The notes beneath the pieces are model-generated. The model did no database searches, was not told the DNA's origin, and worked only from the letters and a program-made list of their open reading frames with translations. From Candidatus Binatota bacterium (lineage in GTDB: Bacteria > Desulfobacterota > Binatia > UBA1149), in the NCBI GenBank assembly GCA_012960245.1, contig DUBO01000038.1, forward strand, positions 10,627-74,626: a stretch of 64,000 bases of DNA, read 5' to 3'. Of the stretch, positions 1 to 64,000 are shown one piece after another. Within the stretch, counting starts at the first letter, position 1, and each line of letters opens with the position of its first letter. The translations under genes were made by a program, and so were the position numbers.

Positions 1-2140
1 TCCTCGTCCCAGATACACATCGCGTAGCCGAGCTCGCCGCTTACCGGGTTGCCAAAATCAGCGGTGCTCACGGCCGGACCGGGCAGCCATTTCCATAGCA
101 ACTTGTCACGCGTCTCACCGGGCCTGTCCTTGATCTCGAGCACGCTGCGGCCAGCAGACAAGGGACTCGTGCAGGTTTGGAGCGGCGCCGGCGAACATCC
201 AAATGCCCCTGACACGCAGCCCATGTTGGCGCAGGTGTCGCCCAGGGTGGTAGCATCGCCGTCCTCGCAGGCAGCCGTGTTGGCAGCCTGCAAGCAACCG
301 CTCGCAGGATCGCAGGAGTGGTCGCTGCATACGTTGCCGTCCTCGCAGTCGGGAGCCACACCGCCCACGCAGCCGCCAGCAGCGCAGGTATCGGCCGTGG
401 TGCAGGCGTTGCCATCGTCGCAAGGCAGAGAGTTGTCGTTATTGGTACAGCCGGTCACCGTGTTGCAGCCGTCGTCGGTGCAACCGTTCCCGTCGTCGCA
501 GTCGGGCGGCAGTCCGCCTACGCAGAGTCCGTCCGAACAGGTGTCGGCCGTGGTGCAGGCGTTGCCGTCATCGCAGCTTATAGAGACGTTGACACTATCG
601 CAGCCAGTGGGCGACACGCAGGAGTCTGCCGTGCACTGGTTGCCATCGTCGCAGTCAGGAGCAGCACCGCCCACGCAGGTACCGGCCGAGCAGGTGTCAC
701 CCGTGGTGCACGCATCGCCGTCGTCGCAGGCCAGGGTATTGGCGTCGTTGCGACAACCGGTACCCGGGTCGCAACTGTCGTCGGTGCACCCGTTGCCGTC
801 CTCGCAGTCCACTGACAGCCCGGACAGGCAGGCCCCGGCCGAGCAGGTGTCACCCGTTGTGCAGGCGTTACCATCGTTGCAGGCCGCGGTGTTGTTCGTG
901 CTGACGCAGCCCGCCGAGGGGTGGCAGGTGTCGTCGGTGCACACGTCGGCATCGTCACAGTCCGGAGCGGCACCACCCACGCAGACCCCGCCCGAACAGG
1001 TGTCGGCCGTGGTACAGGCGTTGCCGTCGTCACAGGCCAACGAAACGTCGTCATTCACGCAACCGGCAAAGGCGTCGCAGCTGTCCTCGGTGCAGGGATT
1101 GGAGTCGTTGCAATCGAGGGGCATGCTTCCCAGGCAGTTGCCGTCCCAGCAGGAATCAACCGTGGTGCAGACGCTGCCGTCGTCGCAAGCCAGGGTGTTG
1201 GGCTGATTACTGCAGCCCACGCCCGCGAGGCAGAGCTCGTCGGTGCAGCCGTTGTTGTCGTCGCAGACGACCAGGGGATCCTCGTCCATGCAGGTCGCCG
1301 AACAGCAGTCGCCGTCTGTGTTGTTGCCGTCATCGCACTGCTCACCCAGGTCGAGCACGCCGTTGCCGCACACATCTATCATGCGACCGAGCACCTTGAA
1401 CTCCTCGGTCAGGAAGTTGCCGAACGGGTCGGGGCCGTTCACCTTGAAGTGGTTGTCGCCACAGGGGCTACCGGCTACGCGATGCGCTATGACCGGGTTA
1501 CCCACGAAGCCGGGCGCCGGTGCGCGATTGGGGTCGGGATCATCAAAGACCAGGAAAGGGCCAACACGACTGTTGTTGATACCCGCAAACGAGGCGAGGT
1601 TGCCCGGCGGGCCGACGAGAAATCCTTGGATGTCTTCTATCACCAGGGTGCCGTCGGAAGCTGCCGTGGCCTCGTCGCTGCCGAAGGGGTGCTTGAAATC
1701 ATATTCGCCGCCAGGCACGAGACCCGAAGCGGTCACCAGGATTACAGCCTCGGCAAACTGTTTGCCGTCAACAGGCAGGCCCCCGTCAAGCGCTGTTCGC
1801 AGGCCCATAACCAGTGTTGCCGTGGCCCCGGAAGCAGACGTGGCCGTGGCCTCGGCCCGCCACCACCAGGCGCTGGACGGCCAGTTGCCCGGAAAAGACG
1901 CCGCCGCCGACGGGTCGGGAAGCTCCGAACCCGCAACGTGATTAAGACAGTTGGCCGCGTCCAGGCAGAGGTCGAGCGCCAAGGCTCCACTGTCCTGGTA
2001 GTAAAGAGGATAGCCGTTGGCCGTATCCACCGGGCCCACGCTGGTCGTGCTGAACACGCAATCGTGGTCGGCCTGGGCCGATGAAGCGCAAAGCATTACA
2101 AAAACAACCGGCAGCAGCGCGGTCAATAACTTATTGATGT
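1..2140 (-). CDS. Secreted cysteine-rich repeat protein (5' part; runs off window at position 1): signal peptide, ~170-aa N-terminal domain, myxo_disulf-like CGNGVLDLGEQCDDGNNTDGDCCSATC unit, then >=8 tandem ~47-aa Cys repeats (ACDDGNACTTxDTCSxGxCVGGxxPDCDDGNxCTDDxC)
   Basis: Reverse-complement translation from ATG at 2140 gives MNINKLLTALLPVVFVMLCASSAQA (signal peptide) followed by a continuous open frame to position 1. It is not in the ORF track because no stop lies inside the window. Plus-strand ORFs 49..1206 and 921..2084 are antisense artefacts of the repeats. Confidence 0.75.
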
Positions 2141-2435
2141 TCATTCTTTTACCCCGAGTCCAGGCGCACCGGCGCGAAGGCGGCAGATGCGGCGGACTGC
2201 TTAAGATTGAGGGGGATAAATTGAAGCTCAGCAGCCCCCCGGCGTGGGAAAGACAGCCCGTGAGCGTTTTTGCCGGGCTTGAGCCTCTACCGAGGGGCGG
2301 AAACCCGGCAAGGGGCAAGGCATGTGCTGCACCGAGGCCTACCCCCGAGGGGGGGGGCTGTTCCTGCCGAGCTAGTTGCCCACTGTTCCCGCCACCCTTG
2401 GCCTTTGTCGCGCGCGCAATTTACATTTACCCACG

Positions 2436-3695
2436 ATGGCCACTCGAATTGCACGCTACGATAACCCGCTGCGGGCCATGGAGTTCACGCGCGAACCAGG
2501 CGACTACCGCATTGAGAGCCACGGCCTGGTGGCCGCCGACTCGGGCAACTCCCAGGCCACCCTGTGGCTACCACGGGGCGAGCGGCCTCGCACCGTGGTG
2601 TCGCTGCTGCACCCTCAGGCCAACTTTACGCGTCACTACGCCGTGCCGCCGCTGCTCGAGGCCGGCCACGCGGTGTTCGCGCATAACAGCCGCTGCCTGG
2701 GCAACGACTCGACCGCCGTCCACGAACAACTGCTCATGGACGCGGCCGCGGGCTTGTTACGCCTGCGCGAGCTCGGCTTCGAGAGAATAGTGCTGCTGGG
2801 CAACAGCGGTGGCGGCTCACTGTACAGCTACTACCTGCAACAGTCCGCGTTGCCGCCCGAACAGCGGGTGACCGATACGCCGGCGGGACCCGCACCGCTG
2901 GGCGGCGCAGGCGGCGACCTGCGGAAAATTGAAATGCCCATGGCCGACGCCGTGGTCTTCCTGGCTGCGCACCCCGGCGAGGGGGATTTTCTGTTGCAGG
3001 TCATCGACGCGTCGGTCAGCGACGAGTCCGATCCCGTTTCCTGCCTGCCCTCCTTGGATCTTTACGACCCGGCCAACGGCTTTGGCCTTCCACCCGGTGA
3101 AACCCGCTACACCGACGAGTTTGTCGAGCGCTACCGCGCCGGGCAGCGCGCCCGCGTGGAGCGCATAGATGCGCGTGCACGCAAGATACTTGGCGTGAGA
3201 ACGGCGGCCCTCGAGCGGCTGGCCGAACAGCCCGACGACCGCGACGCCTGGCGCGCGGCAACCGCCGACACGCTGCTTAACACCTACCGCACCGAGGCAG
3301 ACCCGCGCTGCGTGGATCTCACGCTCGACCCCTCGGCGCGTGACTACGGCTCGCTGTTTGACCATCGGCCCGACCTCATCAATTACAACCCGCGTGGATT
3401 CGCGCGCACGACCACGCCCGAAGCCTGGCTCTCAACCTGGTCGGGGCTGTCTTCACGCGCGAGTTTTACCCGCTGCGGCAGCGACGTGACCATCCCGGCA
3501 CTGATGATCAACTACACGGGCGACAACGCGATCTTTCCTTCCGAGGCCCAGGCTATTTTTGAATCGCTGGGCAGCGCCGACAAAAAATTCGTCGAGCTGC
3601 CCGGCGATCACTACGGCCACCCGCTGGCGGACAGCGATGCCTGGGGACGAGACCTCGCGCTGGCCGAGATAACGGATTGGCTTTCGGGGCTATAG
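2436..3695 (+). CDS. Alpha/beta-hydrolase fold protein
   Basis: GNSGGG nucleophile-elbow-like motif (GxSxG), HGxP-type region. Start chosen at MATRIARYDN (2436) rather than the upstream ORF start at 2376. Confidence 0.7.
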   Translation: MATRIARYDNPLRAMEFTREPGDYRIESHGLVAADSGNSQATLWLPRGERPRTVVSLLHPQANFTRHYAVPPLLEAGHAVFAHNSRCLGNDSTAVHEQLLMDAAAGLLRLRELGFERIVLLGNSGGGSLYSYYLQQSALPPEQRVTDTPAGPAPLGGAGGDLRKIEMPMADAVVFLAAHPGEGDFLLQVIDASVSDESDPVSCLPSLDLYDPANGFGLPPGETRYTDEFVERYRAGQRARVERIDARARKILGVRTAALERLAEQPDDRDAWRAATADTLLNTYRTEADPRCVDLTLDPSARDYGSLFDHRPDLINYNPRGFARTTTPEAWLSTWSGLSSRASFTRCGSDVTIPALMINYTGDNAIFPSEAQAIFESLGSADKKFVELPGDHYGHPLADSDAWGRDLALAEITDWLSGL

Positions 3696-3735
3696 CTTTC
3701 CGGGCTATAGCTTTCCCGGCTATGGCTTTCCGGAT
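3684..3735. repeat. Short tandem repeat, ~15-16 bp unit (CGGGCTATAGCTTTC) x ~3.3 copies, lying across the stop codons of two convergent genes
   Basis: Direct reading: cggggctatagctttc / cgggctatagctttc / ccggctatggctttc / cggatggcg. The unit contains the GCTATAGC palindrome. Antisense ORF 3611..3799 shows the resulting ESYSPESYSPES peptide repeat. Confidence 0.8.
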
Positions 3736-5009
3736 GGCGTTCCGCGCACAACGTCGGCCAGGTTATCCACGTGACCGTCGTCGTTTGAAAGCAGTACATC
3801 GTTAAAACCGCAGCCCTCTTCTATGACGTCGAGCACCGCGGGCTGGTAGAACGAGGTCACCAGCGAGCGACGCATGGAGCCGCAGCCCAGGGGCGCGGGC
3901 GCAGCGTGCATGGTGTCGCCCAGGTGCATCAGCAGGTCGCCGGGCTCGCCAGCGACCGTGACCACGGGCAGGCCGACTTCCTCCTGGGCCGCGGGCGCGG
4001 AGCAGGCAAAGCGATGGCTTCCGGCCAGGAACTTGAGCGTACCCGTATCAGGGTTGGCGGGCTCGAGCAGCACACTCACCTGCACCACCGGGCAGAGAAG
4101 GGCGTGGCCACCCATGCCACAATCCACGTGCCATGGAAGATCCGACAGGCCGTCGGCGATGTCCGGGTTCTTGATGATGATAGCTATGCCGTCAAGACGG
4201 TCGGGGCCGGGCAACAGGCTGTCGTCAAAAGCCGCCACGAGGCGACGCACGCGGGGGTCGTCGCAGATGGCGGCTATGGAGGGACACGAGAGGTTGGCAT
4301 AGGTCACGCGGCACAAGCGGGTCTCGCCCTCGGCGCTGCGCGCCCACCAGCTGCGACGGTCCCCCTGCCGGGCTGCGGCTACCGCACTGTCGGCGTCGGC
4401 TCGCAGCACGGCGATCTCGTCTGCAGAAAACACCCCGCGCACGACGGCGAAGCCGGCCTCGCGAATAAAAAGCCCGAGCTCGGCGGCGCCAACATCTGCG
4501 GGGAAAACCTGCTCGATGTCCAGCCTGCCGCCGTCCTTGTCGCGAAGATCGAGCTCGCCGGGTACGAACACCGGCAGGCCGTGGTGCAAGGCCCTTATGG
4601 CCTGTTCCCAGCGCAACAGCAGCTCCACGTCACCGCGCTCAAGGCTGAGCATGCCCGAGTACAGCAGCGAGGGCACAGTACGCATCTGCTCGACGAACTC
4701 GCCCCAGGACACGGCACTCATGGCCACCACGCAGGCCGCGCGTTCGTCTCCCGCCACTACTTCCACCCCGTCGGGTCCGGGCAGGTAAGTGTAACTGGCT
4801 CCGTCCACCTCGAAGGCGATGCCTGCCAGGCCCACCGTGCCCGCGGCCGCCAGGCGGCCGTTGCCCGCCTGTATGCGTCGAGGCAACTCGTCGTTGTGAA
4901 ATTCTACGAAGTTCACGTTCTCTCCACCGGCAGCCCCGTTACCTTTAACGCAAAAGGGGCCACTACTCCCCCTTGCGAAAGAAGGAGGCCAGGTAGGGGC
5001 CGACCTCAT
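3720..5009 (-). CDS. Phytanoyl-CoA dioxygenase (PhyH)-family Fe(II)/2-oxoglutarate oxygenase with ~150-aa N-terminal extension. True start likely internal (around 4916, GTG), since the ORF start overlaps the upstream gene by 47 bp.
   Basis: PhyH-like core: FAVVRGVFSADEIAVLRAD ... WHVDCG (HxD) ... distal His. Confidence 0.6.
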   Translation of the reverse strand: MRSAPTWPPSFARGSSGPFCVKGNGAAGGENVNFVEFHNDELPRRIQAGNGRLAAAGTVGLAGIAFEVDGASYTYLPGPDGVEVVAGDERAACVVAMSAVSWGEFVEQMRTVPSLLYSGMLSLERGDVELLLRWEQAIRALHHGLPVFVPGELDLRDKDGGRLDIEQVFPADVGAAELGLFIREAGFAVVRGVFSADEIAVLRADADSAVAAARQGDRRSWWARSAEGETRLCRVTYANLSCPSIAAICDDPRVRRLVAAFDDSLLPGPDRLDGIAIIIKNPDIADGLSDLPWHVDCGMGGHALLCPVVQVSVLLEPANPDTGTLKFLAGSHRFACSAPAAQEEVGLPVVTVAGEPGDLLMHLGDTMHAAPAPLGCGSMRRSLVTSFYQPAVLDVIEEGCGFNDVLLSNDDGHVDNLADVVRGTPSGKP

Positions 5010-5919
5010 ACGGGCGGGTAAATGTTATGGCGTGGGCACCACCCTCGATGGTGTTGAGTTCGAGACCCGGCACGTCTTCAGCCAGGAGTTTCGAGCTCGA
5101 ATAGGGCACCACCTTGTCGGAGTCGCCCCACACCGCCATCACCGGCAGCGCGCTCGCGCCCAGTACGCGAAAGCGCTCGCGCATGTCGCTCAGCGGGTAC
5201 TCGACCAGCGTGGAGCCCAGGGCTTCAACGTAGCCCGGGTAGCGGAGCTGCTCGTTGTAGAGCTCCACGAAGTCACGCGGCGCACCTGCCAGGGCCGCCA
5301 TCTCCTCGACCCTTGAGCTGAGCACCCGCGGAGCGAACTGCGCGAACAACCACTCGCCCACCAGCGGCAGGCGCGTTAACCTGGCCGCCAGAGGCAAGCC
5401 CACCGGGTAGCCAGCCGGAGCGATCAGCCCCACGGCCGCCACGCGCTCGGGCCTCCGCGCGGCGTACTCGGTGACAATGGCACCGCCCATGGAGTAGCCC
5501 ACCAGGCCCACGCGCGCACCCTCGGCCGTGAGTCCATTGATGACGCCATCGAGCTGCCGGTCGAAAAGCTCGAGGTCGTACGGCGGTCCGGGGCGATCTG
5601 AAAAGCCTCGGCCGTAGTTGTCATAGGCGACCACCCGCAGGCCGGCATTGAGCAGGTAAGGCAGGACGCCGCGCCAGACGAAAGACGGTACAGAAAACCC
5701 GTGCACGAGGATTACCGTGTCAGCGTTCTCTTCTCCGCTGACCTGGTAGTGGACCCAGCCGTCCGGCAGCTCGAGAAAGCTGCCGCCCAGCCGCTCGCGT
5801 TCAGCCACGTCCAGCGGCACGGTCTCATCGGCGACGGCCTGCGCTGGCAGAAGGACCAGTAGCGAAAACAAAAACGCTGCCAGCAGGCGAGCAACCCCTG
5901 CTACTCCTGCAACTATCAC
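4963..5919 (-). CDS. Secreted alpha/beta hydrolase
   Basis: N-terminal signal peptide (LLAAFLFSLLVLLPAQAVA), VILVHGF...GYSMGG nucleophile elbow. Confidence 0.8.
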   Translation of the reverse strand: MIVAGVAGVARLLAAFLFSLLVLLPAQAVADETVPLDVAERERLGGSFLELPDGWVHYQVSGEENADTVILVHGFSVPSFVWRGVLPYLLNAGLRVVAYDNYGRGFSDRPGPPYDLELFDRQLDGVINGLTAEGARVGLVGYSMGGAIVTEYAARRPERVAAVGLIAPAGYPVGLPLAARLTRLPLVGEWLFAQFAPRVLSSRVEEMAALAGAPRDFVELYNEQLRYPGYVEALGSTLVEYPLSDMRERFRVLGASALPVMAVWGDSDKVVPYSSSKLLAEDVPGLELNTIEGGAHAITFTRPYEVGPYLASFFRKGE

Positions 5920-6794
5920 CCGACTCTCCCTTTTTTCTCCGCCGCAAGTTCATCCAGCGGCCCCCTGTAGCCCTCATGGTAGCCGGGGTAGAGCAAGCTG
6001 AATCCGCTGGCACGCAGCAGCGCGTTGCTGCAACGCTTGCCGGCGCTGTTTCCACCTGGACCTTCGAGTCGGAGGTCCGGCAGACCAAGCTCCCCCCTCG
6101 CCCAGGCGGCGACCTCGTGACGAGTGGCCGGGGTGTCATCGACCACGTTGTACAGCGCAGCGGGTTGCGGCAGTTCGGCCAGGTGCAGCAGCGCACGGGC
6201 AGCGTCGTCGACCTGGACCCGGTTGGTCCAGGCCGGACGGTCGGGGAGGCGCAGCTCGCCCGCGGCGACCGAGCGCAGGAACGCGCCCGGGCCGGGGCCG
6301 TAGATGCCCCCCAGCCTGGCCACGACCACTTCAGCCCGCGTTCGGGCGCGGGCCAGTTGCTCGGCTTCGAGCATGACCGCGCCGTTGAAACGCAGCGGCC
6401 TGGTATCGCCGTGTTCGTCTACCCAGCCGCCATCATCCTGCGCGTACACGGCCGTGCTCGAGGCAAGGACCAGGCGGCGCAAGTCCGCGCAGGCCGGGGT
6501 CGCCAGCAGCGTGGCCAGCCCGTCGAGATACACCGCGCGGTAGGCCTGCTCGTCGCCGCGATCAGGCGAGGCCGTAAATACAACGAGGTCGACGCCGCCC
6601 GGTATCGCGCTCTCCAACAAGCCCGACAGCGAGGCCGCGTCGCTGAGATCGGCGGCAAGCGGCCTCACGTTATCGGGCATGACAGCGGGCTTGCGGCTGA
6701 GCCCGTACACATCGCGACCGCCCTCGGCCATCATCCCGGCCACGCGTGAGCCCACGCGCCCGCAGCCGGCCACGAGCACGACTCCCGCACTCAA
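5916..6794 (-). CDS. NAD(P)-binding epimerase/dehydratase-like (extended SDR) protein
   Basis: VLVAGCGRVGSRVA Rossmann motif. Stop overlaps downstream start (ATGA). Confidence 0.65.
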   Translation of the reverse strand: MSAGVVLVAGCGRVGSRVAGMMAEGGRDVYGLSRKPAVMPDNVRPLAADLSDAASLSGLLESAIPGGVDLVVFTASPDRGDEQAYRAVYLDGLATLLATPACADLRRLVLASSTAVYAQDDGGWVDEHGDTRPLRFNGAVMLEAEQLARARTRAEVVVARLGGIYGPGPGAFLRSVAAGELRLPDRPAWTNRVQVDDAARALLHLAELPQPAALYNVVDDTPATRHEVAAWARGELGLPDLRLEGPGGNSAGKRCSNALLRASGFSLLYPGYHEGYRGPLDELAAEKKGRVG

Positions 6795-7753
6795 GGCTGT
6801 TTACCCATGGCCTTCAACTGCTGCTCGAAGCGTTCGCAGGGGTCGAGATCATCGGCTCGGGGTGTAAACCACAGGTAGTCAAACGGCAAGCGACCGTCAA
6901 AGTGTTCGGCGTAGTCGTCCGGACTCCGCTTGCCCGCGATCACCTCCACGAAAGCCAGGGACAGAAGCTGTCGGCGAGTACGCGAGTCGAGATGCCAGGC
7001 TACGCCGCGGTCGAGCCTCGTGTGGCCCAGGCCGGCGATCAACACAGCGCCGTCTTCTCCAGCACCGTCTTCTCCGGCACCGTCGTGGCCTGCCAGCGCG
7101 GCGGCCATGCGCGAGTCACGCGACTGCTGAATCACGACCATGGCGTCGACCATGTGGCCACTGGCGTAGCCGCAGTGCGATTCGATGATCTCGCGCCTGA
7201 GTTCGCCGACGGCCTTATCATCGAGCGGAGTATCCACCGGCGCCGAAAGTCCGCGGGCCTCGCCCCGGCTTATCCCTGCGCCTACCAGTTGCAGGTCTCG
7301 CTCCAGCGCCACGTTAAAAATCGGGCGATACAGTTGCCAGTCCGGCCAGCCACTCGAGTCCCAGTCCAACTCCCGCCTCAACTCCGCCGCCGTGCAGCCT
7401 CGCCGCCCTCGGTCTCGACAGGCGGCCCAGGCCTGCTCGGCCACGGCGGGGCTGAGCATCTCGAGCAGCAGCGCCGGACGGCGACCGGCGTCCACCAGCC
7501 CGCGAAGAACCGCGGCCTGCAGGCGATGGTGATCGGGGTTGTCGTGTTGCTCGCCGAGCAACACGAGTCGTGCGCCTCGAGCAGCCTCCCTCACCTCTCC
7601 GCAGTCAACCAACGCGGCAGCGTCCACCGACCAGCAACTGCCCACCAGCGGGTGATCGCGGTGGTGGGCACTGCGCCAGCCCGTGCCCAGGCTGCAACCC
7701 GCGACGAGGAGGCCAAGGGCAACCGCGACCGTCTCTTTCAACAACAATGCCAC
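6791..7753 (-). CDS. ChaN-family lipoprotein (haem/iron-uptake-associated fold)
   Basis: Lipobox LLVAGCS, LLGEQHDNPDHH motif typical of ChaN/Tiki/TraB fold. Internal DGAGEDGAGEDGA repeat. Confidence 0.55.
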   Translation of the reverse strand: MALLLKETVAVALGLLVAGCSLGTGWRSAHHRDHPLVGSCWSVDAAALVDCGEVREAARGARLVLLGEQHDNPDHHRLQAAVLRGLVDAGRRPALLLEMLSPAVAEQAWAACRDRGRRGCTAAELRRELDWDSSGWPDWQLYRPIFNVALERDLQLVGAGISRGEARGLSAPVDTPLDDKAVGELRREIIESHCGYASGHMVDAMVVIQQSRDSRMAAALAGHDGAGEDGAGEDGAVLIAGLGHTRLDRGVAWHLDSRTRRQLLSLAFVEVIAGKRSPDDYAEHFDGRLPFDYLWFTPRADDLDPCERFEQQLKAMGKQP

Positions 7754-7777
7754 CTGGGTTTCAATGCCACCGAGGTT

Positions 7778-8644
7778 TCACGGCCGCCCCGCGTGGGGCA
7801 CCTCCACGCGCACCAGCTCAATGCTGCCACCCAGCTGCTCGAGCGCTTCTTCGGGTTCCGAGGTTGTGGCCGCACAGATGAACAGGCTACGACCATCTTC
7901 ACCTCCCAGCATGCAGGCAAACGATTCGCTGGCCAGCTCTACGCGGTCGCTGATGCGGCCCCCTTCGTGCACGCGCAACAGCTGGTTTCCGAACACCGTG
8001 GCCACCCAGATTGCGCCCTCGGCGTCCAGGCAACACCCGTCGGGGGCCACGCCCTCGAGCTTGGCCCAGCTGCGCCGGCCCGACAGCGACCCATCGGCGG
8101 CTATGTCGAAGGCCGTCAAGCAGCCGGCAAAGGTTTCGCAGATGATCAAGGTACTACCGTCGGGCGTGATCACGGTACCGTTGGGAAATTTCATCTGGTC
8201 GGCGGCTACACTGACGGCACCGTCTCGTTCGACCATGAGCAAGAGCGCGTCGCTGGGCGTGGGATCGTCACCGTAGATGTCCGAGCCGAAGTTTCCGACA
8301 TAAGCGCGCCCCTGCTCATCGACCACCATGTCGTTGCAGTGCCAGGTGGCCAGGCCCGACAAGTCGGCCACCTCGACCAGGCCGTCGGGGTCCAGGCGCA
8401 GCAAGCGACGGTCGCGCATGGAAACCACCAGCATGCGCCCCGCGTCGGCCGCACCGTCGTCGGGTAACCAGCCCAAGCCCGAGGGCGACTGCTCCACCCG
8501 GCACACCAGTTCGACAGAACCGCTTTCGTCCACGGACTCCACCACGCAACGGTGCATGTCAGAATAGTAGAGGCGGCCGTCCTTCCACCTCGGCCCCTCG
8601 CCAAAGGCCAGGCCGGACACCAGGGTTTCGGTTTTATAATTCAT
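7778..8644 (-). CDS. SMP-30/gluconolactonase/LRE-like beta-propeller protein
   Basis: Motifs GLAFGEGPRW ... GRLYYSD ... FPNGTVITPDG ... DGxxxD typical of the SGL family. Start taken at MNYKTETLV. Confidence 0.65.
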   Translation of the reverse strand: MNYKTETLVSGLAFGEGPRWKDGRLYYSDMHRCVVESVDESGSVELVCRVEQSPSGLGWLPDDGAADAGRMLVVSMRDRRLLRLDPDGLVEVADLSGLATWHCNDMVVDEQGRAYVGNFGSDIYGDDPTPSDALLLMVERDGAVSVAADQMKFPNGTVITPDGSTLIICETFAGCLTAFDIAADGSLSGRRSWAKLEGVAPDGCCLDAEGAIWVATVFGNQLLRVHEGGRISDRVELASESFACMLGGEDGRSLFICAATTSEPEEALEQLGGSIELVRVEVPHAGRP

Positions 8645-8743
8645 AGCAGGCCCCCGCGACGCGCCACGAAAAATCAACGCGCCAGTGACCGTCGCTACAC
8701 GCGTCGGGGAGAAGAAACAAAAGCTGAGACCAAAGCGGGGGCG

Positions 8744-9925
8744 TCAGTGCCAGACAAAGCCGGCGGTGGCCAGCGACGACTCAACGAAGCGTTGCACGCT
8801 GGACTTCATGAGGTAAGTAACGTGGGCACCGTCGAACCAGTGCACCGGCGGTCGCTCCCAGTGCCGCCACAACGCGTCGGCCTGGTAAGGCCGGGCCAGG
8901 CGGTCGGCGAGACCCGCAAAAATAAACCGCTTGTCCCTGGCCACCTGCGGGGCGAAGCTCAGCGGATTTATAACGCTGGTCACCCGCGCTAGCAGCTGGT
9001 AGCCCTGCTCGCTTGCGAGCGGCTTGCGACCAGGTATCGGGATCTCGTTGTCACGCACCAGGCCAGCGAAATCGACGGCGGGTATGCCCGCAATCACGCA
9101 ATCGGCCGGCTCCAGTCCGCTGGTGAGCGAAGCGGCGAGTGAACCCAACGACAATCCGTACAAGCCCACCGGTTGGTCGTCTTCGCTCTTGAGCCAACCG
9201 ACCAGTCGCCGCAGATCCCAGGCAGCCTGCGCGAAGCAGTAGACCATGGTCATGAAGTCGGCGGCCAGCAGTTCACGGCCGCTCGTCCTGCCGGGTGCGC
9301 GCGGACCGTGCAGCGGCAGGACGGGAAACGCGAGGTTCAAGCCGAGCTCGCTGTGAAGTTTCCGCGCGTTGAATCCGGTAAACGCGGTCAGCGGCCCACC
9401 CATGCCGAAGCCGTGTACACACACCAACCAGGGGCGCGGCGGCCCAGGGTAGCGAAGCACGTAAGCATGAAAACGACGGTTGGGCTCTATGACTTGCCAG
9501 CGTTCGCGCCCCGGCTCGCTCGGCCACGGCTCGTAGAGGCTGGGGTAACTCAACTGCTGGTACTGCAACCGCCGGAGCCCCTGCTGAGACACGGCGCGCC
9601 CCAGCGATACTTCTTCCACCGGCGGCGGGTCGCGGTGGTAGCTGGACGGGTCGGCCAACCAACCGCGTCGCTCAAACAACTGCTCAGCGTCGGCGAGCTG
9701 GGCGAAGCCCTTGGAGATTCGTTCTTCAAGGTTACGCCCGGCCGCAAGGTTGGCGGCCAACGCAAAACCCCTGTCCAGCGCCGCTTCGGCCATAGCTCCC
9801 AGCGACGGACCGGGCCGCGGGACCCGCAGGCGCATATCGTTCTCGCGGTATCCCTTCCAGGTATCGCTGAGCGTATTAACGGCGGACCGAGCAGACAGGG
9901 CAAGGTTGTCCAGGTAGTTTCCCAA
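8744..9925 (-). CDS. Alpha/beta hydrolase
   Basis: VCVHGFGMGG ... GLSLGS nucleophile elbow. Confidence 0.7.
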   Translation of the reverse strand: MGNYLDNLALSARSAVNTLSDTWKGYRENDMRLRVPRPGPSLGAMAEAALDRGFALAANLAAGRNLEERISKGFAQLADAEQLFERRGWLADPSSYHRDPPPVEEVSLGRAVSQQGLRRLQYQQLSYPSLYEPWPSEPGRERWQVIEPNRRFHAYVLRYPGPPRPWLVCVHGFGMGGPLTAFTGFNARKLHSELGLNLAFPVLPLHGPRAPGRTSGRELLAADFMTMVYCFAQAAWDLRRLVGWLKSEDDQPVGLYGLSLGSLAASLTSGLEPADCVIAGIPAVDFAGLVRDNEIPIPGRKPLASEQGYQLLARVTSVINPLSFAPQVARDKRFIFAGLADRLARPYQADALWRHWERPPVHWFDGAHVTYLMKSSVQRFVESSLATAGFVWH

Positions 9926-10001
9926 CTGCTTAAGCTAAACCCGCAGGGGGACTGCTGTCAATAGCTTTCTGTGCGGTTACCGTCACCCAGACCGCCGGCG
10001 G

Positions 10002-10769
10002 TCAGCCGGCAGACCTCAGCTCAACGGTATCCACGCTCGCGCCTGCCGGGCGGGTGACGGCGTGCAACAGCGACTCGGCCACGGTCGAGGGCTGCATGGG
10101 AGCGCCGGCGAAGGCGAGGTAGCCTTGCTCGTCCCACAGCTCGATCGCGCGCGCGGCCTCGGCCGGATCCCAGTCTTCCATGAAACCACCGTCGGTGGCG
10201 CCCGACCTGAGCAGGGTCACGCGGATGTTGTCACCGCGCAACTCGGCCCGCAGGCCACGCGTAAACAACTCGAGTCCGGCCTTTGTGGCGGTGTAAGTCG
10301 ACAACAACGGAAACGGATTGAGCACCGCCTCCGAGCCTATGTTGACGATCTGCCCTCCACCCGATTTTTTCATAAGCGGCACAGCCTCACGGCTGCACAA
10401 CAGCGGGCCGCCCAGGTTGGTGTAAACGGTTGCGCGCAGGTCTTCGTCCGACGCGTTTTCTATTGAGTGCAGGCAGCCGATGGCAGCGTTGTTGACCAGC
10501 AGGTCGAGGCCGCCCATTTCGCGCGCCACGGTGACAAAAGCAGCGCGCACGCTGTCAGCATCGGCAACATCGGTCGGTACGGCCAGCGCCTGCGCGCCCA
10601 GCTCGGCGGCGACGCGCTCGAGTCGCTCACGTCCGCGGGCCAGCAAGGCCACCCTGGCGCCGGCATCAACAAGACAGCGGGCAACGGCTTCGCCAATTCC
10701 GCGCGAGGCTCCGGTGACGACCGCCACGCGGCCGGCAAGTTCAGCGGCAGTACTACCCTGAGCCGGCAT
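10002..10769 (-). CDS. SDR-family oxidoreductase
   Basis: TGASRGIG, NNAA, catalytic YTATK. Confidence 0.85.
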   Translation of the reverse strand: MPAQGSTAAELAGRVAVVTGASRGIGEAVARCLVDAGARVALLARGRERLERVAAELGAQALAVPTDVADADSVRAAFVTVAREMGGLDLLVNNAAIGCLHSIENASDEDLRATVYTNLGGPLLCSREAVPLMKKSGGGQIVNIGSEAVLNPFPLLSTYTATKAGLELFTRGLRAELRGDNIRVTLLRSGATDGGFMEDWDPAEAARAIELWDEQGYLAFAGAPMQPSTVAESLLHAVTRPAGASVDTVELRSAG

Positions 10770-10847
10770 GGCGGCCAGCATCCAGTCCCCCCGCGCCCAG
10801 TGCAAGCGCCGATGATACATGCTCCCTTGTGGGGGCTATCGAGCAGC

Positions 10848-11465
10848 TTACGCAGGCGGGCGCATAGTCACGCCGACGAGCGTGTTGAGAAAGTGCTCGA
10901 CCTGGTCGTCCGGCCGGCCGGCGAACTTCATCTGAACCAGCATGTGGGCCGAGCCGACCACCAACCTGGCGTCGTCGTCTGCGTCCACGTCGGCGGCGAC
11001 GCTGCCCTCGGCCTGCCCGCGCTCAATGGTGTCACGCATGATGGCCACGATCTCTTCCTGTAGCTCGAGGTAGCGCGGCCAGGTGTCCTCGCCCACCGCG
11101 GTGCTGTAGTCGAGCCACACGCGCGCCACGTCGGGACGGCGAGTGACACCTTCCACGAAGGCCCGAGCGTGACGGTGCACGACCTCCGGTGCCGGGCCAC
11201 CGCGGCCGTGAACGCTCTCGGCCATCTCGAGGAGAAAATCGGCCACCTCGCTGACCACCGCTTCCACCAGGCTTTCGCGGCTGGGAAAATAAACAAACAC
11301 CGTTGATACCGCGCAACCCGCCTGCTCGGCCACCTGGGAGTGGCCCGCGCGGCCCACTCCCAAACGAGCAAACACCGCTATGGCAGCCTCGAGGAGCTCT
11401 CTCCTGCGCTGTTCGGGAGACAATCGCCGGCGTTTTTTTGCGTTGTTTTGCACGATCCTTGACAC
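10848..11465 (-). CDS. TetR-family transcriptional regulator
   Basis: N-terminal HTH LSPEQRRRELLEAAIAVFARLGVGRAGHSQVAEQAGCAVSTVFVYF. Divergent from the diiron operon. Confidence 0.85.
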   Translation of the reverse strand: MSRIVQNNAKKRRRLSPEQRRRELLEAAIAVFARLGVGRAGHSQVAEQAGCAVSTVFVYFPSRESLVEAVVSEVADFLLEMAESVHGRGGPAPEVVHRHARAFVEGVTRRPDVARVWLDYSTAVGEDTWPRYLELQEEIVAIMRDTIERGQAEGSVAADVDADDDARLVVGSAHMLVQMKFAGRPDDQVEHFLNTLVGVTMRPPA

Positions 11466-11491
11466 GGTGGGCTCCAGTGGGGTACACTCTG

Positions 11492-11521
11492 ACGACTATT
11501 GAGTGATTTGTCAATAGTCGT
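11492..11521. promoter_or_regulatory. Perfect inverted repeat ACGACTATTGA-N8-TCAATAGTCGT in the tetR/diiron-oxygenase divergent intergenic region; probable TetR operator
   Basis: Read directly: gacgactattgagtgatttgtcaatagtcgtt. 11-bp arms are exact reverse complements. Confidence 0.65.
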
Positions 11522-11577
11522 TGTAAGCGAAGCGCCCGGGCAGCAAGCTGCCCGTGAGAGCAAAAACAGGAGCCACC

Positions 11578-12768
11578 ATGAGCAAGCCAGCCGCCAGTCC
11601 CACTGACCTCAAGCCCCTGCCCCCCGAACACGCCGTGCCCGAAGAAAGCTTGGAGTCTTACGAGCTGGCCTTCGGCCAACAGATGAACACCTGGGCCGAG
11701 ATACTGGAGGAAAACCACGAACGTCTTCACGCCGGAAGATTCTCGCTGCACTGGATGGAGACCGACAAGGCTAACTGGGGCCGGCGGGCAAAACCGTCGT
11801 CGCGCGGCATGACCTACACCGACACGAACCGGGTCGAACCTTACGGGCAGATGCCCGAGAAGGCCGACTGGCTCAACTTTGCACCGCGCGGTTCGGTACG
11901 CGAGCCCTACGCGGACCGCATGCCCGTGGTCTCTGCTTACGATGTCGTCGATCGCAACGAGCTGTGGGCCGAAAACGTCATCACCCTCTACGAAGAGGCC
12001 AAGGCCAGGCAGTGGAACGCCACACGCGACATTCCCTGGGACGAGCTCGAGCCCCTGCCCGATGACCTCGAGAAGGCCACCTGCCAGTTGTGTACCTTCC
12101 TGACCGAAGTCGAGTTCGTGGCCGGTGACTTCCCGGCCAAGTGGTTGTACCGCATTCCCCAGGACTTTCTCGAGGTCAAGAGTTTTCTCGCCACCCAGTT
12201 GATGGACGAGGCCCGCCACCAGGAGGTATTCCGCAAGCGCGCGATTGCCGGCGGTGGCCTGCTGCATGCCTCGCCGGGATTCGAGTGGGCGCTCAAGGCC
12301 ATCATGGAAGCACCATCGCACACCATGGGTACCTTCCTGCTGAACCTGCTCGGCGAGGGCCTGGTTCTGTCCATATTCCGCTCGGGCGAAATGATAGCCA
12401 AGACCCACGTGGACAAGGAAATCTTTCGCCGTTGCTTGCAGGATGAGGCCCGCCACGTGAGCTACGGCGTCATGGAACTCAAGAACCACCTCGACAACGT
12501 GCCCGATCGCGACGCGGCGCTTGAAGACATGCACCGTTTTGCCGACGTGGGGGAGATGGTGATTCTCACCGCCTTTACCGAGGCCGCGCTGGTGGAACCG
12601 CTGTCCATACTCCTGGGAGGCGGGCTCGACCGCATAGAGCAGGGGCTGGAGCAGGCCGGTGCCCTGTGGGGCGACTTCATCGAGGAGTACCTCGGTCGCT
12701 GCCAACGCGCCGGCTTCGATCGCAGCGAGCGCTGCGGCATTCCGATCCAGGCACCGTGGTTGCAGTAA
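11578..12768 (+). CDS. Ferritin-like diiron-carboxylate oxygenase (AurF/DUF-type diiron protein)
   Basis: Two ExxH motifs (DEARHQEVF, DEARHVSYG) plus additional Glu ligands (TEVEFVAGD). RBS aggagccacc before ATG 11578. Confidence 0.6.
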   Translation: MSKPAASPTDLKPLPPEHAVPEESLESYELAFGQQMNTWAEILEENHERLHAGRFSLHWMETDKANWGRRAKPSSRGMTYTDTNRVEPYGQMPEKADWLNFAPRGSVREPYADRMPVVSAYDVVDRNELWAENVITLYEEAKARQWNATRDIPWDELEPLPDDLEKATCQLCTFLTEVEFVAGDFPAKWLYRIPQDFLEVKSFLATQLMDEARHQEVFRKRAIAGGGLLHASPGFEWALKAIMEAPSHTMGTFLLNLLGEGLVLSIFRSGEMIAKTHVDKEIFRRCLQDEARHVSYGVMELKNHLDNVPDRDAALEDMHRFADVGEMVILTAFTEAALVEPLSILLGGGLDRIEQGLEQAGALWGDFIEEYLGRCQRAGFDRSERCGIPIQAPWLQ

Positions 12769-13259
12769 TGCCCGAGCCGCAGCAACAGGGCCGCGCTGCC
12801 GCCGGGACGGCCAACGCTATAGAGTTCCCCTCGCTCGCGTGGTTCGAGCGCCTGGCCGCGATGATGAACGACAACCGCGCGCGGCAGGAAAAACTCGGCT
12901 ACACGGATTGCGTGGCCGGCTTCTCGGTGACCGGTACCGAAGCGCTGACCGTGCAGGTGAGCTTTGATGAGTTCGAAGCAGTGGACGTGCGCGTGGTCGA
13001 CGCGAGCGAAGCCTCGCGTGCCGACTTCACGCTGGAGGCCGATCTCGCGACCTGGCAGGCGATGATAGAAAGCATCGCCGCGGGCGAAGGTCGCCCTGCC
13101 CTCGACCAGACGCTCAACCGCCTGAGCCACATGGGCACGCCCCTGCGCCTGAGCTCGGACGACCCCCTGCGACGCGACATGTACTTTCGTTTCAACCAGA
13201 GCCTGCAGGAGTTTTTTAACGCTTCGGCGAGCTTCGAGACCAGCTTTCCCGCGTCCTGA
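12768..13259 (+). CDS. SCP2/sterol-carrier-like small protein (hypothetical)
   Basis: TAATG stop/start overlap with the upstream diiron gene. ~160 aa with SCP2-like C-terminal region. No catalytic motifs. Confidence 0.45.
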   Translation: MPEPQQQGRAAAGTANAIEFPSLAWFERLAAMMNDNRARQEKLGYTDCVAGFSVTGTEALTVQVSFDEFEAVDVRVVDASEASRADFTLEADLATWQAMIESIAAGEGRPALDQTLNRLSHMGTPLRLSSDDPLRRDMYFRFNQSLQEFFNASASFETSFPAS

Positions 13260-13270
13260 GCCTGTTACTC

Positions 13271-13561
13271 ATGCCCCGCCGACACGGACACTACTACGTA
13301 GACGACACCTGCATTGGTTGCGGCGCCTGCGATCACGCCTGCCCGGGCAAGGTGGAGGCGGTCTACGAGGTTCCCGGCGATTTTCTGGGCCGTTTCGCCA
13401 TCGTGGTCGAGGAGTGCATAGACTGCGACCTCTGCGTGCCGCTGTGCCCGGTCGACTGCATACACGACGCCCGCAACGAGGGCATAGCCAGCAAAGATGG
13501 CGACCTCGAGCAGATCAATAAACTCCAGTCCTGGGCAGAAGCCCGTCCCCAGCCGCTGTAA
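13271..13561 (+). CDS. 2x[4Fe-4S] ferredoxin
   Basis: CIGCGACDHACP and CIDCDLCVPLCP cluster-binding motifs. Confidence 0.85.
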   Translation: MPRRHGHYYVDDTCIGCGACDHACPGKVEAVYEVPGDFLGRFAIVVEECIDCDLCVPLCPVDCIHDARNEGIASKDGDLEQINKLQSWAEARPQPL

Positions 13562-13651
13562 CGCGCGCTTTTTTCAGCGCGGCGGTACGGCTAGATTCCG
13601 CAGGCTCACGCTGCGCGAAATCGCGCTCCGCGAAACCACAGGGGGTTACCT

Positions 13652-15883
13652 TTGCCGATGAACAAATTCTATACAGCCATTGCCTGCGTCCTGTTGCTTA
13701 CCGCCTGCGGGCAACACGAGGGCCCGGGCAGCATAGAAGGCGCGGGCCAGCCCGACTCCATGGCAGCCGACAAGACGGCCCGCCAGGCGGCGACCGCCAA
13801 TGTCCTGGCCAACCGTGCGAAAGCCGGTGCAACAGACAAGCAGATCCTGTTCGGCGACCTGCACGTACACTCCACCTTTTCGGCCGACGCTTTCATGATG
13901 AGCCTGCCCATCCTCCAGGGCGAAGGCGCGCACCCGGTGGCCGACGCCTGCGACTTTGCGCGCTACTGCTCCAACCTCGACTTCTGGAGCATCAACGACC
14001 ACGCCGAGGCCATCACGCCCCTGCGCTGGAAGGAAACCACCGACACCATTCGCCAGTGTAACGAGTTGGCCGGTGACCCCGACAACCCCGACGTGGTGGC
14101 CTACCTGGGCTGGGAGTGGACGCAGATAGGCTTCACCCGCGACACGCACTACGGCCACAAGAACGTCATCCTGCGTGACCTCGACGACGGCATGATCCCC
14201 ACCCGGCCCATACACGCGGGCGGCCTCGCCGGACAAGGCATGCGCACCCGGCAGAGTTTTCTGCAGCGTTGGTTCCCGGTCGTCGCCGACCTCCCCAACG
14301 CCCAGCGCTACCTCAACGCCAACACCTTCCAGGAAGAAATCGGCGAGACTCCCATCTGCGCTGACGGCGTAGACACGCGCGAGCTGCCACCGGACTGCTC
14401 CGAAGAAGCGGTCTCACCCGACGTGCTCTACGAAAAACTCGCGCAGTGGGGACACGAGTCCATTGTTATTCCCCACGGCACCACCTGGGGCCTGTATTCG
14501 CCGCCCGGCTCGAGCTGGGACAAGCAACTGTCCGGAACCATGCACGACGCCGATCGGCAGACCCTGATCGAGGTCTTCTCGGGCCACGGCAACAGCGAAG
14601 AGTACCGCTCGTGGCGAGCCGCTGATATCGAACAGGAAGGAGCCGATGCCTGCCCAGCGCCCGAACCCGGCTTCGAGGCCTGCTGCTGGCGCGCCGGCGA
14701 AATCATCGGCGATCTCTGCGATAACCGGGATTCGGACGAGTGCCGCGAGAAGATAGTCGAGGCCCGCGCCAACTACCTGGCCGCGAGCCCATCGGGACGA
14801 CTGACAATCCCGTGGGCGCCGCTGGTCGAGTGGGGCAACTGCGACGAATGCAGCGACTGTTTCATACCCTCGATGGGTTACCGCCCGGCCAGCTCGGCCC
14901 AGTACATCATGGCGATTTCGAACTTCGAGGACGAAGACAAGGAGCCACGACGATTTCGCTTCGGCTTCATGGCGTCGAGCGACAACCACACCGCCCGCCC
15001 CGGTACCGGCTTCAAGGAATTTGACCGGCAGGCCAACACCGAGGCCGCCGGCGCCCGCGACGAGACCTGGGCCAAGCGCTTGATGCCCAGCTACCTCGCC
15101 CCGGCAGGCGACCGCTCCCAGCAGGTCACGCCGGGCGACCCGGCCGCCATGCGTACGCAGATCGTCGACTTCGAACGACAGGCGTCGTTCTTCATGACCG
15201 GTGGCCTGGTGGCCGTGCACTCCCCGGCGCGTGATCGCGGAGCGATATGGGACTCGATGGCACGCCGCGAGATCTACGGCACCAGCGGCCCGCGCATACT
15301 GCTCTGGTTTGACCTCCTCAACGGCCCCGACGGCGAGGTGCTGCCCATGGGCAGTGAACTCGAGCTGGCCAACAACCCGCGCCTGCGCGTGCGCGCAGCC
15401 GGTAGCTTTGAGCAGACCGAGGGCTGCCCCGAAGAATCACTGTCGGCCCTGTCACCCGAGCGACTGGCCTACCTCTGCCGTGGCGAGTGCTACAACCCGG
15501 GCGAAAAACGCCGGCAGATAACCCGCATAGACGTGGTGCGCATCAGGCCGCAGGAATCGCCCGACGAGGACGTGGCCGACCTCATCGACGACCCCTGGCG
15601 CAGTTTTGACTGCCCGGCCGACGCCGACGGCTGCACGGTAGAGTTCGACGACCCCGAGTTCCTGGGCAGCGGCCGCGAGGCGCTCTACTACGCGCGCGCC
15701 ATCGAAGAGCCCACGCCCACGGTGAACGCCGGCGGATCGCGGTGCGAATTTGACGAGCAGGGCGACTGCAAGCCCGACCCCTGCTACGGCGACTACCGCA
15801 CCGACTACGACGACGACTGCCTGGAGCCGGCCGCCCACCGCGCCTGGTCGTCGCCGATATTCCTGACGCCGGCGGGCAGCTGA
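13652..15883 (+). CDS. DUF3604-family lipoprotein (PHP-like metal-binding N-terminus) with Cys-rich acidic C-terminus
   Basis: Lipobox LLLTACG. FGDLHVHSTFSADA motif characteristic of DUF3604. C-terminal CxxC/acidic segment. Confidence 0.6.
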   Translation: MPMNKFYTAIACVLLLTACGQHEGPGSIEGAGQPDSMAADKTARQAATANVLANRAKAGATDKQILFGDLHVHSTFSADAFMMSLPILQGEGAHPVADACDFARYCSNLDFWSINDHAEAITPLRWKETTDTIRQCNELAGDPDNPDVVAYLGWEWTQIGFTRDTHYGHKNVILRDLDDGMIPTRPIHAGGLAGQGMRTRQSFLQRWFPVVADLPNAQRYLNANTFQEEIGETPICADGVDTRELPPDCSEEAVSPDVLYEKLAQWGHESIVIPHGTTWGLYSPPGSSWDKQLSGTMHDADRQTLIEVFSGHGNSEEYRSWRAADIEQEGADACPAPEPGFEACCWRAGEIIGDLCDNRDSDECREKIVEARANYLAASPSGRLTIPWAPLVEWGNCDECSDCFIPSMGYRPASSAQYIMAISNFEDEDKEPRRFRFGFMASSDNHTARPGTGFKEFDRQANTEAAGARDETWAKRLMPSYLAPAGDRSQQVTPGDPAAMRTQIVDFERQASFFMTGGLVAVHSPARDRGAIWDSMARREIYGTSGPRILLWFDLLNGPDGEVLPMGSELELANNPRLRVRAAGSFEQTEGCPEESLSALSPERLAYLCRGECYNPGEKRRQITRIDVVRIRPQESPDEDVADLIDDPWRSFDCPADADGCTVEFDDPEFLGSGREALYYARAIEEPTPTVNAGGSRCEFDEQGDCKPDPCYGDYRTDYDDDCLEPAAHRAWSSPIFLTPAGS

Positions 15884-15914
15884 GAGCGGGAGTAGCTGAA
15901 AGCGAGGCCGGCGG

Positions 15915-16583
15915 TCAGAGCTTGCGCGCCAGCAGCAGGCCGTCGGCCACGCTTATCATCACTGCTTCAACGCGCGGGTCGGCGACCACGGCATCGTTCA
16001 GTTCGCGGATTGCTACCGTGTCTTCGGTCTGGTCCTTTTCGCGCGCCACCTGCCCCAGCCACAGCACGTTGTCGAACACGATCAACCCTCCCGCGCGCAT
16101 GCGCGGCAACAACTGCTCGTAGTAGTCGCGGTAGCCGGTCTTGTCGGCATCGATGAAGGCAAAGTCAATGTCGGCTTCTTCGGGCAATGCGCGCAGGGTT
16201 TCGGCGGCAGGCGCGATACACAGCTCTATGGTGTCGTCCAACCCGGCGCGCGTGAAGTAGCGACGGGCCATCGAGGTCCATTCCTCGCTCACGTCGCAAC
16301 AGAGCAGGCTGCCCCCCGGCGCGAGCCCACTGGCGATACAGATCGCGCTGTAGCCGGTAAAGGTACCCACTTCGACTGCCTTGCGGGCACCCATCAAGCG
16401 CACGAGCATGGTCAACAGGGCTCCCTGGTCGGGCGCTATCTGCATCATCGAGATGTCGCCCATGGCCAGGGTCTCCTCGGCCAGCTCTTCGAGCAGCGAG
16501 CGGTGCCCGGAGTCGTGCCCGCTGCGATGTGCGCACAGGTATTCGTACAGTCCCTCGCTGAGCGGCGTCGGCAGAAGGCTCAT
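15915..16583 (-). CDS. Class I SAM-dependent O-methyltransferase (family 3, caffeoyl-CoA OMT-like)
   Basis: VEVGTFTGYSAICIA SAM motif, DADKTGY, LIVFDNVLW. Confidence 0.8.
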   Translation of the reverse strand: MSLLPTPLSEGLYEYLCAHRSGHDSGHRSLLEELAEETLAMGDISMMQIAPDQGALLTMLVRLMGARKAVEVGTFTGYSAICIASGLAPGGSLLCCDVSEEWTSMARRYFTRAGLDDTIELCIAPAAETLRALPEEADIDFAFIDADKTGYRDYYEQLLPRMRAGGLIVFDNVLWLGQVAREKDQTEDTVAIRELNDAVVADPRVEAVMISVADGLLLARKL

Positions 16584-17431
16584 CCCATGCCCCCCCCTTC
16601 ACCGTCGCGCTTTCGCCGGGCCGCGGCGCGGGCGCTCTCCACGACGTCTTCGGGGACCGGCTCCATCCAGCTCATGCCCTTGAGCATGAGTGACGGGAGG
16701 AGAAACCTCATCCAGCGGGCGGCGAGCAGCTGCGGACTGTAGCGCGGAGCGACCACCTCGCGCAGCTTGTTCTCAATGCACCCGAGGATGGCATCCACCA
16801 CTATTGACGGCGGGTGCAGGTTGCCGCTGTAGGCACTGTGACTTTCGTCCTTGTCCCAGATCTCGGTATCGATGGGCCCCGGTATGACCAGTCCCGCGTG
16901 GATGCCCGACCCCGCCAGGTCGGTCCATAGCCCCTCGGTAAAACCATCCATTGCCGCCTTTGAAGCCGTGTAGGCAGTCTCGCGCGGCGGCGCGACCTGG
17001 GCGGCAAACGAAGACACGTTTACTATCCACGCCTCGCCCAGCAACAGCATGTGGGGAATAGCCGCCAGCGTGGTCCACACGCTCGACATGAAGTTAACCC
17101 GCATCACCATCTCCACGTCTTCGGGCGTAACATCGTAGATATGTTTGTGAATGGGGATGCCCGCGTTGTTGACCAGGATGTCGAGCCGACCGAAGCGACG
17201 AGCGCTGTCGTTTACCACGTGCTCGGCGAAGGCGCGCTCACCGAGATCGCCGACCATGAAGGTGGAATCCGACGCGTGCCGTTGGCAGCGGCTGGTGAGT
17301 TCCTCGAGCTCGGCCTGCCGGCGCGCAACACCCACCACGGTGCAACCACGCTCGGCCAGTGCCAGGGCCGCCTGGTAGCCTATGCCCGACGAAGCACCCG
17401 TGACCACCGCAACCTTTCCCCTGTAGTTCAT
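16580..17431 (-). CDS. SDR-family oxidoreductase
   Basis: TGASSGIG, NNAG, YTASK. ATGA overlap with the methyltransferase. Confidence 0.85.
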   Translation of the reverse strand: MNYRGKVAVVTGASSGIGYQAALALAERGCTVVGVARRQAELEELTSRCQRHASDSTFMVGDLGERAFAEHVVNDSARRFGRLDILVNNAGIPIHKHIYDVTPEDVEMVMRVNFMSSVWTTLAAIPHMLLLGEAWIVNVSSFAAQVAPPRETAYTASKAAMDGFTEGLWTDLAGSGIHAGLVIPGPIDTEIWDKDESHSAYSGNLHPPSIVVDAILGCIENKLREVVAPRYSPQLLAARWMRFLLPSLMLKGMSWMEPVPEDVVESARAAARRKRDGEGGGMG

Positions 17432-17789
17432 CCTGTAAGCCTCTCTGTCGGTGGCAACCGTTGCGCTGCGGCTGCTCGCCCATTGGGTATACGCTCAGCC
17501 GTGGCCCTGCAACCGCGACACTTCACCCCCTTATGCAGGGGTCGGGGCCATGCGGCTGATACACAGCCGACGCCTTGCTCTTCAACGAAAAGAAGTCCCT
17601 TTGCCACCCGCTGGCCGCCAGATCCCCCTCCACGAGCTGGCGCCCGTTGACAGGTGCCGGTTGCTGCCGCTCAACTGGACAATGAGCGGGGTCTACGGGG
17701 GCCGAAGCGGGAGGATCTCCAGCCGGCCCTCCCACGGCCCACTGCAAACCAGGCTTGGCAGCAAGCAGCCGGATGCTACGGCAGGTGAA

Positions 17790-17812
17790 AACCCAGCTTA
17801 GCGGCTACAGTG
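17790..17812. promoter_or_regulatory. Copy C of a recurrent upstream element (aaacccagCTTAGCGGctacag), ~60 bp upstream of a sigma-54-type promoter
   Basis: 16/17-nt match to copy B (aaacccagGTTAGCGctcgaag). Same spacing to the -24 box as copies A, B and D. Confidence 0.45.
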
Positions 17813-17866
17813 CCGGAGCATGGACGCCCGGCGGGTAGTAGCGCCTCGCGGCGCTTGTGTCGGATG

Positions 17867-17882
17867 CGGCACAGCGATTGCA
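17867..17882 (+). promoter_or_regulatory. Sigma-54-type promoter (cGGCAC-agcga-TTGCa) for the FG-GAP/Cys-repeat gene
   Basis: GG-N10-GC spacing. 66 bp upstream of ATG 17948. Confidence 0.5.
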
Positions 17883-17947
17883 ACGTTAAAGGAAAAGAAT
17901 ACAGCGGCGGGAGCCTTACAGGGGCCCCTGCCGGGGGGACAGATAAC

Positions 17948-20900
17948 ATGACCACTGAATACCATTCATCGATTTACCGCAGCGATCCCATGGGCCCAGG
18001 CGCCGCTTGCGTCGCAGTGCGGGGTTTTTCTTTGCTCGCGCTGGCAGTGCTTGCCATCACGCTGACAGCCCAGCAGGCCCAGGCGGTACCGGCCGAGGTC
18101 TCGGCCCAGGCCGTGAGCGGCCACGATTACCTGGGCGGTGGCGCGCTGGCCACCGATTCGGGCCGCGGCGTGGCCGTGGGCGATCTTGACGCTGACGGCT
18201 TTGACGACATCGCCATAGGCGTGCCCGGCAGCGACCACGTGTGCCTTGTACGCGGGCCCATCGCCATGGGAGCAGCGCCCGAAGACGTGAGCGTGCTTTG
18301 CAAAGCCGGCGCCGTCGCGCCCAACGCCTTCCGCATCAACGCACCCACGGCCTTGACGGGCAGCGGCGGTTTTGGCCTGGGCCTTGAGATTGCCGACATC
18401 GACTGCGACGGGCAGAACGACCTCATCATCGGTGACCCACTGGCCGATCCGGTGGCCGGCCTCGCGGGTGGAGTAAAGGTTGATGGCGGTGCCATCCACG
18501 TGCTGCACAAGTCGGCGGGACTTGTGTGGGGACAGGAAATATTTGCCGATAACTGGCGCCTGTACACCGGGGGCAACGGCTACTCGATAATGAGCGGTGG
18601 CGCGCAACTGGAAATGTTCGGCTACCCGGCAGCCGGCGATATAGACAACGACGGACTGGTCGACCTCGTGGTCGGCGCACCCATACACCGCCACGGATTC
18701 GCCCGCGCTGGACGCGTGTACCTGCTTGGAACCGCGGCCGTGGTCGAGTTCAACTTCTGCGCCAACGGCCCCATCAACAATCCCGTCTCCCAGCCCTTGA
18801 GCATCATGGACGGCGCGCCGGCCTGTGGCGGCTCCTGCTCCTGCGTCGCTTCGGCCTGCATCGACATGAAGAAAGACGACGCCTGGTTCGGCCAGGGCAT
18901 TGACGTGGCCGACGTCAATGCCGACGGCATCGACGACCTCGTGGTCGGGTCTCCCAGCGACGGCGTGGCGGTGGAATCGCGCGTGTACATCAAGTACGGA
19001 CCCATAGCGGCTTCGCCCGCGGTCTACCCGGTGGACTTTCCCTCGCCTTATTCCAGCGCCGACAGTTGCATAGGAGACGGCGACGCGGCGTTTGATCGCC
19101 TCGGCACAGACCTGGCCGCCGCCGACTACGACGGTGACGGTAAGCTCGAACTCTACATTGGCGCGCCCTTGTATTCCGGAGGCGGAATGGTCCAGAACGG
19201 CGGCGTCTTTGCGCTGACGGGCGGAAACTACGGCGCCCTGACCACGTCCATATCCACCGCACCCGTGGTCTGGTACGGCAAGGTCAACGACGGTAATCTC
19301 GGCTGGGGCGTAGACCTCGGCGACCTCGATGACGACGGCGCCCTCGATCTCTCGGTTGGCGGCTCGGGCATAGGCGACCCCAACGGCAGCACGCACGTAA
19401 TAAAAGAACCCGCCCCCGACCCCTGCCTGACCCTGGTGTGCAATGACGCCAACGAGTGCACCTCGGACTCCTGCGCGCTGGGCGCCTGCGTGTTCACGCC
19501 GGTGGCCAACGGTACTGCCTGCACCGACGACGGACTTTACTGCACTGGCACCGAGACCTGCCAGGCGGCGGTCTGCACCAGCGCCGGCGACCCCTGCGCG
19601 GGTGGCGCCGAATGCGACGACAGTTGCGACGAAGCAGCTAACAGCTGCGCGGTGGCGGTGAATACAGCCTGCACCAGCGACGGCAACGAATGCACCGACG
19701 ACGCGTGCGACGGCACGGGCGCCTGCGCGCATCCGGCCGTGGCCAACGACACTGTCTGCACCGACGACGGACTTTACTGTACTGGTTCAGAATCCTGCCA
19801 GGCTGGAGCCTGCACCAGCGATGGCGACCCCTGCGTCGGTGGCGCCGAGTGCGCCGACAGTTGCGACGAGGCGGCCAACAGCTGTGACGTGAGTGCGGGA
19901 ACAGCCTGCACGAACGACGGCAACGAATGCACCGACGACCAGTGCGACGGAGCGGGCGCCTGCGCGCATTCGGCCGTAGCCAACGGAACGGCCTGCTCGG
20001 ACGACGGGCTTTACTGCACGGGCACCGAGACCTGCCAGGCCGCGTCCTGCACCAGCGCCGGCGACCCCTGCGCGGGTGGCGCCGAGTGCGCCGACAGTTG
20101 CGACGAGGCGGCCAACAGCTGCGACGTGAGCGCTGGCACCGCCTGCATCGATGACGGCAACGAGTGCACCGACGACGAGTGCGACGGCGCGGGCGCCTGC
20201 GCGCATCCGGCCCTGGCCAACGGAACGGCCTGCTCGGACGACGGGCTTTACTGCACGGGCATTGAGACCTGCCAGGCCGCGGTCTGCACCGGCGCCGGTG
20301 ACCCCTGTTCAGGGCTGGGCGTGTGCTTCAGCTGTGACGAGGCCGCCGATAGCTGCGACGACACCGACGCCGACGGCGACCTGATCTGTGGTCCCGATGA
20401 CAACTGCGCCGCCGAGTACAACCCGGACCAGCTCAACAGTGACTGTCCCCCTGGAGGCACCGACACCGGCTTCGGTGGCATAGACTGCTCGGCTCCCCTG
20501 GGCGCCAACGAAGCGGGCTGCTGTGACGGTGGCGATGTATGCGACGCCTGCCCGGCCAACAACGACAACTCGAAGTGCGACGCCGGCCTGTCGGGCGGCG
20601 AGAGCATCGGGGCCGCAGGAGGCAGCTTCAGCCTCGGTGGCTGTCTAAGCGTAACCATCCCTGCCGGCGCCCTGGCGGCCGACACCAGTATCTCTGTGTC
20701 CACAGGGCTCAACGCTTCGACCAACCCGCTGATAGGCGGCGACCCGATCAAGCTGAAGAAGGCCGGTGGATCGTCAGTTCACAAGTACATAATACTGCCG
20801 CACGGACAGTCATTCCTCGTGCCCATCACGCTGGGATTCTGCTGGGACGACGCCGATAACGATGGCACGGTTGACCTCGGGACCTGTGATCTCGACGCGT

Positions 20901-21820
20901 CGCTGACCTGCGACGACAACGCCGACTGCGGTGCTTTTGCCCCCTGCAACGGTGGCGGGAGCATGGCTGAAAACAACCTGCTGCTGCGCCGCGAGGGCAA
21001 GAACTTTGACTACGCCGGCTTTGGGACTTCGGCGCCCGGCAGTGTCCAGAAATGCGGCGACGCCGAACACCAGAACGTGGGCACCTGCGGGCCCGCCGCG
21101 GCAGTAGCAGACTGCACGGACGCGCCCGGGGTCGACGAAGCCAGCGTGGCCAACTGCTGCGACACGGCCGGCAACTCCTGGCCCTGGCAGACCTGCAACT
21201 TCTCCGAGTACTACTTCGGAGAACTTTCCGGCGACCTTATACCAGGCAAGGGCAGCGAGAAGACCGACTGTCACCTCGAGTGGAGCGTGGTCAATCCTTT
21301 CAACACCGAGGACAAGTACGACAGGAGAGGCCTGCTCAACTACAAGCAGGACTGCACCGATGGTGACGCCAATTGCGACAAGGACGGCGAAGCCAACGGG
21401 GTGTGTATCTTCGAAATCGGCCTTTGCCTGAACGTCGACGACAGTCGCCTGTTCGACAAGAAGACCCTCGACCCGGTCTGCACCCCGACAGCGACCGACC
21501 TGTTCCAACTCAAGAAACCCCGGCCCAACAGTCGCAAGCTGCACGAGGCCGAGGCGGCCGAGGCGCTGCTGGCCGCGGTGATGGAGCTCGACGTGGAGGC
21601 AACGATCGGTGGCCGCAGGCTCAACGAGGTGACCTTCTCGGGTCTCGGCTACGACAACGGCGACGCCTGCACCAATACATTCCAACTCGAGGTGCCGCTC
21701 AACGGACGCTCCAAGGCCAAGGGCAAGCTCAAGGCCGGCGTAGAAACCGTAGCCTCGGAAACCCTGCGCGCAACCAAGGACAAGGACACGCTCAAGTTTA
21801 CCTGTTACAGCAGCGAGTGA
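17948..21820 (+). CDS. Large secreted FG-GAP (integrin-alpha-like) repeat protein with tandem Cys-rich 79-aa repeats and thrombospondin-type-3-like Asp-rich segment
   Basis: Signal peptide (LLALAVLAITLTAQQAQA). >=6 FG-GAP-like units (GDLDADGFDDIAIGVPG, ADIDCDGQNDLIIGDP, GDIDNDGLVDLVVGAP...). Repeats NGTACTDDGLYCTGTETCQAAVCTSAGDPCAGGAECxDSCDEAANSC. Then DTDADGDLICGPDDNC. Confidence 0.8.
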   Translation: MTTEYHSSIYRSDPMGPGAACVAVRGFSLLALAVLAITLTAQQAQAVPAEVSAQAVSGHDYLGGGALATDSGRGVAVGDLDADGFDDIAIGVPGSDHVCLVRGPIAMGAAPEDVSVLCKAGAVAPNAFRINAPTALTGSGGFGLGLEIADIDCDGQNDLIIGDPLADPVAGLAGGVKVDGGAIHVLHKSAGLVWGQEIFADNWRLYTGGNGYSIMSGGAQLEMFGYPAAGDIDNDGLVDLVVGAPIHRHGFARAGRVYLLGTAAVVEFNFCANGPINNPVSQPLSIMDGAPACGGSCSCVASACIDMKKDDAWFGQGIDVADVNADGIDDLVVGSPSDGVAVESRVYIKYGPIAASPAVYPVDFPSPYSSADSCIGDGDAAFDRLGTDLAAADYDGDGKLELYIGAPLYSGGGMVQNGGVFALTGGNYGALTTSISTAPVVWYGKVNDGNLGWGVDLGDLDDDGALDLSVGGSGIGDPNGSTHVIKEPAPDPCLTLVCNDANECTSDSCALGACVFTPVANGTACTDDGLYCTGTETCQAAVCTSAGDPCAGGAECDDSCDEAANSCAVAVNTACTSDGNECTDDACDGTGACAHPAVANDTVCTDDGLYCTGSESCQAGACTSDGDPCVGGAECADSCDEAANSCDVSAGTACTNDGNECTDDQCDGAGACAHSAVANGTACSDDGLYCTGTETCQAASCTSAGDPCAGGAECADSCDEAANSCDVSAGTACIDDGNECTDDECDGAGACAHPALANGTACSDDGLYCTGIETCQAAVCTGAGDPCSGLGVCFSCDEAADSCDDTDADGDLICGPDDNCAAEYNPDQLNSDCPPGGTDTGFGGIDCSAPLGANEAGCCDGGDVCDACPANNDNSKCDAGLSGGESIGAAGGSFSLGGCLSVTIPAGALAADTSISVSTGLNASTNPLIGGDPIKLKKAGGSSVHKYIILPHGQSFLVPITLGFCWDDADNDGTVDLGTCDLDASLTCDDNADCGAFAPCNGGGSMAENNLLLRREGKNFDYAGFGTSAPGSVQKCGDAEHQNVGTCGPAAAVADCTDAPGVDEASVANCCDTAGNSWPWQTCNFSEYYFGELSGDLIPGKGSEKTDCHLEWSVVNPFNTEDKYDRRGLLNYKQDCTDGDANCDKDGEANGVCIFEIGLCLNVDDSRLFDKKTLDPVCTPTATDLFQLKKPRPNSRKLHEAEAAEALLAAVMELDVEATIGGRRLNEVTFSGLGYDNGDACTNTFQLEVPLNGRSKAKGKLKAGVETVASETLRATKDKDTLKFTCYSSE
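19506..20330 (+). repeat. Intragenic near-identical tandem DNA repeats, 237-bp unit (~3.5 copies), encoding the 79-aa Cys-rich repeat
   Basis: gccaacgg/acnnn...tttactgcac unit recurs at ~19506, 19743, 19980, 20217. The ORF track shows near-identical antisense mini-ORFs at 237-bp offsets (19537-19761, 19774-19983, 20011-20220). Confidence 0.8.
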
Positions 21821-21831
21821 GCCTGCAGCCG

Positions 21832-21862
21832 CGCCGGCCGAAACCAGGCCGACGCGGCTACG
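21832..21862. terminator. GC-rich hairpin between convergent genes (possible bidirectional terminator)
   Basis: gccgcgccggcc-gaaacca-ggccgacgcggc nested stems. No clear T-tract. Confidence 0.3.
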
Positions 21863-21874
21863 GCCGCGGGTCGT

Positions 21875-22852
21875 TCAGACCAGCGGCACTACCTCGCGCA
21901 TAAATCGGCGTGCCTGCGAATCCTCACCGCCGGCGTCGCAGAGGTCCTGGAACCAGCAGATCACCAGCGACGCGCCCCGCTCGGTAAAAAACCTTATCTC
22001 GGCCGCGATGTCTTCGGCCCGGCCCGTCCAGCAATTGGCCAGGAACTTGGTGAGTTGTTTTTCGTTGTAGTGCGGCCACCAGCGTGCGGCAAAATCACGT
22101 AGCTCGGCTTCGCTCTCGTAGATCACGCAGGTGTTCTCCACCGATATGCGCACGCTGTCGGGGTCGCGGCCGCGGTCGCGACAGTGCCCTGCAAGGATCT
22201 CGCGCTTGCGCTCGTACTCGTCGGGCCCGCGGTTATGGTTCCAGCCGTCGGCCACTTCGGCCACCATGCGCAGGCCGACTTTTTCGCCCTGCGTGCCTAT
22301 CCATATCGGGGGCCCCCCGGCCTGCAGCGGCTTTGGCTCGTTTATGGCGTCGGTCACCCGGTGGTGCACACCCTCCACGGTGGCTTTCTCGTCTGCGAAC
22401 ATCGCCCGGCAGATGCGCGCCGTATCCTCCATGCGGTCGAGCCGCTCGCGTATGCCGGCAAACGGGTACTCGTAGGCCTCGAACTCCTCGGTTTTCCAGC
22501 CGGCGCCTAAACCCAGGTCGACCCTGCCGCCGCTCATCACGTCCACGCAGCTGGCGAGCTTGGCGAGGTAAGCCGGGTTACGGTAGGCGCTGCAGGTCAC
22601 CAACTGTCCCAAGCGCACTCGGCTTGTCACCTGCGAGAGAGCGGCCATCGTACTCCAGCACTCGAAGGTTGGCTCCATGGCCGGGCGCGGCACGGTGTGA
22701 AAGTGGTCGTACAACCACAACGAGTCGTAGCCAGCGTCTTCAAGCGCGCGCGCACTCGCGGTCAAGGCATTCCACTGGGACTCGCCGCCCTGGAGATGCT
22801 GCATCTCCATGCGCCAGCCCTGCGGCACGAACGTTCCATATTCAACGGCCAT
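21875..22852 (-). CDS. Luciferase-like monooxygenase (LLM) family flavin/F420-dependent oxidoreductase
   Basis: LLM fold hallmarks: N-terminal GxF...W..DH..., GLGAGW. Confidence 0.75.
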   Translation of the reverse strand: MAVEYGTFVPQGWRMEMQHLQGGESQWNALTASARALEDAGYDSLWLYDHFHTVPRPAMEPTFECWSTMAALSQVTSRVRLGQLVTCSAYRNPAYLAKLASCVDVMSGGRVDLGLGAGWKTEEFEAYEYPFAGIRERLDRMEDTARICRAMFADEKATVEGVHHRVTDAINEPKPLQAGGPPIWIGTQGEKVGLRMVAEVADGWNHNRGPDEYERKREILAGHCRDRGRDPDSVRISVENTCVIYESEAELRDFAARWWPHYNEKQLTKFLANCWTGRAEDIAAEIRFFTERGASLVICWFQDLCDAGGEDSQARRFMREVVPLV

Positions 22853-22901
22853 GACGGTTAGTTAGGCGAGCGCCCCCGCTCTGGCAATCAGGCGGCCCGC
22901 T

Positions 22902-24479
22902 TCAAGGGCGAACCGTATGACTGGTGGGCCCCACCAGCGTGGCCAGGCGCGGCTGTATCCACTCCACCCAGCGGCACAGGCGCTCGCGGGTTTCGGCGGG
23001 CTCGATGAGATCGTGCACACCGAAGGACTCGGCGCGCGGAAACGGCGTGCGCGAGGCGGCGAACTGTTCCTCGAGCTCGCTGCGAAGGGCGTCGGGATCA
23101 TCGGCGGCGGCTATCTCGCGTCCGAAGGCCACCGCCACGCCACCCTCGACGGGCAGCGCGCCGCTCTCGGCCGAGGGCCAGGCCAGCACGTACGAGTCCG
23201 GGCCGAAATGGGCCGCGGCGGCCACGCCGAAGGCCTTGCGCAGGTGAACCGCCGCCCAGGGCACCGATGACTGGTTGGCCGCAAATATGGTCTGCGCGCC
23301 GTAGCGGATGGTGCCGGCCGCCTCGGCACCGGTGCCTATCATGAAACCGGGCTCGTCGACCAGGCTGATGATGGGCAGGTGAAAGCTGTCACAGAGGTCA
23401 ATGAAACGCCTGGCCTTCTGCGCCCCGTCGGCGTCCATCGCGCCAGCCCAGAAGCGGCAGTCGTTGGCCCACACGCCCACCGCCTGCCCGTCCAGTCGCG
23501 CCAGGCCGGTGACCTGCGAAGGCCCGTAGCCGGCCGACATCTCGAAGAAACTGCCCGCGTCAAATACCAGTTCCAACACCCGCCTGATGTCGAAGGCCTT
23601 GCGACGGTCGCGCGGGATGATCGAGTTGAGTTCGCTTTCGGCCCGGGATGGATCGTCGTCGCAGGCCACCCGGGGCGCCGGCTCCCAGACGTTGGTGGGC
23701 AGGTAGGAAAGAAAGCGCCTTACCTGCGCCAGCGCACCCGCTTCGTCGTCGGCCAGGTTGTCGACCACGCCGCTGTGCATGTGCACGGCCGCACCGCCGA
23801 GTTCTTCCTTGGTTTTCTTCTCGCCCAGCGCGCGCTCAACAACCGCCGGCCCGGCGATGAGCACCTGGGATGTATCGCGCACCATTATGGAAAAGTGAGA
23901 AGACACCAGGCGCGCAGCCGGGAAACCCGCCACCGGCCCCAGTGCCACCGACACCACGGGCACCGCCGCCATGGCCTCGGCAAACGACATGAACCTGGGC
24001 GTAACGTAAACCGGATCGCCGGCGTGGGCTCCGCCGCCACCCTTGCCCGCGTTCTTGCCGCCACGTGTTCCGGCCACGCTGCCGCCGCCGCCCTCGAGCA
24101 GGCGCACCAGGGGCACCCGGTACTGCACGGCCAGTTGCTCGGCGTAGACGCTCTTGCGCAGGCCGGCCGGCGTGGGCGACCCGCCCTTGAGCGTGAAATC
24201 CTCGCCCCCTACCACGCAGGGCCGACCGTCCAGGCGCGCCATGCCCAGCACGTAGTTGCCCGGCGTGAATTCGACCAGGCGTCCCTCGTCGTCGATCTCG
24301 GAGTGACCGGCCATCGGGCCCTGCTCGGCGAAGCTCCCCTCGTCGACCAGCACGTCAATGCGCTCGCGCACCGTCAGGCGGCCCTTGCCGTGCTGACGCT
24401 CAACGGCCTCGGCGCCGCCCATGGCCAGCGCGGCCTCGCGGCGCGCCCGTATCCCCTCGGTTTCCTTGTCCCAGCCCAC
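22902..24479 (-). CDS. Acyl-CoA carboxylase carboxyltransferase subunit (propionyl-CoA carboxylase beta-like)
   Basis: Carboxyl-transferase domain: GKGRLTVRERIDVLVDEGSF ... GGEDFTLKGGS ... two-lobed CT architecture. Confidence 0.8.
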   Translation of the reverse strand: MGWDKETEGIRARREAALAMGGAEAVERQHGKGRLTVRERIDVLVDEGSFAEQGPMAGHSEIDDEGRLVEFTPGNYVLGMARLDGRPCVVGGEDFTLKGGSPTPAGLRKSVYAEQLAVQYRVPLVRLLEGGGGSVAGTRGGKNAGKGGGGAHAGDPVYVTPRFMSFAEAMAAVPVVSVALGPVAGFPAARLVSSHFSIMVRDTSQVLIAGPAVVERALGEKKTKEELGGAAVHMHSGVVDNLADDEAGALAQVRRFLSYLPTNVWEPAPRVACDDDPSRAESELNSIIPRDRRKAFDIRRVLELVFDAGSFFEMSAGYGPSQVTGLARLDGQAVGVWANDCRFWAGAMDADGAQKARRFIDLCDSFHLPIISLVDEPGFMIGTGAEAAGTIRYGAQTIFAANQSSVPWAAVHLRKAFGVAAAAHFGPDSYVLAWPSAESGALPVEGGVAVAFGREIAAADDPDALRSELEEQFAASRTPFPRAESFGVHDLIEPAETRERLCRWVEWIQPRLATLVGPTSHTVRP

Positions 24480-24538
24480 GGACTGGTTTTAGCAAACCCC
24501 GGCCGTGATGAAAGGCCGCGTCATTTACCCACCTCTTT

Positions 24539-27340
24539 CTACAGGCACAGGCAGCCCGGTGCGCCGGTGGGATCGACGGTACAGACCTGGGCGGGATCGG
24601 CGCACACCCCGTTGCAGGTGGGTCCGCCAAGCGACTCGCAGGGGTCCTCGGGTGGATCAACGCACTCGCACTCCTGCAGCCCGGCGCTGTACTCGCAGAC
24701 CTGGCCGGGATTAATGCACACCCCGTTGCAGGTGGGTCCGGCCAGCGACTCGCAGGGGTCCTCGGGCGGGTCAACGCACTCGCACTCCTGCAGTCCGGCG
24801 CTGTACTCGCAGACCTGGCCGGGGGTGCTACACCACCCGTCACAGGTGGGTCCGGCCAGCGACTCGCAGGGATCCCCCGGCGGGTCAACGCACTCGCACA
24901 GGGCGGCAGTCACTACACCCGACTGCTCACAGAGCTGAGGATACGGGCAGGTGCCCGCGCAGGCAGGCGACGACGCCACGACGCAGGGCAACAGCTTCCA
25001 CGGCCAGCAGCTACCGTCCGTCACGTCGTTGTCGAACTGGTCGCAGTCATACTCCAGGTTGTCAACGCCGTTGATCAGCCGCGCCATGCGCGCAAGTGCG
25101 ACCCTTTGGACACAGTCCACGAACGCCGCCGGCGCGACAGAGCGGTCAGCGAGTGCGCACTCACCGGGAAACGCCAGCCCGAGATCCACCGTCGCGCACT
25201 TCTTTAACACCGCCTTCTCTACCTTGGCGACCGACCGCGCCAGTTTGCCGCGAGCGTCAGTCTTGATCGCCTCGAAGCCTTCGACCAGCGGACCGGGAAG
25301 TACCGGCAACTCCGGCACTTCGAGCAGGCCTTTCTTCTTCCAGTACGCAAAGCTCCCCAGGCCCGATTTCATTACCCCGCCCATGGCCTTGAATACGACC
25401 GCCTGGCAGCGAGCGCCGTCCCGGTCAATGTCATCCGCGATAATCGCTGCGTCGGCGTCGTCACCCAGCAGGTCAACGAGCGTTCCTACCTCGTGGTCGA
25501 GCACCTCGGCCGCGGCGTCGGCCGCCGCCACGTAGCCATAGGGGGGCGCCGGATTGAGCGCGAAGACTTCGCACTTCGTCGTGTCCACCTTTTCCAGCTT
25601 GGCGATAGCCTTTGCCACCTTGCCCCTGCGATCGGCCCGAACACACTCGGCCACGCTGGCCTCGCGCCCGCGACCGGCATCCTTGACGCAGGAGGCATTC
25701 TCTTTTTCCTGGACCTTGGCCAGCTTGAACGCCGCCTTGTTCATGGCGGCAATGCAGCCCGGGGCGCCCTCCGGAAATTCGAACGCCGAGGTGCAATCGT
25801 CGAAGCAAAAGGGACTACCCCCCTCGCTGAACGGCGGATCACAGTCTTCGCCCGGGCCGACCATGCCGTCGCCGCAGATCGCCCCGCGCGCGAACAGGAT
25901 GTCCCAGTCATTGTCGATGCCGCCCGTGTCGTATTCACTCGCCCACACCGCCACCCAGTTGCCGGCGCTGTCGCTTGTCAGCTGGGGGACGAAGTCCCAG
26001 ACAGAATCAACAGCAGCGTGGCTGTTGAGCGGCGCCGCAGCGCTCCAGGTCGCACCGTTGTCGGTCGAGCGCGCGAACAGGATGTCAGGATCATCACCGA
26101 TGCCGCCCGTATCGTAGGAACTCTCCCACACCGCCACCCAGTTGCCGGCGCTGTCGGTTGTCAGCTGGGGGTAGGAGTAATTCCAAAGACTAGAAAAATC
26201 CGAAGAATCAGAATCAACAGCAGCATAGCTGTTAAGCGGCGCCGCCGCGCTCCAGGTCGCGCCGTTGTCGGTCGAGCGCGCGAACAGGATGTCATAATCA
26301 TCACCGATGCCGCCCGTGTCGTATTTACTCCCCCACACCGCTACCCAGTTACCGGCGCTGTCGGTTGTCAGCTGGGGGGGCAGGTCATCATAGTCACCAC
26401 CAGGATCAACAGCAGCGTAGCTGTTAAGCGGCGCCGCAGCGCTCCAGGTCGCGCCGTTGTCGGTCGAGCGCGCGAACAGGATGTCATAATCACTACCGAT
26501 GCCGCCCGTGTCGTAGCGACTCCACCACACCGCCACCCAGTTGTCAGCGCTGTCGGTTGTCAGCTGGGGGAATAAGTCAGAATCACCATCCCACCCAGGA
26601 GAATCAACAGCAGCGTAGCTGTTAAGCGGCGCCGCAGCGCTCCAGGTCGCGCCGTTGTCGGTCGAGCGCACGAACAGGATGTCAGAATCATTACCGTAGC
26701 GACTCCACCACACCGCCACCCAGTTGCCGGCGCTGTCGGTTGTCAGCTGGGGGGACCAGTCAATAGTACCGTCACCAGTACTTGGGCTGTGAAGCGGCGC
26801 AGCGGCGCTCCAGGTCGCGCCGTTGTCGGTCGAGCGCGCGAACATGATGGCAGGATCAGTAGTCGGGTACCCACTGGTCCACACCGCCACCCAGTTGCCG
26901 GCGCTGTCGGTTGTCACCGGGACCCCCCCGCCGTTGTTGATTGGGTTCCAATTCCAGTCAGTGTTAACTGTTGCGTAGCTGTTAAGCGGTGCGGCCGCGC
27001 TCCAGGTCGCGCCGTTGTCGGTCGAGCGCGCGAACAGGATGTCCCAATCACCACCTATGCCGCCGGTGCCGTATTCACTCCTCCACACCGCCACCCAGTT
27101 GCCGGCGCCGTCGGTTGTCAGCTCGGGGACCCTGTCCCCGTTAGAACTGCTATACCCACCATGAAAATCAACAGCAGCGTAGCTGTTAAGCGGCGCCGCA
27201 TCTCCGAACTTCATGCCGGCGGCTCCCACCGGTGCGGCCGACAGTACCAGCATCGCCAGCACCGCCACCGTTAAAGCCGCTACGCTCACAACGCTCCGGA
27301 CAGTCTCCAACCTTGAAATTGAAACCACGTCTGAATCCAT
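24539..27340 (-). CDS. Secreted BNR/Asp-box repeat protein (sialidase-like beta-propeller repeats) with myxo_disulf-like unit and C-terminal 6-Cys tandem module
   Basis: Signal/TM N-terminus. ~9 repeats of ILFARSTDNGATWSAAAPLNSYAAVD (SxDxGxTW Asp-box). ICGDGMVGPGEDCD. C-terminal 3x PCESLAGPTCxGxCxxPGQVCEYSAGLQECEC. Confidence 0.8.
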   Translation of the reverse strand: MDSDVVSISRLETVRSVVSVAALTVAVLAMLVLSAAPVGAAGMKFGDAAPLNSYAAVDFHGGYSSSNGDRVPELTTDGAGNWVAVWRSEYGTGGIGGDWDILFARSTDNGATWSAAAPLNSYATVNTDWNWNPINNGGGVPVTTDSAGNWVAVWTSGYPTTDPAIMFARSTDNGATWSAAAPLHSPSTGDGTIDWSPQLTTDSAGNWVAVWWSRYGNDSDILFVRSTDNGATWSAAAPLNSYAAVDSPGWDGDSDLFPQLTTDSADNWVAVWWSRYDTGGIGSDYDILFARSTDNGATWSAAAPLNSYAAVDPGGDYDDLPPQLTTDSAGNWVAVWGSKYDTGGIGDDYDILFARSTDNGATWSAAAPLNSYAAVDSDSSDFSSLWNYSYPQLTTDSAGNWVAVWESSYDTGGIGDDPDILFARSTDNGATWSAAAPLNSHAAVDSVWDFVPQLTSDSAGNWVAVWASEYDTGGIDNDWDILFARGAICGDGMVGPGEDCDPPFSEGGSPFCFDDCTSAFEFPEGAPGCIAAMNKAAFKLAKVQEKENASCVKDAGRGREASVAECVRADRRGKVAKAIAKLEKVDTTKCEVFALNPAPPYGYVAAADAAAEVLDHEVGTLVDLLGDDADAAIIADDIDRDGARCQAVVFKAMGGVMKSGLGSFAYWKKKGLLEVPELPVLPGPLVEGFEAIKTDARGKLARSVAKVEKAVLKKCATVDLGLAFPGECALADRSVAPAAFVDCVQRVALARMARLINGVDNLEYDCDQFDNDVTDGSCWPWKLLPCVVASSPACAGTCPYPQLCEQSGVVTAALCECVDPPGDPCESLAGPTCDGWCSTPGQVCEYSAGLQECECVDPPEDPCESLAGPTCNGVCINPGQVCEYSAGLQECECVDPPEDPCESLGGPTCNGVCADPAQVCTVDPTGAPGCLCL

Positions 27341-27567
27341 GCCGTAAGGCCCCCTTTACCCATCGGCCGCGGCCCAGCGCGGGGACGGGAGTGTCCGGGC
27401 ACGCTAATAAACTTTTACCCGTACGGCAATGCCAACGACGCCGGTAACGGGTTACAGGCGCTTATTGCCCGCGTACGCCTGCTGGGAGACGAAAACACTG
27501 TTGGCGCAACCGGGGGGTAGCCGTTCAGGCACCCGCCAGGCGGCCCTTGCCGGCACCCCCATCCCCC

Positions 27568-27596
27568 TTGACATATATACCCCCCGGGGGTATATT
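27568..27596 (+). promoter_or_regulatory. Sigma-70-like promoter (TTGACA -17 bp- TATATT) whose spacer is a perfect 20-bp palindrome ATATACCCCC|GGGGGTATAT, a CsoR-type operator. Implies leaderless or near-leaderless csoR.
   Basis: Read directly at 27568-27596. Palindrome 27576-27595 ends 8 bp before ATG 27603. Confidence 0.65.
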
Positions 27597-27602
27597 CCCG
27601 GC

Positions 27603-27890
27603 ATGGACGATGAGACCCGCAAGAAGGTTCTGACCCGGCTCAACCGGGCCGAGGGGCAGGTGGCGGCCCTGCGGCGCATGGTGGAGCAGGACACCTACTG
27701 CGTGGACGTGCTCACCCAGGTCGCGGCCGCCCAGGGCGCGCTCGGGCGCGCGGGCGAGATGATACTGTCGAACCACATCGAGACCTGCGTCAGCCACGCG
27801 TTTGAAAGCGGCAGCGCCGACGACCGCGCGGCCAAGGTAGACGAGCTGATGGAAGTGTTCTCGCGCTACAGCCGCATAGGGGCGCGCTGA
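27603..27890 (+). CDS. csoR: CsoR/RcnR/FrmR-family metal-sensing transcriptional repressor
   Basis: LTRLNRAEGQVAALRRMVEQDTYCVDVLTQ...NHIETCV: Cys-His-Cys W-X-Y-Z ligand pattern of the CsoR family. ATGA overlap with downstream permease. Confidence 0.8.
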   Translation: MDDETRKKVLTRLNRAEGQVAALRRMVEQDTYCVDVLTQVAAAQGALGRAGEMILSNHIETCVSHAFESGSADDRAAKVDELMEVFSRYSRIGAR

Positions 27891-29086
27891 TGGTTTTCCT
27901 GGCCGAAGCCTGGGGCGTGATGCTCTCGCTGGCACCCTGGCTGCTGCTGGGCGCCGTCGTGGCCGGTCTGCTGCACGTCGCGCTCCCGGCCGGCTTCGTA
28001 CACCGCGAGCTGGGCGGGCGGCTGGGCGTTCTCAAGGCCGTCGCGCTGGGCGTGCCGCTGCCGCTTTGTTCCTGCGGAGTCATCCCCGCCGCGCTGGGGT
28101 TACGTCGCGACGGCGCCGGTCGCGGTGCCACGGTTGGATTCCTGATAAGCACGCCGCAGACCGGTGTTGACTCGGCCCTGGTGAGCGCGTCGTTCCTCGG
28201 CTGGCCCTTTGCCCTGTTCAAGATAGCGGCGGCCGCGGTCACGGGCATAGCCGGCGGTTACCTGGCGGGCGCGGTTTCGCCGGGAGCCGTACAAGGCGAC
28301 GAACAACAGTCGCCCGACGAACAGGCCGAGCGCAGCCTGCGGGGAATGGCGTCACACTCGATCAGTATCCTGCGCACCATATGGCGCTGGATCGCCGTGG
28401 GCGTGCTGGCGTCGGCCGCAATCTCGACCTGGGTACCGCCGGGCTCACTGGCCGGGCTGGGCAGCATGGCCTCTATGCTGGCGGTGCTGGCCGTGTCGGT
28501 GCCGCTGTACGTGTGCGCGACCGGCTCGGTGCCCATAGCCGCGGCCCTGGTTGCCGGTGGCCTGCCCGCGGGCAGCGCGCTGGTATTTCTCATGGCTGGC
28601 CCGGCCACCAACGTGGCCACCATCGGTGCCGTCTACCGGGCGCTGGGTGGCCGCACGCTGGCCGTGTACCTGGGCACCATCGTTGTCGGATCCATTGCAG
28701 CCGGCCTGCTGTTCGACTCGCTGCTGCCCGTGGGAGCCGCTGCCCTGCCCCACCACGGCAACGGGCCGGCCTGGTGGGAACTGGGCTCGGCGTTGCTGCT
28801 CACGGGAGTGCTCGCGTGCTTTGCCGTGGGCGAACTGCGCACGGCGCTTACCCGGGCCATGACCTCGCGCAGGACGGCCGACCTCGAGCTGACCGTCGAA
28901 GGCATGACCTGCAACAACTGCCGCACGCGACTGGAGACAGCGCTGCTGGCGACACCGGGCGTCAAATCGGCGGTCGTCGTGCTCGAGCCGGGCGGCGCCA
29001 GCGTATGGGGCGATGTCGACGAGCAAAAGGTCCGCGAAGCGATAAGCGAGGCCGGCTACACCCCCCTGCCGGCCACGGGTGACTGA
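27890..29086 (+). CDS. ArsP_1/DUF318-type permease fused to C-terminal heavy-metal-associated (HMA) domain
   Basis: Polytopic membrane protein with LPLCSCGVIP and VPLYVCATGSVP motifs (ArsP/DUF318 family). C-terminal GMTCNNC HMA motif. Confidence 0.65.
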   Translation: MVFLAEAWGVMLSLAPWLLLGAVVAGLLHVALPAGFVHRELGGRLGVLKAVALGVPLPLCSCGVIPAALGLRRDGAGRGATVGFLISTPQTGVDSALVSASFLGWPFALFKIAAAAVTGIAGGYLAGAVSPGAVQGDEQQSPDEQAERSLRGMASHSISILRTIWRWIAVGVLASAAISTWVPPGSLAGLGSMASMLAVLAVSVPLYVCATGSVPIAAALVAGGLPAGSALVFLMAGPATNVATIGAVYRALGGRTLAVYLGTIVVGSIAAGLLFDSLLPVGAAALPHHGNGPAWWELGSALLLTGVLACFAVGELRTALTRAMTSRRTADLELTVEGMTCNNCRTRLETALLATPGVKSAVVVLEPGGASVWGDVDEQKVREAISEAGYTPLPATGD

Positions 29087-29092
29087 CTGCCG

Positions 29093-30196
29093 TCAGGACC
29101 AGGCCACGGCGATCTCGCGAGGCCCCGAGTAGGGTAGCCTGCCATGCGAGGTGGAATGGTTGTCTATCACCAGCACGTCGCCGCGATGCCAGGACGTCAC
29201 CTTCATATTGCGCCAGATGGCGTCGAATACTGCCGCCACGTCGCGGTTCGGGATCTCGCTGCCGTCAAGCCGGGTACAGTGCATGGCCTGCTCCTCGCTG
29301 CTGCGGGTAAAGCGTTGCAGCAGGGTCAGCAGTTTCGCGAACTGCCACACCGCGAAGTTTCGCAAGGTTGGCCGCATCCTGAAAATACGCCGGTACTCGC
29401 CGGCGGCAGACGACAAGTGAAACACCTGCAGGTGATTGTGCCACGCAGCCTCGCCCGTTTCAGGATGGTCCCTGCTGATCGCCTGGGTACTCACCAGGCG
29501 CAGGCCGTTGTCGTCAAGCCAGGTGACATCAAACCCCTGCTCGCGACACTTGGTTTCCACGGCCACGCGGTCGGTGGTGCCGAACATCTCGTCCCAGCCC
29601 TTGAGCTGAAACGGGCTACGGGACTTCACGCCGGGACCGCAGTAGTTGCGCACGATGCGCAGGCCTCCTTCGACCAGTCGCGCCTTTAAATCCTCGTCGA
29701 GTTCGCGCCACACCCTGCGCAGGTCGGTCACCGGTGTTTCGCCGCTGTCTTCACCCGGTTGCTCGAAGCAACAGAAAAACAGTTTCCCGGGAGGATTGGC
29801 CACGAAGGTCATCTCGGCGTGCTGGGCTATGGGAAAGTGGGCGGGCAACTCGCTGGCAGAAAAAATGTAATCGCTGCCCTGCAGCGGCTCGCGGGGCGAG
29901 GTGCCGAGGTACTCTTTGCCCAGCCGGGGCGCGACAGCGCGGGCCACGGCCTCGAAGCCGACAGCGTCGGTGATGTTGAAATCGCGAAACAGCAGCGCCC
30001 CGTGTTCGACCAGCCTCGCCTGCACCCAGTCGCTGTTGCGCAGTAGCCAGGAAACCAGCCCCGGCCCGGAGTCCACGCCGGCGGGCCCCAGTAGCAGGGG
30101 CAGATCGCCCTCTCCCAGTGCCCTGCACCCCGCCGGAACGGAGGCCGGTGTTGCCCGGTCGATCACAGGTAAGTCCAGGTGGCCAGTAGTCGACAT
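29093..30196 (-). CDS. TauD/TfdA-family Fe(II)/2OG dioxygenase-like protein (SyrP-like)
   Basis: Clavaminate-synthase-like fold features: H-x-E/D (AQHAEM) and distal IDNHSTSHGR. Confidence 0.55.
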   Translation of the reverse strand: MSTTGHLDLPVIDRATPASVPAGCRALGEGDLPLLLGPAGVDSGPGLVSWLLRNSDWVQARLVEHGALLFRDFNITDAVGFEAVARAVAPRLGKEYLGTSPREPLQGSDYIFSASELPAHFPIAQHAEMTFVANPPGKLFFCCFEQPGEDSGETPVTDLRRVWRELDEDLKARLVEGGLRIVRNYCGPGVKSRSPFQLKGWDEMFGTTDRVAVETKCREQGFDVTWLDDNGLRLVSTQAISRDHPETGEAAWHNHLQVFHLSSAAGEYRRIFRMRPTLRNFAVWQFAKLLTLLQRFTRSSEEQAMHCTRLDGSEIPNRDVAAVFDAIWRNMKVTSWHRGDVLVIDNHSTSHGRLPYSGPREIAVAWS

Positions 30197-30337
30197 CGCC
30201 AGCCACAGTGCCCCCCGGTAGCACCCATGCCAAGCCCCGCTGCTGGACGAAACCGTGTCACTGCATTACGGTCTCTGGGCTAGCGGCGAACTTTACTATG
30301 TGCAGACACGGGCCTGGTAACCAGGAAAACCAATAAC

Positions 30338-31615
30338 ATGGCCGATAACATTCCGCGTGGGGCCTCGTGCCCCCACCAGTTAGACCTGATGAACCCAGAG
30401 CTCATGAGCCAGGGGCTTCCACACGAAGACCTGGCCGCCATGAGACGAGAGTGCCCCGTCGCACTGCAGGATAAAACCGAGCACGGCGACAAGTTCTGGG
30501 CGATCACCGGCCGCGAGGAGATCGATTATATTTCCAAGCACCCGGAGCTGTTCTCGTCGGCGACCAACGGTTCCCACCCCCTCCCGGGCGACCAGGACCC
30601 CGGGGTCAGCGATATAGTGCGCCGCTTGATCATCAACATGGACCCGCCTGAGCACAACCAGTATCGCAAAGTTGTAAGCAACGCGTTCAAGATCAGGGCC
30701 ATCGACAAGCTCGAACCGATGATGAGAGAGAGAGCTCGCGAGATAGTCGACAAGGTTGCGCCGCGTGGAAGTTGCGAGTTCGTGTCCGAGGTCGCATCGG
30801 AAATGCCGCTGTTCGTCATCTGCGAGTTGATGGAAATGCCCACCGAGGGACGGCAGGAGTTCTCGGAGCTGGTCACTACCATGCTCGGCATGGACGACCC
30901 CGAGCTCAACGTAAGCTCGGTGGACGGCCAACTCGCGGCGGCGCGGATCTTCGAGGTCGCGATGGGGCTGGCGACCGAACACAAGGCCAACCCTAAAAAG
31001 GGCACCGTGCTCGACGCGTTGCTGACCGGCGCGGTGGAAGGCGAGGCGCTGGACGAGTTCGAATTCTGCTGCTTCTGTCTCATACTCATCGCCGGGGGTG
31101 TTGAAACCACGCGCACGGCCACGGGCCAGGGCATGCGACTGTTGATGGAATACCCCGACCAGCTGCAGAAACTCGTCGACGACCCTTCGCTGATCCCCGG
31201 CGCGGTTGAAGAGATTCTTCGATTTCACCCTCCATTTAATTTCATGCAGCGCACCGCCACCAAGGACCTCACGCTGGGCGACATGGAAATTAAGGAGGGC
31301 GACATAGTGAAAATGTTCTACCCGGTGGCCAACCGCGACGAAGCGGTATTCGGTGACGACTCCGATCATTTTGACGTGACCCGCGCCGAGCGGATGCACG
31401 ACCTGAGAGGAGAACACCGCACTTTCGGCATAGGCCACCACTACTGCATCGGGGCATACCTCGCGCGCTTGGAACTCTCGGTGATGTTCGAAGAAATCAT
31501 TCCGCGCCTGCGCAACCCGCGCCTGGTGGGTGAAGCACGACCGCTGGTGTCCCACTTCGTTACCGGGTTGAAAAAGATGCAGGTTGAGTTTGACGCCGAG
31601 GCCAGCGAGGGCTGA
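30338..31615 (+). CDS. Cytochrome P450
   Basis: FGIGHHYCIGAYLARLE haem-thiolate loop, AGGVETT I-helix, ExxR. Confidence 0.9.
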   Translation: MADNIPRGASCPHQLDLMNPELMSQGLPHEDLAAMRRECPVALQDKTEHGDKFWAITGREEIDYISKHPELFSSATNGSHPLPGDQDPGVSDIVRRLIINMDPPEHNQYRKVVSNAFKIRAIDKLEPMMRERAREIVDKVAPRGSCEFVSEVASEMPLFVICELMEMPTEGRQEFSELVTTMLGMDDPELNVSSVDGQLAAARIFEVAMGLATEHKANPKKGTVLDALLTGAVEGEALDEFEFCCFCLILIAGGVETTRTATGQGMRLLMEYPDQLQKLVDDPSLIPGAVEEILRFHPPFNFMQRTATKDLTLGDMEIKEGDIVKMFYPVANRDEAVFGDDSDHFDVTRAERMHDLRGEHRTFGIGHHYCIGAYLARLELSVMFEEIIPRLRNPRLVGEARPLVSHFVTGLKKMQVEFDAEASEG

Positions 31616-31644
31616 GTCCCGCGCACAGAAAAGGGGAGACAAGC

Positions 31645-32022
31645 ATGTTGCAGAAATTTGTTCTTATTACCGGAGCCCTGGACTACCTGGTGGGACTGGC
31701 CACCTGGGGAGGCGCGCTGGCCGCCCCCGCCCCCGACCACTTCGTGGCCAACATGACCCTGGGCATGTTCCTGATGATGGCCGCCGCCTGCCTCGTGTGG
31801 GCGTCAAAAGACATCGCCGCGCGCGCCCCGGTAATCGTCTGGCAGGGCCTTGTGCGACTGACCGCCGTCGCCTCGGTTATATACGCGGTGCCCGCGGGCC
31901 TGGCCCATCCCGGTCTGTACGCCCTGGTGGTCTTCGACGGAGTAATCGGTCTCGTTTACGTCTTCGGCACCCAGCGCTTCACCGGCCAACCGATGCTGCA
32001 GCTGCTGGCCTGGCGTAGCTGA
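31645..32022 (+). CDS. Small integral membrane protein (hypothetical), likely co-transcribed with the P450
   Basis: RBS aaggggagacaagc-ATG. 4 predicted TM helices. Confidence 0.5.
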   Translation: MLQKFVLITGALDYLVGLATWGGALAAPAPDHFVANMTLGMFLMMAAACLVWASKDIAARAPVIVWQGLVRLTAVASVIYAVPAGLAHPGLYALVVFDGVIGLVYVFGTQRFTGQPMLQLLAWRS

Positions 32023-32060
32023 GCCGAACGGCGGCCCGCGCCAGCAGAAAAGCTGCCAGC

Positions 32061-32450
32061 TCAGATCAGCTGTCCGAGTATGACGAGCTGACCGCCCAGG
32101 CCCACGAACCAGACCAGCGTGCGCCAGGGCTGAAGGCCGGCCGTATACACGGGCACGTAAAGAACGCGGGCCCAGAAAAACACCGTGGCCCCCAGGGCCG
32201 TGGTCTCGTTGGCAAGGCCCGCCGTGTGGGCAACCAGCACGAGAGCGGCAAACGGCACCAGGCTCTCGATGAGGTTGTAGTGAGCGCGTACCGCACGATC
32301 GGTCCACTCAGGCACTTCGAGCGCGCTGTCGCGATTGCCCATCAGCCACTCCATGCCACCAGCCGCTCCGAAACGTCCGGCCAGGTACAACGCGGGGCTA
32401 AGCAGCGCCAGGGTGCAACAGTAAACCAGCATCAATAGATCGGTAGTCAT
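32061..32450 (-). CDS. MAPEG-family membrane protein
   Basis: ~130 aa, 4 TM, MAPEG-like conserved Arg/Tyr pattern (RAHYNLIESLVPFA). Start at MTTDLLM. Confidence 0.55.
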   Translation of the reverse strand: MTTDLLMLVYCCTLALLSPALYLAGRFGAAGGMEWLMGNRDSALEVPEWTDRAVRAHYNLIESLVPFAALVLVAHTAGLANETTALGATVFFWARVLYVPVYTAGLQPWRTLVWFVGLGGQLVILGQLI

Positions 32451-33571
32451 GTTTCGTTTCCTCCCTTGTTCTTCTCGCCGTCGCCGGGCAGGGCCAGCGA
32501 AGCATCGAACCAACTCAGTATACGGTCGTTCTCGTCACGGGCATAGGTATGCGACAGACCGTCTATCTCCCGGTATACAAGATCCGCGCCGGCTTCCCGG
32601 AGCTGCCCGGCGGCCCAACGCGCTGTTTCCACCGGGAACATCCAGTCCAGGGCGCCGTGCACGAGATAAATACGCCTGCCCGCGGCGCGCTGCATGTTGC
32701 CTCGCTCGAGGTTTCCGGGGTGCAGTACCCCCGACATCGGAGCAAACGCAGTAAAAGGTGAATCTTCGGCAAGGCCGGTGAGCAGCGAGTATGTCGCGCC
32801 GTCGGACAGGCCGGTGAGCAGGATGCTCGAGCGCTTTACCGGCCAGCGCTCGGCGACCAGCTCTACCATGGCCCGCAGGGCCGGGCCGTCGATGTCTTCG
32901 CCCATCATCGACCAGGTCGAGCCCTGGGCGGTAGGAGCGAGCAGAAAAAAACCACGGCCGCGGGCCTCCCTCAGCCAGCTCCACATGAAACCGCGCCCGT
33001 CGCCCGAGCCTCCGTGCAGGGCTACCACGAGCGGCATCTCGGCGCTGCCGTCCCACCACTCGGGAACGTAGAGCGCGAAGCCACCGCGTGCCTTGCGATC
33101 GTTGGCGTCACCGCCCAGGTGCACGCCCGTGGCCACACCCTCGCGCGGCTCGGGATCAAGCTCGTCGAGGCGATCGTGAAACTCCTGTTCGACAAAGAAT
33201 CGCCCGAGCGGCGGGAAGGTGCGCAGTGGGTAGAGTTGTTCGAGCGAACGGGTGAAGGCACCCATCGACGCGAGCACCTGCATGATGCCCTGCTCGGCCG
33301 ACGCCTCTGAGCAGAAAAGATCGAAGGCCTCGGCCAGCGATCGGCCACCGGCCAACAGCTGGTCATTGAAGCCGCGCAAGGCCTCGGGCGGGCTGGCAGC
33401 TGCAATACCGTCCAGCCCCGAGGCGAGGCGCTGTCCCACCGGTTTCATGGCTGCACGCAGGGCGGGCAGCTCGGGCGGATGGAGGCGGCGCTGCACCTGT
33501 TCGAAGCCGTCGAGAGTGGCCAGCAGCGGGCCCACCGCAGCCGCCATCACCGCTTCGTAATCATCAGCCAC
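32447..33571 (-). CDS. Esterase/PHB-depolymerase-type alpha/beta hydrolase
   Basis: LVVALHGGSGDGRGF ... GLSDGATY nucleophile elbow. Confidence 0.65.
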   Translation of the reverse strand: MADDYEAVMAAAVGPLLATLDGFEQVQRRLHPPELPALRAAMKPVGQRLASGLDGIAAASPPEALRGFNDQLLAGGRSLAEAFDLFCSEASAEQGIMQVLASMGAFTRSLEQLYPLRTFPPLGRFFVEQEFHDRLDELDPEPREGVATGVHLGGDANDRKARGGFALYVPEWWDGSAEMPLVVALHGGSGDGRGFMWSWLREARGRGFFLLAPTAQGSTWSMMGEDIDGPALRAMVELVAERWPVKRSSILLTGLSDGATYSLLTGLAEDSPFTAFAPMSGVLHPGNLERGNMQRAAGRRIYLVHGALDWMFPVETARWAAGQLREAGADLVYREIDGLSHTYARDENDRILSWFDASLALPGDGEKNKGGNET

Positions 33572-33589
33572 TTACGTACCCCGCGGCAA

Positions 33590-33802
33590 TCAGAACGGCA
33601 GTTCGTCGAGGGTGTCGGCCGTGGCGTCGATGGCGTCGTGGGCCTGGTTGCCCGCGATCGGGACTATGGAAACCACCGCACCGGCGACCCGCAGCGGCAC
33701 CGAAACGATCTTGGTCAGCAGGCAGCCGGTGCTCATGAAACAACCCAGCAGCAGGGCGACCCACATCCAGCTGGCACGGCGACCGTTGATGACATTGTTC
33801 AT
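33590..33802 (-). CDS. Small lipoprotein (hypothetical)
   Basis: MNNVINGRRASWMWVALLLGCFMSTGC lipobox. ~70 aa. Confidence 0.45.
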   Translation of the reverse strand: MNNVINGRRASWMWVALLLGCFMSTGCLLTKIVSVPLRVAGAVVSIVPIAGNQAHDAIDATADTLDELPF

Positions 33803-33912
33803 CGGGCCATTGTAGCGCGCCTGCAGCCGCGCTGCTCGCTGCCGACCAAAACGCAACGGCAAATGCCTCGTATCAGCCGCGCACATCAGGCAGAAAGACA
33901 GTCACGCCACCC

Positions 33913-34719
33913 GTGAAAACAGGAAAAATCGTGAAAAAAAACGACTCCCAGGCAAACGATCTCTTCAATCTCGAGGGCCGCGTGGCTCTCGTCACCGGCG
34001 GCAGCCGCGGCATGGGCAAGGAGATGGCGATGGCCTTCGCCCGTGCGGGCGCCGAGGTGGTGGTCGCCAGCCGCAAGGAGAAGGCATGCGAGGAACTGGC
34101 CACGCAGCTCACCGAGCTCACCGGTCGACGCGCGCTGGGGGTCGGCTTTCACGCCGGCCACTGGCAGCAGTGCCAGGAGCTGGTCGACACGGCCTACAAG
34201 CACTTCGGCCGCGTCGACGTGCTGGTAAACAACGCCGGCATGTCGCCGCTGTACCCTTCGCTCGCCGAGGTGAGCGAAGAACTCTTCGACAAGGTCATAG
34301 GCGTAAACCTCAAGGGGCCCTTCAGGCTGTCGGCGCTCGTGGGCGAGCGAATGGCGGCGGGCGACGGCGGGTCTATTATCAACGTGAGCAGCATCGCCGC
34401 GGTGCAGCCCACGCCCAACGAGCTGCCCTACGCCACGGCCAAGGCCGGGCTCAACGCGCTCACCCTGGGCTTGGCCCGCGCCTACGCTCCCTCGGTCAGG
34501 GTCAACTGCATCATGCCCGGGCCGTTTCTCACCGACATCAGCAAGGCCTGGGACATGGATGCCTTCGAGCAGAGCGCCACCGCCCACATACCGTTGCAAC
34601 GCGGCGGCCAACCCGACGAGATCGTGGGAGCGGCGTTGTACCTGGCCAGCGACGCTTCGAGCTACACCAGCGGTTCTGTAATCAAGGTGGACGGCGGCAC
34701 GGCCTGGCCGGCGGCCTGA
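33913..34719 (+). CDS. SDR-family oxidoreductase
   Basis: TGGSRGMG, NNAG, YATAK. Confidence 0.85.
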   Translation: MKTGKIVKKNDSQANDLFNLEGRVALVTGGSRGMGKEMAMAFARAGAEVVVASRKEKACEELATQLTELTGRRALGVGFHAGHWQQCQELVDTAYKHFGRVDVLVNNAGMSPLYPSLAEVSEELFDKVIGVNLKGPFRLSALVGERMAAGDGGSIINVSSIAAVQPTPNELPYATAKAGLNALTLGLARAYAPSVRVNCIMPGPFLTDISKAWDMDAFEQSATAHIPLQRGGQPDEIVGAALYLASDASSYTSGSVIKVDGGTAWPAA

Positions 34720-34729
34720 GTCCACTCCG

Positions 34730-35725
34730 TTAGCCGTTGGCGATTATACGCTCGGCGAAATTGCGGATACTGTCGAGCCCGGTTGCCTCCAGCGCAACGA
34801 TGGACAATCCGTGCACCTGCTCACGGCGCTGCAGTTCCTCGACCATCTGAGCGGTAGTGCCCGCGAGCACGGCCGGGTGACGGCAGAACTGCTCGGCCGT
34901 GAGCCCGAACATGGCAGCCGCGCCCTCGGCGGTCTCGGCGGCCTGCTTCTCGCTGTCGGCGGGCTGGTAAACGAAAATCGTCGTAGCATAACGCACGGCA
35001 CCGTCCGTCCGGCCAGCGGCTTTGGCCTCCTCCCGCACCAGCGCGAGCTTTTCGGCGACCGATTCGTCGCCGAAGGCACTCACGCTTTCCAACGTGGTCG
35101 TACCGGCCTTGCCGATCTCGGGCACCATGTGGAGAATATCGGCCCAGCGCCCGGCGCGCCTGAGTATGCCCTTGCCACCGCCGCCCAGCATCAGCGGTGG
35201 TCGCGGCTGTTGCGTCGGGGTCGGCCTGACCACGGCGTCGTGCAGCCGATAGTGCTCGCCGTCAAAGCTGCAAGGCTCACCGGTCCACAGTGCCTGCATG
35301 ATCTCTACCGCCTCGTCCATCATGCGCAGGCGCTCGGACACGGGCGGAAAGTCCAGGCCGAACATCTCGAACTCGGCCCTCGTCCAGCCGGCACCTACGC
35401 CGGCAATCACGCGACCTCCACTGAGCTCGTCGAGCTGGGCAAACTGGCGAGCGAGCATGGCCGGGTGACGAAACAGCGTGCAGGCAACGTGGCTGCCCAG
35501 CTTGATGCTACGCGTGCGCTGGGCGATGGCACCAAGCAGCGCAAACAACTCGTAGGTTGGCTGCTCGGTCTTGAGCTCGCCCATCTGTTCAAAAAGATAA
35601 TGGTCGGGCACGAAGACGGTCGTATAACCCAGCGACTCGGCCAGCTGGGCCTGCTCAACAAAAGCATCCAGCCCGTGCCCTTCCTGCTCGACCTGCCCTC
35701 CCCCGACTACTACTGCATACTCCAT
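34730..35725 (-). CDS. LLM-family flavin/F420-dependent oxidoreductase
   Basis: Luciferase-like fold motifs. RBS aagggag before ATG (MEYAVVV). Confidence 0.75.
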   Translation of the reverse strand: MEYAVVVGGGQVEQEGHGLDAFVEQAQLAESLGYTTVFVPDHYLFEQMGELKTEQPTYELFALLGAIAQRTRSIKLGSHVACTLFRHPAMLARQFAQLDELSGGRVIAGVGAGWTRAEFEMFGLDFPPVSERLRMMDEAVEIMQALWTGEPCSFDGEHYRLHDAVVRPTPTQQPRPPLMLGGGGKGILRRAGRWADILHMVPEIGKAGTTTLESVSAFGDESVAEKLALVREEAKAAGRTDGAVRYATTIFVYQPADSEKQAAETAEGAAAMFGLTAEQFCRHPAVLAGTTAQMVEELQRREQVHGLSIVALEATGLDSIRNFAERIIANG

Positions 35726-35805
35726 GACGTCTCCCTTGCGCGCCAGCGGCGCCGACAAGGTGTCGCCGTCTCAGGTCGCAAAGGCAACCGGCGCGCCAGC
35801 CGTGG

Positions 35806-37227
35806 TCAGGAGAAGTAGTCGTCGAGGCTCTCGCGTATGCGCGGCGCCAACACGTACAGTCCTATGACGTTGGGCAGCGCTACTACGAACAACAGCGCGT
35901 CGGACATGGTGAGCACGGCGTCAAGATCAAGCACACAGCCCAGCACGACGAAAGCGCAGTAGACCAACTTGAAAGAAAGCTCGGCCACGCGCGAGTCGCC
36001 CACCAGGTAGGTCCAACCCTTGAGCCCGTAGTAACCCCAGGCGATCATCGTGGAGTACGCGAACAGCAGCGCGGCCAGGCCGACGGCTGCCGGCGACCAC
36101 GACAGCGTGCTCTCAAAAGCGCGCGAGGTAAGCGCCACTCCCTGTACCCCGCTGCCCGCCAGCGATGGTTCGTACACCGTGGTGAGGATCACCAGCGCCG
36201 TCATGGTGCAGATCACGACCGTGTCGATAAACGGTTCGAGCAATCCGACCAGGCCCTCGGTTGCAGGGTGGTGGGTGTTGACCGCCGAGTGGGCGATGGC
36301 GGCCGAGCCGAGTCCAGCCTCGTTTGAGAAAGCCGCGCGGCGAAACCCGAGCATCATCACGCCCAGCACGCCACCGCTTATGCCCTCGGGCGAGAACGCC
36401 CCGTGCCATATCGAAGCAAACGCACCCGGGACCTTGTCGAAGTTAAGGCCGATGACCAGCAGCGCACCCAGGCAGTAGAACAAGGCCATGAACGGCACCA
36501 GGCGAGTGGTGACACGGGCTATGGATTGTATGCCGCCCACCAGCACCAGGCCCACGGCCACGGCCAGAAGCAGGCCCACCTCCAGTGAGCGCCCGGCCAT
36601 GGGGCCGTCGGCACCACCGGTCACGACCAGCAGTTGTTCGAAGACCTGGTTGCTCTGGAACATGTTGCCCGCGCCCAGGCAGCCCAGCACTATGGCCACC
36701 GCGTAGAACCCGCCCAGCGCTCGACCAGCCAGCGGCCAGCCGCGCTCGGCGAAACCCGCGCGCAGGTAGTACATGGGGCCGCCCGACACCTGGCCGTTCT
36801 CGTCGACCTGGCGGTAGCGTACCCCCAGCACGCACTCGGCACACTTGCTGGCCATGCCCAGCAGGCCGGCGACCAGGAGCCAGAACGTCGCCCCGGGGCC
36901 ACCCATTGAAATCGCCACGGCCACGCCGCCTATGTTGCCGATGCCCACGGTGCCCGACACGGCCGTCGAAAGCGCGCCCCAGGGACTGATCTCCCCGCTT
37001 GAATTCGGTGAGCGGCGCTTGCCCGTAACTATGCGCAGGCCCTCGGCCATGCCACGAAAATTGATGAAGCGCAGGTAGAAGGTAAAAAACAGGCCCGCGC
37101 CTATTAACCAGGCCACGATGAGCGGCACCTGCGCGTCGCCTATGGGTACAGCGTAGAAAACTACCGCGGCCATGGCGTCGGCCACGGGACCAAGGACTTC
37201 GTTGACCGCGACGTCTATGCTGTTCAA
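35806..37227 (-). CDS. Alanine/glycine:cation symporter (AGCS) family transporter
   Basis: AGCS signature stretches (GALSTAVSGTVGIGNIGGVAVAI, SGGPMYY). ~11 TM. Confidence 0.8.
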   Translation of the reverse strand: MNSIDVAVNEVLGPVADAMAAVVFYAVPIGDAQVPLIVAWLIGAGLFFTFYLRFINFRGMAEGLRIVTGKRRSPNSSGEISPWGALSTAVSGTVGIGNIGGVAVAISMGGPGATFWLLVAGLLGMASKCAECVLGVRYRQVDENGQVSGGPMYYLRAGFAERGWPLAGRALGGFYAVAIVLGCLGAGNMFQSNQVFEQLLVVTGGADGPMAGRSLEVGLLLAVAVGLVLVGGIQSIARVTTRLVPFMALFYCLGALLVIGLNFDKVPGAFASIWHGAFSPEGISGGVLGVMMLGFRRAAFSNEAGLGSAAIAHSAVNTHHPATEGLVGLLEPFIDTVVICTMTALVILTTVYEPSLAGSGVQGVALTSRAFESTLSWSPAAVGLAALLFAYSTMIAWGYYGLKGWTYLVGDSRVAELSFKLVYCAFVVLGCVLDLDAVLTMSDALLFVVALPNVIGLYVLAPRIRESLDDYFS

Positions 37228-37239
37228 ACTGTTCCCCCC

Positions 37240-37977
37240 ATGAAGATAGGCATCCTTCTCACCGACTCAGTCCAGCCCGCGCTCGCCGCCACGCACGGCC
37301 AGTATAGCGACATGTTCGCCCGCCTGCTCGGTGGCGTGGACCCCTCTCTGCAGTTCGCTTGCTGGGATGTGCATCGCGGCGAGTTTCCCGACTCGATCGA
37401 CGATTGCGATGGCTACCTGATGACCGGCGGCCGGCACAGTGTTTACGACGAGTTGGAGTGGATCGCTCCGCTCGAGAGCTACGTCGTACGGCTGGCCGAA
37501 GCGAGCTGGCCGCTGTTCGCCGTGTGCTTTGGCCACCAGTTGGTTGCCCGCGCACTGGGCGGCCGCACTGAGTTGGCCGAGCAGGGGTGGACGCTCGGTG
37601 TGCACAGCACGCGCATCGAGTCGCCGTTTCCCTGGGCCGTTGCCGGCGGAGATAGCGTTGCCGGCACGCACGGTGAGCTGCGGCTCATACACAGCCACCG
37701 CGACCAGGTGACGCGCCTGCCCGACGGTGCCAGCCTCGTGGGCTCCAGCGATTCCTGCCCTGTTTCTATGTACCGCATCGGCAAGCACGTGATGAGTTGC
37801 CAGGGCCATCCGGAGTTCAGCCCCGAGTATGCGCTGGGCTTGTACGAAAGCAGGCGCGGGTTGTACGCGGATGATCTGTGGAACCGGTCACTGGCTTCGC
37901 TGGCCGAGGACACCGACGGCGGGGTCATCGCCCGGTGGGCGGTAGAGTTTTTTCGTGACGCCGCCGACAGCGACTGA
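37240..37977 (+). CDS. Class I glutamine amidotransferase-like protein
   Basis: AVCFGHQ catalytic Cys motif, HxE region (CQGHPEF). Confidence 0.75.
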   Translation: MKIGILLTDSVQPALAATHGQYSDMFARLLGGVDPSLQFACWDVHRGEFPDSIDDCDGYLMTGGRHSVYDELEWIAPLESYVVRLAEASWPLFAVCFGHQLVARALGGRTELAEQGWTLGVHSTRIESPFPWAVAGGDSVAGTHGELRLIHSHRDQVTRLPDGASLVGSSDSCPVSMYRIGKHVMSCQGHPEFSPEYALGLYESRRGLYADDLWNRSLASLAEDTDGGVIARWAVEFFRDAADSD

Positions 37978-37979
37978 CT

Positions 37980-38801
37980 TCACACCGGTCGGTCGCCCTC
38001 TATGGTAATGCGCTGGTGGCAACGGCGCGCCGGCCACCAATCCTGTACCGGCTTGTGCTGCGTGGCGCGGTTGTCCCAGAAAGCGATCGAGTCGACCTCC
38101 CAGTGAAAGCGGCAATGGAACTCCGGCTTCTCGAGGTGCTCAAACAACCGGGCAAGCAACTGCTCGCTCTCCTGCTCTTCGACGCCGAGCAAGCGGGTGG
38201 TGAACAGGCTGTTGACGAACAGGCAGGGGCGATTGCTCACCGGGTGACGACGCATCACCGGGTGCAGCACAGGCGGGTTGTCGGCCACCGCCACGGCCAG
38301 CCGCTCCCTACCACCAGGTTCGGCCAGGCTCTCGCGGTAGCCGTGGGCAAAGCTGTGCTCGGCGGTCATTGCTTCGAGCTGTTGCCTGAGGGCCGCCGGC
38401 AACGCTGCCCATGCTGCCTCGGTATTAATCCACATGGTGTCGCCGCCCTCGTCAGGAATGACTGTACCCCTGAGCACACTGCCCAGCGGTGGGCACTCGA
38501 GGTAAGTCATGTCGCAGTGCCACTTGTCTATTTTTGAAGGACGCGCGCGGTCGCTTTCGAGTATGGTGAGCTCGGGGTAGTCGTCCACGTGGGGAAACGC
38601 CGGGTGGCGTTGCAACGAACCAAAGCAGGACGCAAAGCGGTGGTGATCGGCTGGCTCAAGAGGCTGGTCGCGAAAGAACAGCACCTTGTGCTCGACCAGC
38701 GCCGCCATCACCCCTGCTATCTCTGTACCCGTCAATTCGCGGGTAAGACCAAGCCCCCTTACTTCGGCCCCGAGGGCCGCCCCTGAAGGAAAAACTTCCA
38801 C
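37980..38801 (-). CDS. TauD/TfdA-family taurine-dioxygenase-like Fe(II)/2OG oxygenase
   Basis: WHCDMTY (HxD) motif, distal FWDNRATQH. Confidence 0.8.
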   Translation of the reverse strand: MEVFPSGAALGAEVRGLGLTRELTGTEIAGVMAALVEHKVLFFRDQPLEPADHHRFASCFGSLQRHPAFPHVDDYPELTILESDRARPSKIDKWHCDMTYLECPPLGSVLRGTVIPDEGGDTMWINTEAAWAALPAALRQQLEAMTAEHSFAHGYRESLAEPGGRERLAVAVADNPPVLHPVMRRHPVSNRPCLFVNSLFTTRLLGVEEQESEQLLARLFEHLEKPEFHCRFHWEVDSIAFWDNRATQHKPVQDWWPARRCHQRITIEGDRPV

Positions 38802-38902
38802 CCGAAGACTTTTATCATCTTGTCCCCGGTATGTAACTGCCCGCCGGCTCTGGTCTCACCCTCCGCGATATCGTAATCGTGTTACCGCGGAGGATGACCA
38901 CC

Positions 38903-39964
38903 ATGGAACCACGCCCGCTCAGCCTCGCTGAAAAAGCCCAACGCCTGTTGCTGCGATCGATGATGGCACTGCCCGAACGCCTGCAGCGCCTGCTGTCCGG
39001 CGGCAGCCATATCGAGATTGACGGGCAGACCCTTAACAGCGACACGCAACTGTTGATTCGCTTGACCCAGCTTGCGGGAGAGAGATCGTTCGACAACATG
39101 ACGGTGGCCGAGGTACGTGAGCAGATGGACAGTGGGGTGGCAGTGATAAGCGGGCCTCCGATCCAGATGGAAACCGTACGGGAACTGGTAATACCCGGTC
39201 CGGCCGGGCACATCCCTGCAAGGTTCTACGTACCACCTGGGTGCGAGGACGGTGGCGGACTGCTGGTGTACTACCACGGTGGTGGCTGGGTCATCGGTGG
39301 CCTGGACTCCCACGATTTGCCCTGCCGCTTTCTCGCCAGCGAGGCCGGCGTAAAAGTCCTGTCGATCGATTACCGTCTTGCTCCCGAGCATCCTTTCCCA
39401 GCCGCCTGTGACGATGCTCTCGCCGCGTTCCGCTGGGCGGTCGAGCACGCCGACAGCCTGGCTGTCGACCCGGCACGGATCGCCGTGGCCGGGGACAGTG
39501 CCGGCGGTAACCTGGCGGCCGCGGTATCGCTACGCGCAACCCGCGACGATGGACCCACGCCTGCTTTCCAGATGCCCATCTACCCCGTGACCGACCTCGC
39601 CAACCGGACCGAGTCGTATCGCCTGTTCGCCGAGGGCTTCTTCCTTACCGCTGACCAGATGGATTGGTTCATCGACCACTATAGCGCCAGCAATCGCGAA
39701 AACGCCGAAAACCCCTCTGCCTCGCCACTGCTGGCAGAAGACCTTTCGGGCCTGCCACCGGCTTACGTCACCACGGCCGGCTTCGACCCCCTCAGAGACG
39801 AGGGCGAAGCATACGCCGAGCGACTGAAGGAAGCAGGCGTACCGGTTACCCTGAAACGCCACGAAGGCCTGGTACACGGCTTCGCGAATACCACCTGGAT
39901 AAGCGAGGGATCGCGAAGCGCAATGGCAGAAGCAGCCGCGGCGCTGTCGGCGGCTATCGGCTGA
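38903..39964 (+). CDS. Alpha/beta hydrolase, HSL/Aes-type esterase-lipase
   Basis: HGGGW oxyanion motif, GDSAGG nucleophile elbow. Confidence 0.85.
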   Translation: MEPRPLSLAEKAQRLLLRSMMALPERLQRLLSGGSHIEIDGQTLNSDTQLLIRLTQLAGERSFDNMTVAEVREQMDSGVAVISGPPIQMETVRELVIPGPAGHIPARFYVPPGCEDGGGLLVYYHGGGWVIGGLDSHDLPCRFLASEAGVKVLSIDYRLAPEHPFPAACDDALAAFRWAVEHADSLAVDPARIAVAGDSAGGNLAAAVSLRATRDDGPTPAFQMPIYPVTDLANRTESYRLFAEGFFLTADQMDWFIDHYSASNRENAENPSASPLLAEDLSGLPPAYVTTAGFDPLRDEGEAYAERLKEAGVPVTLKRHEGLVHGFANTTWISEGSRSAMAEAAAALSAAIG

Positions 39965-41705
39965 CCGGGTAAACTTTACCCGAGAGCACGGTGGCCACCG
40001 GGATAAGGTCGGGCCACGCATCGACGCCCACTACCAGCGGATCGTCGGGTAGCGCCACGAAGTCGGCCCTGAGGCCCACTCGTATACTGCCCAGCTCGTC
40101 TTCCATACCGACCGCGTAGGCCGCGTCGCTGGTGATCGCGAGCAGGGCCTGTCCCGGGGTAAGCGCCTCGTCGGCGCCACGGGTATTGCCTTCATGGGTC
40201 AGCCGAGTGGCAGCGGCCCAGGCCGCGAGCAGAGGGCGCGCCGGCCCCATGGGCAGGTCGGAATGCAGCGACACCTTCACCCCGCGTTTGACCAGCGACC
40301 CCAGCGGCGTGATCTTTTCTGCGCGCGGCAGGCCAAGCCCACGCTCGGCGTATATGTCGGCCATGAAGTAGTTGTAGTACACGTTGGCTGACACCAACGC
40401 GCCGGCCGCGGCGAGGCGATCCAACTCGGCCGGGCGCGCCTGCGCAAAGTGATGAAAGGTAAAGCGGTGATCCTCTCGCGGGTGCTCGGCCTGCAGCTGA
40501 TCGAGCGCGTCGAGCACCGCCACCTGGGCCGCGTCGCCGTTGCTGTGCACGTGCAGTTGGTAGCCCGCTTTCCACCAGGGCGCGAGACCGTCGGCCATGC
40601 GACCTGGCTCGGTGTTCCACTCGCCCACTCCCCCCTCCAGGTAACCCGGCGGTTGCATCCGCATCAACAGGGAAAAGAACGCGCCGTCGCCTATCATCTT
40701 GACCTGGCGCAAAAAGGCCAGGCGCTCGCTGTTGCGTTGCGGCAGGGCCTCTACTTTATCGAATAGTTCATCGCCCCACTCACGTCCCAACGCGAAGGGC
40801 AGCGGCACCAGGCGGGTGCGAAAAGGCACGTCGTCGCGGTCGAGGTTACGCTTGAGAATCGGCCACTCGCGCTCGTCGCTGAACATACCGTAGGCCATGT
40901 CGACAACCGTAGTGATGCCGCCGCTGTGTATCATCTGCCGCACGATGGAATGACCGCGATCCATGGCCTCTTCGCCCAGCACCACCGGGGACAGAGTGCC
41001 GAGCGCGACCAGCAGCCCCAGCTCCGACAGGCGGCCAGTGGGTTCGCCATCTGCGCGCAATGCGACACCGGGCAAGCGCGCCGCCGTCTCGCGGGTGACT
41101 CCCATCCACTCGAGCGCGACCGAATTGGCTATGACCTCGTGAAACGAACGGTGCCAGGCCACCACTGCGCGCGTGGTCGACACCGAGTCGAGCGCGTCAC
41201 GGTCGAGTCCCGCACCGTGAAAGAAATCGTGGTAGCCCCAGGTGATCAACGGCTGCTCAGCGTCGTCAAGAGCGGCATCGAGTTCGCGCAGCCTGTCGAG
41301 AAAAGCTGGCCTGCCGCGTATGCCCTTGATCGTTCCGCCGGGTAGCTCCCAGTCAAACGGTGCCGTTATGGGTAACGCCAGCAGCATTGCGGCCATGTCG
41401 GGATGCAGGTGGTTCTCCACGAAGCCGGGCAACAGCACCTCGTCGGCAAAGCGTTCGTCAATGACGCACCCATTGCAGCCGGCCAGCGGCGCGAGCTCCT
41501 CGCGGCTGCCCACCGCGATGATCCTTCCATCGGCCACCGCCACGGCCTCGGCATGGGGACGAGCCGGGTCCATGGTTACCACGCTCCTGGCCGTGAAAAC
41601 CGTGACGGCCGGTGCACGCGTGCAAGCAGCAGCGGCGGTAAGAGCCACGCAGATCGCCGAAACAGCCAGCTTATGCTGGCGCCAACCTGAAATCGTATGG
41701 AGCAT
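39954..41705 (-). CDS. Secreted amidohydrolase-family (Amidohydro_3-like) metal-dependent hydrolase
   Basis: Signal peptide/lipobox (LTAAAAC). HxH near the N-terminus of the TIM barrel (ENHLHP), HSD and C-terminal D motifs. Confidence 0.7.
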   Translation of the reverse strand: MLHTISGWRQHKLAVSAICVALTAAAACTRAPAVTVFTARSVVTMDPARPHAEAVAVADGRIIAVGSREELAPLAGCNGCVIDERFADEVLLPGFVENHLHPDMAAMLLALPITAPFDWELPGGTIKGIRGRPAFLDRLRELDAALDDAEQPLITWGYHDFFHGAGLDRDALDSVSTTRAVVAWHRSFHEVIANSVALEWMGVTRETAARLPGVALRADGEPTGRLSELGLLVALGTLSPVVLGEEAMDRGHSIVRQMIHSGGITTVVDMAYGMFSDEREWPILKRNLDRDDVPFRTRLVPLPFALGREWGDELFDKVEALPQRNSERLAFLRQVKMIGDGAFFSLLMRMQPPGYLEGGVGEWNTEPGRMADGLAPWWKAGYQLHVHSNGDAAQVAVLDALDQLQAEHPREDHRFTFHHFAQARPAELDRLAAAGALVSANVYYNYFMADIYAERGLGLPRAEKITPLGSLVKRGVKVSLHSDLPMGPARPLLAAWAAATRLTHEGNTRGADEALTPGQALLAITSDAAYAVGMEDELGSIRVGLRADFVALPDDPLVVGVDAWPDLIPVATVLSGKVYPVSR

Positions 41706-41790
41706 GCGCGAACCCTATCAAAACGGGGAGGCGTCCGATAACCCCCTTTCGGGATTGGACACAGCGTGGGCGAGTCAAAATATTACCCCC

Positions 41791-43044
41791 ATGGAGAACA
41801 AGGGCTACGGCCAACGCACCGTCGCTGGGCCGCTGGCCGGCTACCGGGTAATCGAACTCACCTCCACCGTGTCTGGCCCGCTCGCGGGAATGATACTGGC
41901 CGACCAGGGCGCCGACGTCATCAAGATCGAGCCGCCGGGCATAGGCGACCTCGCGCGCTTCATGGGAAACATCCGCAACGGCACGGCGGCCATGTTCTCG
42001 ACCATCAACCGCAACAAGCGCTCGGTTGCGCTCGACCTCAAGCAGGACGACGACAAGGCCGTGCTGCTGGGGCTGGTCGAAACCGCCGACGTTCTCATCG
42101 AGAATTACCGGCCCGGCAAAACTGCTGCGCTGGGCCTCGATTACGAATCGCTCGCACGCATCAACCCGCGGCTGGTCTACGCGTCGATCACCGGCTACGG
42201 CCAGTCGGGCCCCTACGCCCGCCGGCGCGTGTACGACCCACTGGTCCAGGCCACCATCGGCATGGCCGTTGCCCAGGGAGCGGGCGGGCAGGACGGCAAG
42301 CCGGCCAACGTGCGCACGGTGTTGTTCGACAAGGTGGCGGGCATGACCGCTGCCCAGGCCGTGACCGCAGCCCTGCTGCAGCGCCAACGCAGCGGCCGCG
42401 GACAATTTCTGCCCGTGTCCATGATGGACGCCGGACTATACTTCCTGTGGCCCGACGCCATGTGGCGGCACACGCTACTGGGCGACGACATCAGCGAACA
42501 GGGCGAACTGGCCGACTACTTTCCGCTGTTTGCTACCAGCGATGGCCACGTAGCCATGATCGTAATAGTCGACGGTGACTTCGCCCGCGTGTGCGAGGGG
42601 CTGGGCTGCCAACTGCACAGCGACGAACGCTTTGCCACTTTTGCCGGCCGCGTTGCCAACCGCGGTGAGCTGGCAGATGAGATGAACCGCGTGCTCGCCG
42701 GCCACGACACCGAGGCGGTGTGCAGCCTGCTCGACGAGCTCGACATCCCGGTGGCCGCGGTCAACGGTCCCGGCAACGTGCACGAAGACCCGCAGGTGCA
42801 GCACTCGGGCACGCTGGTGGAGGTCGAGCACCCGCTGGGCGGCAAGTCGAGGCTGCCCAGGCCGCCGCTGGTCTTCGACGAGCAGGCGGGTGGACTCGGT
42901 AGCTGCTCACCCCTGCTGGGTGAACACAGCCGCGAGCTGCTGGTCGAACTCGGCACCGACGAGGAACACATAGCCCGCATCGAGGAGCGCGACCGCGCCA
43001 ACCGCGAAGCCTTCGGCGGGCTCGACCTCACCAAGCTGCGCTGA
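41791..43044 (+). CDS. Family III CoA-transferase (CaiB/BaiF)
   Basis: RVIELTSTVSGPLAGMILADQGADVIKIEPPGIGD signature N-terminus. Confidence 0.85.
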   Translation: MENKGYGQRTVAGPLAGYRVIELTSTVSGPLAGMILADQGADVIKIEPPGIGDLARFMGNIRNGTAAMFSTINRNKRSVALDLKQDDDKAVLLGLVETADVLIENYRPGKTAALGLDYESLARINPRLVYASITGYGQSGPYARRRVYDPLVQATIGMAVAQGAGGQDGKPANVRTVLFDKVAGMTAAQAVTAALLQRQRSGRGQFLPVSMMDAGLYFLWPDAMWRHTLLGDDISEQGELADYFPLFATSDGHVAMIVIVDGDFARVCEGLGCQLHSDERFATFAGRVANRGELADEMNRVLAGHDTEAVCSLLDELDIPVAAVNGPGNVHEDPQVQHSGTLVEVEHPLGGKSRLPRPPLVFDEQAGGLGSCSPLLGEHSRELLVELGTDEEHIARIEERDRANREAFGGLDLTKLR

Positions 43045-43110
43045 TCGGCTGGGCTCCTGGCCGTGCCAGCTGACGGCAAGATCTTTCGGCCCCTGGAAGG
43101 GCCCACGCCA

Positions 43111-43929
43111 TTACTTGCGCGCCAGTATGTGCAGGCTGACGATGGCCTTGCGGTACTCGTCGGCCTGCTCGCGGCTTATGCCCATGGACTCGATCATGCG
43201 CGCCACGTCGGGGTCGTCGAGTGAGAACATGTCGCCGAAGCAGGACTCCTTCGTGATTTCCACAGAGGCAAAACCGGCTTCGCGTATGGTGTCGAGATAA
43301 CGTTCTCGCAGCGAGGCGCCGCCCACGCAGCCTATCCACGCGTCGATGCTGCCCAGCACTTCGGCGGGCAGCTCGCGGTCGAGCACGATGTCGCTCACCA
43401 TCACGCGCCCGCCGGGCTTGAGTACGCGGTAGGCCTCGGCGTAGACCTTCTCTTTTTCGGGCGAGAGGTTAATGACGCAGTTCGACAGGATGACGTCGAC
43501 GCTTTCGTCTTCGAGCGGCAGTTGCTCGATGAAACCCTTGCGGAACTCCACGTTCTGGTAGCCGCCGGCCTCGGCATTGACCCTCGCCTTTTCGAGCATC
43601 TCGTCGGTCATGTCCACGCCGATCACGCGACCCGTGGGACCGACCGCAGCAGCCGCGAGAAACGAATCCATGCCGGCGCCCGAGCCGAGATCGACCACGA
43701 CCTCGCCCGCCGACAGCGAGTCAATAGCCGTCGGGTTACCGCAACCCACGCCCAGGTTGGCGCCGTCGGGCACGGCCTCGAGTTGCTCGGCCTGGTAGCC
43801 CACCCGCGCGCTGGCGGCGTTGACGTCTTCGGTACCGACGGCCGAACCGTCCACGGCCACCCGCGCGTAACCCTTGCGCACCTCGTCTCTCAGTTGCTCG
43901 TTGTCGGCCGGTCGATTTTCAGCACTCAT
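43111..43929 (-). CDS. arsM: Arsenite S-adenosylmethionine methyltransferase
   Basis: GCGNP ... VVDLGSGAGMD ... VIGVDMTDEML ... VDVILSNCVINLSP ... RVLKPGGR match the ArsM/AS3MT family with conserved Cys. Confidence 0.8.
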   Translation of the reverse strand: MSAENRPADNEQLRDEVRKGYARVAVDGSAVGTEDVNAASARVGYQAEQLEAVPDGANLGVGCGNPTAIDSLSAGEVVVDLGSGAGMDSFLAAAAVGPTGRVIGVDMTDEMLEKARVNAEAGGYQNVEFRKGFIEQLPLEDESVDVILSNCVINLSPEKEKVYAEAYRVLKPGGRVMVSDIVLDRELPAEVLGSIDAWIGCVGGASLRERYLDTIREAGFASVEITKESCFGDMFSLDDPDVARMIESMGISREQADEYRKAIVSLHILARK

Positions 43930-43938
43930 CGTTCATCC

Positions 43939-44265
43939 TCACGCTGCCAGTCCCCGGCAGCAGTCCTCGGTGAGAAACCCCACCAGTTGTTTCATCGATT
44001 CGAAGTCGGGGCTGTAAATACGCGACCGGCCGCGCTTCTGGCAAATCACGATGCCGGCGGTCCTGAGCTCCTTGAGATGGAAGGACAGCGTGGCCGGGGC
44101 CAGGCCCAGCTCTGCGGCCACCGCGCCGGCTGCCAGGCCCCCGGGACCGGCCTTTACCAGCAGGCGGAATATCTCGAGCCGGGCCTCCTGGGCAAGTGCC
44201 CCCAACATTTCGACCGCAACGGCCGTTTCTACGGGGGGCGCCGTTCTCGTTATCCTTGTTTCCAT
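43939..44265 (-). CDS. arsR: ArsR/SmtB-family metalloregulator
   Basis: Winged-HTH LAQEARLEIFRLLV...ELRTAGIVICQKRG. C-terminal CC pair. Immediately upstream of arsM. Confidence 0.75.
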   Translation of the reverse strand: METRITRTAPPVETAVAVEMLGALAQEARLEIFRLLVKAGPGGLAAGAVAAELGLAPATLSFHLKELRTAGIVICQKRGRSRIYSPDFESMKQLVGFLTEDCCRGLAA

Positions 44266-44359
44266 ATTTCCATTATTAAGCAACTATCGTATCTAGTCAA
44301 GCAGAATTGCGACCTCTTCCCCTTCCGATAGAGGCGGTGGGTGGGTAAACAGAGCGGTT

Positions 44360-45694
44360 ATGGCATGGGATTTTCAGACAGACCCCGAATACCAGGAAAA
44401 GCTCGACTGGGCCGACCGCTTCGTAGCCGAGAAAATCGAGCCCCTCGACCTGGCCTTTCCCGACCCAACGGCACCCTTCGACCGCAGCAACCCTGATTTC
44501 AAGCGCCTGACCGATCCGCTCAAGCAGCAGGTGCGCGAACAGGGCCTGTGGGCCTGCCACCTGGGACCCGAGCTGGGCGGCAAGGGCTACGGACAGTTAA
44601 AGCTGGCGCTGCTCAACGAAATCCTCGGGCGCTCTGCCTGGGCCCCGGCGGTGTTCGGCTGCCAGGCGCCGGACACCGGCAACGCCGAGATCCTGGCCCA
44701 CTACGGCAGCGACGAACAGAAATCCCGCTACCTGCAGCCGCTGATGGACGGCGAAATGGTATCGTGTTTTTCAATGACGGAGCCGCAGGCGGGTTCCGAC
44801 CCGTCGGAGTTCCGCTGCACCGCCACGCGCGACGGCGACCACTGGGTCATCGAGGGCGAAAAATATTTTTCGTCGCACGCCGACTTCGCAGACTTCATCA
44901 TCGTGATGGCGATCACCGACACCGAGGTGCCCGTGTACCAGGGCGCGTCAATGTTTCTCGTGCCCGGCGACGCCGAGGGGCTCGAGGTTATACGCAACAC
45001 CGGCCTGGGCTGGGAGCCCCTGGGCACCGGTAGCCACCCGCACCTGCGTTACAACAAGGTGCGCGTACCCGCCGACCACCTGTTGGGCGGCGAGGGCCAG
45101 GCCTTCGCCATCGCGCAGACCCGGCTGGGCGGCGGCCGCGTGCACCACGCCATGCGCACCATGGCCATGGTCAAGAGCGCCTTCGACATGATGTGCGAGC
45201 GCATGCTCAGCCGCCGCACACGCGGCAAAGAACTCGCCCGTCACCAGATGATGCAGCAGTACGTAGCCGACAGCTTCCTGCAGATCGAGCAGTTCCGACT
45301 GCTGGTGCTCTACACCGCCTGGCACATAGACCAGGCGAACAGCGCCGATGAGAAGATTGCCCAGGGCCACCGCGACCAGGTGCGCACTTACATAGCGGCC
45401 GTAAAAATACAGATGGCCGAGGTGCTGCACGACGTCGTCAGGCGGGCGGTGCAGGTGCACGGAGCGCTGGGCTGCTCCAACGAAATGCCCTTGGCACGGT
45501 TGTGGATGACCGTACCCATCATGGCCGTGGCCGACGGCCCCAGCGAGGTGCACAAGATCACCGTCGCCAGGCAGGTGCTCAAGGATTACAAGCCAGCCGA
45601 TGGCCCGTGGCCCGATCGTTTTCTGCCCGAACGAACCGAGGAAGCCCGCCGTCGCGTGGCCGACGCCCTCGAAAACGAAATCGCCAACCTCTGA
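44360..45694 (+). CDS. Acyl-CoA dehydrogenase family protein
   Basis: ACAD N/M/C domain architecture (TEPQAGSD..., catalytic region ALGCSNE). Confidence 0.8.
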   Translation: MAWDFQTDPEYQEKLDWADRFVAEKIEPLDLAFPDPTAPFDRSNPDFKRLTDPLKQQVREQGLWACHLGPELGGKGYGQLKLALLNEILGRSAWAPAVFGCQAPDTGNAEILAHYGSDEQKSRYLQPLMDGEMVSCFSMTEPQAGSDPSEFRCTATRDGDHWVIEGEKYFSSHADFADFIIVMAITDTEVPVYQGASMFLVPGDAEGLEVIRNTGLGWEPLGTGSHPHLRYNKVRVPADHLLGGEGQAFAIAQTRLGGGRVHHAMRTMAMVKSAFDMMCERMLSRRTRGKELARHQMMQQYVADSFLQIEQFRLLVLYTAWHIDQANSADEKIAQGHRDQVRTYIAAVKIQMAEVLHDVVRRAVQVHGALGCSNEMPLARLWMTVPIMAVADGPSEVHKITVARQVLKDYKPADGPWPDRFLPERTEEARRRVADALENEIANL

Positions 45695-45724
45695 ACTACT
45701 CCCCACGGCGCCGAGAAAAAACCA

Positions 45725-46789
45725 ATGCCCGACAAGCAGGACAGCAGTGAGCACATCCAGAAAGCCGTCAATCCCCTGGCGCTGGCCCGCTGGATGGACG
45801 AGCAAGGATTGCCCGGCGCCGGCTCGCCGGTGGAGGCGAGCTTCATAAGCGGCGGCGCGTCCAACGAAATCTTCCTGCTCGAGCGCGGTGGCGAACGCCT
45901 GGTCATGAGACGGCCGCCCCTGGAAGTGCCCCGCGGCCGTAACGAGACCATGCTCAGGGAGTACCGCGTGCTGAGCGCCCTGCGCGACACCGACGTGCCC
46001 CACTCGCGGGTGCTGGCCGCCTGCGAAGACATCGGCCTGGTGGGTGCGTGTTTCTACCTGATGGAGCACGTCGACGGTTGGTCGTGCATGAACCTTGACG
46101 GCTGGCCCGAGCCCTTCGACGAGGACCTCGTGGTACGCCGATCGTTGGCCTGGGAACTGGTGGACGCCATAGCCAGGCTGTCGCGCGTGGACTGGGAAGC
46201 CAACGGCCTGCAGGGTTTCGGGCGGCCGGACGGTTTTCACGAAAGGCAGGTGGCGAGATGGACGGCTCACCTCGACTCGTTCAAGTTCCGCGAGCTGCCC
46301 GGACTCGACGAGGCCGCCGGCTGGCTGTCGGAACACGGCCCGCTGGACTACCGGCCGGGAATAATGCACGGCGACTACCAGTTTGCCAACGTAATGTTCC
46401 GCCACGGAGCGCCCGCGCGAATGGCCGCCATCGTTGACTGGGAGATGGCCACCGTGGGAGACCCCCTGCTCGACCTCGCCTGGGTGATAATGGGCTGGCC
46501 CGACGAGGGCGAGGACCGTTCGGCCTCGGGCTACGTCGACTACACCGGCATGCCCAACCGCGACGAGCTGTGCGAACGCTACTCGCGCGTGAGCGGACGA
46601 AGCACCGACGACATCGACTACTACGTCGTGCTGGCCCGCTTCAAGATGGCCTGTGTTCTCGAGGGTGGTTATGCGCGCTACAAGAAAGGCGGCGCAGACA
46701 ACCCCAAGATGGCGATGTTCGGCGACGTGGTGCTCGACATGGCACGTCGAGCTGCCGAGCTCGCGCGCAGTACCGACTACGACAGCTGA
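45725..46789 (+). CDS. Phosphotransferase (APH/ChoK-like kinase) family protein
   Basis: Brenner motif HGDYQFANVMF, IVDWEMATVGDP. Confidence 0.8.
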   Translation: MPDKQDSSEHIQKAVNPLALARWMDEQGLPGAGSPVEASFISGGASNEIFLLERGGERLVMRRPPLEVPRGRNETMLREYRVLSALRDTDVPHSRVLAACEDIGLVGACFYLMEHVDGWSCMNLDGWPEPFDEDLVVRRSLAWELVDAIARLSRVDWEANGLQGFGRPDGFHERQVARWTAHLDSFKFRELPGLDEAAGWLSEHGPLDYRPGIMHGDYQFANVMFRHGAPARMAAIVDWEMATVGDPLLDLAWVIMGWPDEGEDRSASGYVDYTGMPNRDELCERYSRVSGRSTDDIDYYVVLARFKMACVLEGGYARYKKGGADNPKMAMFGDVVLDMARRAAELARSTDYDS

Positions 46790-47412
46790 GCGCCACCCGA
46801 ATTGCCTCCGCCCCAGCGCCGGTAACAGGCGATCGTCATCCAGTAGAACAACGGCGTCATCAACAGCCACGGCGACTGGGTCTGCAGCTGCACGGGACGC
46901 CCTCCCAGCTCGAACAGGATCGGGTTGAACCACGGACCTCCCGGCATCATGGGCCCCCAGGACAGCCTGAAACCAGCGCTCACCTGCTCGTGGTACACTA
47001 CCGTTTCAATAAAAACGTTCTGCGCCACGAACCAGGTAAACAGCAGCGCAAATGCACCCCAGCGCCAACGCTCAAACGCCTTGTTGCTACGACCGTAAGC
47101 CAGCCACACCATCGCCAGCCCCGGCATGCACACCACCCCTGCGTCGCCCAGCGAGTTAGTGAGCCAGTTGATCCAGGCGGGCACGGCCCGGCTCATGACC
47201 TCTGGACGGCGCATGTCTACCGGCAGTCCGTCGACCAGGCCAGCCGAGATCCACAGTTCCCAACCGAACACGCACACCGCGAGCGACAGCAGGTACACCA
47301 TACCAACCCAGCGCGGCAGCCGGCCAGCAGCGTACGAAACCGCCACCACCGCCAGCGACCCGAAAGCCACCACGTAAATCATCCCCGCTGTAAGCAGTTG
47401 TTGCGTTGTCAT
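46777..47412 (-). CDS. Integral membrane protein (hypothetical)
   Basis: ~6 TM, Trp-rich. No recognisable motif. Confidence 0.45.
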   Translation of the reverse strand: MTTQQLLTAGMIYVVAFGSLAVVAVSYAAGRLPRWVGMVYLLSLAVCVFGWELWISAGLVDGLPVDMRRPEVMSRAVPAWINWLTNSLGDAGVVCMPGLAMVWLAYGRSNKAFERWRWGAFALLFTWFVAQNVFIETVVYHEQVSAGFRLSWGPMMPGGPWFNPILFELGGRPVQLQTQSPWLLMTPLFYWMTIACYRRWGGGNSGGAQLS

Positions 47413-48386
47413 TGTTGTCCCCTTTGGGCGTGCGGCGCTACGGCCTGCAGGCCCTGGTAGGTATCACGGATCAGCGGGCAATGGGCGCCCGCTTCTTCGG
47501 CCGCTCGCAGCGGGTTGCCGTAGATGGCTTCTGTCTCCAGCGGACGACCGGTTCGGTAGTCGAGCAACATGCTTGGGCTGTAGGCCGCCATGGCCTCGGT
47601 GTCGCGCAGCATTATCTCAACGAACTCCTCCTTGATCTCGCGCCCGCAGGCCGCAGCCGCACGTACGACCTCCAGCATAATCTCGCGACAACGCGCTCGC
47701 AGGGAGGGGTCGCCCATGAGGACATCGGTGGTACAGTCGTGCAGCACGCAGAGACCGTTGTAGGTGATGTTCCAGACGAGCTTCTTCCAGCGGCCGAGCA
47801 GCAGGTCTTCTTCCGTGCTCACCTGCAGGCCGGCGCGCTCGAAGTCGGCCGCGACATTTTCAACGAGGCCTGTCACGCCGGCAGCCCGACCATCTGCCGT
47901 CCACTGTCCCAGGCGCACGGCACCGTAATCGAGGTGACGGATGTGCCCCGGCCCCAGCTTGTTGGAACACAGGAAGGCCATGCCGCCCAAGACTTCGCGC
48001 CCGGGACAGGCCCGCGCCGCCAGGTCTTCCATGAACAGGCCGTTCTGCATGACAAGCACCGCCCCACCCTCGCGCACGGCGGGCGGCAACAGCGCGGGCA
48101 ACGATTCGTTGCTCGTGGTCTTGAGCGCGACCAGGGCCACGTCGGCTGGTTCCATGTTCTCGGCCGAGGAATAAATGACAGGTTGCGCAACGGAGAAATC
48201 GCCTTCGGGCGACTCGACCCGCAAGCCCCTGGCCCGCACCTGCTCGTAGTCGCTGCGCAACAGAAAGCGCACGTCGAGCCCGGCACAGGCCAGGCGCGCG
48301 CCGTAATAGCCGCCCAGCGCACCGGTGCCGATGATGTTGTAACTGCGTTCGCTCACAGGTCTGCGCGGCCACCCAGGAGGCAACAC
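47409..48386 (-). CDS. 2-dehydropantoate 2-reductase (ApbA/PanE) family oxidoreductase
   Basis: NIIGTGALGGYYG Rossmann motif. KPA-reductase C-terminal region. Confidence 0.7.
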   Translation of the reverse strand: MLPPGWPRRPVSERSYNIIGTGALGGYYGARLACAGLDVRFLLRSDYEQVRARGLRVESPEGDFSVAQPVIYSSAENMEPADVALVALKTTSNESLPALLPPAVREGGAVLVMQNGLFMEDLAARACPGREVLGGMAFLCSNKLGPGHIRHLDYGAVRLGQWTADGRAAGVTGLVENVAADFERAGLQVSTEEDLLLGRWKKLVWNITYNGLCVLHDCTTDVLMGDPSLRARCREIMLEVVRAAAACGREIKEEFVEIMLRDTEAMAAYSPSMLLDYRTGRPLETEAIYGNPLRAAEEAGAHCPLIRDTYQGLQAVAPHAQRGQQ

Positions 48387-48433
48387 GACCCGAGGCTATC
48401 CTGATCGCCGCCGCCAATCTATAGTCGGCAACA

Positions 48434-49672
48434 GTGAGCACGCCCGACGACTACGACCTGTTTGCGCCCGACACCATCGCCAGCCCCTGGGAGTTCTATG
48501 CCGCGTTGCGCGAGCACGCCCCGGTGTACCCGCTCGAACAGACCGGTTACAGCTTGGTGTCGCGCTATGACGACTGCCGCGCCGCGGCACTGGACACCGA
48601 TACTTTTTCGTCCAACCTGGTCGCCATGGTGGTGGGGCTGACCGGGCAGGCCCCGGCGCTGCTCGAAGTTTCATCAGCGACGACCCGGCCGGTGGACGTG
48701 CTCGCCATAGCCGACGAGCCGGTGCACGCCCGCCAGCGCAAGGTGGCCAACAGCGCGATGACCCCCCGGCGTGTAGCCGCGATGGAAGACAGCCTGCGCA
48801 GCCTGGCCGGCCAACTTGTGGAAACGTTTCTCGCCCGTGACTCCAGTGACGACTGGATGCAGGCGGTGGCCAACGAAATGCCCGTGCAGGTGGTCTGTCG
48901 GCTGGTGGGCCTGCCGCTCGAAGACCGAGTGCAGTTGCGCGCCTGGGCCAACGACGGCTCGGCGCTGTTGTCGGGAGTGCTCAACGACGAACAACTGGCG
49001 CGCTACGCCGCAAGCGTGATGAAACTCAACGCCTACTTGGCCGACGCTTTTCGCGCAGCCCGCGACTCGCCGGGAGACAACGTGCTGGGCGTACTCGCCC
49101 GCGCGACCCACGAAGACGAGGACTTCCTCAGCGAGGACGAGGTAGTGGCCATTCTGCTGCAATTGCTGTCGGCGGGCAGCGAATCGACCGCGGCCCTGCT
49201 GGGCAGCGCCGTACTGCTGCTGGCCCGTGACCCGCAACTGCAGCAGGCACTGCGCGCTGACCCCTCGGCGATACCCGACTTCATAGAGGAAACCCTGCGC
49301 CTGGAGTCCCCCTTCCAGGGACACTTCAGGCTCGCCACGCGCGACTGCAGGCTGGGCGACGTCGAGATAGCCTCCGGCACGCGCCTGATGCTCTTGTGGG
49401 GCTCGGCCAACCGCGATCCATCCCAGTTTGCAGACCCCGACAGGCTACGGCCCGGCCGCGACAACGCCTCGGCTCACCTCGCTTTCGGGCTTGGCATACA
49501 CCACTGCATAGGGGCGGCGCTGGCACGCATGGAGACGCGGGTGGCGCTCGAAGAACTGCTGGCACGCACGCGCTCGTTCGAACTCGCCGACCGGGATCAA
49601 ACGCCGTCCTACCTGCCCAGTGTCATGATACGACGCCTGGCACGGATGCCACTGACGGCTACCCCCCGCTGA
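48434..49672 (+). CDS. Cytochrome P450
   Basis: FGLGIHHCIGAALARME haem loop, AGSESTA I-helix, ETLR. GTG start. Confidence 0.9.
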   Translation: MSTPDDYDLFAPDTIASPWEFYAALREHAPVYPLEQTGYSLVSRYDDCRAAALDTDTFSSNLVAMVVGLTGQAPALLEVSSATTRPVDVLAIADEPVHARQRKVANSAMTPRRVAAMEDSLRSLAGQLVETFLARDSSDDWMQAVANEMPVQVVCRLVGLPLEDRVQLRAWANDGSALLSGVLNDEQLARYAASVMKLNAYLADAFRAARDSPGDNVLGVLARATHEDEDFLSEDEVVAILLQLLSAGSESTAALLGSAVLLLARDPQLQQALRADPSAIPDFIEETLRLESPFQGHFRLATRDCRLGDVEIASGTRLMLLWGSANRDPSQFADPDRLRPGRDNASAHLAFGLGIHHCIGAALARMETRVALEELLARTRSFELADRDQTPSYLPSVMIRRLARMPLTATPR

Positions 49673-50477
49673 CCGTTGAGCAGGCGTCGAAGGCCGCCAG
49701 CATCTCGTCGTAGCGTTGCTCGACTATGGCGCGAACCTCGGGGTGGCTGAGAATGAAAAAATCGTCTCGCTCCACCGCGGCTACCACCAGGCGGCCCACC
49801 TCGTCGGGGTCCATGCCCTCGGTGAACAGCTCGGCGAACTCGGCCGGCGATTGCTCGGGCCCCCCGTAAGCCTGCTGGCGATTGCGCCCCGCGTTCCAGA
49901 TGTCGGTGGCTACCAGGCCGGGGCACAGTATGCTCACGCCTATACCGTCGTCGACAAGCTCCCGGCGCATGACGTCCGACAAGGCCAGCACCGCGTGTTT
50001 GCTGGCGGTGTAGATGCCCATGCCGGCAAAGGGGATTCCCAGGCTGTGTTCCGACCCGGTGTTGACCACGTGAGCGGGGCCGCCCTGCTGCTTGAAGCGG
50101 GGTACGAAGGCCGCGCAGCCGTTGAGCACGCCGAAGACGTTGACGTCGAACACCCACCTCGCGTTGTCCTCGGGCAGTTCGGCCACCGCGCCCATGGTAC
50201 CTACGCCGGCGTTGTTGCAAAGCAGCCGCACCTGGCCCAGCTCGGCAAACGCGCGCTCGGCCAGCGCTTCGAGTGACTCGCGACTGGTCACGTCGCACTC
50301 AACGGCTATGCTTTCGACGCCGGTGGCGGCAAGCTCGTCGGCCACCTCGCGGGCGCGGTCGAGTTCTATGTCGGCCACGGCCACCGACACGCCGCGCGCA
50401 GCCAGCTCGCGGGCCACGCCTCGGCCTATGCCGCTGGCGGCGCCGGTCACGACGGCCGCCATGCGCTCGATCTTCAT
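49659..50477 (-). CDS. SDR-family oxidoreductase
   Basis: TGAASGIG, NNAG, YTASK. RBS GGGAGG 9 nt before ATG 50477. Confidence 0.85.
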   Translation of the reverse strand: MKIERMAAVVTGAASGIGRGVARELAARGVSVAVADIELDRAREVADELAATGVESIAVECDVTSRESLEALAERAFAELGQVRLLCNNAGVGTMGAVAELPEDNARWVFDVNVFGVLNGCAAFVPRFKQQGGPAHVVNTGSEHSLGIPFAGMGIYTASKHAVLALSDVMRRELVDDGIGVSILCPGLVATDIWNAGRNRQQAYGGPEQSPAEFAELFTEGMDPDEVGRLVVAAVERDDFFILSHPEVRAIVEQRYDEMLAAFDACSTVSGG

Positions 50478-50998
50478 GCGCTGTCGCCTCCCACCGCGCT
50501 GCGCGCCTCGTTGAGCATGTCCGCGGGCGAGGGCCGACCCATGGCGCCATAAGCGTTGAGCATGCCAGGACGCTGCACCCACTCGTGCAGGAGCTCGTGG
50601 GCGCCATCGCCACCCGCTCGCAACACGAAGTAAGCCGGCTGCAGGAACGCACCCTCGGGGTACTTGCGGGACATCGGGTGACCACTGCTGGTCGGCACGT
50701 CAAAAAGTTTGAGCGAACTCAACGAGGGATCGCTCAACAGCGTAAACGGTAGTCCCAGGGCGCGGCGCATACGCGACAGCGCGCGTGGGCTGTCGGCCGA
50801 TATACCCAGCAGGCGGACACCGGTTTCGGAAAAATCATCGGCAAGTGAGGAGAGCCCCTTCCAGGAGCGCACACAGAAGGGTCACCAGTAGCCGCGAAAA
50901 AACACCAAGCCCAGGGTGTCCCCGCCGGCAAGAGCTTCGGCGAGACTGAAGTCGGCGTCTTCGTGGGTTTTCAGAAGAAGATCGGCAGCATCATTCAT
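50474..50998 (-). CDS. Thioredoxin-fold redoxin (AhpC/TSA-redoxin-like) with an in-frame TGA at the first Cys of the CxxC motif (W-[TGA]-P-F-C): candidate selenoprotein, or gene disrupted by a nonsense mutation
   Basis: Minus-strand frame from ATG 50998 reads MNDAADLLLKTHEDADFSLAEALAGGDTLGLVFFRGYW-TGA(50882-50884)-PFCVRSWKGLSSLADDFSETGVRLLGISADSP...LLSDP, continuous in one frame. ATGA overlap with the downstream SDR start. 6-bp stem (CCCUUC/GAAGGG) directly 3' of the UGA. Confidence 0.5.
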
Positions 50999-51060
50999 GG
51001 GCGCAATCTACGCCCTGGCACTCGCCCTCGCAACGCAGCTGCCCTGCCGGGTTCCCAGCT

Positions 51061-52725
51061 TCAGTTCGGCCAGTAAATATACTCGTCGCCCTCGTTCATC
51101 GTGTCTTCGCCGGTCTTATCAACGGGCACCGGTACTTCTACCAACGATGGCCACATCGGTTCGGCCTGCTCGGCGTTGTGCCTGGCGAGCAGGTCCTCCA
51201 GTTCGGCGACCTTCCCTGGATTAATCTCGGCCAGGTTTTCCTGCTCGGTCGGATCATCGACCATGTTGTAGAGCCAGCGTTTCGCCGGCCGGTCAGATAC
51301 CTGCAGCTTCCAACCACCCGACAGCACCGCCTGGTAGTAGCCCTGCCTCCAGAACACCGCCTCGTGCGGGCTCCCCTGTTCCTCCCCGGCTATAAACGGC
51401 AGCAGGTCTACCCCGTCGACCTTCTTGTCTGTCCAACTCCCCCCACCCCCGGCGGCCACCGCTGTGGCCATTATATCCACGTGAGAAACCGGCTCGTGGT
51501 ACACCAGTCCCGGCTCTATCCGGGCCGGCCATTTAACAAAAAACGGCACGTGGGTTCCTCCCTCGAACAGGGTGATCTTCCAGCCCCGGTAAGGATCGTT
51601 TATCCCCGGCAACCCTATGTACCCGGCACCGCCGTTATCGCTGGTGAACACCACCATCGTGTTGTCCTCCAGCCCGTGCTCACGCAACGCCGCAAGTACC
51701 CGGCCGACACTGCGATCGACCGACCGCACCATGCCGGCGTATACCCGCAGGCGGTGGTCTTCTATGTGGTCGAGCGCATCGTAATCGGCCCGGGTGGCCT
51801 GCAACGGGGTGTGCACACCCCAGTGCGCCAGGTAAAGAAGAAATGGTCGGTTCCTGTTCGCCTCGATTGCCGCGACCGCCTGGTCTGCCAGGTAGTCGGT
51901 CAGGTACCCCTCGGGCTCAAACCATTCCGAGTCATTGAAACTGACCGCGTACTGCAGGATCGCCCATAGCACCCGATCGATGACGTCAAAATCCTGCTTG
52001 GAGTTAACGACGCCAGGCGAGTCCTCGGGCAAGTAGAGACCGCTTTCCATCATGATACTCTCGTCAAAGCCCTGGGCTGACGGCCTGAAGCGCGGACTGC
52101 GTCCCAGGTGCCACTTGCCAAGATGCATGGTGTGATAGCCGCGGTCGCCAAGCGCCTCGGCCAGGGTGACCTCCGACGGTGGCATACCCATCTCCTCCAT
52201 CGGCATGCGGTTGTCAGCCTTGTCCTCGTCTATCACCAATTGGTGTAGTCCCGGGTCGTGGTGGCTGAGCACGCGCGCAATCCTGGTCATGGCCGCCGGC
52301 GTAGGCGTAAACTCGAACCCGAAGCGGGTGGAATACCTGCTGGTCATAATGGAAGCCCGCGACGGGGCACACACCGCGTTGCCAGCGTAGCCGTTTACCA
52401 GGTCCGCACCGTTGCGTGCCACCGAGTCTATGTTCGGCGTGGGGACGGTGCCGCCCGCCACGCCACCACCGTGGAGCGTGATGTCGTTGAACCCCATGTC
52501 GTCAACGAGAATCACGACTATGTTTGGCTTCCGCTGATCCGGGGGCAGGTCGGCAGTTGCCGGCCCCTGCTGCCAGGTCACCGGACGGTTTGCGGCTACG
52601 CTGTTACGCATGCGGCTGGCCAGTCCTATGGCCTCGATCATCAGCCACTCGCGCATCGAGTAAGCACACGCGGCCAGCAGCGCCACGACCACCAGCACGG
52701 ACAGTGTTTTCTTACCTATCATCAT
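51061..52725 (-). CDS. Sulfatase (formylglycine-dependent arylsulfatase family)
   Basis: Signal/TM N-terminus. CAPSRASIMTSRY (C-x-P-x-R) active-site signature, DDMGFND metal site. Confidence 0.9.
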   Translation of the reverse strand: MMIGKKTLSVLVVVALLAACAYSMREWLMIEAIGLASRMRNSVAANRPVTWQQGPATADLPPDQRKPNIVVILVDDMGFNDITLHGGGVAGGTVPTPNIDSVARNGADLVNGYAGNAVCAPSRASIMTSRYSTRFGFEFTPTPAAMTRIARVLSHHDPGLHQLVIDEDKADNRMPMEEMGMPPSEVTLAEALGDRGYHTMHLGKWHLGRSPRFRPSAQGFDESIMMESGLYLPEDSPGVVNSKQDFDVIDRVLWAILQYAVSFNDSEWFEPEGYLTDYLADQAVAAIEANRNRPFLLYLAHWGVHTPLQATRADYDALDHIEDHRLRVYAGMVRSVDRSVGRVLAALREHGLEDNTMVVFTSDNGGAGYIGLPGINDPYRGWKITLFEGGTHVPFFVKWPARIEPGLVYHEPVSHVDIMATAVAAGGGGSWTDKKVDGVDLLPFIAGEEQGSPHEAVFWRQGYYQAVLSGGWKLQVSDRPAKRWLYNMVDDPTEQENLAEINPGKVAELEDLLARHNAEQAEPMWPSLVEVPVPVDKTGEDTMNEGDEYIYWPN

Positions 52726-52743
52726 CAGTTTCTTTCCGTCGCC

Positions 52744-53829
52744 CTATTGATACCGCGCGATTACCTGCTCGGCGAACTCGCGATAGCAGTCGCGGGCGAA
52801 CTCCATGGGGGGTAACAGGGTGACTTCCTTCAGTCCCATGGCCTCCTGTGCCCGAAGCTGCTCGATGATCTCGTCGGGCTCACCCACCAGCCCGCCCGAA
52901 GCGCGTATTGTGGCCGGGGTGACAAAGCGCCGCTCGGCCGGCACCAGGTAAGTGCAGTGGCCGTCGTGGATCTGCAGGTAGCGGCGGTCCTCGGGGGTTT
53001 CCATGCCGTCGACGTAGGCCTTGTACTCGTCCCAGGTGTCGCGGATCGACTCATCGATAAAATCGTCGCTGCCCGCCTGCCGGGCCAGCTCCCAGAAGAA
53101 GTGCAGGCTGGCGGTGACCATCGACCCCACCTGGTCTATCACCCGGTCGTCGGTGAGCTGTTCACCGGGCTTGAGCACGCAGGAGAAGGTGAGCGCGGCA
53201 GTGTGGTAGTCGTTCTCCAGGTCACGCCCCGCGGCCGAAGCTGCCTTCAGGGCCAGGCCCAGGTTGTGCTTGAAAGCCGGCTCCGGCTCGCCGCCTGCCG
53301 AGATACGACCGTCGCCGTACATGCCAGCGGCCTTGAGCGCCAGCGGGCCGTTGGCGGCCACGTATATGGGCACCGGCTGCTCGGTGTTCATGAAGCCCAG
53401 TTCTTCGTGCAGGAACTTTATCTCGCGCGTCACCCCGTCCTGCGTGTACTCCACCTGGCGGCCATGCAGCAGCTCCCTGACCACGTGCAGGTACTCGCGA
53501 AAGGGGCGCGGCTTGACCGGGTCCATGCCCATCACGCGCATGGCAGTGTGACCGGTGCCCACGCCCAGGAACACGCGCCCGGGCGCAAGCTGGTTGATGC
53601 TGGCAATGGAATGGGCAGTGACTGGCGCCGTGCGCGTGCCGGCGATCGACACGCCGGTGCCCAGGCGAATACGCGAGGTGTTGGCCGCAGCGAGCGCCAG
53701 CACCGCGTAGCAGTCGGACCAGATCATCTGCGAATCGGGTACCCAGCCGTGGTCGTAACCGAGGTCCTCGGCAAAACTGAGCAACTGCCAGTCGTCTATC
53801 CGCGGGGCTATCATAGCTCCAAACTTCAT
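52744..53829 (-). CDS. LLM-family flavin/F420-dependent oxidoreductase
   Basis: Luciferase-like TIM-barrel motifs (GVGTGHT, FWEL). Confidence 0.75.
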   Translation of the reverse strand: MKFGAMIAPRIDDWQLLSFAEDLGYDHGWVPDSQMIWSDCYAVLALAAANTSRIRLGTGVSIAGTRTAPVTAHSIASINQLAPGRVFLGVGTGHTAMRVMGMDPVKPRPFREYLHVVRELLHGRQVEYTQDGVTREIKFLHEELGFMNTEQPVPIYVAANGPLALKAAGMYGDGRISAGGEPEPAFKHNLGLALKAASAAGRDLENDYHTAALTFSCVLKPGEQLTDDRVIDQVGSMVTASLHFFWELARQAGSDDFIDESIRDTWDEYKAYVDGMETPEDRRYLQIHDGHCTYLVPAERRFVTPATIRASGGLVGEPDEIIEQLRAQEAMGLKEVTLLPPMEFARDCYREFAEQVIARYQ

Positions 53830-53880
53830 ATACTATCTCCTCCAAGCGGCCCGTGGACCGGTGCCCCGACAGGAGACCAC

Positions 53881-54915
53881 ATGAAAGTTCTGCGAACCCC
53901 CGACGAGCAATTCAACAATCTTCCTGGCTACCCCTTCGAACCCCACTACACCGACCTGCCCGACGGCGACGGCGGCACGCTGCGCGTACACCACCTTGAC
54001 GAGGGACCAGGCGACGCCCCGATTGTGCTCTGCTTACACGGGCAGCCGACCTGGAGCTACCTCTACCGCCTGATGATACCGCCGCTGGTGGAGTCGGGCC
54101 TGCGCGTACTCGCGCCCGATCTGGTGGGCTACGGCCGCAGCGACAAACCCGCCGCGCGCGAGGACTACAGCTACCAGCGACAGGTCGACTGGATGACCGC
54201 GTGGCTTGAGGCAAACGACGTCACAGGCGCAACACTGTTCGGGCAGGACTGGGGAGGACTTATCGGCCTGAGGCTGGTGGCCGAGAACCCCGGGCGCTTC
54301 GACAGGGTGGTCATCAGCAACACCGGCCTGCCGATGCCCCCGGACCTACCAGCCGGCATCGTCGACGAAGTAAAAGACTTCAGGCAGAACGCACCCACGC
54401 CCACCATGATGGAGATGGCCGCCGCAATTTCGGGTGACTCGCAGGCTGGAGGCAGCGATGAGATCGGGCGAGGCGCCATGGCCTTCGCCTACTGGCAGAA
54501 GTGGTGCTGGGAGACCGAGGACCTTCCGGTGGGAATGGCCGTGGGCGGCATGGTGGGCGCCGAGAAAGCCGTGGCGCCCGAGGAAGTAGCGGCCTACGAC
54601 GCCCCCTTCCCTGACCCTTCCTACAAGATGGGTCCGCGCGCGATGCCCAGCCATGTGCCCACGTTGCCGGGAGATCCATCCACGCAGGCCAACCTGGCAG
54701 CGTGGAAAGTGCTCGAACAGTGGGACAAGCCCTTTCTATGTGCCTTTGCTGACAACGACCCGGTTACCAGGGGAGCGGAGAAAGCCTTTCTCGAACGCGT
54801 GCCCGGCAGCAAGGGCCTGCCGCACGTTACCTTTAACGGCGGCGGCCATTTCATCCAGGAAACCCGGCCCGATGAGCTGGCCGGCATTATATCCGCACTG
54901 GTCGAGTCGGCCTGA
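53881..54915 (+). CDS. Haloalkane-dehalogenase-like alpha/beta hydrolase
   Basis: LCLHGQPTWSYLYR, nucleophile GQDWGG, C-terminal GGHFIQE. RBS aggagaccac-ATG. Confidence 0.8.
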   Translation: MKVLRTPDEQFNNLPGYPFEPHYTDLPDGDGGTLRVHHLDEGPGDAPIVLCLHGQPTWSYLYRLMIPPLVESGLRVLAPDLVGYGRSDKPAAREDYSYQRQVDWMTAWLEANDVTGATLFGQDWGGLIGLRLVAENPGRFDRVVISNTGLPMPPDLPAGIVDEVKDFRQNAPTPTMMEMAAAISGDSQAGGSDEIGRGAMAFAYWQKWCWETEDLPVGMAVGGMVGAEKAVAPEEVAAYDAPFPDPSYKMGPRAMPSHVPTLPGDPSTQANLAAWKVLEQWDKPFLCAFADNDPVTRGAEKAFLERVPGSKGLPHVTFNGGGHFIQETRPDELAGIISALVESA

Positions 54916-54946
54916 ACGCCGCTTCCGCACGAGGCACAAAAAGGTA

Positions 54947-54973
54947 ACCCCGGGCTCCTTGTGAGAGCCCGGG
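54947..54973. terminator. Perfect 10-bp-stem hairpin (CCCCGGGCTC-cttgtga-GAGCCCGGGG) between convergent genes; likely bidirectional terminator
   Basis: Read directly. Lies 32 bp after the dehalogenase stop and 57 bp after the minus-strand gene stop. Confidence 0.55.
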
Positions 54974-55029
54974 GCGTCGGGGGCCGGTGGGGTGTTGCCG
55001 GCCGGTGGGGAAAACGGGTAGCCGCCAGC

Positions 55030-55728
55030 CTACTGGCACACGCAGAATGCCGCCACTGGATCGCCTACGAACGTGCACTGCTTGGTGGTATCGGCGCAAT
55101 CGCCACCGCAGGTGGGAGCGCCTGACTGTTCGCAGGGATCGCTCTGCTCGGGCTCGCATCGGCAAGCCAGGGTACCGGCTATATTCGTGCACACGTCGGT
55201 CGGATTGGGGCAGTCGCCGTTACAGGTCGGGGCACCGGACTGTTCGCAGGGGACCGGCTGGTCGAACACCTTCCAGGCGGGCGTGCACATCTTGGTGGTC
55301 CTGAAACCGGCGATCTCGCGCTGGCCAAACTGGTCAACCACGTCCTGGGCACTGGGCGGCATCGCGCCAGTAGGATCCTTGGGGCAGCGGATCTTGTAGC
55401 AGAGAAAGTCGTTGGTCAGGTCCTGGCCAACCACGTCCTCGTGCGGGGCATCGCGCTTGTTGTTGGGCTGCATGATGCGATCTTTATTGACCGGCAGGCA
55501 GAACTCCTTGCTCTTGACCATTATCCTGCAGCCGGCTTCGCTCGGGTACATGGATTGGTCAGAGTTTGTGATGAGATCGGCTACCGCCGAGTACCTGTGA
55601 GAATCCTTGATCTTGTAGCACTTCAGGTGGTCGTTGACGTTCTGGGCCTGCGAGATTGCGGGCAGCGCCAGGGCCAGGAAAGCTACGGTTACTGTTGCTG
55701 TTACTATTGCTGTGATTGCCTTGTTCAT
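55030..55728 (-). CDS. Small secreted Cys-rich protein with C-terminal 2x 6-Cys module (PCEQSGAPTCxGDC...C.C) shared with the BNR protein
   Basis: Signal peptide MNKAITAIVTATVTVAFLALALPAISQA. KCYKIKD / LCYKIRCPKDP motifs. C-terminal tandem Cys module. Confidence 0.7.
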   Translation of the reverse strand: MNKAITAIVTATVTVAFLALALPAISQAQNVNDHLKCYKIKDSHRYSAVADLITNSDQSMYPSEAGCRIMVKSKEFCLPVNKDRIMQPNNKRDAPHEDVVGQDLTNDFLCYKIRCPKDPTGAMPPSAQDVVDQFGQREIAGFRTTKMCTPAWKVFDQPVPCEQSGAPTCNGDCPNPTDVCTNIAGTLACRCEPEQSDPCEQSGAPTCGGDCADTTKQCTFVGDPVAAFCVCQ

Positions 55729-55773
55729 GTCGATTCCTCCGTCGGCGGCGCGGGTTGAGCCCGCGCCGGCATG

Positions 55774-55789
55774 CCCCTGTCAAAGCAAC
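55774..55789 (-). promoter_or_regulatory. Sigma-54 promoter, exact consensus TGGCAC-agcag-TTGC (read on minus strand)
   Basis: Plus strand gcaactgctgtgccaa. 45 bp upstream of start 55728. Confidence 0.6.
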
Positions 55790-55828
55790 TGCTGTGCCAA
55801 TCGGTAACGGCCCGGAAACCCTGTAAAC

Positions 55829-55865
55829 ACGGGCTCTAACCGGGGCTGTGCTGCTAACGTAAGTT
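55829..55865. promoter_or_regulatory. Copy A of the recurrent upstream element: CCGGGGCTGTG-N12-GTTAGCGCTCGAAG, with internal GCTAAC-gtaa-GTTAGC palindrome
   Basis: Identical 10-nt and 14-nt blocks to copy B at 62218-62253. ~65 bp upstream of the -24 box. Confidence 0.55.
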
Positions 55866-55930
55866 AGCGCTCGAAGGGCGGTAGCGTGTGGGTGGGTTTG
55901 CAGCGGAGCACCCGGATGCGCCGCCGGTCT

Positions 55931-56986
55931 CTAGAGCGAGAAAATACCCAGTAGCAGGCCACAACCGGTGAGAGCCATCAGGGGGCCATCACAGGTATGC
56001 GGGCTCACGGCTTCGGCAAGCGTCAGCCCAAGGGGAATAACGGCCACCGCCACCAGGAATTGTTCGGGCGTAAACACCGGGACGGCCGACAGGAACTGGT
56101 ATCCACACAGCACCACGACCGAAACGATAAACACCGTCGCACTACCCTCCAGGGATCGTACGAACTGCCCACTCCAGATACGCCCGTTGTGCCACAGGGC
56201 CTTGGTGCGGTACTTGTGCTTGCCGAAACGGATACCCACCGGTTCGGCGAGGCCGTCACCAAATTCGTTTATCAGTTGCGGCACGAGAACGATGAAGGGA
56301 TTGGCGACCAGCGCCATGAAAGGCAGGTATACGGCGAAACGAAACACGTCCTCGAGCATGTCATAACGCAGGGAATATGGCCTATCCTCCAGCCGATCCC
56401 ACGAAACGAACGCGTACCGGAACAACGCGACCCGGCGCCGAACGCGATGATACTCGAGCCCTATGGTTTTCAACTGGCCGAGGCAGAACAGGAACGCTAT
56501 GTCGATAATCACCTTGTCGCCGCTTACTATGAGAAGCGGGATCACGAAGGCCGAGAGCTTCTTTACGGGGCGAAGAATCAGTTTGCGGACGTAATTGATC
56601 CGAACTCGGTGCCGCATCACGAGCCATGATGCGAAGAGTTTACCCGCGACTTCGACTACGATCGAGATGCCAAAAAAAGCCATTGCCGCCGTGTTAAGTG
56701 CCGGGAGTACGCCGACAGCCCCCAGTACCCCAAGCGTGGCGGCTACAGCCAGGTAAAACGGACCAAGTACGGCTACGAATCGGTCCTCGCCCCTCCAGTC
56801 ATAGGCCTCGTTCTCCAGCCCGTAAGGATCGGCATACAGGCGGGCGAAATAGCCGTCCCGCGACTGGTGTACTGTCTCCTGGGATACCGGCCCTTCCCGC
56901 GTGATCGCCACCGCGGCCAAAGCGGCCCCCGGATACAGTGCCGCGTCGTTACCGGTCGGCTCGTTGGCAGTGCTGGTCCTTGTCAT
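55931..56986 (-). CDS. Integral membrane protein, CTP-dependent polyprenol/phytol-kinase-like (dolichol kinase/CDS superfamily)
   Basis: C-terminal FGDGLAEPVGIRFGKHKY...LEGSATVFIVS resembles the DGxAxxxGxxxGxxK...EGSxxxF motif of the CTP_transf_1/phytol-kinase family. ~7 TM. Confidence 0.45.
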   Translation of the reverse strand: MTRTSTANEPTGNDAALYPGAALAAVAITREGPVSQETVHQSRDGYFARLYADPYGLENEAYDWRGEDRFVAVLGPFYLAVAATLGVLGAVGVLPALNTAAMAFFGISIVVEVAGKLFASWLVMRHRVRINYVRKLILRPVKKLSAFVIPLLIVSGDKVIIDIAFLFCLGQLKTIGLEYHRVRRRVALFRYAFVSWDRLEDRPYSLRYDMLEDVFRFAVYLPFMALVANPFIVLVPQLINEFGDGLAEPVGIRFGKHKYRTKALWHNGRIWSGQFVRSLEGSATVFIVSVVVLCGYQFLSAVPVFTPEQFLVAVAVIPLGLTLAEAVSPHTCDGPLMALTGCGLLLGIFSL

Positions 56987-57074
56987 AACTTGCTCCCCAC
57001 TGTCTTCTTGAACGACCCGATGCTGATGTCAGTCGGACCCAGACCCGCAACAGGACGAGCTCAATATACAAGTA

Positions 57075-57089
57075 CTGCAACTCGTGTGC
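57075..57089 (-). promoter_or_regulatory. Sigma-54 promoter, exact consensus TGGCAC-acgag-TTGC (minus strand)
   Basis: Plus strand gcaactcgtgtgcca. 89 bp upstream of start 56986. Confidence 0.6.
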
Positions 57090-57133
57090 CAGTAGGAAAT
57101 TGGCACAAAAACGGGCTCCCGCCGAGACCGGAT

Positions 57134-57153
57134 GCAAACCAGGGTTAGCCCTA
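57134..57153. promoter_or_regulatory. Copy D of the recurrent upstream element (aaaccaGGGTTAGCCctagg)
   Basis: Matches the aaacccaGGTTAGCGC core of copies B and C. 53 bp upstream of the -24 box. Confidence 0.4.
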
Positions 57154-57233
57154 GGAGGCCCGGACCGCCTTCCTGGCTTAGCACTGGCCGACGTGGAGGC
57201 GCCGCTTAGCGGGCCCAGCTGGAGGATAGAAAA

Positions 57234-57458
57234 ATGATAAAACTCTGTTTCTGCGTACACCGGTTGCCGTCGCTCACGCGCGAGCAGTTCCAGGATTACT
57301 GGCACTCGACCCACGCGGCGCTGTTAAAGCGCCACGCCGAGGTCCTCGGCACAGAACAGGCGCAGGCTGCCGTCGCAGAGTTGATCGAAGACGAGCATCG
57401 ATTTGCAGACCTGTCGCGCTCGCCCATATTCCTGGCCGAAGAACGGCAGATCCTGTAG
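57234..57458 (+). CDS. EthD/Dabb-like small alpha+beta-barrel protein (hypothetical)
   Basis: MIKLCFCVHRLPSLTREQFQDYWHSTHAAL resembles the EthD N-terminus. 74 aa. RBS ggagg. Confidence 0.45.
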   Translation: MIKLCFCVHRLPSLTREQFQDYWHSTHAALLKRHAEVLGTEQAQAAVAELIEDEHRFADLSRSPIFLAEERQIL

Positions 57459-57484
57459 CGGCCGGCGGTAAGGAGAAAATCACG

Positions 57485-58285
57485 ATGGACTACGAGCAGA
57501 TCACCTACGAAGTACGCGACCAGGTGGCACTGATCACGCTTGACCGGCCCGACAAGCTCAACGCGTGGACGCCACAGATGAGCGAGGAGCAGGCCCACGC
57601 CGTCGCGCGCGCCAACGCCGACAACGCTGTGGGTGCCATCGTCACGACCGGTGCCGGCCGCGGTTTTTGCGCTGGCGCCGACATGGGCGACACCTTCCAG
57701 TCGCGCATAGACGGTGTTGACCCCGGCCACAACACCCAGGACGGATCGGGAGGAATGCCCGCAGGCCTCGACTGGGTGGCGCTGGTGCGCGAGTCCAAGC
57801 CCATGATTGCCGCGGTCAACGGCGCGACCGTCGGCATCGGGCTTACCATGCTGCTGCCCTTCGACGTCATACTGGCGTCGGACAAGGCGCGCCTGGGCAT
57901 GGGCTTCATCAAGATGGGGCTGGTGCCCGAGCTGGCCAGCACCCATTTCCTGGTGCAGCGCATGGGCTTTGGCCGCGCATCGGAGATGTGCCTTACAGGT
58001 CGCCTTTACAAGGCCGACGAGGCACTGGAGGCCGGCCTGGTGGACCGGGTCGTGGCTCACGACGACCTCGTGGCCGCCGCCCTGCAACTGGCCGGCGAGA
58101 TCGCGGCCAACCCCGTGCCGCAGTTGCTCATGACCAAGCGGCTACTGACCGAAAACGGCAGCGCCACCGACCTCACCCTGGTGCAGGAGTCGGAGAGCGC
58201 CTTGCTGCGCGAGTGCTGGAAGACACCCGAGCACGCCGAGGCGGTGGCGGCTTTTATCGAGAAACGACCACCGCGTTTTCGCTAG
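57485..58285 (+). CDS. Enoyl-CoA hydratase/isomerase (crotonase) family protein
   Basis: ITLDRPDKLNAW ... GAGRGFCAGADM oxyanion-hole motifs. Confidence 0.85.
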   Translation: MDYEQITYEVRDQVALITLDRPDKLNAWTPQMSEEQAHAVARANADNAVGAIVTTGAGRGFCAGADMGDTFQSRIDGVDPGHNTQDGSGGMPAGLDWVALVRESKPMIAAVNGATVGIGLTMLLPFDVILASDKARLGMGFIKMGLVPELASTHFLVQRMGFGRASEMCLTGRLYKADEALEAGLVDRVVAHDDLVAAALQLAGEIAANPVPQLLMTKRLLTENGSATDLTLVQESESALLRECWKTPEHAEAVAAFIEKRPPRFR

Positions 58286-58342
58286 CCCGACCATCCACCA
58301 TTTTCAGACAAGGACGTCGTAAGAGACCCCGTCCAGCTGCAG

Positions 58343-61300
58343 CTACTGGTCCAGCTGGCGAACCCTGTGTATTACCGCTTCGATTGTCACCGGCACGGGA
58401 CAGTTAACAATATGCCGAGCGTCGCTTGGCGAATTCGGATGCTCAAAATCATAGTTGTCAGACCCCACATTTGGCGGTGGCGGGAATTCAAGGACTTCCA
58501 ATTTACCCTCGGCCCTGAGCCGCTGAATCTGCTTGACCCCTTTAAGGACCTCGCTCGCCGGCTCCTTCCAGTGAGCAAAACCGATGTGCCACATCGGACT
58601 GTAATCGTCCTCTGGCCTAAAGTAGGAGGGCACTCCCACCTGGCTGCCGAACGGGCCACCACCCAGGAATCCAAAACCGTCGCTTGGCGTCGGTGGATAG
58701 GTTGGATCTATCGGCGCTGGGGGCAGCGACTGGATCAGGGGAACTCCGACGCTTCCAAGGTTCTTATACATTGGTACATAGGGGACTCCCATCGCCCTTG
58801 CCGGACCAAATGGATAGGTGTCCAGGACTATGTAGTAGGGAAGATAATCACCTTCTCCCGCCCAAGCCTTGTGAAGCTTGAAGGTGATCGACGGATCTGG
58901 TCCGACCGTGTCCAGTGCCAGCACATGCCCCGATGCGTCCCTGTCACCCCAGAATTCACCGTTGTAAAAACAAGTCGAGTTGGGAGGTTCATCTGGAAAA
59001 CTGACACAACTCAGGTCAATCCGATTGTGATGCCATTCCTCGTCGCCCCACTTTGCAAACACGGCATTAACGATAACATCCTGCCCGTCAATCGTGACTC
59101 GACGCAAAGGCGAATACGTATTCAGGTCATCAACGTCTGGAATTAAATCCGGATTCTTGCAGGGTCTTCCCGAACCGGAATCGATACCATCAGACACCCT
59201 GCAAGCCGGCGAGGCCCATATCGGATTGGGCACGTTCCCGTAAAACGTCCAGTGACCCGTAACTGGATCAATGGTTGCATCCCCGGTAGCCGCTATTGGC
59301 GTGCCGGTTAATTTACCAGCCCAGGCCAGGCCCATTTCCTCGGCCAGGGCTTCGTCGCTGATGTCGTGCAGGAAGAACCATACGGGGGTCAGTACGCCGC
59401 CGTCGTCGTTCGTTCCCTGCATCAGCGGGAAGGTAATGGTACCGCGTTCGTTGGGCTGCGGGTCAAGGGCGTCGCCGAGCGGAATATCCCTTATGTCGTC
59501 TAACTCGCCGATTACCGCCCCATCCACCCAGATATCCACAGGGTCAACCTGCGGTCCGTATTCGCCAACAGCGTCTCCGGTTCTGTATGTAGGCAGTGCG
59601 TGGGTGTCCACGTAGCTTACCCCGTCCCACGAGGGGATAGGTGTCGGCATGACCAGGGTCTGCCCCGGATGCTCAATATCCCAGCGCAACAGCATGGCGT
59701 GGTCCTCGTGCTGCGTGTTGTGGCAATGCTCCATGAAGGTGCCCGCGAACTCCCGGAAGCGAAGTGCGATCTCCACCATCACCCCACTGTCGGCCTGTGG
59801 TCCGAGCCGGTACACGTCCTTGCGAGCCCACTTTTCCCACTCGGGCGGCTCCTGGCCGTCACGTCTCAGTATGATCCCCTCCTCAAAGTGGATGTGTATC
59901 GGGTGGCTCCAGGTTCCGCTGTTGAGAAGGCGCCAGACCTCCAGCCCACCGGAATTTTTCTCGGGAGCCGCAGATAGACGGCGGGGGTCCATTCCGAACC
60001 CCTTGCCGCCATCGGTCTCTATGACCCAGGGGCGATCGTCGGTGGGCTGCCTCTCAAATTCAAAGGTGCGGTGAAGAGCCGCGTCCAGCTCTGCCTGCGC
60101 GGGCATCTGGATGGGGATCATCTTCTGCCCGCCGGCCACGTAGTCCATTGGATCAAGACTGTTGTCGACCCCGGCGTACTCGGTAACACGGAACTCCATG
60201 AATTTACCTACAACCGGGTCACCGTCGATCCAGCGGTCGGCAATGCCATCGGGGGGAACCGTGTCGTCGATGGTAACCGGTGCGTAGGCTCCGCTTACGA
60301 TATCGGCCAGGGGAATCACTTCGTCGGTGACTTGCCCGTTCTTGTGTTGCAGCAGGTTGACCAGGTACAGCTTGTCACCCGGTTCGAAGTTGGCAAAGTC
60401 GATGATGACGTCGTAGCGTTCGGCTATGCCGAGGGTCGGCAGCTCGCCGTTACTGAACTCCACGGCGTGCTCCATGATGTTGCCGTCGTTGGCAACCATG
60501 TGGAACGGGACCGGGTTGCCGGCCTCGTCGACCAGCGCCAGCTTGAAGTAGCGAGATACCGAGGCATTCAGGACGCGGAAGCGGTACCGGCGGGCACGAA
60601 CGTCGAAGTAAGGCTTGTACAGCCAGTTAACGGTCATAACGTCGCCGAGAAAGCCTTTCTGGTTGAAGGGGTTAAAACACAACTGCCCGTCACCATCAAA
60701 GGCTTTCTCTGCCAGCATCAGGTTGACGTCGTAATCGCGGTTGCCCCAGGGCAGCGCGGATCCACTGGGCAACCTCAGGTTGATGCCGTCATTGACGGAT
60801 TCGTTGCCGCGATCGAGTGAACTGTAATAGTTCATCATCGCGGCGCTGCCCTTGTAGACGTTCTGGGCAGTGAAATCGAGCATGTGATCGTGGAACCAGT
60901 GGGTGCTCATGGTCTCGTGCCAGTCGCCCTTGATCCGCTTTATGCCTCCGTTGCCCATGGGCATCCCTGCCCTTTTATCCCTCTTATTCGTATTGATGGA
61001 GTCGTGTCCTGCGAGCACCATCGGCCACCTGTAGTCGTAGAACTGGCCGGGAAAGAAAAACGCGTTGGCGAACCCGTCGCTCTCAGCCGGGTTATGGCCG
61101 TTGTGCTCGTGGGTGGTCAGCGTGTGAACACCGAAACCACGGTTCTCGGCGACGTCGATCGGTAACGCATTGTAGTGGCGCATTACCAGGGGCTCGCCAT
61201 AACGCGCGGTGAGCAGCTTGGGGGGAAAAGTTCCGTCGAAAGTCCACACCGCGTCCGGATCCTGCAAAGGCATGCTGGCATGAAACCGGACCTCGATTCC

Positions 61301-62083
61301 CGACGTCGTGCCATCGGATCCAGCTGGTTCCGCGGTTGAATGATACAGTCCTGTGGGCCCGAATTCACCGTGCCTGTAGCGATGCCTCTGAGCTCTATCA
61401 CGCAGGCCGCGATTCTCCCGACCACCGGTTGTCGCAGTCTTGAAGTAAACCCTGGGCTTGAACTCATCCCACCGCTGGTGTGCCCATCCTTCCCCAGGCG
61501 GTCGTCCTTCGATCGGGGGGTCGTCAAGATCGCGGCCCAACCATGATTCAATCTTCGACTCCCACGGATTCTCGTCCGAGGTATTCGCCTTGCGCTTGGG
61601 GATAGGCCATACCCGGGCTTTCAAAAACTTATCCAGTTTTACTGAACGCGGATAAGCCTGGGGGTTGGCTGGTTTGGGTAGCCGTTTATGTTTGGGGCTA
61701 TCTTCGGCATGAATTCCACGCTTTGTGGTCCCAAATTCTTCCAATCGCAACATTTTCTGGCTGAAAGGCGTTGCGCCAAAAAGCGGACTCGGTGGGTAAT
61801 CGGTTGGCACGTTGAAGGTGCCAGAATCCCGCTGGGCAGTCACCGGTATGGCATTCTGCTCGCGGGTGTCTTCGGGGGTTCCAGTCAAGCCCCCCTCAAA
61901 ACTCCCCTCGTTTGCCTCGGGCAAACCCTCTGGCAGATCTCCCACGATCGGACCCGCACACGCCGAAGGATCTCCGGAAGGCGGGCACTGGGCATGCAGC
62001 GTCGGTGGGAAAAAACACGCAATGGCCAGAAAAAATAACGAACAATACAACCCTGGAAAACAATACCTACTAACTCGTCTCAT
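58343..62083 (-). CDS. Large secreted multicopper oxidase (1246 aa) with ~480-aa C-terminal extension beyond the T1 copper site
   Basis: Signal peptide. Four Cu-ligand motifs in order: HTLTTHEHNGH, WFHDHMLD, HPIHIHFEEG, HCHNTQHEDHAM(L). Confidence 0.85.
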   Translation of the reverse strand: MRRVSRYCFPGLYCSLFFLAIACFFPPTLHAQCPPSGDPSACAGPIVGDLPEGLPEANEGSFEGGLTGTPEDTREQNAIPVTAQRDSGTFNVPTDYPPSPLFGATPFSQKMLRLEEFGTTKRGIHAEDSPKHKRLPKPANPQAYPRSVKLDKFLKARVWPIPKRKANTSDENPWESKIESWLGRDLDDPPIEGRPPGEGWAHQRWDEFKPRVYFKTATTGGRENRGLRDRAQRHRYRHGEFGPTGLYHSTAEPAGSDGTTSGIEVRFHASMPLQDPDAVWTFDGTFPPKLLTARYGEPLVMRHYNALPIDVAENRGFGVHTLTTHEHNGHNPAESDGFANAFFFPGQFYDYRWPMVLAGHDSINTNKRDKRAGMPMGNGGIKRIKGDWHETMSTHWFHDHMLDFTAQNVYKGSAAMMNYYSSLDRGNESVNDGINLRLPSGSALPWGNRDYDVNLMLAEKAFDGDGQLCFNPFNQKGFLGDVMTVNWLYKPYFDVRARRYRFRVLNASVSRYFKLALVDEAGNPVPFHMVANDGNIMEHAVEFSNGELPTLGIAERYDVIIDFANFEPGDKLYLVNLLQHKNGQVTDEVIPLADIVSGAYAPVTIDDTVPPDGIADRWIDGDPVVGKFMEFRVTEYAGVDNSLDPMDYVAGGQKMIPIQMPAQAELDAALHRTFEFERQPTDDRPWVIETDGGKGFGMDPRRLSAAPEKNSGGLEVWRLLNSGTWSHPIHIHFEEGIILRRDGQEPPEWEKWARKDVYRLGPQADSGVMVEIALRFREFAGTFMEHCHNTQHEDHAMLLRWDIEHPGQTLVMPTPIPSWDGVSYVDTHALPTYRTGDAVGEYGPQVDPVDIWVDGAVIGELDDIRDIPLGDALDPQPNERGTITFPLMQGTNDDGGVLTPVWFFLHDISDEALAEEMGLAWAGKLTGTPIAATGDATIDPVTGHWTFYGNVPNPIWASPACRVSDGIDSGSGRPCKNPDLIPDVDDLNTYSPLRRVTIDGQDVIVNAVFAKWGDEEWHHNRIDLSCVSFPDEPPNSTCFYNGEFWGDRDASGHVLALDTVGPDPSITFKLHKAWAGEGDYLPYYIVLDTYPFGPARAMGVPYVPMYKNLGSVGVPLIQSLPPAPIDPTYPPTPSDGFGFLGGGPFGSQVGVPSYFRPEDDYSPMWHIGFAHWKEPASEVLKGVKQIQRLRAEGKLEVLEFPPPPNVGSDNYDFEHPNSPSDARHIVNCPVPVTIEAVIHRVRQLDQ

Positions 62084-62161
62084 AATTTATCCCCCTGCAG
62101 AGATGAAAAAAAACATGGCTAACTTAACTAAAATCCCCGTCAAGGGTGTAATCCAGAACAA

Positions 62162-62176
62162 GCAACTTGTGTACCA
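62162..62176 (-). promoter_or_regulatory. Sigma-54-like promoter TGGtAC-acaag-TTGC (minus strand) for the multicopper oxidase
   Basis: Plus strand gcaacttgtgtacca. GG-N10-GC preserved, one mismatch in the -24 box. 79 bp upstream of start 62083. Confidence 0.45.
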
Positions 62177-62217
62177 AGCTGAAAATGCCTGGCCCCACAG
62201 TCAATACAGGATGAGGT

Positions 62218-62253
62218 CGGGGCTGTGTTGTAAACCCAGGTTAGCGCTCGAAG
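62218..62253. promoter_or_regulatory. Copy B of the recurrent upstream element: TCGGGGCTGTG-N12-GTTAGCGCTCGAAG
   Basis: Identical 10-nt and 14-nt blocks to copy A. 64 bp upstream of the -24 box. Confidence 0.55.
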
Positions 62254-62398
62254 TCAAAAAGTCTGCACTCGAAGGTCAAAGGTCTGCAGATAACCGCAGC
62301 AAGGATGCAACAGCTTGCGCAGTGGCGTCGCAAGCCGGCAGCATAAAGAAAAATTGTAGAGATCCTCAACAGTGGCCGGTTGGGTGCCTACGCCCACA

Positions 62399-62475
62399 TG
62401 GGGGGGGATTCGCCCTTACGTGGGCGGTCAGCGCTGGATCCCCCCCCCCGAATGGGTTTGTGTGTGGGGGGGGGG
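62399..62475. repeat. Three long homopolymer tracts (G9, C10, G10) within 77 bp in the Sco-fusion/MCO intergenic region
   Basis: catGGGGGGGGG(62399-62407) ... gatCCCCCCCCCC(62440-62449) ... tgtgtGGGGGGGGGG(62466-62475). Confidence 0.8.
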
Positions 62476-62499
62476 CTGACGACCTCTGCGTCCTCCCGG

Positions 62500-63810
62500 T
62501 TATTTTACCTTCACCGGGACAGCCACGACCTGTGTTCTCCCGGATTCAAAGGAAAGCGTCATATTGATGGTCTGACCTGCTTCCGCTCGCCGGACCGGTT
62601 CCATGAGCATAAGATGCTTGCCTCCCGGGGCAAGCTTCGCCTGCCCCCCCGGGGGCACCAGGAGTTGTTCGACCTCCCTCATTCTCATCAACCCGTCGAC
62701 AACCGCCATTTCGTGCACCTCTATGCGACCGAAGGCCGGGGACTCTACCTTGACCAAGGAAACAGCCTCCTGGCCGACGTTAACAAGGGTCATATATCCG
62801 GCGTTAGCCGGGGCCCTGGCGTCTGCCTCGCGCACCCAGGCATCCATGACCGCCAGCACGTCTCCTTCCGGCTCGGCGTCGGCAACCGGAGCTGCCTCCT
62901 CCCGCAGCTCGCCCATCGAAGCAAGGTAGACAAGCAGGTCATCGGCCTCCTGCCTGTTCAGCCGCATATTCGGCATGACCAGATTCCCCCACTCTTCGAG
63001 CATGGCTACCGCGATCGGGTCCTCGTCAGCAATCATTTTGTCTGGTGCCTGCAGCCATCCAAGAAGCCACTGGCGATCGCGGCGCCCTGTTACTCCCATG
63101 AGATCCGGCCCGAGTGCGCCGGGTCGGGTCTCGCCGTCGACCGTGTGACAAACTGAACAACGAGTCCGAAACAACTGCTCTCCCGCCGACATGGGCCGCA
63201 GCTCAGGCGCCTTGTGATAACTCTGCTTGGAAAGAGGAGGGCACTTGGGGCACAGGCCATTCAGCTGAGACGCAAGAATGTAGGGGTTTTCTGTCGGCGC
63301 TCGCTTCATCCACTGCCCGGTAGCCTGGTTGCCGATCATCATGTTCAAGTTGTGATCGCCACTTCCGTCCTGGATCTCCTCCACGTACAGGCCGAGCTTT
63401 CTACGTAGCAGCGTGATGTCTTCTTCGTTACCGGTGAAGAAATCCCAGTGCGCACCGAATCTATCCTTGTACTCGCTCAGTATCGGCGGCTGGTCGTGTT
63501 CAGGGTCGATAGAGATCGAATAAAAAAAGATATCGTCGCCAATTCGATCACCCAGTATGTCCTGGACCTTTTTCAGCTGGGCCGTCTCAAGGGGGCAACT
63601 GTCCGGACAGCTGGTGAAGATAAAGTTAACCGCGACGATCTTTCCCTCGATAAGGTCGTCGAAAAACCGCACCTGTTCTCCGTCCTGGTTGGTCAGTTCG
63701 ACGTTTGGAAAATAGTTCCTGCCCCATGACGCGGCCACGGCAGACGAATAGAAAGCCAGCACCAAGGGCAGCACGATAAACCACCGGCAAAATTTCAAGC
63801 TACTTCTCAC
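62500..63810 (-). CDS. Sco1/SenC - cytochrome c - PCu(A)C fusion copper-chaperone protein, membrane-anchored
   Basis: N-terminal TM. FIFTSCPDSCP (Sco CxxxC). CSVCH haem-c motif. C-terminal GGKHLMLMEP (PCuAC H/M motif). Start placed at GTG 63810 (RBS aaagggg), since the upstream ORF extension lies in AT-rich promoter-like sequence. Confidence 0.75.
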   Translation of the reverse strand: MRSSLKFCRWFIVLPLVLAFYSSAVAASWGRNYFPNVELTNQDGEQVRFFDDLIEGKIVAVNFIFTSCPDSCPLETAQLKKVQDILGDRIGDDIFFYSISIDPEHDQPPILSEYKDRFGAHWDFFTGNEEDITLLRRKLGLYVEEIQDGSGDHNLNMMIGNQATGQWMKRAPTENPYILASQLNGLCPKCPPLSKQSYHKAPELRPMSAGEQLFRTRCSVCHTVDGETRPGALGPDLMGVTGRRDRQWLLGWLQAPDKMIADEDPIAVAMLEEWGNLVMPNMRLNRQEADDLLVYLASMGELREEAAPVADAEPEGDVLAVMDAWVREADARAPANAGYMTLVNVGQEAVSLVKVESPAFGRIEVHEMAVVDGLMRMREVEQLLVPPGGQAKLAPGGKHLMLMEPVRRAEAGQTINMTLSFESGRTQVVAVPVKVK

Positions 63811-64000
63811 GCGAGAAGAGATACCCCTTTTTCGATTCAATACAACTAGTAGACTACATTTATCAGCGAACCGGACCATCGCCGGCACACCGTCCGATTG
63901 GCACGGAAATCAGGGCAACGAGCCCTGGTACGTCAAAGATGCGGCCGGCAATTTTTCCGAGTTTTTCTCGGGCATGGATCGCATCCTCGACGACGACGGC

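Follow-up and report, generated by a model that had tools for sequence, protein, structure and literature searches.

Bacterial selenoproteins designated 'Prx-like 1' or 'Prx-like thiol:disulfide oxidoreductase' were described in the Sargasso Sea and GOS metagenomes (PMC1088965; PMC2398784). The Prx-like 1 family, with the PF00578 domain and a UxxC motif, accounts for 225 sequences (PMC2398784, Table 2), and is a high-confidence predicted selenoprotein family (PMC13188914). The bSECIS model of the bacterial element comprises a stem of at least 4 bp with ΔG ≤ −7.5 kcal/mol and an apical loop of 3–9 nt, located 16–37 nt from the UGA, with a G within the first two loop positions; the loop pattern is N1-G-[G/U]-N-N2 (PMC13188914; Fig. 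2 legend for the pattern).

The locus considered here lies in a 64-kb stretch of DNA (the window), which is about 96% identical in nucleotide sequence to a contig of the MAG UBA1149 over an aligned stretch of 10.6 kb. The host is an uncultured marine Binatota (UBP10) bacterium. On the minus strand, the stretch from 50998 to 50474 was interpreted, with an estimated probability of about 0.9, as coding for one 174-residue selenoprotein, a cytoplasmic redoxin of the Prx fold in which the UGA at 50884–50882 is read as selenocysteine (Sec) by means of a SECIS hairpin.

The reading frame of this CDS (50474..50998, minus strand) runs from ATG 50998 to the TGA stop at 50476–50474 and contains 174 sense codons, including that for Sec. 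As the sequence-only reading had stated, it is continuous across its sole internal TGA, at 50884–50882 (…LVFFRGYW-TGA-PFCVRSWKGL…). The start at ATG 50998 is fixed by an in-frame TAG located four codons upstream, and the orthologues can be aligned over the full length. The N-terminal 38 codons upstream of Sec (50885..50998, minus strand) correspond to the β-strands that run into the active site, and are either dropped by gene callers or called as a separate mini-ORF. All the close database proteins are calls cut short just after the TGA, and every database entry found for the subfamily is a shortened 'redoxin domain-containing protein' devoid of the catalytic residue, with orphan ORFs of 35–40 aa called upstream of such entries.

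Taken at face value, these calls would mean that a peptide of 38 aa stops at the TGA and that a separate protein of 132 aa starts at GTG 50872, the in-frame codon that the gene callers pick four codons past the TGA. This is very unlikely. The shortened protein would be deprived of the first active-site residue and of the β-strands that precede it, the internal start varies (the calls for P0003 and P0005 begin at different internal codons, and that for L120 at an ATG directly after the TGA), and conservation of frame and amino-acid sequence runs without a break from the upstream into the downstream part. The proposal that 38 plus 135 codons form one protein is in agreement with the Pfam AhpC-TSA match, which spans the TGA. 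A global reassignment of TGA (code 4 or 25) was also considered, and it was rejected because TGA serves as a regular stop in the host genome, and more often than any other (30 of 45 long ORFs); most genes here, the redoxin included, end at TGA.

Concerning the conservation of the Sec codon (50882..50884, minus strand), TGA was kept in all of the 20 distinct homologous genes obtained from independent assemblies (NCBI, ENA, Logan and JGI), with amino-acid identities of about 40–97% across the set. Sixteen of them are orthologues (the window gene, L014, L094, L011, L012, L095, L013, L015, L097, L016, L096, L001, L018, L098, L007 and L099) and four are more divergent members (L117–L120). The alignment with Cys homologues that had been called for showed TGC or TGT at this codon only in more distant sequences (e.g. 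FFRGHWCPFC). W-C-P-x-C occupies the Sec column in P0006–P0011, P0013–P0015, L102, L020, L100, L122 and others, so that the TGA indeed falls, as first read, on the first Cys of a CxxC motif of the WCxxC type, and the UGA forms with the catalytic Cys of the homologues the Sec/Cys pair of a SECIS-dependent selenoprotein gene. The closest full-length Cys form is P0013, 46% identical. Above about 46% identity, Cys-bearing orthologues were not encountered, and the subfamily contains none; every sequence recovered there has the TGA or, if a database call, is cut off at that very point. Both halves flanking the UGA are conserved among the orthologues and under purifying selection, the dN/dS of the upstream 38 codons (0.09–0.42 versus six orthologues) being comparable to that of the C-terminal part (0.17–0.32).

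These data bear on whether the TGA is a lesion. A recent nonsense mutation inactivating an ordinary CxxC redoxin would take a single base change from TGC or TGT, and a pseudogene would be consistent with the lack of visible Sec machinery in the window. Nevertheless, such an origin is very improbable given a TGA common to 20 distinct sequences of such different identities, two halves in frame under purifying selection, the lack of Cys orthologues within the subfamily, and a conserved hairpin that goes with the TGA forms only. Moreover, the homologous loci are not one clonal sequence, with nucleotide identities of 90–96% inside the clade and much lower values beyond it. A one-base sequencing or assembly error at the TGA, for which only the prior that MAGs contain errors can be invoked, has a practically negligible likelihood, as assemblies built independently, with different pipelines and from different samples (NCBI MAGs, ENA, Logan, JGI), all have this codon. 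So, of the two possibilities offered by the sequence-only reading, a Sec candidate or a nonsense mutation, the former is strongly supported by the sequence comparisons for this UxxC redox protein of Prx-like type, while the latter, and with it a pseudogene or a read error, is refuted by the 20 TGA homologues and the selection upstream. Among close relatives, the pattern found was the opposite of the one (TGC or TGT with no conserved SECIS) that had been named as speaking against Sec.

Regarding the SECIS, the earlier statement that no canonical element was present has to be withdrawn. Comparative analysis and the bSECIS model point to a hairpin at 50852..50870 (minus strand; core and loop GCUCC-UGGAA-GGGGC, 50868–50854), with an outer pair G50870-C50852, a C/U mismatch and a 5-bp core formed by G50868-C50864 and G50858-C50854. 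The apical loop is U50863-G-G-A-A50859, in which a U-A pair is able to close a GGA triloop, and the spacing from the UGA to the loop is 18 nt. The 5-nt loop, with G in second position and pairable N1 and N2 (U-A), matches the pattern N1-G-[G/U]-N-N2. All the features of the published model (PMC13188914) are found in the window hairpin, its ΔG of −7.7 kcal/mol being borderline at the energy threshold. For the hairpin alone, values go from this one to −11.4 kcal/mol in relatives, and with the lower stems from −8.4 to −17.6 kcal/mol.

The core pairs are formed in 14 of 14 aligned sequences, with compensatory changes from C-G to U-A in L099 and L117, and from G-C to C-G in L007. The covariation score, which derives from few independent events (three double changes among the 14 sequences), was higher than in 500 of 500 shuffles, and the slide controls were lower. 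Synonymous variation was zero at codons 44–49 (the lowest of 157 windows; gene median, 0.34), and this stretch, the strongest synonymous-site constraint of the gene, coincides exactly with the hairpin codons. The hairpin was absent in all 11 Cys-form homologues tested, where two to five of the eight pairs form and ΔG was positive in ten cases and −1.0 kcal/mol in the eleventh. One of the Cys forms, L122, is devoid of the hairpin despite keeping the S-W-x-G-L amino acids. In single-sequence folding, the local fold was ordinary versus shuffles (z = 0.85), and the element emerged solely from the comparison among sequences. Rfam returned no SECIS or other RNA family at the locus (E ≤ 10) or in the whole window (gathering threshold), a CRISPR-DR29 match with E 6.8 being discarded as due to chance. 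The element at 50852..50870 is interpreted as a bacterial SECIS hairpin that is conserved, covaries and fits the published model.

The sequence-only reading had drawn attention to another stem, CCCUUC/GAAGGG, starting immediately 3′ of the UGA. The stem exists (50857..50881, minus strand; arms 50881–50876 and 50862–50857), it is extended by RNAfold to 7–8 bp, and its pairing requires the GGAAGGG segment that the SECIS hairpin also uses, so that the two compete. It is somewhat more stable in the window (−9.2 versus −7.7 kcal/mol) and constitutes the MFE structure in single-sequence folding, with a non-significant z-score; RNAalifold, run with 11 sequences, likewise favours this non-covarying alternative. 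However, it is not a conserved element. It breaks in divergent members (+1.1 in L001 and +4.4 in L099), it displays zero compensatory changes, and its loop is too near the UGA for the bSECIS model. It was rejected as the SECIS because of these breaks and the violation of the spacing rule.

UGA is the leakiest stop codon in bacteria, and a hairpin just 3′ of a stop can promote read-through. A near-cognate or suppressor decoding could thus insert Trp or Cys, the hairpin acting as a generic stimulator, and the fact that Sec machinery was seen neither in the window nor in related contigs goes in the same direction. The earlier remark that the window contains no sel genes was borne out: crude motif scans for SelA, SelB and SelD signatures were negative, the DNA examined for sel genes being the window of 64 kb plus about 200 kb of related contigs; ARAGORN gave no tRNA-Sec in the window and 19 related loci, and the window yielded no tRNA gene of any kind. 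Even so, non-Sec read-through is improbable. The UGA is placed exactly at the catalytic Cys of the CxxC, where known selenoprotein families as a rule interchange Sec and Cys (PMC2398784, PMC1088965), and the hairpin is more than just a hairpin in that it fits the specific loop pattern and spacing of bSECIS (PMC13188914). Furthermore, Trp in the place of the nucleophile would inactivate the enzyme, and most genes here normally stop at TGA.

Read as Sec, the UGA at 50884–50882 would owe its decoding to the small SECIS hairpin formed by the mRNA directly downstream, which by analogy with other bacteria would recruit SelB·GTP·Sec-tRNA(Sec) to the ribosome. Translation ends at the second UGA (50476–50474), which has no such hairpin and overlaps the start of the next gene, coding for a short-chain dehydrogenase/reductase (SDR; 49659..50477, minus strand). 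The overlap (ATGA, 50477–50474, with the SDR ATG at 50477–50475) had been noted before and was confirmed, and it makes it probable that redoxin and SDR are co-transcribed. The SDR assignment comes from NCBIfam, with PRK06194 as the best match (1.4e-67; 228 bits, below the curated cut-off of 308); several SDR-family oxidoreductase models rank after it. A redoxin gene next to an SDR gene is seen again in L007/L008/L009/L010, L011 and L018, and not in L001. The genes neighbouring the redoxin are unrelated to selenium. When the window was scanned for other selenoprotein candidates with an in-frame TGA, once with ORF and GC3 filters and once with a SECIS-like hairpin filter added, only off-frame or adjacent-gene artefacts came out; the filters were so crude that the redoxin gene itself was missed, and the outcome carries no weight as a negative. 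A full-text search found no literature on selenocysteine or selenoproteins in Binatota/Binatia, the sole co-occurrence being an unrelated reference-list entry.

At the protein level, the sequence with U changed to C matched Pfam AhpC-TSA (PF00578; E 7.6e-18, 65 bits versus a cut-off of 26) over residues 3–116, i.e. across the TGA, and also Pfam Redoxin (3.1e-10). The active-site motif is W-U-P-F-C, with Sec as the first residue of UxxC. In structure and representative searches, the full-length U→C protein was represented by its 135 residues after Sec and by a Cys orthologue. The latter, P0014, shares 45% identity with the window protein downstream of Sec; its AlphaFold model (pLDDT 91.9) gave Bcp4 and BcpB as the best Foldseek matches (TM 0.78–0.88), and the region equivalent to the upstream 38 codons makes up the strands that precede the CxxC helix. 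A Prx fold is thus predicted through the model of this Cys orthologue. On the other hand, the NCBIfam equivalog for thioredoxin-dependent thiol peroxidase (NF006960) scored 29.2 bits versus a cut-off of 140, and the NCBIfam model for SelL-related redox protein (NF040769) 27.4 versus 120. In the alignment to 2cx3, the canonical Prx motif PxxxT/SxxC is replaced by R-G-Y-W-U-P-F-C. This replacement, together with the below cut-off score of the BCP equivalog, indicates an active site of the thioredoxin-like WCxxC type rather than the canonical Prx triad. We infer SelB-dependent decoding and also the chemistry, reductant and substrate of the redoxin. Sec would be the exposed N-terminal nucleophile, where the active-site helix begins, with Cys42 as the resolving residue. 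In the predicted cycle, Sec would attack a disulfide or a hydroperoxide, giving a selenenylsulfide with Cys42 that would be re-reduced by a thiol system.

The finding is mainly a correction of annotation: once the Sec codon is recognised, the active site of the redoxin is restored. Known Sec biology is left unchanged. Binatota/UBP10 and related deep-ocean MAGs are indicated as probable selenium users, and the compact, covarying SECIS (…GCUCC-UGGAA-GGGGC…) could seed searches for more selenoprotein genes in these genomes. A broader claim is rather doubtful, namely that this is the first sequence-level evidence of Sec decoding in Binatota, with a Sec-obligate subfamily (as suggested by the lack of Cys orthologues above about 46% identity) and a role of the redoxin beside the SDR in lipid or hydrocarbon oxidation. 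Were it true, the redoxin would be the dedicated partner of the SDR to which it is translationally coupled, a P450 also lying close by, and would, for example, reduce a specific organic hydroperoxide or disulfide intermediate, not serving general antioxidant defence.

Compared to known systems, the hairpin resembles the E. coli fdhF-type SECIS and the bSECISearch consensus in being a stem-loop within the CDS immediately 3′ of the UGA, with a small apical loop carrying G-G at positions 2–3, 18 nt away within the 16–37 nt range, and with at least 4 bp and ΔG ≤ −7.5 kcal/mol (PMC13188914). It differs from the E. coli element in having neither sequence similarity to it nor an Rfam match, a short stem (5–7 bp), and lower stems that are variable and lineage-specific. 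The protein shares its fold with BCP/PrxQ (Aeropyrum pernix BCP, 2cx3; Sulfolobus Bcp4, 3hjp), the P0014 model matching 3hjp with TM 0.84–0.88, and the second Cys of the motif is aligned with the peroxidatic Cys; unlike BCP/PrxQ, it has Sec where Prx has the catalytic Thr/Ser, and Arg in place of Pro. With Bacillus ResA (3c71, 1st9), about 100 residues are aligned, and both residues of the U/CxxC motif, Sec with the first Cys, coincide with those of W-C-P-H-C. ResA/TlpA proteins are membrane-anchored and extracytoplasmic, whereas the window protein has a polar N-terminus (MNDAADLLLKTHED…) without a hydrophobic anchor segment, and a longer C-terminal half of the Prx type, which places it outside that group.

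The closest system is Prx-like 1 of the GOS set. The window subfamily differs from it in its Binatota-type MAG hosts, in the frequent coupling to an SDR gene, and in an identity of merely 22–25% to the two GOS members compared, which makes it a distant subfamily; its signature PTSSGHP…YPEGAFLQPAYF… was not found in the portion of the GOS supplementary sequences searched. The likenesses are the same Pfam domain, the UxxC motif with Sec first, a bacterial SECIS directly downstream and a marine origin. The local context F-[FY]-R-G-[HY]-W-U-P-[FY]-C occurs also among GOS members, as far as that part of the set goes, and the sequences are alignable over their full length with coincident Sec and WCPxC columns (BLASTP E 4e-10 and 2e-15). 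By sequence, then, the redoxin is placed as a new, distant subfamily member within a family of selenoproteins that has been known since 2005.

The redoxin gene (minus strand, 50998 to 50474) is a single frame of 174 sense codons, and the TGA at 50884-50882 (LVFFRGYW-TGA-PFCVRSWKGL) is its only interruption. Its start, the ATG at 50998, is fixed by an in-frame TAG located four codons 5′ of it. When the TGA was read as Cys, the Pfam AhpC-TSA model matched residues 3–116 (E 7.6e-18), spanning the TGA without a break, and the Pfam Redoxin model also matched (E 3.1e-10). The terminal stop is another TGA (50476-50474, minus strand), which overlaps the ATG of the downstream SDR gene as ATGA. UGA is thus used twice in the selenoprotein gene, as Sec codon with a hairpin and then as its own stop. 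The sequence-only reading had described these features (continuous frame, one internal TGA, a redoxin-type protein across it, ATGA overlap) accurately. TGA was the commonest stop of the window (30 of 45 long, high-GC3 ORFs), so the codon is not globally reassigned.

That reading had left open either Sec or a fresh nonsense mutation. A search of 5.8 billion proteins gave only five close relatives (58–95% identity), all five annotated as truncated proteins of 109–132 aa beginning 3′ of the TGA position. The contigs of these relatives, together with a scan of genome and metagenome collections, yielded 16 distinct orthologues (the window and the fetched loci L014, L094, L011, L012, L095, L013, L015, L097, L016, L096, L001, L018, L098, L007 and L099), and in all 16 the TGA occupied the identical codon, and the frame 5′ of it was open and could be aligned. 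The family is small (an exhaustive HMMER search, queried with the 135 residues after Sec, gave 73 representatives among 1.84 billion proteins). Four more divergent truncated members whose DNA was looked up, the database proteins P0016, P0017, P0020 and P0023 (loci L117–L121), share ~41–46% identity with the window protein over its post-Sec part, and all four had the in-frame TGA. The TGA-bearing sequences came from different samples, in NCBI MAGs and in ENA, Logan and JGI assemblies. By the Nei-Gojobori method, comparison with six orthologues gave a dN/dS of 0.09–0.42 over the 32 codons 5′ of the TGA and 0.17–0.32 over the downstream part; the upstream values indicate that the N-terminal piece is translated, in frame with the rest. 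A nonsense mutation is therefore refuted, and a sequencing error ruled out, by a TGA shared among independent assemblies and kept in the divergent members, together with purifying selection on the upstream codons.

The alignment with Cys-containing homologues, proposed earlier as a check, placed a Cys of the W-C-P-x-C type at the TGA column in distant relatives (P0006–P0011, P0013–P0015, L102, L020, L100 and L122), as in FFRGHWCPFC or YRGKWCPFC. The nearest full-length Cys forms, P0013–P0015, shared 42–46% identity with the post-Sec portion of the window protein; above that identity, each sequence recovered either bore the TGA or was a database entry truncated at this position. Among the Cys-form relatives, P0013 displays a CxxS variant (W-C-P-F-S), and P0019 (465 aa) and P0041 (561 aa) repeat the entire redoxin domain in tandem, in two or three copies.

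Concerning the SECIS, the earlier statement that no canonical element exists was mistaken. A hairpin with five core pairs (G50868-C-U-C-C50864 with G50858-G-G-G-C50854, minus strand), a U-G-G-A-A apical loop (50863-50859) and an outer pair (G50870-C50852) fits all four constraints of the bacterial SECIS model (PMC13188914, Fig. 2 legend), with a loop of 5 nt (model, 3–9 nt), a G as second loop nucleotide (a G within the first two loop positions), a spacing of 18 nt from the UGA (16–37 nt) and a ΔG of -7.7 kcal/mol for the window sequence and down to -11.4 for relatives (≤ -7.5 kcal/mol), although the window hairpin is short and only marginally inside the stability threshold. Once lineage-specific lower stems were included, ΔG ranged from -8.4 to -17.6 kcal/mol. 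These extensions, seen in the first ~50 nt after the UGA in L012, L013, L001, L007 and L099, pair codons just 3′ of the UGA with codons ~35–45 nt downstream (CGGUUUG/CAAGCUG in L001), the total reaching -16 to -18 kcal/mol in several orthologues; the window sequence has none.

The five core pairs form in 14/14 aligned sequences. Compensatory C-G to U-A changes on both sides occur in L099 and L117, alongside the amino-acid changes S to F and G to K, and in L007 the outer G-C pair is flipped to C-G. Both the covariation score and the percentage of cells that pair were higher than in any of 500 shuffles, and slid-register controls were much lower; three double changes underlie the covariation. 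Codons 44–49 (V-R-S-W-K-G) of the hairpin showed zero synonymous variation across the 16 orthologues, the lowest of 157 six-codon windows (median 0.34). The hairpin was absent from the equivalent position in all 11 Cys-form homologues tested, where no more than 2–5 of the 8 pairs can form, with a ΔG that is positive in 10 cases and -1.0 kcal/mol in the eleventh; L122 lacks it even though the amino acids S-W-x-G-L are kept. These two independent controls support a function for the hairpin. Rfam scans of the locus and the whole window returned no family for it.

The 6-bp stem CCCUUC/GAAGGG noted in the sequence-only reading does exist next to the UGA, being the single-sequence MFE of the window, but it is not the conserved element. 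It shows no compensatory changes, it is broken in L001 (PV codons CCG GUU; ΔG +1.1) and L099 (+4.4), and it is mutually exclusive with the UGGAA-loop hairpin; it was rejected as a functional element.

The Sec hypothesis is thus borne out by the conserved TGA, the Cys at the same column in distant homologues and the conserved SECIS. We estimate at about 0.9 the probability that the TGA is a real Sec codon, conserved together with its SECIS, and that the gene encodes a Prx-like UxxC redoxin in an uncultured bacterium of Binatota type. The value is no higher because no sel genes were found in the window and ~200 kb of related contigs, the hairpin is short and marginal in energy, and the double changes number three.

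All public protein records of the subfamily examined (P0001–P0005, P0016, P0017, P0020 and P0023) are truncated, beginning 3′ of the Sec codon at varying false start codons, and N-terminal fragments are annotated as orphan ORFs of 35–40 aa (L001 9869-9991, L117 1381-1491, L118 1232-1342 and L119 480-587). Together they constitute a systematic mis-annotation. In L120 (~50-130) and L121 (~20-100), a divergent member with the motif G-H-W-U-M-A-C, the gene caller chose the ATG directly 3′ of the TGA as start; the downstream hairpin differs there (GGCCU...GGGCC), with no obvious fit to the UGGAA-loop SECIS of the other members.

As to the host, the window shares ~96% nucleotide identity along 10.6 kb with a contig from the MAG 'bacterium UBP10_UBA1149', and close orthologues occur in one MAG named 'Candidatus Binatia' and in others from the deep ocean that bear the label Deltaproteobacteria or Myxococcales. 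Literature searches turned up no publication that connects Binatota or Binatia to selenoproteins. The neighbours (sulfatase, LLM-class oxidoreductase, α/β-hydrolase, coupled SDR, convergent P450, ketopantoate-reductase-like gene, APH-family kinase, acyl-CoA dehydrogenase and enoyl-CoA hydratase) include no selenium genes, and their annotations point to oxidative lipid or hydrocarbon metabolism. No selA, selB, selC or selD was found in the window plus ~200 kb of related contigs, and no tRNA gene or Rfam family at gathering threshold in the whole 64 kb. Of the three main clades, two have the redoxin-SDR pair, and in the third the neighbour is a P450. In the window, the P450 (48434-49672, plus) and SDR (49659-50477, minus) genes converge, their 3′ ends overlapping by 14 bp (49659-49672). 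The sulfatase gene directly upstream of the selenoprotein gene (51051-52750, minus) is a presence/absence polymorphism, present in the window, L015, L016 and L095–L097 and absent from L014 (UBA1149), L094, L011 and L012, where position 52751 joins 51050 almost directly. GC content drops from ~65% to 56–59% across the last 6 kb (58001-64000).

In a profile search of PDB sequences, both residues of the U/CxxC motif aligned with the W-C-P-H-C of ResA, and in Aeropyrum BCP the peroxidatic Cys was the counterpart of the second Cys, which puts Sec in the place of the Thr/Ser in the Prx motif PxxxT/SxxC. As modelled by AlphaFold, the Cys orthologue P0014 (pLDDT 91.9) adopts a BCP/PrxQ fold (TM 0.84–0.88 to Sulfolobus Bcp4), with the CxxC where the first long helix begins. 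NCBIfam models of BCP and SelL-related redox proteins matched only far below their cut-offs. The protein is thus a redoxin on a Prx scaffold whose active site is of the thioredoxin type, with Sec as the predicted exposed nucleophile. By analogy, the catalytic cycle would comprise attack by Sec, formation of a selenenylsulfide between Sec and Cys42, and re-reduction by thiol.

The novelty is modest, and the main value lies in the corrected annotation and the pointer to selenium use in a Binatota-type lineage. A 2005 study of the Sargasso Sea described 'Prx-like' UxxC selenoproteins (PMC1088965); 'Prx-like 1' (pfam00578, UxxC), with 225 GOS sequences, is among the most abundant marine selenoprotein families (PMC2398784, Table 2), and in a 2026 review 'Prx-like thiol:disulfide oxidoreductase, PF00578, UxxC' stands among the families predicted with high confidence (PMC13188914). 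Members with FYRGHWUPYC and WUPFC occur among the GOS supplementary 'Prx-like 1' sequences. Two of the GOS members aligned with the window protein over the full length, sharing the UxxC and the Sec position but only 22–25% identity, so the window protein is a new, divergent subfamily member of a selenoprotein kind that is itself already known.

Follow-up and report, generated by a model that had tools for sequence, protein, structure and literature searches.

Upstream of four sigma-54 promoters in a stretch of Candidatus Binatota DNA, a sequence element recurs that an earlier note had described as about 35 nt long, set at a fixed distance from each promoter, and a candidate binding site of a shared activator. 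The question raised by this locus is whether the element is the enhancer (UAS) of a single enhancer-binding protein (bEBP), or whether its recurrence has another origin. Here, we define the repeated unit, describe its placement and its conservation in relatives and beyond, and weigh this reading against the alternatives. The whole stretch of DNA analyzed, 64 kb in length, is referred to as the window. We conclude that the recurrent element is probably the UAS of one bEBP of a marine Candidatus Binatota bacterium.

Four sigma-54 promoters and the genes behind them

The host is a marine member of Candidatus Binatota (UBP10), and related contigs come from marine metagenomes. Proteins 96% identical to the product of gene A belong to MAGs that NCBI names candidate division UBP10 or Candidatus Binatota, and that other depositors named Deltaproteobacteria. 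Four genes of the window are considered here, named after the promoter in front of them:

17948..21820, plus strand: gene C, 1290-aa secreted protein with FG-GAP and Cys-rich repeats
55030..55728, minus strand: gene A, 232-aa secreted Cys-rich protein, no family assignment
55931..56986, minus strand: gene D, 351-aa membrane protein, no family assignment
58343..62083, minus strand: gene B, 1246-aa secreted multicopper oxidase with DUF7482

Sequence searches of Pfam (E ≤ 10), NCBIfam and PDB returned nothing useful for proteins A and D, and exact-protein look-ups of the gene A product and of P0161 gave no match. The oxidase gene B is preceded by a gene encoding a SCO1/cytochrome c/PCuAC fusion. 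The block formed by the SCO1, oxidase and enoyl-CoA hydratase genes has a GC content of 0.52-0.61, compared to 0.65. A CsoR-type repressor is encoded elsewhere in the window.

Each of the four genes is preceded by a predicted promoter of the -24/-12 type:

17867..17882, plus strand: sigma-54 promoter C, CGGCACagcgaTTGCA, separated from dyad C2 by 64 nt
55784..55799, minus strand: sigma-54 promoter A, TGGCACagcagTTGCT, separated from dyad A by 53 nt, invariant in relatives as an 18-nt block
57076..57091, minus strand: sigma-54 promoter D, TGGCACacgagTTGCA, separated from dyad D by 42 nt
62161..62176, minus strand: sigma-54 promoter B, TGGTACacaagTTGCT, separated from dyad B by 53 nt

Two of these promoters match TGGCAC-N5-TTGCW perfectly and the other two with one mismatch. 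All four are intergenic and correctly oriented, and the start codon follows 45-79 nt past the predicted transcription start. The other one-mismatch matches to the sigma-54 pattern in the window (at 1010, 12749, 27930, and 35798) have no dyad upstream, and those at 12749 and 27930 lie within or at the end of a coding sequence.

The recurring unit is a 16-bp dyad

When the four upstream regions were aligned in promoter orientation, the core common to all of them was found to be a 16-bp dyad, GCTAAC-N4-GTTAGC. Its variants follow G[CTA][TA]AAC-N4-[GC]TT[AG]GC, with half-sites of the form G[CTA][TA]AAC and a symmetry of the 6-4-6 type, which is perfect in A and carries one to three mismatches in the other copies. 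The dyads and the elements around them are as follows (no strand is assigned unless given):

17744..17759: predicted UAS dyad C1, GCAAACcaggCTTGGC, centre at about -142, 43 nt distal of C2
17787..17802: predicted UAS dyad C2, GAAAACccagCTTAGC, centre at about -99, inverted relative to A, B, and D
55841..55876: copy A block pair, CGGGGCTGTG, 12 nt, GTTAGCGCTCGAAG, comprising dyad A and flanks common to B only
55853..55868: predicted UAS dyad A, GCTAACgtaaGTTAGC, perfect palindrome GCTAAC-gtaa-GTTAGC, centre at about -88 from the predicted start
55896..55901, minus strand: candidate distal half-site GCAAAC, 33 nt upstream of dyad A, conserved in A-type relatives (weak evidence)
57134..57149: predicted UAS dyad D, GCAAACcaggGTTAGC, centre at about -77
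57177..57210: two CTTAGC hexamers (57177-57182 and 57205-57210), 33 and 61 nt distal of dyad D, candidate auxiliary half-sites
62218..62253: copy B, containing both blocks of copy A
62230..62245: predicted UAS dyad B, GTAAACccagGTTAGC, centre at about -88
62247..62288: 21-nt tandem duplication, CTCGAAGTCAAAAAGTCTGCA / CTCGAAGGTCAAAGGTCTGCA, distal of dyad B

All sequence strings quoted in the earlier note are present in the window. The two blocks that it had reported as identical between copies A and B, CGGGGCTGTG and GTTAGCGCTCGAAG, occur exactly twice each in a window-wide search with 0 mismatches, and are 12 nt apart in both copies. Copies B, C, and D lie where they had been placed, and copy A indeed contains the perfect inverted repeat; copy A itself, however, had been assigned to 55829-55865 and is shifted by 12 nt from there.

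The notion of one element per promoter holds in part. Two full dyads, 43 nt apart, were found at promoter C only. The regions of A, B, and D carry, apart from their single dyad, weaker half-site-like elements of doubtful significance, situated 33 nt (A and D) or 42 or 21 nt (B) distal of the main dyad. In B, the degenerate half-site GTCTGC recurs every two helical turns as part of the tandem duplication.

The degenerate pattern GNWAAC-N4-STTRGC gave six matches at five sites in the 64-kb window versus 0.20 expected, and none of 100 shuffled sequences reached that number, although this pattern was built from the same sites that were then counted with it. All five sites lie upstream of the four intergenic -24/-12 promoters, and none was found elsewhere in the window. 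When the palindrome of copy A alone served as the model, a dyad was located 35-70 nt upstream of three promoters with up to two mismatches, or of all four with up to three. In 300 Markov simulations of this coupling, the means were 0.017 (up to two mismatches) and 0.09 (up to three), with maxima of 1 and 2, respectively. The hexamer STTAGC, moreover, is depleted in the window (13 occurrences versus 38.7 expected), and 8 of the 13 lie inside the four promoter regions.

The dyads are spaced by helical turns

The gap between the dyad and the TGG of the promoter was found to be 42 nt for D, 53 nt for both A and B, 64 nt for C2, and 107 nt for C1. With 10.75 bp per turn, these gaps correspond to 3.91, 4.93, 4.93, 5.95, and 9.95 turns. 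Since they differ by steps of about 11 nt, one face of the helix is kept, and the distance is quantised by turns rather than fixed, as had been proposed before. The earlier estimate of 53-65 bp between the TTAGC core and the GG of the promoter has to be revised as well: we measured 66 nt for A and B, 55 nt for D, and 66-70 nt for C.

At promoter C, the half-site on the promoter side is the better one, an orientation opposite to that in A, B, and D, as had been noticed previously. At the level of sequence, the placement of the dyads agrees with the dependence on the helix face and the independence of orientation that are typical of a UAS. The sites of bEBPs are typically positioned 70-150 bp upstream of a -24/-12 promoter, and the dyad centres at about -77, -88, -88, -99, and -142 are within this range.

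No match to the IHF consensus WATCAANNNNTTR with one mismatch or less was detected between UAS and promoter in any of the four regions. A T-rich block resembling CCYGTnTTTac is common to A, B, and D and lies 18-19 nt from the dyad; it might contribute to bending or represent a third weak site.

Conservation in relatives

Both the dyads and the promoters are kept in relatives with proteins 95-96% identical to those of the window. The A-type promoter with its dyad was present in every orthologous contig, including those retrieved by protein only (L081-L085 and L128-L130). It was also found in front of a gene for a 273-aa CARDB paralogue, which has different neighbouring genes and belongs to the same MAG lineage (L086-L088). 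Across 11 distinct orthologous or paralogous A-type sequences, the half-sites of dyad A are invariant and the spacer is variable; changes at the final position of the spacer go along with changes at the position that opens the right half (TTAC-G, TTAA-C, TTAG-G). Dyad D is unchanged in five relatives (L081, L100, L110, L115, and L128), dyad B is identical in L138 and L139, and dyads C1 and C2 are both identical in L141, whose protein is 95% identical. In the distal element of D, the first hexamer changes from GCTAAG to GCAAAC in relatives, which is another allowed half-site.

The whole intergenic regions of these close relatives are 86-94% identical, and conservation therefore separates the dyad from its surroundings only weakly, leaving a shallow footprint. 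Among more distant homologues, those of gene A at 48% and 33% identity (L131 and L134) have no promoter and no dyad, and the homologue of gene C at 72% identity (L140) has neither. The expectation that orthologous genes carry the same element was thus borne out in close relatives and failed at these three levels of identity. In approximately 291 kb of partly redundant DNA of the Binatota lineage, all matches to the dyad precede a sigma-54 promoter by 42, 53, 64, or 107 nt, with one weak orphan as the exception. The association with promoters that the earlier note had put forward was thus seen in the window and in the related DNA alike.

The same dyad in unrelated bacteria

A scan of metagenome contigs for the dyad together with the promoter yielded 39 loci, 14 of which are of the Binatota A or D type. 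Because the search pattern demanded both elements, the evidence on conservation and spacing that these loci provide is partly circular. The scan also revealed a second, unrelated cluster, with gaps of 63-65 nt and an extended palindrome, ACT-GCTAAC-N4-GTTAGC-AGT, the extension of which was absent from the search pattern. At four of these loci (L091, L099, L118, and L119), the downstream gene encodes a conserved membrane protein of about 545 aa, which in L118 matches the YeiH family (PF03601). A bEBP gene is close by on the divergent side at L091, L092/L126, L099, and L118. At L118, it follows a gene for a Tll0287-type histidine kinase, and its product has the domain order REC-AAA+(GAFTGA/GSFTGA)-HTH_8. 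The five YeiH-linked regulators, all of the NtrC type, belong to a single orthologous family, in which the recognition region (GNVSEAARQSGLSRVALQKI) is conserved.

Like the Binatota loci, the YeiH loci carry a 6-4-6 dyad, GCTAAC-N4-GTT(A/T)GC, upstream of a sigma-54 promoter. Their spacing of 63-65 nt agrees with the 64 nt of C2 and exceeds that of A/B and D by one or two turns. The two groups differ in that the YeiH loci belong to unrelated hosts (GC content 0.48-0.65), have another target gene, and encode the regulator alongside; in addition, they have an extended palindrome (ACT...AGT) and an AT-rich linker. We infer that the regulator adjoining the YeiH-type loci binds the dyad. Since the same dyad occurs at sigma-54 promoters beside NtrC-type genes, it is plausible that GCTAAC-N4-GTTAGC is a bEBP recognition sequence in its own right. 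This kinase/regulator dyad system is not described in the sigma-54 literature that we examined (a Desulfovibrio regulome, a two-component regulator map, and a cross-phylum regulon comparison).

Search for the activator

In agreement with the earlier note, which had placed the activator outside the window, no bEBP signature (GAFTGA, ESELFGH, Walker A) was detected when the window was scanned for motifs; an RpoN box was not found in it either. The loci of the Binatota lineage that were fetched also lacked a bEBP signature, including the 10 kb that adjoin the window on its right, which were reached via a contig with a 100%-identical SCO1 protein. We assume that both sigma-54 and the activator are present in this organism.

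The four upstream regions were also compared with the consensus sites of NtrC, NifA, GlrR, CbrB, and LuxO, and no match was found. The NorR core GT-N7-AC, which is uninformatively short, matched once in A (GTTAGCAGCAC) and once in B (GTTTACAACAC), in each case across the right half of the dyad, and did not match in C or D. Neither the sigma-54 literature named above nor Binatota genomics provided a matching motif or regulon, and the genomic survey of the Binatota makes no mention of sigma factors, RpoN, or two-component systems.

These results bear on the question of whether the dyad might bind some other regulator (a repressor, anti-activator, or architectural protein, for instance) that governs the four promoters jointly, with the true enhancer located elsewhere or less conserved. 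A 6-4-6 dyad fits many helix-turn-helix dimers, none of the loci has a linked bEBP gene, and three of the four promoters have a single strong site. Moreover, an AraC-family gene adjoins the D promoter region in relatives without the oxidase island; in L110, it stands in place of the SCO1-oxidase-enoyl-CoA hydratase block. Repressors of sigma-54 promoters, however, usually act over the -24/-12 element, whereas the dyads, at -77 to -142, occupy the classical enhancer zone. A regulator of this kind would also have to be reconciled with a spacing that keeps helical phase, with the presence of the same dyad beside NtrC-type regulator genes in unrelated bacteria, and with the four-way alignment, in which no further conserved dyad is visible. 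We therefore regard it as unlikely that the dyad serves a regulator other than a bEBP.

A promoter module common to A and B

The A and B regions align without gaps over 93 nt with 69% identity, from 8 nt upstream of the dyad through the end of the promoter, and directly outside this module the identity is at chance level. Within the 53-nt linker, 32 positions match versus 13.6 by chance, and the maximum in 5000 shuffles was 26. The region of D aligns with A and B apart from a deletion of 10-11 nt in the linker. Since the flanks belong to this 93-nt shared module, the element of about 35 nt consists of the dyad plus flanks that only A and B have in common. Its recurrence is thus upheld, and its size is not: the unit is the 16-bp dyad.

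It could be argued from this alignment that A, B, and D are copies of one duplicated module, in which the shared bases reflect descent and not a binding site, all the more so as the oxidase block is a lower-GC, strain-variable island. Descent would account for the flanks, but not for the dyad as the part common to all four regions. Promoter C cannot be aligned with the others beyond the dyads and the -24/-12 element, and yet it has two dyads, one of them inverted. Among relatives, furthermore, the half-sites stay fixed while the spacer changes, the deletion in D amounts to about one helical turn, and the same dyad occurs in unrelated organisms. A mere relic of promoter duplication is accordingly a very unlikely source of the dyad, and the additional similarity between A and B more likely reflects common descent of the promoter module.

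The history of the oxidase gene is of interest in this respect. Its homologues were found at 80 loci in many phyla, with no more than 73% identity, and a sigma-54-like site was located upstream in 8 of 69. As a test of promoter conservation, these loci were discarded as uninformative, since the promoter is host-specific. In L100, a different SCO/oxidase pair lies upstream of D. Given homologues of this kind in many phyla, the small number of sigma-54-like sites, and the low-GC, strain-variable island, the oxidase looks to have been acquired horizontally, with a host-type promoter in front. The shared module probably illustrates how this horizontally acquired island joined the regulon.

The least tenable explanation, a dispersed repeat of the REP/MITE type or a transcribed hairpin (terminator or small-RNA element) that lies near promoters by accident, could draw on the perfect palindrome of copy A, located 63 nt downstream of the gene D stop codon and folding as RNA at -9.2 kcal/mol, but is highly improbable and already largely refuted, because the 64-kb window contains no more than five copies, each at a sigma-54 promoter, and the roughly 291 kb of related DNA a single orphan, and because B, C, and D do not form a dyad hairpin. 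An RNA element was also rejected on the grounds that the dyads have no T-run or predicted terminator and that the window has no Rfam match. Since only copy A can fold as a dyad hairpin, the symmetry acts at the level of DNA, for a dimeric protein.

A proposed mechanism

A shared activator-binding site, as envisaged in the earlier note, is supported by the symmetry of the dyad, its occurrence in the window at sigma-54 promoters only, the phasing, the inversion at C, and the conservation. The dyads thus constitute a well-supported putative enhancer, to which a bEBP is predicted to bind. According to this reading, a dimer with a Fis-type helix-turn-helix would bind to each dyad, whose half-site centres are separated by 10 bp. 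The AAA+ hexamer could then assemble from dimers that occupy the main site and, at a distance of three or four turns, the weaker sites, and the spacing quantised by 11 bp would hold this hexamer on the face of the promoter. Looping of the 42-64-nt linker would allow the hexamer to meet the sigma-54 holoenzyme, and ATP hydrolysis would open the promoter.

In this scheme, an activator whose gene lies elsewhere in the genome would sense a single signal and co-induce four genes, namely those for the secreted multicopper oxidase, the secreted Cys-rich protein, the FG-GAP/Cys-rich surface protein, and the membrane protein. Oligomerization, looping, and the common signal are inferred here.

Comparison with known systems

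The best-known enhancer of this kind is that of NtrC at glnAp2 in enteric bacteria, where dyad sites for a dimeric protein with a Fis-type helix-turn-helix lie upstream of the -24/-12 promoter. It comprises two sites about three helical turns apart, at -108 and -140, and acts by DNA looping and an AAA+ hexamer; either orientation works, but the correct helix face is needed. The Binatota dyads share this classical enhancer architecture. In contrast to glnAp2, the sequence TGCACC-N5-GGTGCA is absent from the four Binatota regions, the sites are nearer to the promoter (-77 to -99 versus -108 and -140), and three of the four promoters have a single full dyad.

Sigma-54-dependent control of multicopper oxidases has precedents. 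In Pseudomonas putida GB-1, MnxR, which acts with MnxS1 and MnxS2, is a sigma-54-dependent response regulator needed for the activity of large secreted multicopper oxidases. This system belongs to another phylum and concerns other oxidases, and we know of no defined UAS for MnxR that could be compared with the dyad.

CorR, a sigma-54-dependent regulator of Myxococcus xanthus, governs an operon for a multicopper oxidase in which four putative sigma-54 promoters are described (PMC3707914). As described there, the CorSR-curA system resembles the Binatota loci in combining a sigma-54-dependent response regulator with a multicopper oxidase, cell-envelope proteins, and several sigma-54 promoters per cluster. 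The two differ in that corS and corR are inside the regulated operon, whereas the Binatota loci have no regulator in reach; in the consulted part of that report (PMC3707914), the promoters are predicted and a UAS is not mentioned. A further point of likeness is that Binatota MAGs are labelled 'Deltaproteobacteria' by some depositors. By analogy, CorSR may be considered the closest functional precedent, which does not imply a copper signal for the Binatota.

Significance

The mechanism proposed here is not new; what we describe is a predicted enhancer and a small regulon of classical architecture in an uncultured phylum. For the Binatota, which are globally distributed, nothing on transcriptional control was found in the literature examined. 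The dyad provides a concrete regulatory code, which ties genes of unassigned role to a multicopper oxidase and suggests that the four genes act together outside the cell.

One could go further and picture an orphan bEBP of marine Binatota that runs a lineage-specific extracellular programme of a multicopper oxidase, secreted Cys-rich proteins, an FG-GAP surface protein, and the uncharacterised membrane protein, which new genes, including the SCO1-oxidase island, join by capture of a portable 93-nt module of UAS and sigma-54 promoter, with a family of DNA-binding domains reading GCTAAC-N4-GTTAGC across phyla. This is a tentative extension that we consider possible at best. If it were true, the dyad would be a transferable regulatory code for predicting regulons in uncultured bacteria.

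The loci may also illustrate a route by which a horizontally acquired oxidase is placed under the control of its host. In complete MAGs, the dyad can serve as a search pattern for the remaining members of the regulon and for its activator.

Gene A family and leader

Gene A, which encodes a secreted Cys-rich protein, belongs to a small family in which the promoter, the signal peptide and the N-terminal half are conserved, and the Cys-rich C-terminus is variable.

Members of the gene A family
Window 55030-55728: gene A, 232 aa
Contig L086, 10001-10822: 273 aa, with CARDB
Contig L128, 3400-4311: 303 aa

When the L128 member was compared with gene A, the promoter region (approximately 89% identity) was found to be more similar than the protein (67-69% identity). 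A 9-bp GC-rich stem-loop (55746-55768, minus-strand transcript; -21.5 kcal/mol, z = -2.5) is located directly before the ribosome-binding site, in the 45-nt leader predicted for gene A; its sequence is not the same in relatives.

Surroundings of genes B and D

The multicopper oxidase (gene B) lies in a block of lower GC content (0.52-0.61; 57485-63888), together with a SCO1/cyt c/PCuAC gene and a gene for an enoyl-CoA hydratase. This block is strain-variable: in one relative (L110), its place is taken by a gene for an AraC-family regulator, and in another (L100), the SCO/oxidase pair upstream of gene D, which encodes a membrane protein, is a different one. Homologues of the multicopper oxidase were found across many phyla, with at most 73% identity. 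Between the SCO1 stop codon and the predicted activator site of gene B (UAS B), homopolymer runs (G8, C10, G10) and a short CA repeat were observed (62407-62475). Three assemblies (the window, L138 and L139) differ from one another in the lengths of these tracts alone, a variation that could reflect either assembly noise or slippage-prone DNA. Divergent from gene D, an EthD-domain ORF (57234-57458) encodes 74 aa, compared to 96-121 aa in relatives (L081, L128), and may be truncated in the window.

Other matches and repeats

Only one match to the pattern of the dyad, the 16-bp palindrome predicted to be the activator site, is not followed by a sigma-54 promoter. This match, GAAAACCCCTGTTGGC (L138:6329-6344, equivalent to L139:3550-3565), is located between two convergent genes, approximately 5 kb to the right of the window, and probably arose by chance. 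The dyad search also returned, as 3-mismatch noise, a DNA repeat of approximately 190 bp within the gene for a 933-aa BNR/Asp-box repeat protein (24539-27340).

Repeat copies in the BNR/Asp-box gene
25967: variant copy, GCTGTCGCTTGTCAGC
26150, 26357, 26549, 26732: GCTGTCGGTTGTCAGC

The window also contains a separate sigma-70-type metal-responsive unit (27575-29086). In this unit, the palindrome ATATACCCCCCGGGGGTATAT lies ahead of a gene for a metal-sensing repressor of the CsoR/RcnR type (27603-27890), after which comes a gene for an ArsP-type permease that has an HMA domain.

The extended dyad in unrelated contigs

In unrelated metagenome contigs, the dyad takes the form ACT-GCTAAC-N4-GTTAGC-AGT and precedes sigma-54 promoters by 63-65 nt.

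Extended-dyad loci
L118, 2872-2967
Also L091, L092/L126, L099, L119, L116, L108 and L096

A conserved membrane protein of approximately 545 aa is encoded downstream in L091, L099, L118 and L119; a match to the YeiH family (PF03601) was obtained for the copy in L118. An NtrC-type response-regulator gene was found near the extended dyad in five loci; in L118, it follows a divergent gene for a Tll0287-sensor histidine kinase. The extended-dyad loci appear to constitute an uncharacterised two-component regulon.

Follow-up and report, generated by a model that had tools for sequence, protein, structure and literature searches.

A long-form McoA-family multicopper oxidase encoded beside a Sco-cytochrome c-PCuAC fusion protein in a marine Candidatus Binatota genome

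A 64,000-nt stretch of DNA from a marine Candidatus Binatota MAG (hereafter the window) carries a previously undescribed variant of the known McoA system, in which a 1246-aa multicopper oxidase of the McoA family, in its long form (58343..62083, minus strand), is encoded next to a fusion of Sco, cytochrome c and PCuAC domains (62500..63810, minus strand). The locus combines McoA homology, intact copper sites in the oxidase, intact cofactor sites in its partner, a conserved pairing of the two genes and a sigma-54 promoter architecture. It is considered a variant rather than a new kind of system because the pairing of oxidase and partner recurs across many phyla. Regarding substrate and copper loading, we infer a Sec-exported three-domain multicopper oxidase served by a dedicated periplasmic copper-handling partner, an explanation to which, including all its steps, a probability of about 0.6 is given.

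Both genes are taken to be real since each has hundreds of full-length homologues; for the oxidase more than 120 of them are found at 63% identity or above. NCBI annotates the oxidase as a 'hypothetical protein' of Candidatus Binatota and names its relatives only generically as multicopper oxidases, and the exact protein studied here was also found on a metagenome contig from the Guaymas Basin. The start of the fusion gene is ambiguous: the GTG at 63810, where the initial annotation had placed the gene's end, gives 436 aa but is internal to an open reading frame that runs to 63888 (62500..63888, minus strand; at most 462 aa), and public annotations differ (424, 432 or 459 aa). The two genes are adjacent on the same strand, the fusion gene lying upstream at a distance of 416 bp, and no small co-oriented gene appears between them in the ORF calls. 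Just past the fusion-gene stop, two G+C-rich hairpins (a C10/G10 stem, then CGCCCAC/GTGGGCG; 62385..62476, minus strand) fold at -62.7 kcal/mol (z = -2.4) and are not followed by a T-run; they were not called as a canonical terminator and possibly represent a transcript end or stabiliser. Catabolic genes (sulfatase, LLM monooxygenase, enoyl-CoA hydratase) abound in the window as a whole.

The oxidase begins with a predicted Sec-type signal peptide (aa 1–31, ending in TLHA before QC; 61991..62083, minus strand), and the twin-arginine consensus S/T-R-R-x-F-L-K is absent from its N-terminus (MRRVSRYCFPG...). Among 117 oxidase homologues, a lipobox-like Cys was found in 31 and any loose RRx-hydrophobic match in only 9, which suggests that the family is exported by Sec or lipoprotein signals and not by Tat. 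The signal is followed by a family-specific N-terminal extension of ~240 aa (aa 32–270; 61274..61990, minus strand) that has no match in Pfam and whose motifs, including PP(A/I)EGRPPGxGW(S/A)HQRW, are kept in long and short forms, Pseudomonas McoA included; extension and core are conserved in 80/80 related loci. The three-domain multicopper oxidase core (aa 271–805; 59669..61273, minus strand) is supported by Pfam and by solved relatives, the Pfam matches in the protein being a weak Cu-oxidase_3 (aa 274–353), Cu-oxidase_2 (aa 711–802) and DUF7482. The copper motifs are HEH (325–327), HDH (398–400), HPIHIH (727–732) and HCHNTQHEDHAM (786–797), and the twelve ligands that they supply (H325, H327, H398, H400, H727, H730, H732, H786, C787, H788, H792 and M797) are all invariant across 20 homologues. 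The initial annotation was right about four copper-ligand motifs, whereas the ~480 residues that it counted after the T1 site come to ~450 beyond M797, the last T1 ligand. Most of this length is the C-terminal DUF7482 module (Pfam PF24298; aa 806–1246, ~440 aa; 58346..59668, minus strand).

The oxidase is assigned to the McoA family by sequence comparison, since it shares 51% identity with the P. putida McoA ortholog P0289 over aa 5–878 (~870 aa), N-terminal extension included. Residues 22–313 of the fusion protein are 52% identical to the Sco-cytochrome c protein whose gene follows mcoA in P. putida, and the gene order at the P0289 locus (oxidase, Sco-cytochrome c, GGDEF/EAL, phosphonate-binding protein) is that published for the mcoA operon of strain GB-1 (PMC11409713, Table 4). 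McoA of GB-1 (PputGB1_2665) shares the N-terminal extension, and its three-domain core bears identical copper motifs; its gene is followed by one for a Sco-cytochrome c protein, as one adjoins the oxidase gene here, and the sigma-54 promoter is located ~80–90 nt before the ATG in both Pseudomonas and this Binatota genome. On the other hand, Pseudomonas McoA ends in Cadherin/Big_9 Ig-like repeats instead of DUF7482, its Sco-cytochrome c partner lacks the extra PCuAC domain, and in this Binatota genome the two genes occur in inverted order, each in a transcription unit of its own; MnxS/MnxR regulators or MopA are not visible near the Binatota pair. McoA is one of two multicopper Mn(II) oxidases demonstrated genetically in P. 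putida GB-1, where an mnxG deletion strain with McoA alone left still oxidised Mn(II) and the double knockout did not (PMC11930936). The evidence for McoA is genetic, no report of the purified enzyme having been found in the literature. By homology with P. putida McoA, the Binatota oxidase most probably acts on Mn(II), taking it to Mn(III/IV).

A manganese oxidase had also been proposed in the initial annotation, but on the grounds of a size class shared with MnxG, MoxA and MofA; the reading is upheld through McoA homology and not through size, as the additional length consists of the family N-terminal extension and DUF7482 instead of extra cupredoxin domains. MnxG comprises six cupredoxin domains, accompanied in Bacillus by MnxE/F subunits, and MoxA is ~480 aa long. 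Bacillus Mnx/MnxG and Pseudomonas MnxG are, like the McoA-type protein described here, large multicopper oxidases implicated in Mn(II) oxidation, and genes for SCO1/SenC and for cytochrome c domains are also part of the Pseudomonas mnxG operon (PMC11409713, Table 4). Unlike MnxG, however, the present oxidase has three cupredoxin domains and owes its length to non-cupredoxin extensions; with one set of four copper motifs and cupredoxin Pfam matches only within aa 274–802, a MnxG-type six-domain oxidase was rejected, as was a MnxG-, MofA- or MoxA-like identity in general, in favour of the McoA family.

Bilirubin oxidase, CotA and CueO share with the oxidase the core fold class, the four copper motifs and the axial Met at T1, but they are ~500 aa long without extensions, compared to the additional 240 N-terminal and 440 C-terminal residues found here; a plain enzyme of this type was rejected on account of the extensions and of a sequence similarity that is only partial. 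A broader version of the idea, unlikely but deserving some weight, is that the protein is a general laccase/bilirubin-oxidase-type enzyme acting on organic compounds (phenolics, humic or dissolved organic matter, pigments), that Mn oxidation in Pseudomonas is a side activity and that the partner still serves copper loading. The best solved relatives of the core are indeed bilirubin oxidase and CotA (E=5.6e-35), which are broad-substrate oxidases; the NCBIfam models for CueO and the o-aminophenol oxidase PhsA match partially, far below their cut-offs; and the abundance of catabolic genes in the host window would suit such a role. Nevertheless, alignments with laccase and bilirubin oxidase structures are of low identity and reach over part of the core only, whereas the similarity to McoA takes in the N-terminal extension as well, and the genetics of GB-1 tie the McoA family to Mn(II) oxidation (PMC11930936). 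The question has a wider bearing, as the enzymes that oxidise Mn(II) in the ocean are still poorly resolved. According to Dick et al. in 2009, enzymatic Mn oxidation is reportedly very fast in the Guaymas Basin plume. The long-form McoA family provides a concrete and abundant candidate, present in many phyla and homologous to an Mn oxidase validated by genetics.

The partner is indeed a triple fusion of Sco, cytochrome c and PCuAC, as first proposed, with three Pfam domains and conserved cofactor ligands in each: a Sco1/SenC thioredoxin-like domain with a C-PDS-C motif and a distal His (PF02630, E=3e-22, aa 64–183; 63340..63699, minus strand), a class I c-type cytochrome domain with CSVCH and an axial Met in MPNM (PF00034, aa 235–325; 62914..63186, minus strand) and a PCuAC Cu(I)-chaperone domain with the pattern HEM...M...HLM (PF04314, E=1.7e-33, aa 347–453; 62530..62850, minus strand). 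Across 32 homologues there is little or no variation in the CxxxC plus His, CxxCH plus Met and H(M)x10Mx21HxM ligands. In the 436-aa numbering, the Sco ligands C68, C72 and H153 and the haem c ligands C218, C221, H222 and M279 are invariant, and the PCuAC ligands H366, M368, M377, H399 and M401 occur at exact spacing and are kept in every homologue having this domain. The fusion protein had been described as membrane-anchored, but its N-terminus (charged residues, 18 hydrophobic residues, then AVA-AS) could equally be an anchor or a cleavable Sec signal. Among solved proteins it matches PDB 2L4D (E=2.9e-28), entitled 'SCO1/SenC family protein/cytochrome c', as well as 2K6W, 9REZ, 3ZJA and 4WBR. 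The 2L4D entry shows the cytochrome c domain of the KT2440 Sco-cytochrome c fusion, the partner's ortholog in P. putida, which corresponds to the Sco and cytochrome c part of the Binatota protein. For this KT2440 protein, Banci et al. reportedly proposed in 2011 (JBIC 16:391) that the haem domain acts as electron donor to the Sco site; no link between this protein and McoA was found in the accessible papers.

Considering only loci with enough flanking sequence, a Sco-cytochrome c gene directly adjoins the oxidase gene in 29/29 long-form and 30/36 short-form loci, and ~60 of the 66 informative loci are paired in all. They belong to at least eight phyla (Pseudomonadota, Planctomycetota, Acidobacteriota, Myxococcota, Verrucomicrobiota, Bacteroidota, Desulfobacterota and Nitrospirota). 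PCuAC accompanies 27 of 30 long-form loci, this organism counted, compared to none of 36 short-form loci (Fisher p = 1.7e-15), the partners in the other three long-form loci being without it. The partner gene lies directly upstream in the same orientation, as the initial annotation stated, in this organism only, and downstream of the oxidase in every other locus. That this adjacency is conserved across many phyla strongly supports a functional link of the oxidase with the Sco/cytochrome c/PCuAC protein.

In the proposed mechanism, the oxidase would be exported unfolded by Sec and would therefore have to gain its four coppers outside the cytoplasm. The PCuAC domain of the partner would capture Cu(I) and pass it to the CxxxC/His site of Sco, with the cytochrome c domain keeping thiols and copper reduced, as proposed for the P. 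putida Sco-cytochrome c protein; the partner would then load or maintain the oxidase, with DUF7482, which co-occurs with PCuAC, as a possible docking or acceptor surface. The mature enzyme would oxidise an extracytoplasmic one-electron substrate with O2, most probably Mn(II) to Mn(III/IV). That the partner would relay Cu(I) and so metallate the oxidase is a plausible reading. The PCuAC-to-Sco relay for CuA assembly (Thermus, Bradyrhizobium, Rhodobacter) and Streptomyces ECuC/Sco use the same chaperone families and ligand motifs; here, by contrast, both chaperones are fused with cytochrome c and are tied genomically to a multicopper and not a haem-copper oxidase. If neither the Mn substrate nor the copper loading holds, the locus would be a well-defined but ordinary pair of oxidase and chaperone.

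It is also conceivable, though the odds are well against it, that the Sco-cytochrome c(-PCuAC) protein serves the oxidase in redox reactions and not as a copper donor, either as a haem-fed thiol-disulfide oxidoreductase that repairs the oxidase or protects it from Mn(III/IV) damage, or as an electron carrier between the respiratory chain and the oxidase. The universal fusion of cytochrome c to Sco in this partner family would agree with such a role, as would the existence of short-form systems that work without PCuAC. Yet the copper ligands of Sco, distal His included, are invariant, and PCuAC, a dedicated Cu(I) chaperone, has been gained repeatedly, fused or as a neighbouring gene, which points to copper traffic.

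That copper might be handled as a substrate instead of a cofactor appears improbable. The oxidase would in this case be a CueO-like cuprous or ferrous oxidase in periplasmic copper or iron detoxification, to which Sco and PCuAC deliver Cu(I), or for which they buffer it. PCuAC and Sco do bind Cu(I), CueO is a distant relative and the exact protein comes from a contig of the metal-rich Guaymas Basin. However, CueO is Tat-exported, and both a CueO-like methionine-rich insert and a Tat signal are absent from the oxidase. The public contigs show no cop, cus or cueR genes next to the pair, and the Pseudomonas member is tied to Mn and not to Cu resistance (PMC11409713, PMC11930936). Finally, cytochrome oxidase assembly is the best-known role of Sco and PCuAC (PMC3817396) and the fusion gene shares no promoter with the oxidase in this organism, but an ordinary CuA/CuB assembly factor for haem-copper oxidases, placed here by accident, is hardly credible given an adjacency that holds in most informative loci and survives the gene-order inversion, and given that no cytochrome oxidase genes are found beside the pair in the window or in public contigs.

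Returning to copper loading by the partner, the DUF7482 module deserves separate consideration. It contains internal repeats with YSP(L/M) and VNCP motifs and is predicted by AF2 with a pLDDT of 83 and a pTM of 0.85; a Foldseek search of the model against the PDB gave no significant match, cupredoxins included (best E=1). Within the oxidase family it is restricted to long-form members. Outside it, an unrelated 2091-aa multi-cupredoxin oxidase also carries a C-terminal DUF7482 and is followed by separate Sco and PCuAC genes, a related locus having a cytochrome c gene as well, whereas stand-alone DUF7482 proteins occur in genomic contexts unrelated to copper. We tentatively suggest, while holding it to be doubtful, that DUF7482 and PCuAC might form a co-evolved pair in which DUF7482 would be the docking or copper-acceptor module for a Sco/PCuAC/cytochrome c relay metallating Sec-exported giant multicopper oxidases, that is, a dedicated maturation pathway that would have arisen independently in two or more unrelated oxidase lineages. 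Were this true, the abundant long-form McoA proteins would be candidate Mn oxidases of the deep ocean and hydrothermal plumes. The locus also raises the general question of how Sec-exported multicopper oxidases get their four coppers; a testable answer is offered by the Sco-cytochrome c partner, which is conserved and whose PCuAC domain goes strictly with the uncharacterised DUF7482.

A sigma-54-dependent promoter of the oxidase, as published for mcoA of P. putida GB-1 together with IHF sites (PMC11930936), is supported at the sequence level by a -24/-12 element (TGGTACACAAGTTGC; 62162..62176, minus strand) that lies 78 nt 5' of the ATG and matches TGGCAC-N5-TTGC at 9/10 positions. In P. putida, TGGCACACCCGTTGC stands about as far from the start of the mcoA ortholog, and elements with at least 9/10 matches occur upstream of 9/70 family loci against 0.6 expected; in the window, the motif TGGYACANNNGTTGC has four matches against 0.05 expected. 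A palindrome-like upstream element (GCTAACCTGGGTTTAC; 62230..62245, minus strand), 63 nt from the -24 element, is a candidate site for an enhancer-binding protein. Only three sites of the form GCTAAC-N3-6-GTTWRC are present in the window (0.08 expected), each with a -24/-12 element downstream. Both elements recur, far above chance, before two neighbouring genes, which bears out the sigma-54-like promoter and upstream element first noted. One encodes a 351-aa multi-pass membrane protein (ORF 55931-56986; 55931..57149 with promoter, minus strand; sigma-54 element 57077-57091, GCTAAC palindrome 57134-57149) and the other a 232-aa secreted Cys-rich protein (ORF 55030-55728; 55030..55868 with promoter, minus strand), which has a perfect sigma-54 element (55785-55799) and a perfect palindrome (GCTAACTTACGTTAGC; 55853-55868). 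To judge from these shared elements, the two genes are probably co-regulated with the oxidase, and in the mechanism proposed above an enhancer-binding protein on the GCTAAC palindrome would drive sigma-54 transcription of all three. No sigma-54 activator (GAFTGA or Walker-type signature) was found in any frame of the window, and it may be encoded elsewhere. The sigma-54/palindrome promoter is absent before the fusion gene, and this, with its upstream position, the 416-bp distance and the strong hairpins in between, means that oxidase and fusion genes need not be co-expressed here. Next to the palindrome of the oxidase there is a tandem imperfect 21-nt direct repeat, TGCAGAC(C/TT)TTTGAC(C)TTCGAG, in two copies (62247..62288, minus strand), the last of which provides the TTCGAG of TTCGAGCGCTAAC, a sequence common to the promoter of the 232-aa protein gene and matched exactly only at 62240-62252 and 55863-55875.

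The oxidase reading frame (58343..62083, minus strand, 1246 aa) is intact as the initial annotation described it, and its product carries the NCBI label 'hypothetical protein'; NCBI assigns the window's proteins to MAGs of Candidatus Binatota, earlier named 'Deltaproteobacteria bacterium'. The four copper motifs claimed for it are present (HEH at 325-327, HDH at 398-400, HPIHIH at 727-732 and HCHNTQHEDHAM at 786-797), and all twelve copper ligands are invariant in the homologue alignments. Pfam recognizes Cu-oxidase_3 (weakly), Cu-oxidase_2 and DUF7482. Solved structures, with bilirubin oxidase and CotA as the best matches, align to residues about 320-805 only, which argues for a catalytic core of the ordinary three-domain type; this architecture is predicted from sequence matches, given that an AF2 model over aa 36-840, which takes in the N-terminal extension and the core, reaches a pLDDT of only 43.7. 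The extra length consists of an N-terminal extension of ~240 residues with no Pfam match and a C-terminal DUF7482 module of ~440 residues; the stretch beyond the last T1 ligand measures about 450 residues instead of the ~480 proposed earlier. A relationship with the six-domain MnxG was considered and rejected, since these two additions account for the extra length and the protein belongs to the McoA family.

Assignment to the McoA family comes from an identity of 51% over residues 5-878 with the McoA ortholog of Pseudomonas putida CP039371. Orthology to GB-1 McoA was set in this other P. putida strain by operon structure: the oxidase gene is followed by SCO1-SenC/cytochrome c, GGDEF/EAL and phosphonate-binding-protein genes, which is the published order of the GB-1 mcoA operon (PMC11409713, Table 4). 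Strain GB-1 can oxidize Mn(II) with MnxG or McoA alone and loses this ability when both are knocked out (PMC11930936). The likeness to Mn oxidases, formerly argued from the size class of MnxG, MofA and MoxA, thus comes from homology to McoA instead, and the Binatota enzyme would oxidize Mn(II) with O2. The most serious of four rival explanations is that it is a laccase acting on an organic substrate. In the P. putida CP039371 locus (L087, 1-7662), the mcoA ortholog is immediately preceded by a MopA-like giant animal-haem-peroxidase/haemolysin-type Ca-binding gene and a type I secretion system, which puts two of the three known types of Mn oxidase next to each other.

Scanning a single genome for each species gathered 80 related loci, and the N-terminal extension and core are kept in all of them (80/80). 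DUF7482 is confined to the long form, found in 31 of the 80 and in the Candidatus Binatota window; in the remaining loci the oxidase stops shortly past the core or carries other C-terminal modules. A short-form member comes from Pseudomonas (L083), and its P. putida relatives are about 1131 aa long and have C-terminal Cadherin/Big_9 repeats. With these and other additions (L038-L086, e.g., L061, L064, L066 and L079), the C-terminus of the McoA family is evidently a modular slot. Several short-form members from Planctomycetota carry 450-860 extra C-terminal residues.

The adjoining gene (62500..63888, minus strand) encodes at most 462 aa. The frame exists as claimed, but the end originally placed at 63810 is an internal GTG and not the limit of the ORF; public records annotate the protein with 424, 432 or 459 aa, three further starts that make the true start of the gene uncertain. 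The proposed triple fusion was borne out by Pfam, which matched SCO1-SenC, Cytochrom_C and PCuAC. The cofactor ligands are all conserved among 32 homologues: in Sco the CxxxC pair and a distal His, in the haem domain CxxCH and an axial Met, and in PCuAC the site H(M)x10Mx21HxM. The N-terminus is predicted to be either a membrane anchor or a cleaved signal peptide. Over its Sco and cytochrome c domains, the partner shares 52% identity with the product of the gene that follows mcoA in P. putida, and the cytochrome c domain of the KT2440 ortholog of that product has been solved (2L4D, 'SCO1/SenC family protein/cytochrome c').

The N-terminus of the oxidase is a Sec-type signal; many of its homologues have lipoprotein-like signals and few resemble a twin-arginine motif. 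Sec substrates pass the membrane unfolded. Copper would therefore have to reach the oxidase outside the cytoplasm, which may be why it would need a dedicated copper donor there. In the mechanism that we propose, the oxidase would leave by Sec and be loaded outside, PCuAC would capture Cu(I) and pass it to the Sco site, the fused haem would reduce the Sco thiols and the copper, and the partner would hand the copper to the oxidase, possibly via DUF7482. Second in weight among the rivals is a purely redox role for the partner; less weight still is given to the proposal that the pair serves in copper or iron detoxification.

The pairing of the two genes is conserved. Among loci with enough flanking sequence, the oxidase is directly followed, on its own strand, by a Sco-cytochrome c gene in 29/29 long-form and 30/36 short-form cases, and loci with the pair cover at least eight phyla, which makes chance adjacency very unlikely. 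The weakest rival, a cytochrome oxidase assembly factor lying next to the oxidase incidentally, is rejected on this recurrence of the pair. The position of the partner upstream of the oxidase, as first described, holds in the window but not elsewhere, the order being inverted with respect to the related loci (L007-L086): within 62084-63888 the partner is separated from the oxidase by 416 bp, whereas in the other loci it lies 100-500 bp downstream.

PCuAC follows the long form. An HMM of the domain, which as a positive control picked up distant PCuAC genes that stand alone, found it in 27/30 long-form loci, Candidatus Binatota included, and in 0/36 short-form loci (Fisher p = 1.7e-15, for loci that are not phylogenetically independent); in the three other long-form loci the partner stops after the cytochrome c domain. 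An exhaustive HMMER search with the C-terminal module as query gave 122 representative hits, which makes DUF7482 rare. DUF7482 also terminates an unrelated 2091-aa multi-cupredoxin oxidase with a membrane N-terminus (L088, 6001-13498), which has separate SCO1-SenC and PCuAC genes 3' of it, and downstream of a fragmentary relative of this oxidase (L092, 5001-9577) there are genes for Sco, PCuAC and cytochrome c. The modules fused in the window partner thus accompany DUF7482 oxidases in a second lineage. Around stand-alone DUF7482 proteins, copper-related neighbours were looked for and none were found; their neighbours are unrelated, so that DUF7482 is not always linked to copper chaperones. In two database proteins (P0472 and P0462), DUF7482 occurs alone (about 400 aa) or after a plastocyanin-like copper motif (YYCTIHPYM), the protein with the motif being 1155 aa long and rich in N, Q and S. 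For residues 806-1246, AlphaFold gives a confident model (pLDDT 83, pTM 0.85), mainly beta with an internal repeat, for which Foldseek found no similar fold among solved structures (best E = 1). The searchable literature yielded no paper on DUF7482, and the one clue to its role is that it is coupled to PCuAC.

In Pseudomonas, the pairing of McoA with a Sco gene and the control of the pair by sigma-54 were already known. To judge by the searchable literature, what is new is the DUF7482-bearing long form, the triple Sco-cytochrome c-PCuAC fusion, the strict PCuAC-DUF7482 coupling and its return in a second lineage of oxidases, the spread of the family over phyla and marine metagenomes, and the connection of McoA with a structurally studied Sco-cytochrome c protein.

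From the fusion gene toward the oxidase, the 416-bp gap holds two strong hairpins, a tandem 21-nt repeat, GCTAACCTGGGTTTAC and TGGTACACAAGTTGC, the last lying 63 nt past GCTAACCTGGGTTTAC and 78 nt ahead of the oxidase ATG. The hairpins (62385-62476, minus strand) begin directly 3' of the fusion stop with a C10/G10 stem and 16-nt loop, followed by CGCCCAC/GTGGGCG; they have no T-run and match no Rfam family, and Rfam found no RNA family in the whole window. A search between the two genes for a sigma-70 promoter or canonical terminator gave none, and the fusion gene has no sigma-54/palindrome promoter of its own. The sigma-54 element and palindrome of the oxidase (62162-62245, spacing 63 nt) recur, also on the minus strand, before a 351-aa gene (57077-57149, spacing 52 nt, with a perfect sigma-54 element) and a 232-aa gene (55785-55868, spacing 63 nt, with the perfect palindrome GCTAACTTACGTTAGC). 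The palindrome reads GCTAAC-N4-GTTWRC at all three sites, its search pattern GCTAAC-N3-6-GTTWRC has no other match in the window (expected 0.08), and the -24/-12 pattern has one further match besides the three (expected 0.05). In P. putida, a perfect TGGCACACCCGTTGC precedes the ATG of the mcoA ortholog by about 85 nt, in agreement with the published sigma-54/IHF promoter of mcoA (PMC11930936), and matches of at least 9/10 lie upstream of 9/70 family loci (expected 0.6). The sigma-54-like promoter and upstream element first noticed for the oxidase are supported by this recurrence in the window, in P. putida and across the family, and their presence before two nearby genes extends the claim to what looks like a small local regulon of three genes. 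An enhancer-binding protein would turn on the three promoters; the window itself contains no sigma-54 activator gene. The 351-aa product (55931-56986, minus strand) is a multi-pass membrane protein with several hydrophobic segments, and the 232-aa product (55030-55728, minus strand), probably co-regulated with the oxidase, is a secreted protein whose Cys-rich C-terminal motif, PCEQSGAPTC(N/G)GDC..., occurs twice. Neither protein has a Pfam or NCBIfam match and neither gene has relatives near the oxidase in other taxa, the 351-aa gene being kept beside it only in contigs of the Candidatus Binatota host.

The oxidase and fusion genes have a GC of 58% and a GC3 of 67-69%, the ECH and LLM genes that flank them about 65% and 84-85%, and the G+C of 55000-64000 is 59% vs 65% in the remainder of the window. 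Together with nearest relatives in other phyla and a unique gene order, this suggests that the pair was acquired horizontally. The complete oxidase architecture is kept in >120 database clusters at 63-73% identity, mostly from marine metagenomes and from MAGs and isolates of Thalassomonas, Polaribacter, Alteromonadaceae and Thiogranum, and an identical oxidase gene is present on a Guaymas Basin metagenome contig.
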